Assembly (NCBI GenBank): GCA_025839675.1
Contig: CP104013.1
Location: 3,720,001 to 3,752,000, forward strand
DNA from: Candidatus Lokiarchaeum ossiferum
GTDB lineage: Archaea; Asgardarchaeota; Lokiarchaeia; Sigyniarchaeales; Promethearchaeaceae
Length of the DNA: 32,000 bases
Direction: 5' to 3'
Positions 1 through 32,000 of the stretch are shown here, piece by piece. The translations under genes and the position numbers were made by a program. The notes below the pieces were generated by a model. It was not told the origin of the DNA and ran no database searches. It saw only the letters and a list, made by a program, of their open reading frames with translations. Every line of letters starts with the position of its first letter. The stretch's first letter is position 1.

Positions 1-168
1 CAAAATCGATTTTCCCTCAACATCACCTAGCTCCCGTTGTTCAAGTCCATATAATGAGGTTTTTCCTTCCTTAAAGCCTTTTACATCATAGAACCGGGAT
101 TTTGAATGGATATTGGCCATTTCATCCCATCGACGTTGATTAATATCAAACTCAGAAGTATTTTTCAT
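1..168 (-). CDS. Class I SAM-dependent methyltransferase, N-terminal fragment (gene runs off the left edge)
   Basis: Not in the ORF track. A reverse-strand ATG at 166-168 opens an unbroken 56-codon frame to position 1: MKNTSEFDINQRRWDEMANIHSKSRFYDVKGFKEGKTSLYGLEQRELGDVEGKSIL. The W-D-E..A..H...FYD..GF..GK.SL...E..ELGDV.GKS lead-in typically precedes motif I in a widespread methyltransferase family. Confidence 0.55.
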   Translation of the reverse strand, partial: MKNTSEFDINQRRWDEMANIHSKSRFYDVKGFKEGKTSLYGLEQRELGDVEGKSIL

Positions 169-276
169 AAAGGGGAAAAGGTATTTTGATTATTAAGGTT
201 ATCTAAAAAACCAAACATTTGATAAATTACATTCGCAATCATACTATAATTTAGTTTATAATTTACTTTTTCTTTT

Positions 277-810
277 TCAATACATTTTAGATGGTAATGT
301 GCTCCATACAAACCCCGTTTCTTCATATTTTTCTTCAGCATGTGTTATGAAATCCACATAAGTTGGGATTCCTCCTAGTTTTTGATAAAATTCACACGCA
401 GAATTTTGACTTAGTGCCCAGATCAGCATAGATTGATATCCTAGTTCTTCAAAATACTGGACGACTTTGAAAAATAGTTGTGTTCCAATTCCTTGCTGCC
501 AATATTCTGGTAAAATGTACATGGCATAGAGTTCACCATCAACCACATCTGAATAATTTCTCGGAATTCCGCACCAAGTGTACCCGACAATCCTTAGATC
601 CGAATCTTGAATAACAAAAATGCGACTTGGATCGATCTTGGTTTGATTAATCCGCTTTATCCATTTCGGAACCCGTTCTGGAATTGTTAAGCTATCCAAA
701 TAGTGATCCGAAATCAAATTACGATACGCTTTTTTCCAACTCAAAACACGTACAGTTGCAATTTCTAACGCATCTTCCAGTCGTGCTACCCTAATATTCA
801 TATCCATCAA
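277..810 (-). CDS. GNAT family N-acetyltransferase
   Basis: 177-aa ORF of typical GNAT length. It carries the acetyl-CoA motif A, QQGIGTQLF (Q/RxxGxG/A). Confidence 0.85.
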   Translation of the reverse strand: MMDMNIRVARLEDALEIATVRVLSWKKAYRNLISDHYLDSLTIPERVPKWIKRINQTKIDPSRIFVIQDSDLRIVGYTWCGIPRNYSDVVDGELYAMYILPEYWQQGIGTQLFFKVVQYFEELGYQSMLIWALSQNSACEFYQKLGGIPTYVDFITHAEEKYEETGFVWSTLPSKMY

Positions 811-962
811 AATGATTTAAGCTAAATGAATTTTATATTCTTTCATCGATTGAATCCAGTTTTGAAAATATTTTCTAATTACACCCATTAACCATAACAC
901 CATAATTGAATTTCAATGGGAGTAAATATTACAACTTGAAGGAGGCTAGTTTTTAGCAAAAC

Positions 963-2168
963 ATGTTTTATTATCACTTGATCAAAATGAAATACCGAAA
1001 ACTGTTTGATGAAGACACTTCCATTTTAGGTTTCGGATGTATGCGTTTACCTACAATTAAAGAAGGAGACACAACTAAAATCAATCAACCTGAAGCGATT
1101 AAGCAAATTCGCCATGGAATTGACCAAGGGATTAATTACATTGATACCGCTTGGCCATATCACAATCAAGAAAGTGAAGTTGTGGTTGGAAAAGCATTGC
1201 AAGACGGTTATCGTGAAAAAGTAAAATTGGTTACCAAAGCCCCCGTTTGGGAATATAAGGTCCCAGAGGATTTTGAGAAATATTTAAAATTGCAGCTAGA
1301 AAAATTGCAAACCGATCATTTGGATATATATTTACTCCATGCGTTAAGCAAAATGCGATTTTCGAGGGTTCAAGAATTAAAATTATTCGAACAAGCCGAA
1401 AAAGCTAAAAAAGCAGGATTGATCAAACACTTTGGCTTTTCTTTTCATGGCAATTATGAAACGTTCATCGAAATAATTGATGCATATGATTGGGATGTGA
1501 CTCAGATTCAATTCAATTACATGGATGTCAATTCCCAAGCAACTGAAAAGGGATTGAAGTATGCGGGAAAGAAAGGTATTCCTGTCATAGTCATGGAACC
1601 TTTATTGGGGGGAAAGCTTGTTCGACAAACTGATGAGGGCCTAAAATTCTTGAACGAAGCAAAAACACAACAATCCTTAGCTGCATGGGCACTCCAGTTT
1701 GTGTGGAATTATTCTGAAGTTAAAGTGGTATTGAGCGGAATGAATACGATGGAGATGATTGATGAAAATTGTGCAAGTGCTGATCGTGCGGGAATCAATT
1801 CTCTTTCGGATGAAGATCTTGCCACCATTGCTGGACTTAAAGCTTCCTTTGAAAAATTGATCTATATTCCATGCACTCGTTGTGAATATTGCATGCCTTG
1901 TCCTTCGGGAGTGAATATTCCAATGAATTTACGCGTCTTAAATGAAGCGGTATGGACAGGGTCTGCAGCTTCCATGCAAAGCTGGTTTGATGGGTTTGCT
2001 CAAACAGAAGAAGCTTTAGCCGAAAAACCCAATAATGGGGCTGCTCAACTGTGTATCGAGTGTGGTCAATGTTTGGATAAGTGTCCTCAATCGATCAATA
2101 TTCCTGAAGGATTGAAAAAGGCAGCATCTGTTTTTGTTGATGGTGTAGATCCCAAAAGCATTGTCTAA
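963..2168 (+). CDS. Aldo/keto reductase with C-terminal 4Fe-4S ferredoxin-like domain (COG1453-type oxidoreductase)
   Basis: AKR N-terminus: MKYRKL...LGFGCMRLP...INYIDTAWPYH...LDIYLLH. Two Cys clusters lie at the C-terminus: CTRCEYCMPCPSGVNIP and CIECGQCLDKCPQSINIP. The internal ATG at 987 (MKYRKL...) is the more typical family start. Confidence 0.85.
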   Translation: MFYYHLIKMKYRKLFDEDTSILGFGCMRLPTIKEGDTTKINQPEAIKQIRHGIDQGINYIDTAWPYHNQESEVVVGKALQDGYREKVKLVTKAPVWEYKVPEDFEKYLKLQLEKLQTDHLDIYLLHALSKMRFSRVQELKLFEQAEKAKKAGLIKHFGFSFHGNYETFIEIIDAYDWDVTQIQFNYMDVNSQATEKGLKYAGKKGIPVIVMEPLLGGKLVRQTDEGLKFLNEAKTQQSLAAWALQFVWNYSEVKVVLSGMNTMEMIDENCASADRAGINSLSDEDLATIAGLKASFEKLIYIPCTRCEYCMPCPSGVNIPMNLRVLNEAVWTGSAASMQSWFDGFAQTEEALAEKPNNGAAQLCIECGQCLDKCPQSINIPEGLKKAASVFVDGVDPKSIV

Positions 2169-2183
2169 CCTGTGTAGAAAACC

Positions 2184-2191
2184 TTTTTTTT
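2184..2191 (+). terminator. T8 tract, putative archaeal-type terminator of the aldo/keto reductase gene
   Basis: TTTTTTTT begins 16 nt after the stop codon. Oligo-T tracts are the known archaeal termination signal. Specificity is low in an AT-rich genome. Confidence 0.35.
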
Positions 2192-2615
2192 CACATTTTT
2201 AAAGTAGTATTTTTTTTTACACCAATGATTTTTTGAATGAGTTTTTGAATTAACGGATAAAGAAGAAGAAATTGAAAAAAGAAAAAATATGAAGGTATTT
2301 GTGATATGCGACTACAATTTCTTATAATCCCATGATTAAATGATGTGATTCGACAGAATGGCTCCAATTTTTGAAATAGGCGCGAAACAGATTGATCAAT
2401 TTTTCGAACATTTAGGGGTCTCCAATATCTATAAGAAAAACACATTCATATATATCCCTTACATTAGAATAATTGTAAAATTGGGTTGAAATATTTTCGG
2501 TATTGCTAGGATATTGTGCTAAAATTCATGATTTGAATAAAAAAAGAATTTAAATAACTCGAAATTATTTGTTCATTCAGATGGTTATATTATCAACTAG
2601 ATAATTATCTAGTAT

Positions 2616-2624
2616 AAAAAAAAA
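2616..2624 (-). terminator. T9 tract (A9 on + strand), putative terminator of the acyl-CoA dehydrogenase gene
   Basis: Nine consecutive T on the - strand begin 14 nt downstream of the stop at 2638-2640. An 18-bp palindrome follows at 2596-2613. Confidence 0.35.
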
Positions 2625-2637
2625 GAAAGTATTGAAA

Positions 2638-4203
2638 TTAGTTCTTTTTTGCTTTATAAATAGCCTTACCTGCATTGGAAAGGAGTTTTGGTAAAGCAGA
2701 ACTATAGGCTCTAAATTCAATATCATTTTTCGTCTCAGCGGCATTTTTTAGTTTATTGATGGCATTCTGTAAGTTCAACTTATCCGATTCTGGGAGATAT
2801 TGGCTTTCTTCAGTAATTATTTTTTCTGCTCGGGCGATATAAAGATCATTAAGTTTCGCATTGACTTTCTTTTGTTCCCGCTTCGCCTTTTTGATATTAC
2901 TTCCAATAGCCATTGCAGTGGTCGCTTTTAGTCCCATTTCTACAATCATTAGTTGAATATTGCGATGACCTCCTAAAACTTCAGAAAGTCGGCTTAAATT
3001 TTCTAAACGATTAATTATATTATTTGAACCTGGTTCATTGATGGCTCCCCGACCGCCCATGACTTGCACAATTTCATAGGTCGCTTTGTGAGCCATCTTC
3101 GTTGCTAAATATTTTCCTTGGGCTGCTGAAACTGCTAAAGTGGCTTCGTCCATTGGATCTGGAGTTTCTCCCTTATGAATTTTAGATCCGACTCGTTTAT
3201 CATAAAAATCAGCAATTTGCATGGCAAATGATGTGTAGGCAGATAATTGTGCATAGATGTCTGCTAAGACATGGCTGATTCCTTGGTATTTAAAGAGGGG
3301 TTTATTAAATTGATGACGAAGTTGGGTATAAATTGTCCCAGTAGCTAACGCATGCCAAAGACTTCCAAGAGAACTTGAGATGATCGTAAATCGTTCTGGC
3401 GTCAATCCTCGGAAGAGTCTTTTATACCCTTCTCCTGGTGGGGCAATCATGCGATCCTTTGGCACTGTTACATTGTCATAATTCACTTTTGCTATTCCTA
3501 CTCCATGGGCAGCAGGAATATGTAATCGTTCAGTGGAGAGTCCTTCATCTTCCCGTTTGAAAAGAGATAGCATCATGGTTCTGCGAGGATTTGACACATC
3601 CAATACTCCATACGTGCTGAAGTAGTCGGCAACTGCACCATTAGTGGTATAGATTTTAGTTCCATTATAAGTAACATCACCGTTATCAGCAATTGATGCA
3701 AGCGTTTTCATATTAACTGCGTCACTTCCATGTTCCGGTTCTGTAATTCCAATTCCTCCGATTTTGGTTCCTCGGTAGATTGCATGCAAAGCTTTTTCCT
3801 GTATATCAGAGCGTTTAGGATTGTGATAAAGGGAGTTTCCCACTAAAATCGATGATGCACTCATGGACATATCTACTTCTGGAGCCATACCACCAACAGC
3901 TAAATTCAGTAGCATCTGAGTTTTGCAAGATCCGTAAATACCTTCGTAAGTATTCATACGTTGAAGCATGTAATGTTCTCCCAATTTTGGAAGAATTTCA
4001 TAAGCATCTTCTATATTCACTTGAGGGGCCAGTTTCTTGCAGACATCTTGAAATCCCATAAAAGTGTCTCGTTCTTCTTTATTTAACAATGGAAAGATGT
4101 TGGAATTAATAAAAGAATATCGGTTTCCCAAGCTCAACCCTTTCTCATAGTTCTTCTCTAATAAATTACCATAAATTGCGTCATTTAACTTCATATTTTT
4201 CAT
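2638..4203 (-). CDS. Acyl-CoA dehydrogenase family protein with an extra C-terminal helical tail
   Basis: ACAD signature GITEPEHGSDAVNMKT, plus QVMGGRGAINEP and ...GGHRNIQLMIV. The MCAD-type catalytic Glu (YEGT) position holds Gly. A Glu is present at the IVD-type position (GLTPERFTII). An 87-aa Lys-rich tail follows the fold. Confidence 0.85.
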   Translation of the reverse strand: MKNMKLNDAIYGNLLEKNYEKGLSLGNRYSFINSNIFPLLNKEERDTFMGFQDVCKKLAPQVNIEDAYEILPKLGEHYMLQRMNTYEGIYGSCKTQMLLNLAVGGMAPEVDMSMSASSILVGNSLYHNPKRSDIQEKALHAIYRGTKIGGIGITEPEHGSDAVNMKTLASIADNGDVTYNGTKIYTTNGAVADYFSTYGVLDVSNPRRTMMLSLFKREDEGLSTERLHIPAAHGVGIAKVNYDNVTVPKDRMIAPPGEGYKRLFRGLTPERFTIISSSLGSLWHALATGTIYTQLRHQFNKPLFKYQGISHVLADIYAQLSAYTSFAMQIADFYDKRVGSKIHKGETPDPMDEATLAVSAAQGKYLATKMAHKATYEIVQVMGGRGAINEPGSNNIINRLENLSRLSEVLGGHRNIQLMIVEMGLKATTAMAIGSNIKKAKREQKKVNAKLNDLYIARAEKIITEESQYLPESDKLNLQNAINKLKNAAETKNDIEFRAYSSALPKLLSNAGKAIYKAKKN

Positions 4204-4395
4204 TTCACATCTTGATTAAAATTCGAAACTTAGATTCACGTGAAAATGATTACTATTCCAATTTAAGCTTCTCACTGAAATAAGATTAGGAATAATCGCA
4301 AAAGTTTGAAGAGGATTAAATGATTGAACCAACTTGTTATTTCTACCATGTTTCTAAATTAAACAAATGTATACATGACTTTTGAGGTTGAAAAA

Positions 4396-5373
4396 CTAAA
4401 AATTTAAATCACCATATAATTTTTTTACGCATTCTGGACAAATTCCATGGGTGAGCTCTGCATCGGTATGAGTATGCAAGTATTCATCAACTCTATGCCA
4501 ATATCCCTTGTCATCTCGCATTTTATGACAGTTCGAACAGATTGGAAGTAATCCTGAAAGAGTTTTAATATGTTTAAGTTTTTCTTCCAATTCTTTTTCC
4601 CGTTGCTTTAATTCTCGAAAGATGATATTATATGGATTTTTTAAGCCGATTATGAGAATGGATTGCAAAAGGATAATATTCGCTAAAAATTTGAACAAAT
4701 GGCCTATAACATTAGAGATGCCAAATACCGATATATAAAAGGTAAACGATAGCTCCGATAAAGCGGTCAATATAAAAAACAGATATAAATTCCATCGAAT
4801 TTCTTGTGGAAATTCTTCTTTTCGCGATCGGAGTAGAAAAATGCTACCAATTAATCCTAAGGAAATGACGTATTCACTTATTTTCTTAAATGGTGTAAGA
4901 CCTTCCCCTTCGATAAAACAAACAGGGAAAATTTTGAAAACGAAAATGGCTAAACTCACAAGAAGTGACACAACGGTATACAGAAGGAAAACAGTTATCT
5001 CATGATTTTTGTTTTTTCGTATTGTTAATGCGAGAATAATTGATATTAATTGTAAATAACGCGATGCGATCCATAATTGGGTAGGTAAATTTGCATCAAA
5101 TCCTTCAAAGATATTCATTCCTTTGTACGACAGAACGTGTAATAAATCAATCATACCAATGAAAAATGATCCAATTCCTAAAAAAAGGTAAAAAGGATTT
5201 TCAATACGATTTCGGGATAACCAATAAAACATAAAGATACTAAATCCTGTAGCGATTGAAAAAATCTCAATTAAACTGTGAAACACTAAAAAAGAATATA
5301 CACTCAGGAGATAAAACCCTACAATTGTTAAAAATAGAAAACTCCCATATTTGATTACTTTTCTTCTTTCCAT
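4396..5373 (-). CDS. MASE3-like integral-membrane sensor with coiled coil and C-terminal CxxC...HxH...CxxC module
   Basis: About 7 hydrophobic segments carry MASE3-type motifs: FHSLIEIFSI, LLHVLSYKGMNIF and LPTQLWIASRYL. A coiled coil follows (RELKQREKELEEKLKHIK). The C-terminus reads LPICSNCHKMRDDKGYWHRVDEYLHTHTDAELTHGICPECVKKLYG. Confidence 0.7.
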   Translation of the reverse strand: MERRKVIKYGSFLFLTIVGFYLLSVYSFLVFHSLIEIFSIATGFSIFMFYWLSRNRIENPFYLFLGIGSFFIGMIDLLHVLSYKGMNIFEGFDANLPTQLWIASRYLQLISIILALTIRKNKNHEITVFLLYTVVSLLVSLAIFVFKIFPVCFIEGEGLTPFKKISEYVISLGLIGSIFLLRSRKEEFPQEIRWNLYLFFILTALSELSFTFYISVFGISNVIGHLFKFLANIILLQSILIIGLKNPYNIIFRELKQREKELEEKLKHIKTLSGLLPICSNCHKMRDDKGYWHRVDEYLHTHTDAELTHGICPECVKKLYGDLNF

Positions 5374-5463
5374 CTATCATGGTTCAATACCTATTCACCT
5401 AAGTATTTTTTCAATTGATTGATGTTAAAATGCTGAACTACGATTTTTCCCTAAATTTATGCA

Positions 5464-6546
5464 TTAAATCACATCTAAATTTAATTGTATTAGCGCTTTG
5501 TTCAGTAATGGCAAAAAAGCACCCATATTGTAAATGGTATTGTAGACCTTTTCAATTCCATATTTATCATGTAATAACCCCCAAATTTCGTTTCCAAAAC
5601 TATAAAATCGACTTTGCTTTAATCGAGGAGACTCATCTGGAGATTGTTCTGCAGTTTTATCATTCATCCAGTATTTTTGAAAAAGGGCCATTAATTGATC
5701 TTGAGAAGTAATTTCTCCATTGCGAATCATTTGAATATGATTTCTGAACATCTGGAAAGTATTTTCAAAATCGTTATTCAAGTATTCCCATGAAAATCGA
5801 TCCAATCCAATATTTTCTGGTAAATCAAGATATAATGGTTGGGACAAAATTCCCTTAGCATTATTGCAATATTTAACTGCTAATCCTTCACCTGAGAAAA
5901 GAAGGAAGAATAATTGCTCTAAAGGCATGTTCACAATATCAAGACTATCGTGGATTTCATTCATTGCGATATGATGAATTTCATGACCAATACAAAATCG
6001 GATTTGTTCAGGTGTAAATTCCTTGATTAATTGAATGAAATCAAAATGAATATATTTTCGTCCATCTTCAGTTTGATGGGGGTAACCAAATGACATACCG
6101 ATTCCAACCGTAAATAGAAATGTGACTTTACCGAATTGAGTTCCCTTGGGTAATCCTTTTAGAGCGAGATCCCCTTGTTCCTTAATAATCTCGGGTGTAA
6201 AAATACTTTCAATCAAATCCAATTTAGACTGATAGTCATCTACATGTTCTATCAAGTATTTGAAGTGATCAAATCGCACTAGTAGATCTTCATTTTTTAT
6301 AGAACTCTTCTCTATGGATTGGAAGTTAAGAATAAAATCGATTAATTCCGATTTTTGAACCCGATTTCCATATCGGGAGAATTCAACAACATAATCTGGG
6401 TGATCAAGAATCTCTTCTAGTTGTTGACGAATCGCTATCTTGTTTGCATTTGGCTTTCTTAAGTTTTTAAAAATTAGTATCATCTGTTCCAAGGTGGCCT
6501 TTTGAAACGAGATTTGTAATGGTTCTATAAGATTTATTTTTTGCAT
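5464..6546 (-). CDS. Hypothetical protein with HExxH motif (putative Zn-dependent peptidase-like, DUF2268-like)
   Basis: 360-aa ORF. A single metalloprotease-type motif, CIGHEIHHIAMNE, lies in the second half. No signal peptide or TM segment is visible. The family assignment is tentative. Confidence 0.55.
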   Translation of the reverse strand: MQKINLIEPLQISFQKATLEQMILIFKNLRKPNANKIAIRQQLEEILDHPDYVVEFSRYGNRVQKSELIDFILNFQSIEKSSIKNEDLLVRFDHFKYLIEHVDDYQSKLDLIESIFTPEIIKEQGDLALKGLPKGTQFGKVTFLFTVGIGMSFGYPHQTEDGRKYIHFDFIQLIKEFTPEQIRFCIGHEIHHIAMNEIHDSLDIVNMPLEQLFFLLFSGEGLAVKYCNNAKGILSQPLYLDLPENIGLDRFSWEYLNNDFENTFQMFRNHIQMIRNGEITSQDQLMALFQKYWMNDKTAEQSPDESPRLKQSRFYSFGNEIWGLLHDKYGIEKVYNTIYNMGAFLPLLNKALIQLNLDVI

Positions 6547-6586
6547 TTTTTTTTCCCTTCCATTTTTATAATGATAAACTAATAAT

Positions 6587-6669
6587 ATTCGTTTTTTATA
6601 ATAAATAACGAATTTTTAATAATGATATATCAACACAAGTATTTAAATGATTCGTTTTTTTATAGTAAA
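6587..6669. promoter_or_regulatory. Two direct copies of ATTCGTTTTTT(T)ATA(A/G)TAAA in the divergent promoter region; candidate TATA/operator boxes
   Basis: Copy 1 is at 6587-6605 and copy 2 at 6650-6669, with one extra T and one A/G difference. Copy 1 also forms ATTCGTT-N13-AACGAAT (6587-6613). Copy 2 places TTTATA about 20 nt upstream of the ATG at 6683. Confidence 0.25.
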
Positions 6670-6682
6670 GTAGAATCAAAAT

Positions 6683-7462
6683 ATGAATAAAAAAAAAAAA
6701 AGTTCTTCTGAAAATAAAGGACAATCGTCTAAAAAATTCAAAAAGTCGAAAGATGAGAAGACTCCCCTTGAATTGCTTCTTAGTAAGACAAAGTTTCATA
6801 TCTATAGTTATCTTGAAATGTATCAACAATTAACCAGTGCCGATTTTGAAAGATTGCTAAGTAAAAGTAAATCCACGATTCACACTCACTTACAAGATCT
6901 GATAGAAATTGGTATTATTGCAGTTCCAGAAATGCGGGATATTAAAGGAAACATGATTTATCGCTTGGCAGAAGACTACAACGAAAAAATAGGGGATTTT
7001 GATTCAGATGTAGATTTTAGTTCCCCAAATACTTCCGAAAAAGATCTCCTTAAAATTATTCAAATTGAGAGTGCATTTGCAAAGATCAATCAGGCAAATA
7101 GTCAATATCTTGTGGATTTTGGCAAGAAAATAAATGAAATTGCAAAAGCTGGCCTTGATTCAAGTAATTTAGCTATGTTACGTGATATGACAAAACTTAA
7201 GCGAGATAAAAAAGGACATCTCATAAAAGATGATAAAGGAAATAATATTTCCCAGTTTGATCTTTTAAGCTCATTTAATTATATGTCACGTGCTGAATAC
7301 CTAATTTTCCGGGAAGAGTGGAGCCATTTTTTAAATAGAGTAAGGAAGAAATATGAGGAACTTCGTGAATCGGGAGATGAATTGAGTCAAAACGATGAAA
7401 AAGTTATGCTCGTAACCACGACTGGAATGCCCATTAAACGGTTACTTGAATTTTTAAATTAA
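6683..7462 (+). CDS. Winged-helix (ArsR/TrmB-like) DNA-binding protein with Lys-rich N-terminus
   Basis: The N-terminus is KKKKSSSENKGQSSKKFKKSK. A wHTH-like segment follows: KFHIYSYLEMYQQLTSADFERLLSKSKSTIHTHLQDLIEIGIIAV. The C-terminal half is charged and helical. Confidence 0.6.
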   Translation: MNKKKKSSSENKGQSSKKFKKSKDEKTPLELLLSKTKFHIYSYLEMYQQLTSADFERLLSKSKSTIHTHLQDLIEIGIIAVPEMRDIKGNMIYRLAEDYNEKIGDFDSDVDFSSPNTSEKDLLKIIQIESAFAKINQANSQYLVDFGKKINEIAKAGLDSSNLAMLRDMTKLKRDKKGHLIKDDKGNNISQFDLLSSFNYMSRAEYLIFREEWSHFLNRVRKKYEELRESGDELSQNDEKVMLVTTTGMPIKRLLEFLN

Positions 7463-8065
7463 TTTTTTCAATATTAAATCGACCAGGAACATTTGCATTT
7501 ACGTTTAGGATATGAAATTAACATCCTCCTATATCCAATAAAACCAAACATTTAATTTTCACTGGTATACAAAACGTTTAAAAACCACATTTCACTTTAT
7601 TTGAATACAACTATCCAAGTTGGAATTTCACTATGGTCTCATCTAAAAACTATCGCGGATGTATTCTCACTCACGGCGCAGATAATATTGCCGTTCCAGT
7701 GGAGACCATGTTTCCTATTTGGGAATAGATGCATATTTCTTTTTCCGGTTGTCTTTAACTCTTTCAAGATGAGACCACATTTTCGAGTTAAATATTTCAC
7801 CTGATTCAGATATGATTATTGTCATCACTTTTATTCGGAAGAAAACCCCATGCACCTAAAAATCAAAAAAATTACTTATTACTCAATCGCTCAATATTAG
7901 TTTAGTGGCATTTAGATTCTTTCTTGTGCTAATTTGGGCAACGTAACCTTTATATTTGATTAATTCCTTATTATTTCATAACATTTTCATTTCTAATGTG
8001 AATTTAGTTGATTACAATGACTCGAAAAAATATCAAAAAATCTCGATTACCAACTCTATGCTTTA

Positions 8066-8190
8066 TCGACGATAGTGCATGTGTGGGGGTAAATCCTGGC
8101 TTCCCGATGACTATTCGTGATCGAAGCCTGGCAGGGATGATTGGTAATTCGCGAGTGAAATCCACTAATCTTCCCTTCTAATCGTAACAC
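8066..8190. other. G+C-enriched self-complementary island; candidate structured RNA of unknown class
   Basis: It lies within the 945-bp gap at 7463-8407. GGCTTC (8098-8103) pairs with GAAGCC (8122-8127), extendable to CCTGGCTTC/GAAGCC(tggc)AGG. TCGACGATAGT (8066-8076) can alternatively pair with ACTATTCGTGATCGA (8111-8125). It is visibly richer in G+C than its flanks. I could not fit a tRNA cloverleaf or a known riboswitch consensus. Confidence 0.2.
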
Positions 8191-8407
8191 CAATGGTTAG
8201 ATGAACTAAAAAGTATTTTTCGATACCAAATTTCTATCGTTAATGCTTTTTGATTCCAATTTCTCTTCTTGGAGGAATTTGAGCTTCTTACCGATCATTC
8301 TTCAACCAATGAAAATTTTTTTTGTAATTCCTGAGGGCATCCTTGGGACCTGAGGTGATTAAACTCAAAACCAAAACAATGAAAAAATTATAAAAAGGAA
8401 AACCACT

Positions 8408-9649
8408 ATGTCAAAAATTGAATTGGCTTCAAAACAAACGGAAACACGAGTGAAACAGGATGATAGTTCACTCAAAAAATACAAAAGGAACATCAATCTA
8501 CTCCATGTGTTAAGTTTTCTCATGGGAGTGCACTTCTTCGGTGCAGTAATGATTGCATTCTTTGAAGGATGGGGAGGGATGACCTTCACCCAAATCATGT
8601 TACTTGAATCTATCTTCACAGGAGCAATCTTCCTATTTGAGATTCCTACAGGAACAATAGCTGATAAATTTGGAAGAAAATTATCTTTGAACCTTGGTAA
8701 CGCTATAAATACAGTTGCTGTTCTGGTTTACATTGCATATCCAAATTTTTGGATCCTTGCCTTGGGTGAAATCATATGGGCATTAGCCGTAGCTCTCAAC
8801 TCCGGAGCATACGAAGCTTTAGTCTATGATTCACTGTTGGAGCTTGGGCGCGAGAAAGAATCGAAGAAAATATATTCTCGAGTTCGTAGTTTAAGTCTGG
8901 GAGGCATGGTCATGGGAACTATTGCGGGAGGTTTCATAGCATCTACTTGGGGTGCTTGGTCTACTATGGCACTCTCAGCAATTCCATTGGCGTTGGCTGC
9001 ACTGTTAGGAATGTTCCTAGTTGAACCAACCCAACATGAGCAATCCAAGAAAGACTCCCCTTGGCAAATATTCCAGAAAGGATTGAAAACAATTCGAAAA
9101 AATAAAGGTTTGAAACGGATCATAATGGATTCAATCATCCTCTCGGTGATTGCTTATTATTCGGTCTGGTTATGGCAATCTCGACTTATGGCTTTAGGTG
9201 TCAATATGGCGTATTTCGGATTAATCCATGCAAGTATGGTCATCATTCAGATCTTATTGCTGAACATGATTCAACCTTTGGAAAAATTGCTGGGATCCAA
9301 GAAAGGCCTCGTGGTTTTTACCGGAGTCGGAATGGGTGTAGGATTCGTTCTCTTTGGAATCACTGACAATGTAGCATTTGTGATCTTAGGTATTTTACTT
9401 GCCGCCGGACTCGGAATGAGCCGAAGAACGTTCATGACCAACTATATGCAAAAACACATCGATTCGGGACAACGGGCCACAACCCTGTCCACCGTTTCTA
9501 TGATGCAAAAATTCTTGCTCATGGTGATCAACCCTTTAATCGGTTATCTGACAGAATACAGCATCACTGGTGTCCTATTGGGATTGGGAGTTCTGGCAAT
9601 CCTTTGGAGTTTATTCACTCCAGTCAAAGAATCCTATTTGGAAGATTAG
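8408..9649 (+). CDS. MFS transporter
   Basis: 413 aa with about 12 hydrophobic segments. MFS motif A, GTIADKFGRKLSL, sits between TM2 and TM3. Confidence 0.85.
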   Translation: MSKIELASKQTETRVKQDDSSLKKYKRNINLLHVLSFLMGVHFFGAVMIAFFEGWGGMTFTQIMLLESIFTGAIFLFEIPTGTIADKFGRKLSLNLGNAINTVAVLVYIAYPNFWILALGEIIWALAVALNSGAYEALVYDSLLELGREKESKKIYSRVRSLSLGGMVMGTIAGGFIASTWGAWSTMALSAIPLALAALLGMFLVEPTQHEQSKKDSPWQIFQKGLKTIRKNKGLKRIIMDSIILSVIAYYSVWLWQSRLMALGVNMAYFGLIHASMVIIQILLLNMIQPLEKLLGSKKGLVVFTGVGMGVGFVLFGITDNVAFVILGILLAAGLGMSRRTFMTNYMQKHIDSGQRATTLSTVSMMQKFLLMVINPLIGYLTEYSITGVLLGLGVLAILWSLFTPVKESYLED

Positions 9650-9677
9650 GTGTAAATTCATATCTTCTCTTTTTTTT
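9603..9677 (+). repeat. Direct repeat copy A: 3' end of the MFS gene plus its T8 terminator
   Basis: The core at 9614-9649, TTCACTCCAGTCAAAGAATCCTATTTGGAAGATTAG, recurs at 11448-11483 with one mismatch. Weaker similarity extends from TTTGGA (9603) to the T8 tract (9670-9677). Confidence 0.85.
9670..9677 (+). terminator. T8 tract, putative terminator of the MFS gene
   Basis: TTTTTTTT begins 21 nt after the stop codon. Confidence 0.35.
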
Positions 9678-9787
9678 GATTTAATCAATTAGTAGTATTG
9701 AGAAAGTAATAAAAAGCGTTGTTTTTGTGCAAAAAGTACCTTTTCGAGATATGACATTTAAAACCGATTAATGGCAATTATATTTTT

Positions 9788-10489
9788 ATGGATTATGAAG
9801 AATTACAATTTTCACAGGATTCTCAATTTGAATTCGAGAATGTTGGAATCAGTGGAGATTTACCCATTCCTGTATGGTATGCTGCTGGTGGATTGTTTAC
9901 TTTAGGGGGTATTTTCGTGCTATATACAATGATTAAGGAATATTTATTCGGTGATCATAGTTTTGACAGCTTCCTTATTGGGATTCTTATGATATTGATG
10001 CCATTACTCTTTTGCTTCATTGGTTTGAGTATAATAGAATTTTATGCCAATAAAAGTAAATATACGGATATTATGTGGGGATTAGCCCGATTTTCCTCAC
10101 ATTCAATTGAATTGTTTGATCCTGCCCATGAGCCGACGATGACAATTCCGATCGAAAGTATTCGCAAAGTTAATTTGGCAAGTAATGTCATGAAGACGTT
10201 TCTAAAAGAAAACCCCAAAAAATATCTTACTCAGTCAAGTGTGCATTATTATATTTATTTGGAATTAGTGGATGGGCAAAAATTACTTCTTGGAAAGGCT
10301 TATCGGCGAGGTGGAATTCAATTGGGGAGAGAAGTTAAGCTTCTGCAATCTTTTTTTGCGGATAGACCTCAAATGGACTATATTTATTCAAAAACTTTAC
10401 GAACGAGAGGAATTTTTAGTAAATTATTAAAAATAACTGGAGCTTTGGTAGCGCTCTTTGCAATCATCGTATTCATAGTAGGTTCTTAA
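9788..10489 (+). CDS. Hypothetical membrane protein (two N-terminal TM segments, soluble middle domain, C-terminal TM)
   Basis: Hydrophobic segments are VWYAAGGLFTLGGIFVLYTMI, FLIGILMILMPLLFCFIGLSII and the C-terminal ITGALVALFAIIVFIVG. I recognised no family motif. Confidence 0.55.
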   Translation: MDYEELQFSQDSQFEFENVGISGDLPIPVWYAAGGLFTLGGIFVLYTMIKEYLFGDHSFDSFLIGILMILMPLLFCFIGLSIIEFYANKSKYTDIMWGLARFSSHSIELFDPAHEPTMTIPIESIRKVNLASNVMKTFLKENPKKYLTQSSVHYYIYLELVDGQKLLLGKAYRRGGIQLGREVKLLQSFFADRPQMDYIYSKTLRTRGIFSKLLKITGALVALFAIIVFIVGS

Positions 10490-10696
10490 TTATTTTTTTG
10501 TTTTGTTTTTCCAAATTACACATTTTTAACTTCTAAACAATCATCACTGCAGGTTAATTAGCTTCACATTAGTCTATTTCAGAAAAACAATAGAACTTAA
10601 ATTTTGAACTTTGAGATTTAGTTACATTTACCTTTCACAATAGTAGATGAATTAATTTAGAAGACATGTTTCACAAAAAAGTGAAAAAAAATAGGT

Positions 10697-11179
10697 TTAC
10701 TGAATTGTGCCATTCAAAATTCCTTTTACTCTTAATTCTGCCGCTTTATGAGCCTTTTTCTTTGTATTAATAAACATATAAAGGATTATCCAAATGAATG
10801 TTCCTCCAAAGGCTGCAAACATTAGAGGTCCACCTATCCATCCTTCTGTTTCTGATGTAAAGTAGTTATAAAATGGAATGATAATTATTGCCAAGAAAAA
10901 GGCAACAGCTAGACCAATTGGTAGATAACCTGAGCGAAATTCCATTTTTTCAAGATAGCAGTGAGGACACACTCGATATCTGCGCCTAATTCGAATGTTT
11001 CCTCTCTTTCGTGTAAAAGTATAAAGTATATTACATGAATCACAAACTTGTTTTTTGCAATAATGACATGTTTCTACAGCCAGCCGATCTGGGTGATTCG
11101 TACACATTTCGTCCATATGTTGTCCTAAACAATGATCATTAATATAATATTTATGTTGAAAATGTAGGAACAACACCAT
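10697..11179 (-). CDS. B-box-like zinc-finger membrane protein
   Basis: Cys-rich N-terminus CTNHPDRLAVETCHYCKKQVCDSC...CPHC is followed by two TM segments (LPIGLAVAFFLAIIIIPF and LMFAAFGGTFIWIILYMFI). The ATG at 11116 (MDEMCTNHP...) is a more likely start than the ORF maximum. Confidence 0.6.
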   Translation of the reverse strand: MVLFLHFQHKYYINDHCLGQHMDEMCTNHPDRLAVETCHYCKKQVCDSCNILYTFTRKRGNIRIRRRYRVCPHCYLEKMEFRSGYLPIGLAVAFFLAIIIIPFYNYFTSETEGWIGGPLMFAAFGGTFIWIILYMFINTKKKAHKAAELRVKGILNGTIQ

Positions 11180-11436
11180 TTTTTGTGCAAATAGTACACC
11201 TCACTAAATTTGAAATTTTAAACAAGGAAAAAATTCATTTTCCCTTATGATTGAAATTAATTGAGTGTGATATTGAAGACTTATCTAAGTTGAAATACCG
11301 ATAAACACTTCAATAAATCCTTCACGAACAAAATATGTAAAATAACTGGTTTTATAGTCTATATAAATTGTGTATTCAAGCGAGGACTTTACCAAAAATC
11401 TTTATGAAATTTCCTGATATTGTAGGTTACTTAACA

Positions 11437-11510
11437 TTTGGAACTTGTTCACTCCAGTCAAAGAATCTTATTTGGAAGATTAGTAATTCCCAGTCTTCCC
11501 ACTTTTTTTT
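11437..11510 (+). repeat. Direct repeat copy B: orphan remnant of an MFS gene 3' end plus T8 tract
   Basis: The core at 11448-11483 is identical to 9614-9649 except C/T at 11468. In the MFS frame it reads NIWNLFTPVKESYLED*, versus ILWSLFTPVKESYLED* in the intact gene. That frame is closed by TGA at 11415-11417. T8 lies at 11503-11510. Confidence 0.85.
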
Positions 11511-11591
11511 CCTTTCTACAACCACAACTAAAATTTTTCAAGGGGGATAAGTGTCTAGAACTGTTTAAATTGTCATGTTAAGATTAGTCAT

Positions 11592-12230
11592 TTGAGATGC
11601 ACAACTATGAAAAATAAAAAACCCATGCTCATAACAATATCATTATTAACTATTTTAACTGTTTCTGTTATTGGAGTTCTTGCTTACAATTCCAATCTAC
11701 TCAATCCTTCCCTTTCTCAAGACGAAGTGGATGATCTTCAGTTTAATCGTGAAGAGGAAAAACTCGCACGTGATACCTATCTAACTTTATTTGCAACATG
11801 GAATATCTCTGTGTTTGAAAATATTGCCCGAAGTGAACAAACTCATATGGACTCTATTGGAGATCTGCTTGTTCAATATAAACTCGAAGATCCTATTGTC
11901 GATGATAGTATTGGGAATTATAACAATTCCATATTAACCGATTTGTACTCAGATCTGATTGCTCAAGGAATTAATTCAACCATTGAAGCTTTAAAAGTGG
12001 GTGCCTTTATCGAAGAGATGGATATCAAGGATTTACAAGATTTCATAAGCCGCACCGATAATACTGCTCTTATTGCCACATATGAAAATTTGATGCGGGG
12101 CTCCCGGAATCACTTGCGTTCTTTCATTAATACCCTCGAAATTTATGGTGGATCATATCAACCCACTATTCTTTCAGAAAGTGAATTCAACTCCATTATT
12201 TCTACTCCAAATGAAAAGGGTAACATTTAA
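11592..12230 (+). CDS. DUF2202 ferritin-like protein with N-terminal signal/anchor
   Basis: EEEKLARDTYLTLFATWNISVFENIARSEQTHMDSIGDLLVQY matches the DUF2202 pattern (EEKLARDVY...F.NIa.SEq.Hm). The likely start is ATG 11607 (MKNKKPMLITISLLTILTVSVIGVLAY), since the track start at 11592 is TTG. Confidence 0.75.
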   Translation: MRCTTMKNKKPMLITISLLTILTVSVIGVLAYNSNLLNPSLSQDEVDDLQFNREEEKLARDTYLTLFATWNISVFENIARSEQTHMDSIGDLLVQYKLEDPIVDDSIGNYNNSILTDLYSDLIAQGINSTIEALKVGAFIEEMDIKDLQDFISRTDNTALIATYENLMRGSRNHLRSFINTLEIYGGSYQPTILSESEFNSIISTPNEKGNI

Positions 12231-12242
12231 TTTTTTTTTTTT
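12231..12242 (+). terminator. T12 tract, putative terminator of the DUF2202 gene
   Basis: Twelve consecutive T begin immediately after the stop codon. Confidence 0.45.
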
Positions 12243-12385
12243 GAATTATTTTCTAATTGCATGATCTATAAATTGAAAGAATTTATTTTGACTAAGCATT
12301 AATTGATCCAAATGGAAACAAAACTTTCATCTTATCTACTCAAATTGAAAAAAATACTAAAATTTCGAAGTCAATTGATATAGCC

Positions 12386-12793
12386 TTGGTTGCGGAGAGT
12401 CTGGAAATTTCCAAAAAAGAATTATTGGAACTATTGATAGGGTGGGGAGAATTTCTTTCTTTCAAAATTGAAAAAGATCATATTGTCGTCGATGATCTTG
12501 GGAAGTTTATTGAGAGTATTGATTCTCAATTTGCTACCTGGGGTGAAATATCATCTTCAGATCGCAAAGATGGGAAAATTTATGAACATATCAATAATCA
12601 AAACGAAATTGAAGAAACCAATGAAATATCCAATATAAAGCAATCAAATTATCAACAAACTATATCAGAAAGAATTATTCGAGAGACTGAAATTGTTTCA
12701 TTCCATCAAATTCCATTGATTCGGCGGGATGCAGAAGTCTTATCAAAGATAGAATCAAGACTTCCGATTCGATACTTTCTGCTCCTCATATGA
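12386..12793 (+). CDS. N-terminal/central part of an LRR protein, apparently frameshift-split (possible pseudogene)
   Basis: The track start is TTG. An ATG ORF at 12312-12383 (METKLSSYLLKLKKILKFRSQLI*) would join this frame if the A7 run at 12348-12354 had one more A. The ORF ends at an ATGA overlap with the LRR ORF. Confidence 0.4.
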   Translation: MVAESLEISKKELLELLIGWGEFLSFKIEKDHIVVDDLGKFIESIDSQFATWGEISSSDRKDGKIYEHINNQNEIEETNEISNIKQSNYQQTISERIIRETEIVSFHQIPLIRRDAEVLSKIESRLPIRYFLLLI

Positions 12794-13086
12794 CATGGGA
12801 TACCTTTGGATTTATTGATAAAGAAAATCGTGTAATTAAATTAGGACTTTACCATAATTCTCTCACTTCACTTCCAGATATTATAGGAAACTTAACATTA
12901 CTTGAAGAATTATATTTCAGTAGTGATCAGATCCCCTTTCTCCCTGAATCGATCAGAAACTTAATATCACTAAAAGAGATACATCTCAGCTTCAGTTCAT
13001 TTTCCTCCATTCCTGAAAAAATTAAAAAATGGCTTAAAGAACTTAAAAAGATGGGTTGCATCATCTACTATGAATTGAAAAGCTAA
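12790..13086 (+). CDS. Leucine-rich-repeat protein (C-terminal part of the split gene)
   Basis: LRR units: LGLYHNSLTSLPDIIGNLTLLEELYFSSDQIPFLPESIRNLISLKEIHLSFSSFSSIPEKI. The preceding W-D-T-F-G-F...V..L.L lead-in usually sits inside a longer protein. Confidence 0.55.
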   Translation: MTWDTFGFIDKENRVIKLGLYHNSLTSLPDIIGNLTLLEELYFSSDQIPFLPESIRNLISLKEIHLSFSSFSSIPEKIKKWLKELKKMGCIIYYELKS

Positions 13087-13104
13087 AATTGGGAAGAAAA
13101 ACGA

Positions 13105-14280
13105 ATGCAAGATAAATTGAATAAAGAATTATGGAATAAATTACTCAAAATCCGTGATAAAAAGCGACGCAGAGCAGTTTTAGTAAAAATAGGTTATTCT
13201 CCCATAGAAATCGAACATATTTTAGCTGATCTCCACATTCACAGTCGGGCGAAATTAAAATACCCCCGCGCTGAGCAGATGCAATTTACTCAAGCTGGAT
13301 TGGAACAAGCCTCTTCTAAATGGCTGGCGGAATATCGCACTTTGAAGATGAAGCAAAAAATTCCCAAGATTTCCCAAGTGTTAGAAGTATGCTCTGGGAT
13401 AGGGGGAGATACTATTGCTCAAAGTCTTCGATGGAAGTTACTCACTGTGGAAAAAGATCCTGAGATCATTGCATTGCTAAAGCATAATCTAAATGTGTAT
13501 AATCTCCTCGAGAAAGTGCAGATCATCGAAGGTGATATCTTAGAATTACTTCAACAAAAAAAATTCATGGATAAACTCACCAATATCGATGCGATTATTT
13601 TTGACCCTAGTCGTCGCCATGGCTCTGATCATACTGTGAAGATTGAAGAATATCTCCCTCCCCTCTCGATTTTATCTGATTTAGAGCAAATTTCACCCAA
13701 CATTGTTGTGAAAATAGCACCAGGAGTGGATTTTTCTCATATTCCTTATACTTGCGATATTGAAGTCGTATCCTACAAAGGGTCCGTCAAAGAAACCATG
13801 TTATGGTTTGGCAAGTTTATGCAGTCTGAAAAGCAAAGCATTATTGCTACCAAGTTACCTGAGAATATTTCAATAATAAAACAAGACTCAGTTAGCGTTC
13901 CAACTCTAACTGGTCCCAAACAATATATTTACGAGCCGGATCCTGCTTTCATTAAAGCTCATGTTATCAATGATATTGCCAATGAACATAAATTAACACT
14001 TCTTCATGAAAAACTGGCGTACTTAACTAATAATGTTTTTGTTAAAACTCCAATTTTGAAATGTTACCAATACATTGCTCACTGTGATCTCGATTTTAAG
14101 AAAATAAATAATCTCCTAAAACTCCATCAGATAGGAAGGCTAGACTATAAATCCCGGGGGGTCAAAATTGATCTCAAAACCGTCCATAAATCTATTGAAT
14201 ATCATGGCAAAAGGCAAGGTATCCTGATTTTTACCCTCGTGTCTCAAAAACCTTCAATAATTTTGTGTAAGTATTGTTAA
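13105..14280 (+). CDS. Class I SAM-dependent methyltransferase with THUMP-like C-terminal domain (cap guanine-N2 MTase-like fold)
   Basis: Motif I is VLEVCSGIGGDTIA. The post-motif IIFDPSRRHGSDHTVKIEEYLPPL matches D.iF.DPaRR....k....e..P.l. The tail reads VVKIAPGVD...IEVVSYKGSVKETMLWFG. Confidence 0.7.
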   Translation: MQDKLNKELWNKLLKIRDKKRRRAVLVKIGYSPIEIEHILADLHIHSRAKLKYPRAEQMQFTQAGLEQASSKWLAEYRTLKMKQKIPKISQVLEVCSGIGGDTIAQSLRWKLLTVEKDPEIIALLKHNLNVYNLLEKVQIIEGDILELLQQKKFMDKLTNIDAIIFDPSRRHGSDHTVKIEEYLPPLSILSDLEQISPNIVVKIAPGVDFSHIPYTCDIEVVSYKGSVKETMLWFGKFMQSEKQSIIATKLPENISIIKQDSVSVPTLTGPKQYIYEPDPAFIKAHVINDIANEHKLTLLHEKLAYLTNNVFVKTPILKCYQYIAHCDLDFKKINNLLKLHQIGRLDYKSRGVKIDLKTVHKSIEYHGKRQGILIFTLVSQKPSIILCKYC

Positions 14281-14326
14281 TTATGCGAATGACTTAAATA
14301 GGGTATGTATTAAAACTGAATCCTTC

Positions 14327-14746
14327 TTAACTAATGGATTTGAGTTTTTTTTCCAAGTATTTAATTTCACTTTCCTTTGTTTTGAGCTTGAAATTTTGAT
14401 CCGTGTCCAGATCTTTAAGCAGCTTCTTCTTCTTTTTTTCGTGCCCTGTTTTTGCCTCTTTCATAGCAGTGCTAATTTTTTTGTGAGTTTCTTTTGCTTC
14501 CTTTAATTCTGCTTTGACCGCAAAGTAGTGGGTTTCTGCTTCTTTTAGTTTTTGTTGTTTAAGGGTGATATTTTGATTCGCTTTCTCCATAACTGAGCTA
14601 TAATTGGTATTTAGTCCATTTAGCTCTTTTTGCAAATTAGCCATTAGTTTATCCTTTTCAACGGCATAAAATTCTTTGATTTTAAGGATTTCTTGCTCGA
14701 GTACTTCTTTTTGTGAATTGATTTGGGTAACTTCTTCTTGACTCAT
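14327..14746 (-). CDS. Hypothetical Lys/Glu-rich coiled-coil protein
   Basis: 139-aa ORF with continuous heptad-like charged sequence (EILKIKEFYAVEKDKLMANLQKEL...KEAKETHKKISTAMKEAK). I recognised no family. Confidence 0.5.
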   Translation of the reverse strand: MSQEEVTQINSQKEVLEQEILKIKEFYAVEKDKLMANLQKELNGLNTNYSSVMEKANQNITLKQQKLKEAETHYFAVKAELKEAKETHKKISTAMKEAKTGHEKKKKKLLKDLDTDQNFKLKTKESEIKYLEKKLKSIS

Positions 14747-14825
14747 TATAATTTCAGATCCTAGATTACATTTTGCAGTTAAAGTTAAAAAAGGATTAGG
14801 GAAAAATTAACTCCTTCTTTTTTGA

Positions 14826-15311
14826 CTACTTCTTAGTGGTTCGTTCCTTGATAATCAAGGCTTTATTGATTTTCTTCAGAATTCCTTTCAAGTTGATTAT
14901 ATCTGTAGGATTCAAGGCATCAATGACACTCCGAATCTCATCCTTCTGGATATCAATCGCTTTGGCATAAAGATTATTTCCATGCTCTGTTAGAACAATT
15001 TCCACTTTTCTTCGATCCTTAGGGTTGGTTTCACGCTTCAAAAGACCTTTATCAACGAGTTGATCAATAATTCCGGTTGCAGTTCCTGCTTTTAGCTTGA
15101 AATGGTTTGCAAAAGTTTTCATTGTGGTTCTTTTTTTTGTTCCAATATACAGGACTATCTGAAAATATCTACCGAAGGGATCACGAATTAATTTATAATT
15201 ATCATGCTTTACAAACTCAAGTAATTCCGGACGATTTACTAATAAAACATCTCGAACTTTATGTAAAAGAGTAAAAAATGAGGAAAGAATCTCATCTTCA
15301 TCTTGATTCAT
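14826..15311 (-). CDS. MarR family transcriptional regulator
   Basis: Classic MarR wHTH and wing: TATGIIDQLVDKGLLKRETNPKDRRKVEIVLTEHG. It is divergent from the ABC transporter genes. Confidence 0.85.
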   Translation of the reverse strand: MNQDEDEILSSFFTLLHKVRDVLLVNRPELLEFVKHDNYKLIRDPFGRYFQIVLYIGTKKRTTMKTFANHFKLKAGTATGIIDQLVDKGLLKRETNPKDRRKVEIVLTEHGNNLYAKAIDIQKDEIRSVIDALNPTDIINLKGILKKINKALIIKERTTKK

Positions 15312-15382
15312 AATAATATTTAGTATAAAATGACTATTAAATATTTAATTTTCCAAACATTCAATTTTTTTAAATTTTAGAA

Positions 15383-15399
15383 TTACGAATAGTTCGGAA
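15383..15399. promoter_or_regulatory. Imperfect palindrome TTACGAA-tag-TTCGGAA; candidate MarR operator
   Basis: 6 of 7 arm positions are complementary. It lies in the 186-bp divergent region between the MarR gene and the ABC ATPase gene. Confidence 0.2.
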
Positions 15400-15497
15400 T
15401 ACGAAGTATTTTTATATTAGTTTTGTCATTAGAATCTTACTATAGATACTTCTATAAAATTAAAAACAATATATATTAGGAAATAATTGACTCACAA

Positions 15498-16313
15498 ATG
15501 ACAAAAACGGCTAAAGGTTACAGCAACACTATTTGGAACGGTGTTTTACGGGATGAATATGCCCATAGTACTTCCATAACTAACATTTCACAACAACAAA
15601 GAAGCATCATTTCCATTACCGATGTAAAAAAAATTTATAAACTTGGGGATATAGCTGTAAATGCACTGGATGGGGTTTCCTTTGACATATTTGAAGGAGA
15701 AATTGTTTTCATTCAAGGTCCTTCAGGGTCGGGAAAAACCACTCTTCTTAATCTTATTGGGGGTATTGATACTATTTCTGAAGGAAATATCAGAGTGTGT
15801 GATGATACCCTGCGTTCTATGTCCGCAAAACAGTTAACAATGTATCGAAAACAGCGCTTAGCATTTGTTTTTCAGTTCTATTCTCTCATTCCCACCCTTA
15901 CAGTTTTGGAAAATGTGGAATTGACTATGGAACTCATGAAATTTCCACAGAAAAAAATTCGAAAGGATGCGGAGCATTTCATTGAAATGGTTGGTTTGAA
16001 AGATCGTCGGAATAATTTTCCATCCCAACTTTCAGGAGGGGAACGTCAACGCGTGGCAATAGCCCGCGCCTTGGCAAAAAATCCCGATATTTTATTAGTC
16101 GATGAACCAACTGGACAATTAGATCAAGATTCTGGGGTCAAAATTGTGGACTTAATTCGGACTATTGCGAAAGCCCAAAATAAAACGGTGATTTTGGTCA
16201 CCCATGATTTGGAAATTATTAAATTTGCAGATCGGGTCATAAAATTACGATCTGGTAAAGTAGTGTCCGATAGTCCGCTGGAAGGGAGTGCCCAAATTGA
16301 AAGCTATATATAA
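15498..16313 (+). CDS. ABC transporter ATP-binding protein (MacB/LolD-type)
   Basis: Walker A GPSGSGKTT, Q-loop, signature LSGGERQRVAIARAL, Walker B ILLVDEPTG and H-loop VTHD. An N-terminal extension of about 35 aa precedes the usual start. Confidence 0.9.
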   Translation: MTKTAKGYSNTIWNGVLRDEYAHSTSITNISQQQRSIISITDVKKIYKLGDIAVNALDGVSFDIFEGEIVFIQGPSGSGKTTLLNLIGGIDTISEGNIRVCDDTLRSMSAKQLTMYRKQRLAFVFQFYSLIPTLTVLENVELTMELMKFPQKKIRKDAEHFIEMVGLKDRRNNFPSQLSGGERQRVAIARALAKNPDILLVDEPTGQLDQDSGVKIVDLIRTIAKAQNKTVILVTHDLEIIKFADRVIKLRSGKVVSDSPLEGSAQIESYI

Positions 16314-18636
16314 GGCAGTATTACGGGATATTTACTTTCACAAAGGAAGGAGTTTTATTACCTTCTTTGCGTTATTTTTAGTGATCGCTTTCCCAATTGC
16401 TATGTTTTCAACTAGTCCTTCAATCGAAAACTCGATAGAAACAAACTATGAAGAATATCATCTGGCTCAACTCGATCTTTTTCTGGGCCCCGTTCATGAA
16501 GACCTCACCGATAATATTTCTGACACAATTTTGGATACCATTGGGACTTCTCCAGAACGAATTCAAGCCCGTTTAAATACCAATACAAAACTCAACCATG
16601 AGGATACATGGTATTCAGTCCATACGCTTGGGGTTGATCCAAACAAATCCTACGATATCAATGAAGTAGAAGTTATAGAGGGGCATTTTGCCATGAAGGA
16701 AGGCGAGATTGCTATTTTAGATACCTTTGCTTCGCATCTGAACGTCTCCCTTGGAGATTCACTGACCTTTAATTTGAATGAAAAGAATGCAACCTTTTCC
16801 ATTGTGGGATTAGTGAAAGCAATAAATTACTTGAGTTATGAACTTATACAAGAAGGGGCCGTCTATCTAAATGAAGCCGATTTACGGGACCTAATGGGAT
16901 ATCCAGAAAATTATTACAATGAGGTTGTGATATATTTTTCTGAGAATACCACTGATGATGAAATTGAAGAATCCTCCATTGATGTTAGAGATTTCTTGGA
17001 GGATAACCACATACCCGTATACTTAGTTTGGCATACTCGTGTTGTATCTTATAGTGCTGTGCTTTCCGATGCACTCAGCTTAACTTCGAGTTATTTAGCC
17101 ACTTCAGCGATTCTAATAATCATAATTGTGGGTATCGTTATTTTTATTATCACAAAACGCTATGCTATCGAACAACGAAAACAAACTGGGATGCTGTATT
17201 CTTATGGATTTTCTTCTAAAACTATTATGCTTGCGTTCCTCCTCCGAACTTTTATTCTCTCGATATTTGCTATCATCATTGGATCCGTTGCTGGTTGGAA
17301 TCTGCTCAAACTTCTATCTTCCTTTTTAGGGAATTTGTGGGGTTTGATGGATGTGACTGCTATATTAACTGCAGGGGTGCTCATCGAAGTGATAGTCTCC
17401 ACATTTGTGGTATCGTTGCTATTTACTTTCCTTGCTGCACGCGAAAATGTATCACTCACACCTTATGAAGCAATCCGAGGAAAGGCCAAAGAATTTTCCC
17501 AAAAACTAAATTTCAGCTCCATGCTTCGTTTTCCAATGCAGCTGAAAGTTCCTATGCGAAATGTGTCACGCAGTAAAATGCGCAGTATTTTGACTGTCTT
17601 GGCATTTAGTGGATCAATTATGCTATCATTCTCTCTCATTAATACTCAAACCTGCCTTTCGGCCACTCAAGAGGATTATTTTTCCAAACTCACATGGGAT
17701 GTTCAGAGTGTTTTTAATACGCCCGATTATTCAGATAGTATTTATGAAGAGTTGAAAGAAAATGAGGCCATTGTCACCAGTGAACCGTTTCTGAAACTTA
17801 ATGTCCAATTTTTCGAACAAGTCGAACAAATGACAAATCTTAGGGGATTCTTGTCAAATAGCACTTTAAATGAAATTGATCTTCAAGAAGGGACTGGTTT
17901 TTCTGAAGATATTAAGAATGAAGTAATCCTCTCCCAATATAGTGCGGATAATCTTGGATACACCGTTGGGGATAATTGTAGTTTTTGGTTATTTGATCGT
18001 CAAATTAATGTGACCATCGTGGGTCTTAGTCGTACCATGGATATGCCAATCGCCATGTATATACAGTTGGAAACCTTGGAAGATATCTTTGGTTTTATGC
18101 CGATTAATGGCATGTTGGTGGATGTACAAGATGATGAGCTTGATGATTATATGGATGATCTTAATGAAAATCCTGATGTGCAATTTGCTATCAAAAAAGC
18201 TAAATTTGTTGTGCAAATACGACAAGTGATAGCGTCTCAGACTGTGATTGTGAACATTATGGTTGTTTTAGGACTAATCGTCTCTTTCCTCTCAATCTTT
18301 TCCACCACATTAATCATTGTAATTGAACGGGAGCGGGAATATGCCCTGCAAAGGGTATTTGGTTTTTCAACGTGGCAAATTCTGACTCAAATTTTCCTTG
18401 AGCTGATGTTCTTAGTGGTAATCGCTTTAGGACTTGGCTATCTCTCTGGGAATTATCTAAGTATCTATTGGAAAAATTTAGTAGCTCGAAATTTCTTTTC
18501 AGTGGATACCTATTTCATATGGACCGATTATGTTCTTCTATTTATCTTCGCCCTCGGCGGCAGCTTATTTTCCCTATTTCCAGAGTATAGGTCCCTCCAA
18601 TCCCAATGTTTGGCCGAAGGAATTAAAGAAGAATAG
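16288..18636 (+). CDS. ABC transporter permease with two FtsX-type modules
   Basis: 782 aa. Two TM bundles each have an FtsX-like cytoplasmic loop (KRYAIEQRKQTGMLYSYGFS and IEREREYALQRVFGFS). Large soluble domains separate them. The GTG start overlaps the ATPase gene by 26 nt. Confidence 0.8.
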   Translation: MPKLKAIYKAVLRDIYFHKGRSFITFFALFLVIAFPIAMFSTSPSIENSIETNYEEYHLAQLDLFLGPVHEDLTDNISDTILDTIGTSPERIQARLNTNTKLNHEDTWYSVHTLGVDPNKSYDINEVEVIEGHFAMKEGEIAILDTFASHLNVSLGDSLTFNLNEKNATFSIVGLVKAINYLSYELIQEGAVYLNEADLRDLMGYPENYYNEVVIYFSENTTDDEIEESSIDVRDFLEDNHIPVYLVWHTRVVSYSAVLSDALSLTSSYLATSAILIIIIVGIVIFIITKRYAIEQRKQTGMLYSYGFSSKTIMLAFLLRTFILSIFAIIIGSVAGWNLLKLLSSFLGNLWGLMDVTAILTAGVLIEVIVSTFVVSLLFTFLAARENVSLTPYEAIRGKAKEFSQKLNFSSMLRFPMQLKVPMRNVSRSKMRSILTVLAFSGSIMLSFSLINTQTCLSATQEDYFSKLTWDVQSVFNTPDYSDSIYEELKENEAIVTSEPFLKLNVQFFEQVEQMTNLRGFLSNSTLNEIDLQEGTGFSEDIKNEVILSQYSADNLGYTVGDNCSFWLFDRQINVTIVGLSRTMDMPIAMYIQLETLEDIFGFMPINGMLVDVQDDELDDYMDDLNENPDVQFAIKKAKFVVQIRQVIASQTVIVNIMVVLGLIVSFLSIFSTTLIIVIEREREYALQRVFGFSTWQILTQIFLELMFLVVIALGLGYLSGNYLSIYWKNLVARNFFSVDTYFIWTDYVLLFIFALGGSLFSLFPEYRSLQSQCLAEGIKEE

Positions 18637-18859
18637 GAAGATTTATTGGATCTTTCGTTTTTTTATTCCAATTGTTAAACAAAACCCATTTGAACCAAAC
18701 ATTCTTTCAGAAAACCATGGTATCAACCAACTGAAATATCTTAAACATCCAAATTTAACAACTGGTCATCCAACATAGTTTAAATTGGAAAATACCTTTT
18801 TTCACTTTTTCAATCTGTTATATCAAAACGGCTAAAAATTTGGCCTCGTTTTTTTATCT

Positions 18860-19405
18860 ATGATCGAAATTCCAACCCTCCCCTCGGCGAGGTTAGTCTT
18901 AAGAAAACCAATGGAAAAGGATGCCATCGATCAATTGGAGTTATTTCGAGATCCAGAGGTCATGCGTTTTCATGGAGAAGAACCCTATCAATCTCTCCAA
19001 GAAGTAAAAGATGAGATTAATGCTTTTGTGGAGCTTGCTGAAACGGAAGAAGGGATGATTTGGATGATCATTTTAAAAGAAACAGATCAATGTATTGGAG
19101 ATATCGGATTTTTTAAGTGGGATAAAGCCAATTTCCGATGTGAAATTGGGTTTAAACTCAAACGAGATTGTTGGGGGAAAGGGTTAATGTCAGAGGCAGT
19201 CACAACGATTCTTGATTTTTTGTTTAATGAACTTAATTTAAACCGGGTGGAAGGATTGGTAGATCCGAACAATCTGCCATCTCAGAAGTTATTACGTCGC
19301 TTAGGTTTTCAAATGGAAGGGGTTCTGCGTGATTATGAGTTTGAAAAAGGTCGATTTGGCGATCTCCAGATGAATTCGTTATTAAAACGCGAATGGAATA
19401 AATAA
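18860..19405 (+). CDS. GNAT N-acetyltransferase, RimJ/RimL-like
   Basis: RLVLRKPMEKDAIDQLELFRDPEVMRF and WGKGLMSEAV...LNLNRVEGLVDPNNLPSQKLLRRLGF are typical of the Acetyltransf_3 subgroup. Confidence 0.85.
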   Translation: MIEIPTLPSARLVLRKPMEKDAIDQLELFRDPEVMRFHGEEPYQSLQEVKDEINAFVELAETEEGMIWMIILKETDQCIGDIGFFKWDKANFRCEIGFKLKRDCWGKGLMSEAVTTILDFLFNELNLNRVEGLVDPNNLPSQKLLRRLGFQMEGVLRDYEFEKGRFGDLQMNSLLKREWNK

Positions 19406-19515
19406 GGAGTTATAATTTTATTCTTCACCTATACTAAATATCTCTCTAAGTTTTTTTAAGAAATTTATAATTCATAATCATTATCCTTAAGATTTACTTC
19501 ATCTTCACTGCTTTT

Positions 19516-20265
19516 ATGAAGTCAATTCCCCATTCAATGTTAAAAATTAAGAAAATTTATGATATTATTATCCCCGCTGGGAAAATTCTGCAAGATATTG
19601 ATAAAAATCATCAATTTAATGACAATCTTCTCGAAAATCGAACAGTTAAACCCCAGAATAAGGAAGTATTTGCGATAATCGGAATTTTAATGTGGATGTT
19701 CATGATTAAATACTTGCTTGACTTCTTAGGTGTTTTTGGGGAGATTTTATTTTTTCTATTAATCCCCCTAAGTGCGTTAAGCCATTTAGTCGGTGAAGTC
19801 GATGAATTTCAAAAAAATTCTCCTGCTCCAGAAGAAAAATTTCCTCGGGCTCGCGTTATTGAAATTTTCCTATTGCAGATAATTTATATCGGGTTTGCGT
19901 TTTTCAGTCTTCGCGGATTTATTGGACACACTATATTAGCAGACACAGTAGCAATGGATATTGGATGGCCGATTGGGAGTCCTTTTCAAATTGAACTTGC
20001 ATTTTATCATCTTGGTCTTGGAATAATGGGTATTCTGTGCATTTGGAAGCGAGATTCGATCTGGATCGGCTTAATTTATTCGAAGTCCATATTTCTTTTG
20101 GGAGCAGCGGGTGTTCATTTTTGGGACATTTTTGCAAATCAAAACCATTCCCATGGGAATACAGGAACGATATTGTATCTTCACGACTTAGCCTTACCGA
20201 TAATTTCAATAATACTTCTACATATCTATTTAAAGTTTCAAGGTGAATGGAAGAAAAATGAATAA
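19516..20265 (+). CDS. Hypothetical integral membrane protein
   Basis: It has several hydrophobic segments: FAIIGILMWMFMIKYLLDFLGVF, IFLLQIIYIGFAFFSL, LGLGIMGILCIW, IFLLGAAGVHFW and LALPIISIILLHIYL. The start is uncertain. Confidence 0.5.
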   Translation: MKSIPHSMLKIKKIYDIIIPAGKILQDIDKNHQFNDNLLENRTVKPQNKEVFAIIGILMWMFMIKYLLDFLGVFGEILFFLLIPLSALSHLVGEVDEFQKNSPAPEEKFPRARVIEIFLLQIIYIGFAFFSLRGFIGHTILADTVAMDIGWPIGSPFQIELAFYHLGLGIMGILCIWKRDSIWIGLIYSKSIFLLGAAGVHFWDIFANQNHSHGNTGTILYLHDLALPIISIILLHIYLKFQGEWKKNE

Positions 20266-21088
20266 AAAGGACCGCTTGCTTGATCTTCTAACTCCCATTT
20301 TTGAGAAAGCTATTAGAGAGAATAATAGCAATTCTTTATACCAATTTCTCATTCAGAATTGTGAACTCCCTGGAAGGAGAGCTAACTTGGAATTGGCTCA
20401 TGCCTTCAGTATCTGTGTAATGAATGATAAAAAAGCACTTTTAAAATCAGCAAAATGGCAATTATTAGAAGGGTTGGTCAGTGTTTCTGAAGCAGTTGCT
20501 CCTGTTAATTCGCCGAAAGAGTTCTTACCCTTTAGTGGTTATATTGGGATGGGGGGATTTGTTAAAAAGAATCCCGAATATTTGGACAAAGTTTTGCAAC
20601 ACTACAAAAATGCGGCTGTTGATGGAAGATGGCGGGTAAGGGAAGCGATTGCGCAAGGAACCAAGTATTTTATTGCTGATCACGCCGATTCTATCTTTAT
20701 TGAATTCAAAAAATGGGTGGATGAACATGATTTTATGTTAATACGTGGGGCTCTAGCAGGGTTAGCAATTCCTTCTTTTTTAGAAGACCAAAAGTATTCT
20801 GTAAAATTGCTCGATCTACTCGGTGATGTAATTACAATTGTCCAGCAAATTGAAGAAGTCCATTATAAAGATGATAAATTTATTATTCTTGAAAAAGGAT
20901 TAAAATTTATTATTAGCGTGGCGGTAGCTTCCAATCCACGGTATGGATTTGAATTGATGTTCCATTGGACTGATGGAGCTTCCTCAAAACTAACAAAAAT
21001 ATTAATGGAGAATTGTAAGAAAGCACGAATCGCAAAAAAATTTCCTCAAGAAGTTCAAGCGGTTATGAAAATTTTGAAATCTAATTAA
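20243..21088 (+). CDS. Hypothetical all-helical (HEAT/ARM-like repeat) protein
   Basis: Helical-hairpin-like segments are present (RRANLELAHAFSICV, DGRWRVREAIAQG). The likely ATG at 20258 overlaps the upstream stop (ATGAATAA), which suggests coupling with the membrane protein gene. Confidence 0.45.
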   Translation: MNGRKMNKKDRLLDLLTPIFEKAIRENNSNSLYQFLIQNCELPGRRANLELAHAFSICVMNDKKALLKSAKWQLLEGLVSVSEAVAPVNSPKEFLPFSGYIGMGGFVKKNPEYLDKVLQHYKNAAVDGRWRVREAIAQGTKYFIADHADSIFIEFKKWVDEHDFMLIRGALAGLAIPSFLEDQKYSVKLLDLLGDVITIVQQIEEVHYKDDKFIILEKGLKFIISVAVASNPRYGFELMFHWTDGASSKLTKILMENCKKARIAKKFPQEVQAVMKILKSN

Positions 21089-21215
21089 GGATTACAATTG
21101 TTTTTTAAAAATTAATTTTTTGTCTCGAATATCCATGATAATTCAAATAATGCATCGTTCTCGCTTGGATTTTTACATAAATTCTATTTGAGTCCATTTT
21201 TTCTTATTTTATAGG

Positions 21216-21650
21216 TTATTGGCTCTCCACATAGGTCTTGAAAAAGTTCATATCCTTCAATGTTTGTTTTGGAAACGAAGTTCTCATGAAAAATCCTATA
21301 AATTTCATGACTCCTGAAAACTGAAATACATTGTGATTCACCCATTTAGTTGTATCAGGAGTTATAGCAAAAAAATGGTTTTCTACTTCATTATAAACTC
21401 CTTTTGCTTCATAGGTCGCAGTGAAAATATCCGGAAAATTTCTATTCAAAATAGTTTCAATCATTTCTACATTCCTTCCATTTTCCAAGTATATTAATTG
21501 TGTTTTTGCCCCTTTTTGACCAGGTATTCCTTCTAAATGTTCAACTTTTTGTAAGCCCGGTTGCCATTTTTGAAGATGTTCATAACTATCAAAATATTGA
21601 ATTACTTCAGTTAGGGGACGATTAATAATGATTTCAACTTGATATTTCAT
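21216..21650 (-). CDS. SRPBCC (START/polyketide-cyclase-like) family protein
   Basis: 144 aa. The N-terminus MKYQVEIIINRPLTEVIQYFDSYEHLQKWQPGL is typical of the family. Confidence 0.7.
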   Translation of the reverse strand: MKYQVEIIINRPLTEVIQYFDSYEHLQKWQPGLQKVEHLEGIPGQKGAKTQLIYLENGRNVEMIETILNRNFPDIFTATYEAKGVYNEVENHFFAITPDTTKWVNHNVFQFSGVMKFIGFFMRTSFPKQTLKDMNFFKTYVESQ

Positions 21651-21715
21651 GAAAAATTAATCGAATATAAAAATATAAACCATTTTCTTATTTTTATGAA
21701 TAAATTTAAAGAGAT

Positions 21716-21748
21716 TTCCTATTTTAAACAAATCTTCTAAAATAGGAA
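21716..21748. promoter_or_regulatory. Perfect 11-bp inverted repeat TTCCTATTTTA-N11-TAAAATAGGAA in a divergent promoter region
   Basis: The arms are 21716-21726 and 21738-21748. It lies 66-98 nt upstream of the SRPBCC start and about 175-205 nt upstream of the gelsolin-like gene. Confidence 0.25.
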
Positions 21749-21922
21749 CAGTAATTAATCAAACTAGCTTAAAAAAAAAAGGGAGAAATTTTAAACATCA
21801 AAAAATGATTAATATTGGGGTTTCCTAGAACAAAACATAAAACGTAATGAAATTCTAGTCAAAATACCTCAACTCATTCCTTCCTAACTAAATTTCTCAT
21901 CAAATCTTCCTAATGAATCACT

Positions 21923-24466
21923 ATGTCAGAAAACACCATACTAATCTATAAGCTTAACACTGAAGGAAATATCATTGAAATCGATCCAACAAAGTTATTG
22001 GATGAATTTATTTCTGTTAATATCATCTTCTTCTATTTTTGGGATGAAAAACATCTATATGTGTGGATTGGCCAAAATGCTGGCAAGGAAATGCGCAAAT
22101 ATATTCCCCCCGCGGAAGAAAAAATTCTGAAATCCAATGATCGAGTTCGGATTCTCCGCCATTTTACTGTAGATCAAAATCAAGAATCTCGCGAATTTCT
22201 CGAAAAAATTCATCTCGATAAGAAGGATATTAAAAAACGGTCGGATGATTATTCCAAATATCGCATTAGTGTCTATCAAGAAATTCAAGATCTCCAAGTC
22301 GAAAAAGGGTCTAATTCAATGGTTGGGAAATTTGATGATGCGATTATTAAGGCGCGTGAAATAATTGAAACAGCCAAAAAAGTTAATGATGCAGATGTAA
22401 TCGAAGAAGAAGAACGATTTATTAAAGAAATGGAAGGAAATAAGGCGATTGCCGAAAAACGTAAAGAAGCTTCCAATAAAATCGCCTCGCTAACTGAATT
22501 ATTGCAAAGTCATATCGCTTCCAAAGATCCACTTGAGGCGCATACAGTTGCAGATGAGATCCGCACCCTTTATACCACATTAATTAAACGAGCAATACCC
22601 GGGACGTTGAAGCAACTCCTTTTCAAAGAAGAAAAGTTCTATGAAAGTTTCCGACATCAACAAGATGAAATTAAAGCGAAAGTGAATAAATTTGTGCACC
22701 CGATTGATCAAGATATTGAAACTCAAGATTTTGCGGATGCAAAGGAAAAATTCCAACAAGTATTTGAACTTCTTAAAGATTCAAAAGATGAAACTTTAAT
22801 TCAAGAATGGCAAGCAAAGCAGAAATATTTAGATGAACAGAAAGATTCTTGGGAAAAAGAACAAGAAGAAATTCGGAAACGGGAAGAAGAAATTGCTCGA
22901 AAAATTTCCGAGTTAAAAGCTGAAATTACCAAAGCTTTTGAAGCAAAGGATTATGAACAGGTGCAATTCTATCTCGCTGGATTAGAAAGTGTAAAAGAAG
23001 ATACTACTAAAAAAGACGTGTTAGAACAAACTCAAACTTATTCCTCCGAAATTCAAGAGAAATTGGCCCATATGCTTTTAATTGATACAAAAGTGGAGAA
23101 AATTACTACTAATCTTGCTGAAAGCAATCAGTTTGCCAACCAAAAGAATTATAATGAAAGTCTCGCTAAATTAGAAGCCACGCTTGAATTAGTTACATTA
23201 CCTGAATTGGAAGAGTATAGAGAAAAAATCGAATCAGAAATTCTACGAGTTAAAGGAGAAAAAGAAGTTTTCCAAAAACGGCTACAGACTTTTGACAAGT
23301 TAACCCAAACCGTTGTTGAAAATCAAGCGAAATTACAATGGAATGTTGCGATTCAAAATTGCACTAAAATTATCGAATTGGCGAAGGATTGTGATAAACT
23401 TGATGAGATTCCTAAATACCAAGCAATACTCGATACTGTCACTGAAAAATATAATCGACAAAAACAACTCGCCTTAGAAGAACAGGAAGCATTACTACAA
23501 AAAGCAAAAGCGATTGAAAATATCATCGAAGTTGATGAAGGTGTACTCCCAATGGTAGATGATTTTGCTATTTCCGATTTACTTGGGGATCTGGATGCGG
23601 ATGTGGATAATATGATGGATCAGTTAGGCTCCCTCTTGGAAACACAAAGGGTTGAAATCAAGACCGATCTGAGCAGTAAATCTGTGATTCGCAGTGCATC
23701 TGGGGAAGTTTTGGAATTAAATACCACAACAAATATTAAACAGGATGATTCACCTGCTAATGGTGATGGGCATCAAAAACCAATTTCGTTTTCAGTGGAA
23801 TCAGGGTTAGATAATCCTTTTGATGATTTCATAGAAGAGGCGATTATTGAAGATATTATTCCATATAATTTTGAAATCTCCGAGATAACATTGAACGGTG
23901 AAATTCCAATAGAAAAACCCGAACAAATTCTCTTAAAAGATGGGATGCAATTACACTGGGTTGTGAAAGATATTGCCCCTAAAGAATCAGTCAAAATAAA
24001 TTACGATTTAAAGCGACGAGTTTCCCGTACCATTATTTTGCCCTTAGAAGATCAATTGAAGATAATCAAAACCCATACTAATGTGCACCAACTCCATTTA
24101 GAGGGTTTATATGATGCGCAATTAAAATTTGCCAACCAATTTAAATCCGTACTAAGAGGTGTTGTGATAGAAGATATTGTCCCACAATTTTACGTGTTTG
24201 AAGTAAAACAACCTGATAATATTAATCCAGACTCACAACTGGAACAAAGTGCGGGATCCTTAGTAAAGTGGAATATTACTCAATTAGAACAAGAACATTC
24301 CATGTTGCATCGCTATCAGTTGCTTGAAATATTTCGTTTTGAAGATTTGAAAATTTCTATTGATCAAATGAGTAATGCGGCCTTTGAGGAATTAGAAAAA
24401 GGTAAATTAGGGGCAAGTCTTCAAAAATATTCCGATCTCATGAAATTACTCGACGAATATAAGTAA
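21923..24466 (+). CDS. Gelsolin-like domain protein with long periodic helical/coiled-coil region and two DUF11-like beta-sandwich repeats
   Basis: aa 5-97, LIYKLN...EIDPTKLLDEFISVNIIFFYFWDEKHLYVWIGQNAGKEMRKY...RVRILRHFTVDQNQESREFLEKI, fits the gelsolin pattern (L..D.yil....iyvWiG..as..e...a...v.eg.Es.eF). aa 100-530 are charged and helical with about 66-aa periodic modules. aa 640-800 hold two repeats of type (I/V)IEDI(I/V)P...W....(I/L)....Y.L. No signal peptide or TM segment is present. Confidence 0.6.
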   Translation: MSENTILIYKLNTEGNIIEIDPTKLLDEFISVNIIFFYFWDEKHLYVWIGQNAGKEMRKYIPPAEEKILKSNDRVRILRHFTVDQNQESREFLEKIHLDKKDIKKRSDDYSKYRISVYQEIQDLQVEKGSNSMVGKFDDAIIKAREIIETAKKVNDADVIEEEERFIKEMEGNKAIAEKRKEASNKIASLTELLQSHIASKDPLEAHTVADEIRTLYTTLIKRAIPGTLKQLLFKEEKFYESFRHQQDEIKAKVNKFVHPIDQDIETQDFADAKEKFQQVFELLKDSKDETLIQEWQAKQKYLDEQKDSWEKEQEEIRKREEEIARKISELKAEITKAFEAKDYEQVQFYLAGLESVKEDTTKKDVLEQTQTYSSEIQEKLAHMLLIDTKVEKITTNLAESNQFANQKNYNESLAKLEATLELVTLPELEEYREKIESEILRVKGEKEVFQKRLQTFDKLTQTVVENQAKLQWNVAIQNCTKIIELAKDCDKLDEIPKYQAILDTVTEKYNRQKQLALEEQEALLQKAKAIENIIEVDEGVLPMVDDFAISDLLGDLDADVDNMMDQLGSLLETQRVEIKTDLSSKSVIRSASGEVLELNTTTNIKQDDSPANGDGHQKPISFSVESGLDNPFDDFIEEAIIEDIIPYNFEISEITLNGEIPIEKPEQILLKDGMQLHWVVKDIAPKESVKINYDLKRRVSRTIILPLEDQLKIIKTHTNVHQLHLEGLYDAQLKFANQFKSVLRGVVIEDIVPQFYVFEVKQPDNINPDSQLEQSAGSLVKWNITQLEQEHSMLHRYQLLEIFRFEDLKISIDQMSNAAFEELEKGKLGASLQKYSDLMKLLDEYK

Positions 24467-24506
24467 TCTCTTTTTTATCATTATCTCACTTCGAGGCAAA
24501 AAACCA

Positions 24507-26561
24507 ATGGCTCAGCTTTCTAAAGATGAACTCTCAAATATTACCCTTTTTCTGGCTGAATGGGATGAAGCATTAGGACCGACGGTAAAAGATTATTTCA
24601 ATACGCTGGTCGAACTTGGTGATGTGGATATGATCGCCTTGAACATCTTTTCCACTTTTCAGATGGTTTTTGGGGAATCTACAGATGTATCATTCAAACG
24701 CACTGTTTTAACCATGCCCATGAATTCTCAAAAGGTAATTGCACGCATCGTTTTAGATATTATTCCTGATACTGATGTCCGAGGGGGATTTATGCCCTTC
24801 ATTGTCGTGATATTAATCCCAGATTTCCTTCCCGAAGATAAGATCTCTTCTTTTGATGAGATATTGGCAAAAATCGTCTCCAATTATAAAGAACATCATG
24901 GAATATCTCTCTCAAATTATAAAGGGGAGATTTTAAATGCGTTTTCCTTGGCTCAGCAAATTATTGAAGATCATATTTCAATAGATGTCTCCTATTCTTT
25001 AACCAGTGCAGTAGATGATTTTAAAAAAGGGGTAGGGTTATACAAACAGAAAAATTGGAACACTGCTTACATGCTCTTTCGTAAAGCTCTTCTGAAATTC
25101 CAGCAAGACAATCAAACTAAAATGGTTATGGAAGCAACATACCTCATTTCATCAATTTTAGTCCAACTGAAAAAGTTTCAACCCGCCTTGATCTATTACA
25201 CCAATCTTGTCCCCCTTGCTACTGAAATGTCTCATCAGAAGTATAAAGAGTTGGGATTGTTCATGCAGGGATTTTGTCATTATAAAATGCGAGATTTCAT
25301 GGATGCGATGGATACTTTTAACCAACTCCCTATTTTTCAATCCCAATTCGTGAATAAAGTTCAATATTTTTCTCTCAAAGGGCAAACCCAAGCGAATTTA
25401 CAAATGCATCAAGAAGCGATCGAAAGTTTAAGCCAAGCCTCCCTCTTGCTAAGTCAACAACCGGTGACCCAAATGTTGCAAAAACAACATGCCCAAATTT
25501 TGAATGATTTAGCTCTCCAATATTATAAAAGTGTAATTTCATTGTTAAAAACACAAGGCTTTTTTCACCATGCCCAAGGCGATGAATTACAAGATCAATT
25601 AAAAACCGCGATTTCGTATTATATTCGTGCTATATCTTTGTGGGATTTGCTGGGAGATTATAAAAATTCTATTCGAGCGCATCAAATGGTAGGAAATATC
25701 TATGGTTTTCTTCTTAATCCTTCCAAACAGTTGGATCATCTATTAACTGCTTTGGATAAGGTCGATCAGCTCAACAACTATGCTTTGAAACTTAATATTG
25801 CCTTCCAAATCGTGGAAATATATGAATCCTTAAAGGAATATGATGCAATAATTCATTTTCTGCAGAATTTAGGAGCTCAACTCACAAATAATGCTTTTGT
25901 GGATTTACTCTCGATTGCAAAAATTCATTTTCTAATTGGGAAAGCATTTATTGCTGTAGATCAACGAAGAAATGCGGCGGGGGAGCTGATTATGGCTATC
26001 AATAACTTAAAAAAGCTCAAGAATCCCGTTCCAGAAGAACTTGAAGCCCATTCTTTATTGATTGAACTATATAAAGAAGAACAAGACGAAACAAAGGTGG
26101 CATACTATACGGATCGGTTTGAAAAGTTGCAAAAGAAATACCACGCCATTCAACCCGTTTCTCTGAGTCGACTTGGTGTAATCAAGGATTTTTGGGTGTA
26201 TACTACCTCGGGATTAGAACTCTTCTCGCATGCTCCAGAAATAAAATTTGATCCCACCCTCTTAGGTGGATTTTTAACAGCCATGCAGTCCTTTTCCATG
26301 GAACTTAGTCAAACCGAATTACAGTCTTTGGTTATCGGAGGGTCGATTTATTCGTTTTATAACGAAGCAGGATCGGAATTCTATATCTTAGGCCGAACAA
26401 AATCCAACATCCCTCCCCACACCATTGAAGCTGCATTACAAAAGATTTACCACGCGTTCTCAAAGGAATTTAAGGCAGATTTGGTGTCTTTTTCTGGAAA
26501 TACGATTGCCTTCAGACGTTTTAAAGATGTTCTTAAACAATTAGATTTAAGCTTAATTTAA
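24507..26561 (+). CDS. Longin/uDENN-like - TPR-like - longin/roadblock-like protein (putative small-GTPase regulator)
   Basis: The N-terminus reads ITLFLAEWDEALGPTVKDYF...PFIVVILIP (W/F-D-E-x-x-G-P type). aa 165-545 are TPR-like helical repeats (GVGLYKQKNWNTAYMLFRKAL...). The C-terminus (aa 556-680) reads VIKDFWVYTTSGLELFSH...DPTLLGGFLTAMQSFSMEL...FYILGR. The stop lies 25 nt before the GTPase ATG. Confidence 0.55.
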   Translation: MAQLSKDELSNITLFLAEWDEALGPTVKDYFNTLVELGDVDMIALNIFSTFQMVFGESTDVSFKRTVLTMPMNSQKVIARIVLDIIPDTDVRGGFMPFIVVILIPDFLPEDKISSFDEILAKIVSNYKEHHGISLSNYKGEILNAFSLAQQIIEDHISIDVSYSLTSAVDDFKKGVGLYKQKNWNTAYMLFRKALLKFQQDNQTKMVMEATYLISSILVQLKKFQPALIYYTNLVPLATEMSHQKYKELGLFMQGFCHYKMRDFMDAMDTFNQLPIFQSQFVNKVQYFSLKGQTQANLQMHQEAIESLSQASLLLSQQPVTQMLQKQHAQILNDLALQYYKSVISLLKTQGFFHHAQGDELQDQLKTAISYYIRAISLWDLLGDYKNSIRAHQMVGNIYGFLLNPSKQLDHLLTALDKVDQLNNYALKLNIAFQIVEIYESLKEYDAIIHFLQNLGAQLTNNAFVDLLSIAKIHFLIGKAFIAVDQRRNAAGELIMAINNLKKLKNPVPEELEAHSLLIELYKEEQDETKVAYYTDRFEKLQKKYHAIQPVSLSRLGVIKDFWVYTTSGLELFSHAPEIKFDPTLLGGFLTAMQSFSMELSQTELQSLVIGGSIYSFYNEAGSEFYILGRTKSNIPPHTIEAALQKIYHAFSKEFKADLVSFSGNTIAFRRFKDVLKQLDLSLI

Positions 26562-26586
26562 TTCAATATATGTGGGGGAAAATTCA

Positions 26587-27087
26587 ATGAAACGACTTAA
26601 AATTGTTGTATTAAGGTTGGATCGCGCAGGAAAAACGGTGTTAGTAAACTATTTGATCTCAAAAAAGGTTGAAACTCAATTTCGACCCACTTTAACCTTT
26701 TCAATTAAAAGACTGAAATTATCTGACCGCACAATTGTTTTTTGGGATGCTCCCGGTCAAAAAAATTTACGAGGAACTTGGATGGATAGTTTGAAAAAAG
26801 CGGATTGCTTGATATATTTAGTAGATGTCGGTGATTTAGATCGGTTGAATGAATCGGTACATGAATTTCATCAAATTGCACAAAATGTTGATAGTTTAGA
26901 CATACCTCTCATTTTCTGCTATCATAAAGTGGATCTTCCTTACATCGAGGAGAATTTAGAAGAATGTAAAAAGGCATTTGATCTTGAAGGGCTCTATAAT
27001 GGTAAAATATTTCAATTGAATACTTCAGTCCACAATTCTGATTCGATTAGTGCAGTAGAAGAAATCTTACTCACTTTTGATCAATAA
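26587..27087 (+). CDS. Arf-family-like small GTPase with deviant G1/G3/G4 motifs
   Basis: It aligns without gaps to the Arf core. RLDRAGKT corresponds to GLDAAGKT, WDAPGQKNLRGTW to WDVGGQDKIRPLW, ADCLIYLVDVGD to GLIFVVDSND, and HKVD to NKQD. ATG 26587 is preceded by GGGGG; the track start GTG 26572 is possible. Confidence 0.8.
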   Translation: MKRLKIVVLRLDRAGKTVLVNYLISKKVETQFRPTLTFSIKRLKLSDRTIVFWDAPGQKNLRGTWMDSLKKADCLIYLVDVGDLDRLNESVHEFHQIAQNVDSLDIPLIFCYHKVDLPYIEENLEECKKAFDLEGLYNGKIFQLNTSVHNSDSISAVEEILLTFDQ

Positions 27088-27463
27088 ATCTTCTTTCTTG
27101 GGTTTGTAAGTTAAATATATTATACCACACACCATCTATAATATTAGATCTAAAGCTAGTAATGATATCATCCCAATAATCACTGTTTTTTCATTGAAAA
27201 ATAGGATGGATCCCCTAAATCCAAAAGCGCATATAAGCAAGATAAATAAAACATTTCTAATAGTGGGGTTTAACTTTTTGCTGTTTGACTTACTATCATA
27301 AAAAATGAGCTCATTAATAGAATTACATAGCTTTATCTTCTATTAAAAAACTTTTCAGTAATTCATACTAACTATCCCCCAGAATTCATAATGCTTTAAA
27401 ATAATGGGGTTGTATGTGTATTTCTAGTTAAAGAGGAAACCAAATAGAGATGAAAAAAGCTTC

Positions 27464-28324
27464 TCAGACCTTTTTTTGATTACACAATATATTATTATAA
27501 ATAAAATCGATATTGGCTTGCAGAAGCTGCGCATCTTGAATCTCTCCATGCCCTGAAATGATTGTTTGAAATCCTTCCCTCTGTAACTGTTGTAATAAAT
27601 TTATTAATTTCTGAGGATTTGTTGAAAATGGCATCATAGCTGTTTCTAAATTGAGGTCGTTTAAATTAGCAAAAGTGATATCCCCAGCAAATAATACCCC
27701 TTGATTCCGGATTTTCACAATAATATCTTCCTTTGTATGGGCTTCCCCCACATTGCAAATTTCCACATTAAAATCTTTTCCATGAATAATGAGGGTACCT
27801 TCTAAAATCCAATCGGGGGTGCGTAGTTGGTAATCCTTTGCATCAATCATATCTAAAAAAGCCAGATCAGATTTCAATTTCTGCCTTTTATTTGGATCAT
27901 TTTCATTCTGGAGTTGTTTACAGTCTTCATTTCTTTCCTTTGCACTTTCTATTCGCCATTTGGTCAAATTGTTGTGGGTGTAAGTTTGAATTTGGTTAAC
28001 TGTGTGGTTTGATCCGAGAATTGGAATCGAAATGGGAATAAAGCTATTTCCTAATACATGATCAGTGTGGAAATGCGTAGAAACCACCATGAATGGGTAT
28101 CTTCCGGAGAATTTTAAACAGGCTCGTAATAAATCCTTGGTTGCACCTTGAATCATCCCTGTGTCAATTAATAATGTTTGCTCACCAAGATCGATGAATC
28201 CTCCATTTGCTCCAGCATACATATTTGGTTTTGTCTGAGTGGCATAAATCCCCTTCGCGATTTCACTAATTGTGAAATAGGGGGAATTAAATTCCATACT
28301 AGTGATGCCAGTTTTTAGTTTCAT
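27464..28324 (-). CDS. MBL-fold metallo-hydrolase
   Basis: HxHxDH motif in STHFHTDHVLG, with later ligand candidates in GEAHTKED, FAGD and SGHG. It overlaps the MFS stop by 26 nt, or begins at ATG 28297, 1 nt past that stop. Confidence 0.85.
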   Translation of the reverse strand: MKLKTGITSMEFNSPYFTISEIAKGIYATQTKPNMYAGANGGFIDLGEQTLLIDTGMIQGATKDLLRACLKFSGRYPFMVVSTHFHTDHVLGNSFIPISIPILGSNHTVNQIQTYTHNNLTKWRIESAKERNEDCKQLQNENDPNKRQKLKSDLAFLDMIDAKDYQLRTPDWILEGTLIIHGKDFNVEICNVGEAHTKEDIIVKIRNQGVLFAGDITFANLNDLNLETAMMPFSTNPQKLINLLQQLQREGFQTIISGHGEIQDAQLLQANIDFIYNNILCNQKKV

Positions 28325-29555
28325 TTTTCTTGCCTCGCCAGATTTCTAGTCCTAAAAAAACTCCAAACCCGATAGTAGAAATGATAGTGCCGATCACAAA
28401 AGCTAATCGATAAGCTTCCACTTCCAAGGTTCCTTCTGATATTAAACGATCTACCAACGGTCCAGTGATAATCGTTCCTGCTAATCCTGAAGAGAGGAAG
28501 AATGCCATATTATAATATGCAAATAATTTCCCCCGTTTTGTTTCTGGGATCAATTTTGCTACATATCCATATGAAGCCGTTGACAAAAGAACATATGAAC
28601 TTCCCCAAAGAAAACTTCCCACAAAAATTAAAACCACTTGAGTCGTGAACGCGGTTATTAACATAAAACCGATCAACATCAAAGTTGCCATAATCAAGGT
28701 CAAGGAATCTCCGAATTTTTTACTTAATATCCCTGCCATGAATCCTGTTAAAACTACTGCAAGAGATTGTGTGTTCATGATATAACTAAGAAGCTGACTA
28801 CTACAGTTAAATCCTGATTCCAAGACTAAAAACTGCGAGAAGATCGCAAAAATCGAATTTCTTCCCAGATTAATTAGCAATAAAGAAATTAAGAAGGTGG
28901 TAAAAATCTTTTTTTCCTTAGATGAAAGAGATCGAGAGGAATTGCTTTCTTGTTGATTTAATTTTGGATCACTGAATGTCTGCTTATAATTAATTCCACC
29001 TTCTGGAACCAAAAATCGCATTGGGATGATCGATATGAAGATGAAAATCACAGTGATATAAAACATGCTACCTTCCCGAAATCCCCATCCTTTGTAGAAC
29101 TTTCCAAATCCATTGTAGAGATATCCCCCAAAGAATACACCGATCATTCTTCCAACCCCACTTAAGGTTGTAATTCTGCCCAAAATCGTACTACGTTCTT
29201 TTTGGGGGTAAAGGTCACTTAATAAGGCAGTCCATCCGATATTGGACATCGACCAAAATATCTCGGTGATCGTTAATCCCCCTATGATAATATACCCCGC
29301 TAAAACCAAATTTGTTTGGAAAGCATGCAATATATAAAGGGATAAAATGAGAATTCCTGCAAATATTTCACCTGCAATGATTAGAGTTCGACGTTTTTGG
29401 AGACGATCTGATAATCGTCCCCAGATAAACGTTTGGAATATGGCACTAAACAGCATAGGGATTGTCACAAATAGTGTAGTTGCAGTTACGCTTAATCCTA
29501 GATAATTTCGCAAGTAGATCGATAAGTAGGTATAGAAAATCCCCCTTCGAAACAT
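28299..29555 (-). CDS. MFS transporter (N-terminus possibly incomplete)
   Basis: Motif A is WGRLSDRLQKRRTL, with many TM segments. The frame stays open 39 codons upstream (29556-29672) and encodes a TM1-like FDSVFLGLSSFQFLA. That extension contains no ATG, GTG or TTG. Confidence 0.8.
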   Translation of the reverse strand: MFRRGIFYTYLSIYLRNYLGLSVTATTLFVTIPMLFSAIFQTFIWGRLSDRLQKRRTLIIAGEIFAGILILSLYILHAFQTNLVLAGYIIIGGLTITEIFWSMSNIGWTALLSDLYPQKERSTILGRITTLSGVGRMIGVFFGGYLYNGFGKFYKGWGFREGSMFYITVIFIFISIIPMRFLVPEGGINYKQTFSDPKLNQQESNSSRSLSSKEKKIFTTFLISLLLINLGRNSIFAIFSQFLVLESGFNCSSQLLSYIMNTQSLAVVLTGFMAGILSKKFGDSLTLIMATLMLIGFMLITAFTTQVVLIFVGSFLWGSSYVLLSTASYGYVAKLIPETKRGKLFAYYNMAFFLSSGLAGTIITGPLVDRLISEGTLEVEAYRLAFVIGTIISTIGFGVFLGLEIWRGKKNETKNWHH

Positions 29556-29750
29556 TGCTAAAAACTGGAAGGAGGAGAGTCCTAAAAAGACAGAATCGAA
29601 TTTTTTCTCGGTTTCGGGTGACTTTATGATTGGAATTTTAGTTAAAGATTTGGATGTGAGCGCAGTTATGATTTAATCCTCCAAAGGATAAGAAAAAAAA
29701 TCAGGAATCCAAGGGGCACTTTCTAATATGTTTAATGCTATGACCGTTGT

Positions 29751-30074
29751 TTAGTTATCAAGGCGTTCCAATGTAAAAGAAACTGGTCTTATACCGTCTG
29801 TGCAACAAGAAATCATTTTTGGTGATTCTACCCAAGGAGAATGATCTCCTCCTAGGGCTAGCACTCTCACATCAGAATGGATGTCTTTCCAAGCATAAGA
29901 GCAGAATTTTTCGGGGCATTGCATGTTCGGTTCCACCATATACTCTTCACCCTCCTTGAAAGCTGTGCAAATCGTATATTTCTCGCCATTTGGTCTCGTT
30001 GGTACATCTCCATCAAAGATATATTCTGGAGTCACTCGTTTTAATACCGTTATTTTAACTCGATGTCGTGTCAT
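29751..30074 (-). CDS. Small Cys-containing protein, TIGR04076-like family, paralog 1
   Basis: 107 aa: RVKITVLKRV...YTICTAFKEGEEYMV...CPEKFCSYAW...GGD..PW...CCTDGIRPVSFTLERL. This matches my recollection of the uncharacterised TIGR04076 pattern. It is about half identical by eye to paralog 2. Confidence 0.7.
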   Translation of the reverse strand: MTRHRVKITVLKRVTPEYIFDGDVPTRPNGEKYTICTAFKEGEEYMVEPNMQCPEKFCSYAWKDIHSDVRVLALGGDHSPWVESPKMISCCTDGIRPVSFTLERLDN

Positions 30075-30099
30075 TGTTTTTCACTTCAATTTGTTTTTC

Positions 30100-30111
30100 A
30101 AAAAAAAAAAA
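30100..30111 (-). terminator. T12 tract (A12 on + strand) between TIGR04076-like paralogs 2 and 1
   Basis: Twelve consecutive T on the - strand begin 25 nt downstream of the paralog 2 stop and end 26 nt upstream of the paralog 1 ATG. Confidence 0.4.
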
Positions 30112-30135
30112 GTTGCATTTTCTATATATTTTTAA

Positions 30136-30465
30136 TTACTCATCTAATCGTTCTAGTTTAAAAGAAACTGGTCGAATTCCATCTGAACAGCATGCAATAG
30201 CGGTCCCTCGTTCAAGCCATGGATAGAAATCTCCTCCTCCTCGGATGGTAAGATATTCTTTGAAGAGATCCATCCATGCCCAATTGCAAAATCCTAGAGG
30301 ACATCGACTGGAATTATCAGCATCGACAATAAATTCTTGACCATCTTCAAGGGCTGTGCATATTTCATATTTTTCACCATTTGGCCGAGAGGGTACATCT
30401 CCATTAAAAATTATTGATGGATCGACTCGTTTCAATACGGTGATTTTTACACGCGAGTGTGTCAT
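30136..30465 (-). CDS. Small Cys-containing protein, TIGR04076-like family, paralog 2
   Basis: 109 aa: RVKITVLKRV...YEICTALEDGQEFIV...CPLGFCNWAW...GGGDFYPW...CCSDGIRPVSFKLERL. Confidence 0.7.
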   Translation of the reverse strand: MTHSRVKITVLKRVDPSIIFNGDVPSRPNGEKYEICTALEDGQEFIVDADNSSRCPLGFCNWAWMDLFKEYLTIRGGGDFYPWLERGTAIACCSDGIRPVSFKLERLDE

Positions 30466-30494
30466 TTTTATCAGTTTTATTTTCTATCAAAAAA

Positions 30495-31355
30495 TTAAAT
30501 GCCTTCTTTCATTGAATCATAAAATTCTCTTGAAGGATGGGTAAGATTACCCGCTATTCTGGTGTCATGTAAACAGCAAGAACAATATGGATCACCTTCC
30601 ATTATTGTGTGCTCCATGGTTAACCGGAAAGCAGGGTTACTATTATTATATCCCTGAAAATCTCCATAACACGCCACTAAGTATTTTAATTCCTGATCCG
30701 GTAAATCTTGGATAGCATCTTTCCACATACATGTGTCTTTGCGTTGAGGAAACTTTCCATCTTGGATTTTTCCGTGCAATATCACCCACCCAATGTTTGG
30801 TTTTTTTTTGTTACTTTGGATTGTTGCTGATCGAAATTCTTCCAAGCTTTTGATAGGGGGATTTTGAGGAGCAAAGCTTTTGACGTATTCTGTTACAAAT
30901 TCTTTGTAGAGGGAAATTCCTCTCACTCGATCTGTACTCTCAATTATTGACTGGACATTATAATAGCGAAATATCAGATAGGAACGTATATTGGCTCGAT
31001 TTGTGGTTTCAACTTCTGTGTTCAGGTCCATAATCCTAACAGGTATGTTCAAAATTTCTAAAGTCCGCCTTATTACTTGTTCTACGAGAAAAGGAAAATT
31101 CTCTAAAACTGGAAATTTCTGAAAAATTGGGGTTATATTGTAGGAGATTATTGATTTATCCATTGAAATTTTATCAAGTAAACTATTAACATATTTTTCT
31201 TTAAGAATGGGACTTTTTTTTCCCAAAAACTGAATTAAATAGGCAACACGGTTGAGAATATTCTCTTGCAGTTGATTTAATACATTTATTTTCTTCGAAT
31301 CAGCTAAATTTGAAATACTGTAGCTCCCAGTTTTTATTGTGCTCATAGTTATCAT
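30495..31355 (-). CDS. ATC-hydrolase-like (L-2-amino-thiazoline-4-carboxylic acid hydrolase family, PF14196-like) protein
   Basis: The C-terminal block DTCMWKDAIQDLPDQELKYLVACYGDFQGYNNSNPAFRLTMEHTIMEGDPYCSCCLHD fits the family pattern C..K......g.eeL..l.C..D......nP...l.R..Tl.eGd..C. The track ORF extends to 31409. ATG 31355 or 31346 avoids overlap with paralog 3. Confidence 0.6.
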   Translation of the reverse strand: MITMSTIKTGSYSISNLADSKKINVLNQLQENILNRVAYLIQFLGKKSPILKEKYVNSLLDKISMDKSIISYNITPIFQKFPVLENFPFLVEQVIRRTLEILNIPVRIMDLNTEVETTNRANIRSYLIFRYYNVQSIIESTDRVRGISLYKEFVTEYVKSFAPQNPPIKSLEEFRSATIQSNKKKPNIGWVILHGKIQDGKFPQRKDTCMWKDAIQDLPDQELKYLVACYGDFQGYNNSNPAFRLTMEHTIMEGDPYCSCCLHDTRIAGNLTHPSREFYDSMKEGI

Positions 31356-31362
31356 CAGAATG

Positions 31363-31674
31363 TTAAGTTGAAATTCTTTCGACTTTAAAACAAACGGGTC
31401 TAATTCCATCGGGACAGGCGGTATAGATCATGTCCTTTCCTGTCCATGTAGGAAATCCACCACCGCATTGCAAGATATTTACACTCTTATATAAACCATA
31501 CCAAGCATGATGGCAAAAGTCTTTTGGCATATCTCCCGATTCATCGACCAAAAACTCGCTTCCTTCCTCAAGCCAACAAATCGGAATGGGTCGTCCGTCT
31601 GCGCGAATGAAATCCTCGCCAATAACATCCTTCGGAGAGAATTTTTTCACAACGGTTATTTTTATTTGACTCAT
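31363..31674 (-). CDS. Small Cys-containing protein, TIGR04076-like family, paralog 3 (divergent)
   Basis: 103 aa: IKITVVKKF...IPICWLEEGSEFLV...PKDFCHHAW...CGGGFPTW...ACPDGIRPVCFKVERI. Confidence 0.65.
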   Translation of the reverse strand: MSQIKITVVKKFSPKDVIGEDFIRADGRPIPICWLEEGSEFLVDESGDMPKDFCHHAWYGLYKSVNILQCGGGFPTWTGKDMIYTACPDGIRPVCFKVERIST

Positions 31675-31886
31675 ATTGATATTCTTCCTATCCTAACGGT
31701 ATTTGGAATTTTTCGATAATTTACGAAATATTCAGTACTGTCGTGAAGATGATTATAGGAAGGAAAGAAAACTGTCTATAAAAATGTTTTGAAAAATTAA
31801 CATTATTTTCGAACGTATCAATATAGATGTTAATTGTGATCAATCAAAAATTTTTATTTTTACTTTTTTTGGAAATTAAGGAAGGA

Positions 31887-32000
31887 TCAGAAACGATGGG
31901 CATTTTTACTTACGATTTTCCATCCAGATTTTGTTTTCAACAACAAAATATAGTTAATTTCTCCGATTTTTGTCTCATCTACTGAGTGCCAAGCAATTTT
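31887..32000 (-). CDS. Hypothetical protein, C-terminal fragment (gene enters from the right edge)
   Basis: An unbroken 37-codon reverse frame, KIAWHSVDETKIGEINYILLLKTKSGWKIVSKNAHRF, ends at the stop at 31887-31889. The ...GWKIV... ending resembles NTF2/SnoaL-like proteins, but the fragment is too short to assign. Confidence 0.35.
   Translation of the reverse strand, partial: KIAWHSVDETKIGEINYILLLKTKSGWKIVSKNAHRF

Follow-up and report, generated by a model that had tools for sequence, protein, structure and literature searches.

Gene organisation of the cluster

The window analysed here, a stretch of 32,000 nucleotides from Candidatus Lokiarchaeum ossiferum (GCA_025839675.1 CP104013.1:3720001-3752000), carries a cluster of three genes at positions 21923-27087, all on the + strand. 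Gene 1 (NEF87_003151, 21923..24466) encodes a protein of 847 aa with a gelsolin-fold domain, a helical middle of variable length and a conserved C-terminal region. Gene 2 (NEF87_003152, 24507..26561) encodes 684 aa, in which a probable longin-like domain with a GP motif at the N-terminus is followed by a TPR solenoid and a C-terminal longin. Gene 3 (26587..27087) encodes an Arf-family small GTPase of 166 aa with the motifs RLDRAGKT, DAPGQ and HKVD and without an N-terminal amphipathic helix. A preliminary description had reported this co-directional cluster with its coordinates, spacers of 272, 40, 25 and 376 nt and several peptide motifs, and all of these were recovered. Co-directionality together with the short spacers of 40 and 25 nt is a feature of an operon-type layout.

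Upstream of gene 1 lies a divergent, AT-rich intergenic region (21651..21922, 272 nt, no strand), presumably the promoter region; the GC content of the interval 21001-22000, which contains it, is 0.28. In the 40-nt spacer between genes 1 and 2 (24467..24506, + strand), a run of six T (24471-24476) directly follows the gene 1 stop codon; such oligo-T runs are possible archaeal terminators or parts of a TATA-like element. A Shine-Dalgarno-like GGGGG (26574..26578, + strand) precedes the ATG of gene 3 by 8 nt. From this ATG (26587), gene 3 has the same length as its orthologues (166 aa), and an alternative GTG start at 26572 would give 171 aa and a gene 2-gene 3 spacer of 10 nt, not 25 nt. The convergent spacer after gene 3 (27088..27463, 376 nt, no strand) gave no Rfam or tRNA match and is followed by a metallo-beta-lactamase (MBL)-fold gene on the - strand (27464-28324).

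Domains and motifs of the three proteins

The N-terminal domain of gene 1 (21923..22261, + strand, aa 1-113) contains an LYVWIG motif and was modelled with a pLDDT of 52-80 by block and the element order b-b-a-b-b-long a-b-a-a. When this model was compared with the PDB by Foldseek, all top 50 matches had the gelsolin/cofilin fold, led by actin-bound Asgard ProGel/2DGel and gelsolin/villin/cofilin, and Sec23/24 entries were absent from these 50. The closest structure was Thorarchaeota ProGel (7c2f_B; E 2.4e-3, TM 0.70, rmsd 3.3 A). Sequence matches were weak (Villin-1, E 0.013), and the Pfam Gelsolin profile (PF00626) scored below its gathering threshold (14.9 bits vs a cut-off of 21, E 0.025). 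The gelsolin-type domain previously proposed for the start of gene 1 is thus supported, as a gelsolin/cofilin fold, by structural comparison of a moderate-confidence model.

The middle of gene 1 (22262..23635, + strand, aa ~114-571) appears helical from its sequence and, as alignment shows, is expanded to ~1000 aa in the homologue P0009. The most conserved part of the protein, overlooked in the preliminary description, is the C-terminal region (23636..24463, + strand, aa 572-847, ~275 aa), the invariant core of the family, with 43 invariant columns over eight sequences and 41-52% identity to distant members. This region had no Pfam or PDB match, and AF2 gave no usable model for it. Homologues of gene 1 are present in L002, L003, L006, L007, L008, L011, L012 and L015, and an L012 paralogue keeps the C-terminal region without the gelsolin domain.

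Gene 1 is expressed: its protein (GNAMCCOK_03181, 98.39 kDa, paired to gene 1 by mass) was detected in published L. ossiferum proteomics. In a published Lokiactin co-immunoprecipitation the protein assigned by mass was not enriched (log2FC 0.78, p 0.34), unlike five other L. ossiferum proteins with gelsolin homology, and an actin link of gene 1 is hypothetical. Among the proteome-table rows listed, the expected identifiers of genes 2 and 3 were absent and that of gene 1 was present, with a tentative mapping of identifiers.

The assignment of gene 3 to the Arf family was strongly supported by Pfam (PF00025; 91.3 bits vs a cut-off of 22.3, E 6.2e-26, profile positions 13-163 of 174). Its alignment to the Arf core, described earlier as gapless, is nearly so, as MAFFT alignment with human ARF1 introduces a one-residue indel close to switch I and a small number of further ones beyond G4. 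G3 is present as WDAPGQ with the catalytic Gln. The P-loop of this strain reads RLDRAGKT (R10 codon AGG at 26614-26616), which departs from GxxxxGK[ST]; all four orthologues (P0010-P0012 and L001_167, including the one from a second L. ossiferum genome) read G[LI]DRAGKT, so that the family has a regular G1 motif and this allele does not. At G4, every orthologue reads HK[VI]D and gene 3 reads HKVD, with H replacing the N of NKxD. Given the Arg at the first P-loop Gly and HKVD for NKxD, the nucleotide cycle of gene 3 may be atypical. Neither an N-terminal amphipathic helix nor a myristoyl switch was found in gene 3, which starts four residues before beta1 (MKRLKIVVL), and the 166-aa orthologues have no N-terminal extension either. 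Both the RLDRAGKT P-loop and the missing helix had been overlooked before.

The N-terminal domain of gene 2 (24507..24911, + strand, aa 1-~135) contains WDEALGP (24561-24581) and VRGG (24777-24788) and belongs to a family of 166 representatives. Over 129 domains of this family, W19 (127), D20 (109), G24 (125), P25 (98) and R92 (105) rank as the most conserved positions. The WDxxxGP motif stands in the register of C9orf72 with identical spacing (W19-D20/G24-P25 vs W33-D34/G38-P39), and its GP, just before the second strand, aligns with the GP motif of NPRL2. R92, within VRGG, is placed in the loop before the last strand by sequence pattern and by the C9orf72 alignment. Profile alignment by hhalign was collinear with C9orf72 over 93-129 columns (E 4e-4 to 9e-4, probability 23-34%) and gave E 1e-3 for NPRL2; both scores exceeded those of 30 shuffles each, at probabilities that are weak overall (16-34%). 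The score of the alignment to the FLCN Arg finger (R164) was within shuffle noise, no direct HMM match to PDB or Pfam was obtained, and the AF2 model (pLDDT ~30) did not confirm the fold.

WD and GP motifs with a conserved Arg are reported to mark GAP-type longins and to be absent from adaptin, TRAPP and DENND longins; the GP motif, specific to the GAP type, also occurs in Asgard longins, for which the partner GTPase was left open (PMC12290439). DENN-type GAPs have their arginine finger between longin strands beta4 and beta5 (bioRxiv 10.64898/2026.01.05.697756). Asgard NPRL2-like longins are fused to two-component domains (Liu et al. 2021), and relatives of gene 2 likewise carry its N-type domain fused to such signalling domains (REC, PAS, HK, GAF). 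The N-terminus of gene 2 is thus probably an NPRL2/C9orf72-type 'GAP longin', and the generic GEF/GAP platform assumed in the preliminary description gives way to a GAP-type longin if these motifs are a guide.

The solenoid of gene 2 (24999..26126, + strand, aa ~165-540), first described as TPR-like, was borne out by Pfam, with TPR_12 at 6e-7 (30.0 bits vs a cut-off of 30.1) and further matches to TPR_1, TPR_2, TPR_8, ANAPC3 and SNAP. The C-terminal domain (26133..26558, + strand, aa 543-684) has no GP motif. Its AF2 model, of low confidence (pTM 0.61, pLDDT 58), has the DSSP topology b-(b)-a-b-b-b-a-a, and Foldseek matched it to longin/roadblock platforms of the PDB in 50 of the top 50 entries (TM 0.45-0.6), among them AP2 sigma (7e-4), AP mu, Ykt6, zeta-COP, Sec22b, Mon1/Ccz1, TRAPP Bet5/Trs23, Fuzzy-Inturned and SRX. 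Of the longin-like domains claimed for both termini, the C-terminal one is therefore supported by its predicted structure, and the N-terminal one indirectly by profile similarity, motifs and literature. A further 32 representatives of 50%-identity clusters share this N- and C-terminal architecture.

With these domains, gene 2 could be a single-chain longin-pair regulator of Arf-like GTPases, most likely a GAP, with gene 1 as its conserved partner, a reading to which we give an even chance. Points that count against it are the unconfirmed fold and weak profile likeness of the N-terminal domain, the loci without a nearby Arf or gene 1, the irregular P-loop and G4 of gene 3, the missing DENN-type half, the T6 run after gene 1 and, tentatively, the listed proteome rows that have gene 1 but not genes 2 and 3. 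It is rather unlikely that gene 2 acts instead as a longin-platform GEF, or as a nucleotide-state-specific effector or scaffold, for these GTPases. Eukaryotic longin platforms are mostly exchange factors (Mon1-Ccz1, TRAPP, DENN, Fuzzy-Inturned), the Arf-like SR-beta has an effector in the SRX longin of SR-alpha, and Mon1/Ccz1, Bet5/Trs23, Fuzzy-Inturned and SRX are all structural neighbours of the C-terminal longin. The Arf adjacency and fusions described below serve both readings equally, and the N-type domain also occurs after receiver and GAF domains, which suits a general binding or output module more than a dedicated GTPase catalyst. Against this stand the WD, GP and Arg hallmarks, which are the very positions that the family conserves most and which adaptin, TRAPP and DENND longins are reported to lack (PMC12290439).

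Conservation of the neighbourhood and Arf fusions

Two L. ossiferum strains and relatives at 59-88% identity all keep the complete trio, between flanks that change. A survey of gene neighbourhoods, proposed in the preliminary description, found gene 1 directly upstream of gene 2 in five of 10 assessable independent contexts with differing flanks. In Lokiarchaeum, L008, L011, L012 (where the pair is duplicated) and L015, the two genes run in one direction and lie 14-40 nt apart, the distance in L008, L011 and L015 being 14-28 nt; the arrangement is so far known from Lokiarchaeia-type contigs. In the distant paired loci, gene 2 retains 31-37% identity and every flanking gene differs. The other five assessable contexts of the gene 2 family have no gene 1, and gene 2 is absent beside the gene 1 homologues of L002 and L006.

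An Arf-family gene lies at most two genes from the gene 2 homologue in four of 11 contexts (Lokiarchaeum, L001, L011 and L014), at 171 nt downstream in L001 and 61 nt downstream in L014. The remaining seven contexts have no nearby Arf; because most loci of the gene 2 family are without an adjacent Arf, this link is looser than that between genes 1 and 2. Next to distant gene 2 homologues, the Arf is a different, long paralogue (292-325 aa) and not gene 3. Rosetta-stone fusions were also found, with an Arf domain in 14 of the 28 multidomain relatives of the gene 2 N-terminal domain. In the fusions checked, the Arf domain is immediately N-terminal to the N-type domain (in P0129, Arf at 30-192 and N-type domain at 201-326), and along their whole length the long Arfs adjoining gene 2 homologues show homology to these fusion proteins.

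With the abundance of small GTPases in Asgard genomes, a certain amount of Arf adjacency is expected by chance. If ~2% of genes are small GTPases, an assumed figure, a rough estimate puts the expectation at ~7% for each context and the binomial P at ~0.02-0.03. Genes 1 and 2 might be the only functional pair, with gene 3 a chance neighbour kept within one genus in a GTPase-crowded genome, which we regard as unlikely. In L001 the gene 3 orthologue is 9.5 kb from gene 2, on its other side, and still adjoins its MBL-fold neighbour; L008, L012 and L015 carry the gene 1-gene 2 pair without an adjacent Arf; and GTPase genes of MK-D1 are reported to lie generally outside operons with longin genes (Tran et al., PMC10933270). 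The recurrence of Arf in four contexts, at the rough probability just given, argues against chance, as do the fusions of the same longin type to Arf and the membership of the adjoining long Arfs in that fusion family. The single functional module postulated earlier is supported at the level of comparative sequence data, in that the gene 1-gene 2 pair is kept down to ~31-37% identity with Arf recurring nearby or fused; the Arf link is the looser part of it.

Proposed function and relation to known systems

Since distant relatives keep genes 1 and 2 side by side and this type of longin is often fused or adjacent to Arf, the locus may offer a rare testable case in which an archaeal small GTPase is matched with its likely regulator. 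In the reading preferred here, Lokiarchaeia (Promethearchaeota) have a conserved unit of two proteins, those of genes 1 and 2, which would cooperate with Arf-family GTPases; in Lokiarchaeum the client would be the adjacent short Arf-like gene 3. In gene 2, a single polypeptide, the TPR solenoid could keep the two longins apart or bring them together. Its N-terminal longin would belong with the 'GAP longins' of NPRL2, FLCN and C9orf72, carrying WD, GP and, in the loop before the last strand, the conserved Arg, and the C-terminal one would be generic, without these motifs. By analogy with C9orf72-SMCR8, FLCN-FNIP and NPRL2-NPRL3, which pair in trans, the two longins may form a GTPase-binding platform in cis, on which R92 and W19-D20 would stimulate GTP hydrolysis by the Arf-like protein. 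Gene 1 might bind this unit through its invariant C-terminal region, and its gelsolin-fold domain could provide a link to Lokiactin or an additional contact to the GTPase.

A further step would be a prokaryotic small-GTPase switch wired to the actin cytoskeleton, in which gene 2, as a single-chain GAP, sets the nucleotide state of the Arf and this state, by way of the obligate partner gene 1, governs a gelsolin-fold actin regulator. If true, the locus would be an archaeal forerunner both of the eukaryotic longin-GAP complexes (C9orf72-SMCR8, FLCN-FNIP, GATOR1) and of the way in which GTPases govern actin dynamics, but we consider this improbable. The preliminary description had likewise envisaged a GTPase acting on an actin-binding scaffold; the gelsolin fold of that proposal stood, and its actin direction found no support: the gene 1 protein was detected but showed no enrichment with Lokiactin.

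The gelsolin-like domain of Sec23 takes part in the Sar1 interface and in GAP catalysis, and Asgard Sec23-like proteins are without this domain (PMC11914678). It is very improbable that the three proteins constitute a primitive assembly of the coat or adaptor kind without an actin role, in which the gelsolin fold of gene 1 contacts the GTPase as in Sec23-Sar1 and the longin and solenoid parts of gene 2 take the roles of adaptor small/medium and large subunits: the Sec23 precedent, the missing Lokiactin enrichment and the AP sigma/mu and zeta-COP neighbours of the C-terminal longin, several from structures with bound Arf1, would fit, but the gene 1 domain best matches actin-bound gelsolin-type proteins and not Sec23/24, domain order and content are unlike any known coat, gene 3 has no amphipathic helix of the sort by which Arf and Sar attach to membranes, and the gelsolin domain is dispensable in the L012 paralogue.

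The preferred reading, a longin-pair GAP with gene 1 as partner, has its nearest parallels in C9orf72-SMCR8(-WDR41), an Arf GAP, and in the Rag GAPs FLCN-FNIP and GATOR1 NPRL2-NPRL3. Like gene 2 with its probable N-terminal longin, they combine two longins, and in their catalytic longin a GP motif precedes beta2 and an arginine is present; C9orf72-SMCR8 moreover has an Arf GTPase as client, as proposed here for gene 3. However, these complexes consist of two DENN-type subunits, whereas gene 2 is one chain with its longins ~400 aa of TPR apart, and the DENN-type C-terminal half that follows the longin in the eukaryotic proteins is replaced by the TPR solenoid. Gene 1 has no counterpart in any of them, and the likeness of the gene 2 N-terminal domain is weak and at profile level. 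Closer in phylogeny are Asgard NPRL2-like and Folliculin-SMCR8-type longins (Liu et al. 2021; PMC12290439), which come from the same phyla and have the GP/Arg motifs and REC/PAS/HK/GAF fusions of the gene 2 N-terminal family. In the literature searched, no description was found of the longin-TPR-longin architecture, its pairing with a gelsolin protein or its Arf adjacency and fusion.

Among the Asgard gelsolins ProGel, 1DGelX and 2DGel (Akil et al. 2020/2022), the single gelsolin fold of gene 1 is nearest to ProGel and has the YVWIG and DQ..E..FL motifs in common with Loki 2DGel; gene 1 differs in its 847 aa and in having its conserved core in a separate C-terminal region. SR-alpha SRX/SR-beta also pairs a longin with an Arf-like GTPase without the classical Arf amphipathic helix, as gene 2 and gene 3 may do, and SRX is a structural neighbour of the C-terminal longin. 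Unlike the trio, this pair has no TPR, second longin or gelsolin partner, SR-beta has a transmembrane anchor, and SRX is an effector. Finally, the Asgard operon of a LAMTOR1-like roadblock protein, a Rab-like GTPase and a DENN protein (Liu et al. 2021) also links a small GTPase with longin/roadblock/DENN-type regulators. There, the GTPase is Rab-like and not Arf-like, regulators and partner differ, and the operon is kept across most Asgards, whereas the gene 1-gene 2 pair is so far known from Lokiarchaeia-type contigs.

Arrangement of the trio and conservation of gene 1 beside gene 2

The three co-directional genes of the preliminary description were found again in the sequence, with the spacing it had given. 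Gene 1 (21923–24466, + strand, an ORF of 847 aa), gene 2 (24507–26561, + strand, an ORF of 684 aa) and gene 3 (26587–27087, + strand, 166 aa from its ATG) are separated by 40 nt and 25 nt and bordered by a divergent spacer of 272 nt upstream and a convergent spacer of 376 nt downstream. Genes 1 and 2 match NEF87_003151 and NEF87_003152, respectively, at 100% identity. The mechanical ORF of gene 3 begins with a GTG at 26572; the ATG was taken as the start because of a GGGGG 8 nt upstream and of orthologues of 166 aa. A T6 run at 24471–24476, right behind the gene 1 stop codon within the 40-nt spacer, may act in archaeal termination or belong to a TATA-like element of gene 2. Neither Rfam nor tRNA scanning of the whole window gave a match.

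The window genome and a second L. ossiferum strain (CP163304.1) diverge by about 1.1%, evenly over the locus, and the trio is complete in both, although about 2.2 kb upstream of gene 1 occurs in one of them only. Immediately upstream of the trio, the strains differ by two indels (window 19403–21628 and 18633–18819; positions 3297–4314 and 4898–5042 of the homologous locus L007). Three upstream genes (249, 281 and 144 aa) occur in the window and are missing from CP163304.1, which carries a gene of about 1 kb (315 aa) upstream of the trio that is missing from the window.

The trio was also complete in relatives at 59–88% identity and varied in distant loci, seven of them having no nearby Arf gene. 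For this comparison, the contexts of 11 independent gene 2-family loci were scanned with per-domain HMMs. The Lokiarchaeum order is gene 1, gene 2 and the 166-aa Arf. Gene 1 also precedes gene 2 in L008 (followed by Pirin), L015 (followed by GH123) and L011 (followed by an Rce1-like gene and then, on the opposite strand, by a 306-aa Arf), as well as in L012 (1631–10073), where a tandem duplication places gene 1 (770 aa) and its paralogue g1' (656 aa, no gelsolin domain) before the paralogue g2' (682 aa) and gene 2 (690 aa). Other loci read adh_short, gene 2 and a 292-aa Arf (L001) or gene 2, a 325-aa Arf and a gene 2 paralogue (L014). Neither gene 1 nor an Arf was present in L009, L013 and L010, the last on a short contig, while L005 (28–1875) holds a gene 2 without C-terminal longin and no Arf, its upstream side being cut by the contig end.

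Gene 1 is the immediate co-directional upstream neighbour of gene 2 in 5 of the 10 assessable contexts, with gaps of 14–40 nt. In these contexts, gene 2 identity is 31–37% and gene 1 identity 32–52%, and the flanks are completely different. As the adjacency is kept at low identity amid different flanking genes, there is strong evidence that gene 1 and gene 2 are a functional pair. A reading of this linkage as confined to one genus, drawn from 3–5 relatives per gene in a word-index search and from L001, L002 and L006, was overturned by the exhaustive HMM search and context look-ups. Two gene 1 homologues, in L002 and L006, occur without gene 2.

Some single loci deserve comment. When GTDB representatives and metagenomes were scanned for gene 2 patterns, one locus was returned, L005, from a Promethearchaeota MAG; its gene 2 homologue ends right behind the TPR region, which might be an assembly artefact given a coverage of 0.63x. 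The public call of the gene 1 homologue in L011 (5618–7969) begins at 5951 and leaves out the gelsolin-like domain of the same ORF, and a 110-aa minus-strand call overlapping this gelsolin stretch is probably spurious. The lack of a gelsolin domain in g1' shows that some paralogues can dispense with it.

Domains of the longin/TPR protein and its gelsolin-fold partner

The central region of gene 2 matched TPR in Pfam, which bears out the TPR-like solenoid proposed for it. Longin-like domains had been proposed for both ends. The C-terminal one was supported by structure: the AF2 model of aa 543–684 has longin topology at low confidence (pLDDT 58, pTM 0.61), and all 50 of its top 50 Foldseek matches were longin/roadblock platform domains, with AP sigma/mu, zeta-COP, Ykt6, Sec22b, VAMP7, Mon1-Ccz1, TRAPP, Fuzzy-Inturned and SRX as neighbours. 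The N-terminal one is, by profile and motifs, probably a longin of the GAP type. Sequence profiles of the two terminal domains found nothing in the PDB, and hhalign detected no similarity between them. The combined N- and C-terminal architecture was found in 32 further representatives, 35 in total. The precomputed annotation of gene 2 (representative P0001) lists PF27421.1.

The N-terminal domain had no direct Pfam or PDB match, and an exhaustive HMM search collected 166 cluster representatives, 75 of them at E<=1e-10. Among 129 domains of this type, W19 is conserved in 127, D20 in 109, G24 in 125 and P25 in 98, followed by R92 (105), G93 (105) and P97 (104). A GP motif ahead of beta2, next to the arginine finger, is found in the longins of the eukaryotic GAPs C9orf72, SMCR8, FLCN and NPRL2, whereas adaptin, TRAPP and DENND longins do not have it; W33-D34 is also required in C9orf72, and one Asgard longin class has the same motifs, its partner GTPase, ArfR or Rag, being left open (PMC12290439). 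The spacing of W19-D20 and G24-P25 in gene 2 is exactly that of C9orf72.

Comparison sequences of C9orf72, NPRL2 and FLCN were exact matches to PDB chains. The family profile aligned collinearly with the C9orf72 longin over 93–129 columns (E 4e-4 to 9e-4, probability 23–34%) and with the b1-b2-a1 segment of NPRL2 (E 1e-3). Both alignments had the motifs in register and scored above all 30 shuffled-template controls. The alignment of R92 with the FLCN arginine finger R164 was set aside as evidence, as its score of 15.9 fell within the shuffle range. In DENN-type GAPs, the arginine finger sits between longin beta4 and beta5 (bioRxiv 10.64898/2026.01.05.697756), and the VRGG of gene 2 was placed between the same strands by sequence pattern and the C9orf72 alignment. 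Fusions of Asgard 'NPRL2-like longin domains' to two-component signalling domains have been described (Liu et al.), and the gene 2 N-domain family likewise includes fusions with REC, GAF and PAS/HK. In P0107, P0120, P0126, P0136, P0149 and P0143, the domain lies directly behind receiver domains (proteins of about 300 aa) or GAF; it thus seems to serve various switch and sensor domains as a shared output or partner module.

Motifs, profile alignments, arginine position and signalling fusions together make the N-terminal domain of gene 2 probably a GAP-type longin. The rival reading, gene 2 as a GEF or an effector, has to be weighed against these features; the best-supported reading is that gene 2 would bind Arf-like GTPases and most likely promote the hydrolysis of GTP.

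For gene 1, a gelsolin-type N-terminus had been proposed, and its fold was recovered by Foldseek on the AF2 model. Sequence matches of aa 1–113 to gelsolin were weak, with E 0.025 in Pfam, which is under the threshold, and E 0.013 against villin-1. The model has the order b-b-a-b-b-long a-b-a-a with block pLDDT of 52–80, and its top 50 PDB matches were all of the gelsolin/ADF-cofilin fold. The best was the actin-bound Thorarchaeota ProGel (7c2f_B, TM 0.70, 3.3 A), and Loki, Heimdall and Thor 2DGel structures were also among them. The AF2 run used a concatenated three-domain construct with usable confidence for the gelsolin part only; the parts from the gene 1 C-terminus and the gene 2 N-terminus (pLDDT 20–45) were discarded, and inter-domain geometry was left unread. 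The middle of gene 1, helical as judged from sequence, varies in length and reaches about 1000 aa in P0009. Its C-terminal region of about 275 aa is the most conserved stretch, with 43 invariant columns in eight sequences and 41–52% identity to distant members. This region had no accepted match in Pfam or PDB: a relation to yeast G-gamma (marginal E 0.0075) was judged compositional, and fn3_4, matched in one member only, was not accepted. Scanning GTDB representatives and metagenomes with it returned L006 only.

The Arf-like GTPase and its association with gene 2

Gene 3 matched Pfam Arf with 91 bits (E 6e-26), confirming it as an Arf-type GTPase. It starts four residues ahead of beta1 and is therefore without the Arf/Sar amphipathic helix. 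In every gene 3 orthologue (P0010–P0012 and L001:23-526), G4 reads HK[VI]D, compared with canonical NKxD, and as a sequence pattern this is a signature of the subfamily. The P-loop of the window strain reads RLDRAGKT, codon 10 (AGG, 26614–26616) giving Arg for the first Gly. Gly is present in CP163304.1 and three further orthologues, and Arg only in the window genome. With the even divergence across the locus, this Arg is attributed to strain polymorphism or error, not to gene decay; it could impair nucleotide binding of gene 3 or be a sequencing error. Gene 3 and a metallo-beta-lactamase-fold gene (27464–28324, minus strand) form a convergent pair, which is kept in L001 (23–1578), a relative at 40% identity, though there the gene 3 orthologue lies 9.5 kb upstream of the gene 2 homologue.

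All three genes had been placed in one functional module. Its gene 1–gene 2 part is carried by the 5 contexts in which they adjoin; its Arf part is weaker, with an Arf-family gene within two genes of a gene 2 homologue in 4 of the 11 contexts and the paralogues differing. Gene 3 might be a chance neighbour, and most gene 2 loci are without an adjacent Arf. If small GTPases make up about 2% of genes, about 7% per context would be expected, giving a binomial P of about 0.02–0.03 for 4 of 11. An Arf domain is also present in 14 of the 28 relatives that have the N-type domain at a non-N-terminal position, and it stands directly ahead of that domain in the fusions checked. P0129 has Arf at 30–192 and the N-type domain at 201–326; P0094, P0113 and P0154 have the order X, Arf and the domain, with PAS domains behind in P0094 and P0154. 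One Arf fusion protein comes from an Odinarchaeota MAG.

The adjoining Arfs of distant loci are a paralogue distinct from gene 3. These long Arfs of 292–325 aa (L001:12229-13107; L011:11071-11991, minus strand; L014:10081-11058) are homologous over their full length to one another and to the fusion proteins carrying Arf, longin and, in some, PAS. Their N-terminal extension of about 125–150 aa shows GP and RG(G) motifs by eye (L014, YFNKIFGP...SWGRGN), and the long Arfs may themselves be longin-Arf fusions.

Possible mechanism, actin and known Asgard systems

In the proposed mechanism, gene 2 would bind Arf-like GTPases as a single-chain longin pair carried by a TPR scaffold, its GAP-type N-terminal longin most likely speeding GTP hydrolysis. 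Gene 1 would be the conserved partner, held to gene 2 by the C-terminal region of gene 1, with a gelsolin-fold domain that would either link to actin or touch the GTPase. A coat-like assembly, with the gelsolin domain used as in Sec23, is a further rival; AP and zeta-COP subunits are among the C-terminal longin matches.

In a preprint on the motility of L. ossiferum B35 (10.1101/2025.11.30.690169), 'an Arf GTPase' and five proteins with gelsolin homology were enriched in a Lokiactin co-IP, and GNAMCCOK_03181 was detected in all proteome samples with a mean log2 of 16.06. The enriched Arf and gelsolins were rejected as genes 3 and 1, as gene numbers and masses differ. This Arf (GNAMCCOK_04696 / UYP48373.1, 38.1 kDa; Table S2/S3) is as large as the long Arfs that adjoin gene 2 homologues. 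The listed mass of GNAMCCOK_03181 (98.39 kDa) is identical to the computed monoisotopic mass of gene 1 (98.389 kDa), a mapping by mass only. In the co-IP, it was detected with 27 peptides and was not enriched (log2FC 0.78, p 0.34). Neither of the next two IDs was among the entries listed, which is weak evidence, with IDs mapped by mass, for a lower abundance of the gene 2 and gene 3 products.

If the GAP activity is true, longin-domain GAPs for Arf-family GTPases would predate eukaryogenesis; should gene 1 prove to bind Lokiactin, archaea would have their first case of a GTPase switch linked to actin. The locus matters mainly because the open partner question becomes directly testable: the host is a cultured organism for which proteomics and an actin antibody exist, and W19/D20, G24/P25 and R92 of gene 2 are residues for mutation.

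Each of the four domain types in the trio belongs to the eukaryotic signature proteins already known from Asgard archaea, whose genomes hold many small GTPases and many longin/roadblock proteins. The preliminary description knew of no system of this composition, and a literature search likewise found none described for the longin-TPR-longin architecture, its conserved pairing with a gelsolin protein or its Arf-family association. The conserved neighbourhoods of eukaryotic signature proteins listed by Liu et al. include ESCRT and a LAMTOR1-like gene with a Rab-like GTPase and DENN, the gelsolin/longin/Arf trio not being among them. Asgard GTPase and longin genes are generally outside shared operons (Tran et al., PMC10933270), so that pairs are hard to predict; the locus and the Arf-longin fusions supply named candidates, namely an Arf-like GTPase, a putative GAP-type longin protein and a conserved gelsolin-domain partner.

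Follow-up and report, generated by a model that had tools for sequence, protein, structure and literature searches.

A protein family recovered from Asgard archaea, defined by a predicted double beta-sandwich module and encoded at many loci beside a longin-TPR gene, at some also near an Arf-like GTPase gene

In the 32,000-nucleotide stretch of the Candidatus Lokiarchaeum ossiferum genome analyzed here (contig CP104013.1, positions 3,720,001 to 3,752,000; referred to as the window), one gene encodes a large protein whose C-terminal ~315 residues are a constant, family-defining module. This C-module defines an unannotated family for which the searches made here returned Asgard archaea only. A conserved cluster, probably co-transcribed, joins the gene to those for a longin-like/TPR/longin-like protein and an Arf-family small GTPase. 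The conservation of the C-module and the gene cluster together are probably the most informative feature of the locus. We consider it slightly more probable than an even chance that the protein serves a small-GTPase module as its scaffold or effector, perhaps with a link to actin. The features of the locus are as follows.

21923..24466, + strand: complete open reading frame; 847 aa, 98.4 kDa, pI 4.9, cytoplasmic
21935..22213, + strand: gelsolin-homology (GH) domain, ProGel-like, aa 5-97 (sub-threshold Pfam match, PDB profile, Foldseek, secondary structure)
22220..22378, + strand: helical module 1, predicted long helix aa 100-133 and short helix aa 137-152 (model and HMMs)
22391..22585, + strand: helical module 2, predicted long helix aa 157-199 and short helix aa 203-221 (model only)
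22601..22774, + strand: helical module 3, predicted long helix aa 227-266 and short helix aa 270-284 (model, and HMM at 13.2 bits)
22790..22996, + strand: helical module 4, predicted long helix aa 290-340 and short helix aa 344-358 (model; HMM marginal at 2.8 bits)
23012..23185, + strand: helical module 5, predicted long helix aa 364-406 and short helix aa 410-421 (model only)
23201..23515, + strand: helical module 6, aa 427-489, and predicted final long helix, aa 493-531 (model and HMM)
23516..23773, + strand: start of the C-module, acidic linker with predicted strand aa 544-549, helix aa 561-574, and beta-hairpin aa 582-604 ('SKSVIRSASGEVLEL')
23774..24094, + strand: predicted beta-sandwich 1, DUF11-type, aa 618-724 (models, hhalign)
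24095..24340, + strand: predicted beta-sandwich 2, DUF11-type, aa 725-806 (models, hhalign)
24341..24466, + strand: predicted C-terminal helical hairpin, aa 807-847 (model)
24507..26561, + strand: gene for a longin-like/TPR/longin-like protein, 684 aa, 40 nt downstream (TPR matches, Mon1 longin match)
26572..27087, + strand: gene for an Arf-family small GTPase, 166-171 aa (ATG at 26587), 10 nt further downstream (Pfam Arf, 2.7e-26)

The N-terminal gelsolin-homology domain

The reading frame at 21923..24466 on the + strand (847 aa), pointed out in an earlier note on this DNA, was confirmed exactly against the ORF list, and all peptides quoted in that note were located within 2 residues of the positions given (helical motifs at residues 135, 268, 342, 408, 471, and 827; beta units at 641/677 and 748/781). 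Neither a signal peptide nor a TM segment was found in the 847-residue protein; the maximum 19-residue Kyte-Doolittle hydropathy was 1.15, which bears out the cytoplasmic location proposed before.

According to sequence profiles and the structural model, residues 5-97 are a GH domain whose nearest relative is ProGel of Thorarchaeota. The domain scored 14.9 bits against Pfam PF00626 (Gelsolin) within the whole protein and 18.7 bits on its own, below the gathering cut-off of 21 bits. When a GH family profile was compared with PDB sequences, the best five matches, with E values between 6e-4 and 9e-3, all belonged to the gelsolin family; they included adseverin (6e-4), villin (1e-3), Thor ProGel (4.6e-3), and the Heimdall and Loki 2DGel proteins (8e-3). 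These matches were individually weak yet consistent with one another, and the HMM alignment with Thor ProGel spanned the full length of the domain. In a Foldseek comparison, the AlphaFold model of the domain matched ProGel (7c2f_B) with a probability of 1.00, TMt of 0.57, and rmsd of 4.9 over 97 columns. The modeled order of secondary structure elements was b-b-a-b-b-long a-b-a (pLDDT 60-80), as expected for the GH fold, in which a central mixed beta-sheet lies between one long and one short helix. The family profile and the Foldseek result thus bear out the earlier assignment of these residues as gelsolin-like.

The type-2 Ca site, which we take to consist of an Asp at a strand start and a Glu in the long helix (D66/E97 in gelsolin G1), provided a further point of comparison. 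In the GH family alignment, an invariant Asn33 occupied the presumed Asp position and the Glu position was variable; the Ca-binding residues, whose conservation had been suggested as a check, therefore appear not to be conserved. These residues are not needed for membership in the GH superfamily, because ProGel is also devoid of Ca sites (PMC7444086).

Akil et al. (2020, PMC7444086) distinguished three classes of Asgard gelsolins, namely ProGel, 2DGel, and 1DGelX, the last of which combines one GH domain with a coiled-coil X domain. The architectures of these classes, in which an X domain or a WH2-like LKDV/LRRV motif accompanies one or two GH domains, do not match the protein studied here, in which one GH domain is followed by 750 residues of rod and beta module. 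A preprint on co-immunoprecipitation in L. ossiferum lists GelX, 2DGel, and the single-GH proteins B35_Gel1 (37.8 kDa) and B35_Gel2 (68.3 kDa) (10.1101/2025.11.30.690169). Identity with these gelsolins was rejected, as the listed masses (37.8 and 68.3 kDa) differ from 98.4 kDa. Architecture and published masses thus agree with the view in the earlier note that the protein differs from characterized Asgard gelsolins.

Given this domain, the protein might be a stand-alone gelsolin-class actin regulator or cross-linker resembling alpha-actinin or spectrin, to which the neighboring genes would be irrelevant: the GH domain would bind Lokiactin, the rod would dimerize as a coiled coil, and the two GH domains would bundle or space filaments. 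ProGel, the nearest relative, bundles filaments at high concentration (PMC7444086), and 1DGelX provides a precedent for a GH domain with a coiled-coil extension and strong actin activity. A heptad signal was also detected by autocorrelation in the homolog P0004 (offset 7, z = 6.1). On the other hand, a search of the 847-residue protein for the WH2-like motif L[KR][KRD]V gave no match, Asn33 is invariant at the presumed Ca-site Asp position, and the GH proteins to which the Lokiactin co-immunoprecipitation study draws attention do not include this one. Together with the family composition and the gene order described below, these points render a stand-alone actin regulator unlikely.

The helical rod

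Residues 100-531 are predicted to form a rod of six modules of ~67 residues, each consisting of a long helix followed by a short one. The full-length AlphaFold model had a pLDDT of 80; confidence was low at residues 312-320 of module 4 and reached about 90 in the region of module 6. Sequence profiles pointed to part of the same modules. Two module HMMs, independent of each other, found module 1 with scores of 16.8 and 13.0 bits (shuffle maxima 5.7 and 6.5), and an HMM trained without the query clade recognized modules 1, 3, and 6 at 13.0, 13.2, and 24.1 bits, where shuffled sequences reached 6.5 at most; modules 2 and 5 were not matched by this HMM. On module 6, an HMM likewise built without the query clade reached 43.5 bits. 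Module 6, which carries the motif 'W..AI.NC..II.LA', is the one conserved family-wide and is kept in 24 family members.

As evident from BLOSUM autocorrelation, the rod has peaks at 67, 133, 200, and 270. After correction for the period chosen, a harmonic statistic amounted to 14.9, compared with a maximum of 11.8 in 2000 shuffles, so that the periodicity noticed earlier survives statistical repeat detection (0 of 2000 shuffles as high). Plain pairwise self-similarity of the rod was not significant (z about 1.3; Smith-Waterman comparison of each fragment with the rest, against shuffles). In the model, the short helices start at 137, 203, 270, 344, 410, and 473, and the six module starts of the earlier note coincide with these positions. 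The sequence motif given for the modules is a loose consensus; in its literal form it matches none of the copies. A seventh copy had been placed at the extreme C-terminus; hhalign gave a probability of 1.7% for the alignment of the C-terminal hairpin with a rod module, which gives this copy no support. Because the number of modules varies between orthologs from 1-2 to >10, the rod would probably serve as a spacer or an oligomerization element.

The C-terminal module

The highly conserved C-module was modeled with a pLDDT of 88.9 and a pTM of 0.85 as a rigid body in which a beta-hairpin precedes the two homologous DUF11-type beta-sandwiches and a helical hairpin follows them. Its start already contains conserved columns in the family alignment. 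The first sandwich carries the motifs NPFDD.IEEA, D.IPYNFE, YDL.RRVSRT, and KTH, with Pro647, Tyr648, Trp679, Arg699, Ser701, Arg702, Thr717, and His718 nearly invariant, and the second carries EGLY.A, IEDI.P, and VKWN. The C-terminal hairpin ends in an L-x-x-[YF]-x(1-4)-stop tail that is kept in 90 family members.

Two DUF11-like units had been proposed in this region. They proved to be homologous to each other (hhalign probability 96.8%, E 2.2e-10), and profile searches indicated that they are related to DUF11. The C-module of the query did not match Pfam DUF11 (PF01345) even at E <= 10, and weak matches below the gathering score were obtained for 3 of 15 family C-modules (best E 5.8e-3). 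In the reverse direction, the C-module profile retrieved the multi-DUF11 protein P0132 (E 3e-21, 12 stretches) and also P0175, P0176, and P0177, all four of which are DUF11 arrays in Pfam (E 1e-68 to 1e-174). Among PDB sequences, no relatives of the whole protein or of the C-module profile were found.

DUF11 repeats are typical of surface proteins, and the relationship of the beta units to DUF11 would fit a cell-surface or secreted, adhesin-like protein reaching the outside by non-classical export. Such a location is highly improbable for an acidic protein that has a GH domain and a helical rod, carries no signal peptide or TM segment, and is encoded next to cytoplasmic signaling proteins. Moreover, there are just two DUF11 units, and these are helix-packed into one compact body (pTM 0.85).

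Structural comparison of the C-module pointed in another direction. Most of the best 50 Foldseek matches in the PDB were mu-homology domains (from AP-1, AP-2, AP-4, and delta-COP) with probabilities up to 0.95. Together with the nearby gene for an Arf-family GTPase, this would be in line with a primitive vesicle-coat or cargo-adaptor component, in which the C-module would be a mu-homology-like (cargo- or lipid-binding) or Sec23/24-like beta-sandwich unit and the GH domain would act on the adjacent Arf/Sar-like GTPase as the gelsolin domain of Sec23 acts on Sar1. We regard a coat component as very unlikely. The superposition with mu-homology domains was poor (TM 0.22-0.30, rmsd about 19 A, E >= 4.9e-3), and none of 15 C-modules matched Pfam Adap_comp_sub (PF00928) at E <= 10. 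Among 44 further members searched at E <= 0.01, one match of 3e-12, summed over repeats, was obtained for P0132, which has 16 DUF11 repeats, none of which passes as a single stretch, and which also matches Alpha_adaptinC2, CARDB, and bMG10; no family member proper matches Adap_comp_sub. Because the sole match is a DUF11 array that matches other Ig-like families as well, the resemblance is generic Ig-like, and the assignment as a mu-homology domain was rejected. In addition, the two sandwiches are tandem duplicates according to hhalign, unlike the topology of a mu-homology domain, in which one subdomain is inserted into the other (AP-2 mu2 structure).

A link to Sec23/24 was considered as well, since VWA and zinc-ribbon domains occur in paralogous family members, so that the family taken together shows the five Sec23/24 domain types, and since Asgard Sec23-like proteins have been reported without a gelsolin domain (PMC11914678). 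Against this, no match to Sec23/24 was obtained by sequence or fold (no Sec23/24 chain was among the best 50 Foldseek matches), and domain content and order differ. Kinship of the VWA and zinc-ribbon paralogs with Sec23/24 was rejected, as a sequence search with the VWA variant P0108 gave no support for it.

Family and distribution

A search with the C-module profile recovered 182 cluster representatives at E <= 1e-3 and 84 at E <= 1e-30. The C-terminal module falls within no sequence family of Pfam, NCBIfam, or the PDB, and relatives are annotated as 'hypothetical protein' in the source databases. All 24 of the GTDB loci are from Asgard archaea, comprising Promethearchaeota (including P. syntrophicum MK-D1), Hermod-, Hod-, and Thorarchaeota, and Harpocratesius. 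In a PADLOC search against known defense systems, neither the scaffold nor the TPR protein gave a match and the GTPase gave only one of 16 bits, and nothing significant was found in a viral structure library.

The GH domain is present at the N-terminus of about 25 of the 182 cluster representatives; most members consist of rod and C-module without it. Among the 25 GH-bearing members, total length varies from 507 to 1417 residues and the number of helical modules from 1 to at least 10. In two MAGs, the GH-rod and rod-C-module parts are encoded by separate adjacent genes with their own start codons, a Rosetta-stone type link. The predominance of members without a GH domain speaks against the actin cross-linker introduced above: the conserved function of the family cannot be GH-mediated actin binding.

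Conserved neighborhood

The protein encoded 40 nt downstream of the scaffold gene is orthologous between loci over its full length (29-37% identity), and the best match of its C-terminal domain profile was the Mon1 longin domain (E 0.013, a weak match). At 15 of 32 loci, cultured MK-D1 included, its ortholog lies directly beside the C-module gene on the same strand; it is absent at about half of the adequately flanked loci (L001, L015, L016, and L021-L024). The pairing was seen with or without a GH domain (L003, L004, and L026). Thus, the partner is tied to the C-module or the rod and not to the GH domain. A stand-alone actin regulator would leave this synteny with TPR-longin and Arf-like genes unexplained. 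Neither the conserved gene cluster nor the C-module as a conserved unit had been seen in the earlier note.

Genes for Arf-like GTPases were found in the flanks of 6 family loci. Those at other loci encode about 320-340 residues, and the L002 protein has an N-terminal extension of roughly 150 residues. In the GTPase of the window, the P-loop is atypical (RLDRAGKT) and HKVD replaces NKxD, suggesting that it may be a poor or unusual switch. It was considered as the Arf recovered in the Lokiactin co-immunoprecipitation and rejected on mass (about 19.5 kDa versus 30.4 kDa). A T-rich stretch immediately 3' of the stop codon of the scaffold gene could be an archaeal terminator, so that co-transcription is probable rather than proven. 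In MK-D1, small GTPase genes are generally not in operons with roadblock, longin, or TRAPPC3 genes (Tran et al., PMC10933270), and a cluster of this type is therefore uncommon.

Proposed role

With the conserved C-module and the gene cluster in view, that of a stand-alone gelsolin-type regulator of actin becomes the less likely role. Most likely, the protein would function together with the proteins encoded by the next two genes downstream. The C-module would dock onto the longin-TPR partner, and the rod would project the N-terminal domain outward. In the GH-bearing subfamily, this N-terminal domain would contact actin (Lokiactin) or another target. Against a contact with actin stand the sub-threshold Pfam score of the GH domain, the weak actin binding of ProGel, its closest solved relative (Kd about 337 uM, PMC7444086), and the absence of actin binding by the GH domain of Sec23. 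The small GTPase would control the complex, with the scaffold as its effector or scaffold subunit.

A bolder version, which we rate as a long shot, sees in the three genes a self-contained pre-eukaryotic Arf-type GTPase machine, either a membrane- or trafficking-type switch coupled to the actin cytoskeleton or a proto-coat. The GH domain would then act on Lokiactin or, like the gelsolin domain of Sec23 on Sar1, directly on the neighboring GTPase. If so, the VWA, zinc-ribbon, beta-sandwich, helical, and gelsolin paralogs would together preserve the building blocks that gave rise to subunits of Sec23/24-type coats.

Significance and comparison with known systems

Small GTPases, longin and roadblock domains, and gelsolins are all numerous in Asgard archaea, and which of them act together is rarely known; genome layout hardly pairs the GTPases of MK-D1 with their GAPs or GEFs (Tran et al., PMC10933270). 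The locus described here offers a conserved matched set in which an Arf-like GTPase is accompanied by a longin-TPR-longin protein and by a large scaffold that has a GH domain in one subfamily. It is a testable set of cytoskeleton- and trafficking-like components in the closest archaeal relatives of eukaryotes, and because it is present in the cultured strains P. syntrophicum MK-D1 and L. ossiferum, it lends itself to direct tests. Should the GH domain bind Lokiactin, the scaffold would be the first candidate for a link from Arf signaling to actin in an archaeon. Such a link, if true, would fit the unexplained presence of an Arf protein, the product of a different gene, in the L. ossiferum Lokiactin co-immunoprecipitation (10.1101/2025.11.30.690169).

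With ProGel (7c2f chain B), the protein shares a GH domain of the same fold and size in which canonical Ca sites are apparently missing (PMC7444086 for ProGel; Asn33 here). Identity is about 15%, and the GH domain is the head of an 847-residue protein, whereas ProGel comprises ~90 residues standing alone. 1DGelX is similar in having a single GH domain and a helical C-terminal extension, a precedent for the coiled-coil arrangement; compared by description, a six-module rod and a 315-residue beta-rich C-module have not been reported for it.

The neighbors recall Mon1-Ccz1 and SRalpha SRX/SRbeta, in which longin-domain regulators pair with Arf- or Rab-type GTPases; here, the gene for a protein with a Mon1-like longin domain lies beside that for an Arf-like GTPase, and the L002 GTPase itself has an N-terminal extension. 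The similarity is weak (E 0.013), and nothing comparable to the TPR core or to the partnership with a GH-rod-DUF11 protein has been described.

The rod resembles TPR/MIT-like repeats (LGN, alpha-SNAP) in the TPR-helix-B-like 'polar-aromatic-x-x-A' signature of its short helices. TPR_2 matched weakly at residues 266-285 in module 3 (E 0.27), and weak TPR, SNAP, and MIT Pfam matches occurred in the query and its relatives. Unlike TPR, the period is about 67 residues and not 34, and the long helices have 34-51 residues. Foldseek matched the rod to LGN TPR domains with probabilities of 0.98-1.00, but the very low TM-scores (0.07-0.17) argue against a canonical TPR superhelix.

Finally, both beta units share the 'v.D.iP..f' signature with DUF11 (PF01345)/CARDB-type Ig-like surface repeats. 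They differ from these in scoring below the Pfam threshold, in occurring in two copies only, in their cytoplasmic location, and in being part of a helix-fused compact module with its own conserved motifs, RRVSRT and KTH. The family, with about 180 clusters, thus represents a cytoplasmic, compact use of DUF11-type domains in a newly defined group of Asgard proteins.

The 847-residue protein begins with a gelsolin-homology domain

The open reading frame at 21923-24466 (+), in a window with a G+C content of about 33%, encodes a protein of 847 residues, as claimed in the earlier note (98.4 kDa, acidic with a pI of 4.9). All peptides quoted in that note were found, offset by at most 1-2 residues. 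The highest 19-residue Kyte-Doolittle window reached only 1.15 and, therefore, the protein is devoid of a signal peptide or membrane segment, in agreement with the earlier description.

Residues 5-97 had been described as gelsolin-like. The Pfam Gelsolin model matched residues 39-93 below threshold (14.9 bits with the whole protein and 18.7 bits with the domain alone; cut-off 21). When all PDB sequences were searched with a profile of the N-terminal domains from five family members, the top five matches belonged exclusively to the gelsolin family (adseverin 6e-4, villin 1e-3). The profile aligned with Thorarchaeota ProGel over the whole domain (4.6e-3), and the values for Heimdall and Loki 2DGel were close to 8e-3. 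In the full-length AlphaFold2 model, residues 5-95 follow the order strand-strand-helix-strand-strand-long helix-strand-helix, and Foldseek matched this part of the model to ProGel as solved with actin (7c2f_B; prob 1.00, TMt 0.57, rmsd 4.9 Å). Profile, model, and structural match thus bear out the assignment, and we conclude that residues 5-97 form a divergent, ProGel-type gelsolin-homology (GH) domain. The calcium-binding residues are not conserved: at the alignment position of what we take to be the type-2 Ca-site aspartate of gelsolins, the family carries an invariant asparagine (Asn33), and the presumed helix glutamate is variable. ProGel lacks Ca sites and binds rabbit actin weakly, with a Kd of about 337 µM (PMC7444086). 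A WH2-like LKDV/LRRV motif was not found in the 847-residue protein.

A helical rod with a period of about 67 residues

Pairwise self-similarity of residues 111-560 was not significant (mean best score 37.4 versus 34.6 ± 2.2 in shuffles); that of the 1417-residue homolog P0004 was strong (59.0 versus 42.4 ± 1.4). BLOSUM62 autocorrelation of the query rod gave peaks at offsets 133, 67, 70, 200, 207, and 273, which form a harmonic series. The harmonic statistic, maximised over every period from 40 to 72, was 14.9 at a period of 68, and the highest value among 2000 shuffles was 11.8, so the periodicity noticed earlier survived a statistical repeat test. In the model, thirteen helices form six repeats, in each of which a short helix (12-19 residues) comes after a long one (34-51 residues). 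The short helices start at residues 137, 203, 270, 344, 410, and 473 (spacings 66, 67, 74, 66, and 63), matching the six module starts given in the earlier note. Its motif, taken literally, fitted none of the six copies; a relaxed version recurred at precisely the six module places, a circular result since it was derived from those copies. The seventh copy proposed at the C terminus did not resemble the rod modules at the profile level (prob 1.7%) and is not retained.

An HMM trained on the last module of family members other than the query scored 43.5 bits on the last and 16.8 bits on the first module of the query (shuffle maximum 5.7). A second module HMM, seeded with one internal repeat of P0004 and refined in iterations that excluded the query clade, detected modules 1, 3, and 6 (13.0, 13.2, and 24.1 bits; shuffle maximum 6.5) and, marginally, module 4 (2.8 bits); modules 2 and 5 were not detected by it. 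The short helices start with a signature, polar-aromatic-x-x-A/V/S, that resembles helix B of TPR. Consistent with this, weak matches to TPR, SNAP, and MIT were seen in the query and its relatives, and Foldseek loosely matched the rod to the TPR domain of LGN (prob 0.98-1.00 but TM only 0.07-0.17). The 67-residue period of the rod differs from canonical TPR.

The C-terminal module

Residues 530-847 (the C-module), modeled on their own with 37 sequences, gave a single compact body (pLDDT 88.9, pTM 0.85) made up of a strand, a helix, a β-hairpin, two β-sandwiches (residues 618-724 and 725-806), and a helical hairpin. The profiles of the two sandwiches matched each other in hhalign (prob 96.8%, E 2.2e-10, 70 columns), so they are duplicates. 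Weak DUF11 matches occurred in 3 of 15 family C-modules. An exhaustive search with the C-module profile found P0132 (E 3e-21, 12 stretches) and P0175-P0177, which are DUF11 arrays according to Pfam (E 1e-68 to 1e-174). Because the profile recovers such arrays, the earlier designation of the β units as DUF11-like was correct at the level of remote homology. The C-module as a whole was covered by no Pfam, NCBIfam, or PDB sequence entry. It ends in a conserved L-x-x-[YF] tail, one to four residues beyond which 90 family members stop. Near the P0004 gene, locus L001 encodes a 134-residue protein (15413-15817, -) with 35% identity over 40 residues to the query hairpin (residues 808-847); judging from this similarity, the hairpin may also occur as an independent small protein.

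Foldseek comparison of the C-module with the PDB returned mostly mu-homology domains (AP-2 mu2, AP-1 mu1, AP-4 mu4, and delta-COP; prob up to 0.95), and Pfam Adap_comp_sub matched one member of the scanned alignment at 3e-12. The best of these Foldseek matches had an E value of 4.9e-3, with TM 0.22-0.30 and an rmsd of about 19 Å. The Pfam-matching member was P0132, a protein with 16 DUF11 repeats, and its score was a sum over repeats of which no individual stretch passed. P0132 further matched Alpha_adaptinC2, CARDB, and bMG10, and its relatives matched TRAP_beta and integrin Ig. The identification of the C-module as a mu-homology domain was therefore rejected; the likeness is a general resemblance among Ig-like sandwiches. 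Sparse Pfam matches to the mu C-terminal domain have been reported in Asgard archaea (Eme et al. 2023, PMC10307638); proteins of the query's family gave no such match.

The family and its distribution

A word-indexed search with the whole query found only four relatives, the helical region having probably overwhelmed the index, and the C-module profile found 34. In an exhaustive HMMER search, 182 cluster representatives (clusters at 50% identity) reached E ≤ 1e-3, and 84 of them E ≤ 1e-30. All 24 loci found in GTDB species representatives came from Asgard archaea. Family loci occur in Promethearchaeota, including the cultured Promethearchaeum syntrophicum MK-D1, in Hermod-, Hod-, and Thorarchaeota, and in Harpocratesius.

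The C-module is the constant part of the family. The GH domain is present in 25 proteins, whose total lengths run from 507 to 1417 residues and in which between one and at least ten helical modules can be recognised; in other members the N terminus consists instead of additional helical repeats, of SNAP/TPR-like regions, or of a VWA domain with zinc ribbons. P0091, P0105, P0108, and P0119, from other genomes, form a subfamily of about 1100 residues in which an N-terminal VWA domain and RING-/zinc-ribbon-like motifs precede the same C-module; a sequence search with P0108 gave no similarity to Sec23/24. A probable assembly chimera is the 300-residue P0035, which joins a sigma-70 region 1.2-like N terminus (PF00140) to part of the C-module on a 1.5-kb contig.

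In two MAGs (DZ2M.219 and EB_bin_12, two loci each), GH-rod and rod-C-module are adjacent separate genes, each with its own start codon:

617-3743, locus L009, split GH-rod and rod-C-module genes
1652-4697, locus L021, split GH-rod and rod-C-module genes
1794-4919, locus L022, split GH-rod and rod-C-module genes
5895-8936, locus L023, split GH-rod and rod-C-module genes

The upstream GH proteins of L009 and L022 (about 433 residues) end in '...NQLKDFMN' and '...SQLKDFMDG', similar to the family C-terminal tail.

Conserved neighbors of the C-module gene

Two genes follow the 847-residue gene on the same strand:

24507-26561, +, TPR-longin partner of 684 residues with TPR repeats, 40 nt downstream of the 847-residue gene
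26572-27087, +, Arf-family GTPase (Pfam Arf, 2.7e-26), 10 nt past the TPR gene

The C-terminal 135 residues of the TPR partner matched best, and weakly, the first longin domain of Mon1 (E 0.013). From its sequence, the N-terminal 150-residue portion looks like a second longin-type (longin- or uDENN-like) domain; it is missing in the 534- and 544-residue orthologs at L003 and L004. The partner is orthologous over its full length to neighbors of distant family members (29-37% identity). In 15 of 32 loci, MK-D1 among them, a TPR gene and a C-module gene are direct neighbors with the same orientation, and Arf-like genes lie in the flanks of six of the 32. The TPR gene is absent from about seven loci with adequate flanks, and several others are cut by contig ends. 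The pairing was also seen for family members without a GH domain and therefore concerns the C-module or the rod.

Tandem paralogs are frequent across the 32 loci, typically one with and one without a GH domain. The GH-bearing gene comes first, and the family gene directly after it usually lacks the domain, at L002 (1174-4527), L008, L010, L011, L017, L018, and L024; at L002 and L010, two paralogous TPR-longin genes come next. In a Hodarchaeota MAG (L017, 3994-4422) and a Thorarchaeota MAG (L018, 320-757), the full TPR-longin protein is replaced, immediately upstream of the family genes, by an open reading frame of about 145 residues whose similarity to the TPR protein is limited to its longin-like C-terminal domain.

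In the window GTPase, the P-loop (RLDRAGKT) is atypical, Arg replacing the first Gly of the Arf-type GxxxxGKT, and the guanine-specificity motif reads HKVD instead of NKxD; at only 166-171 residues, the protein has no space for an N-terminal amphipathic helix. Its L002 ortholog has canonical GLSRVGKT and NKID motifs and an N-terminal extension of about 150 residues. Upstream of the family gene, the window (18860-19405, +) and the distant L002 (238-783, -) each contain a GNAT (Acetyltransf_3) gene, with 26% identity between the products; this may reflect chance or an extended conserved neighborhood. Immediately after the stop codon of the 847-residue gene, a T-rich stretch (24467-24506, tctcttttttatc) could be an archaeal terminator or attenuator between this gene and the TPR gene. 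PADLOC defence models matched neither the 847-residue protein nor the TPR protein, and the GTPase gave only a 16-bit hit.

A possible role in a GTPase-controlled assembly

GEFs and GAPs for GTPases of the Arf, Rab, and Rag types usually have longin domains as their platforms. The best-supported reading of the observed architecture and genomic association, with the interactions between the proteins being ones that we infer, is that the 847-residue protein serves as the scaffold or effector subunit in an assembly under the control of a small GTPase. The C-module would bind the longin-TPR-longin partner, the rod, free to vary in length, would space or oligomerise the protein, and the GH domain, in those members that have one, would provide a link to actin or another target. 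The locus is of interest for Asgard cell biology because such a matched set of GTPase, regulator, and scaffold can be tested in cultured strains.

Comparison with known systems

Lokiactin co-immunoprecipitation in L. ossiferum recovered an Arf protein of 30.4 kDa and GH proteins of 37.8 and 68.3 kDa (10.1101/2025.11.30.690169); these differ in mass from the proteins studied here, and the locus could not be tied directly to that experiment. Akil et al. [quoted passage not shown] In the literature searched, no description was found of the GH-rod-C-module architecture, the C-module family, or the gene cluster. The locus combines known domain types (GH, TPR-like helices, and DUF11) in a new conserved arrangement that, as recovered here, is confined to Asgard archaea and has conserved genomic partners.
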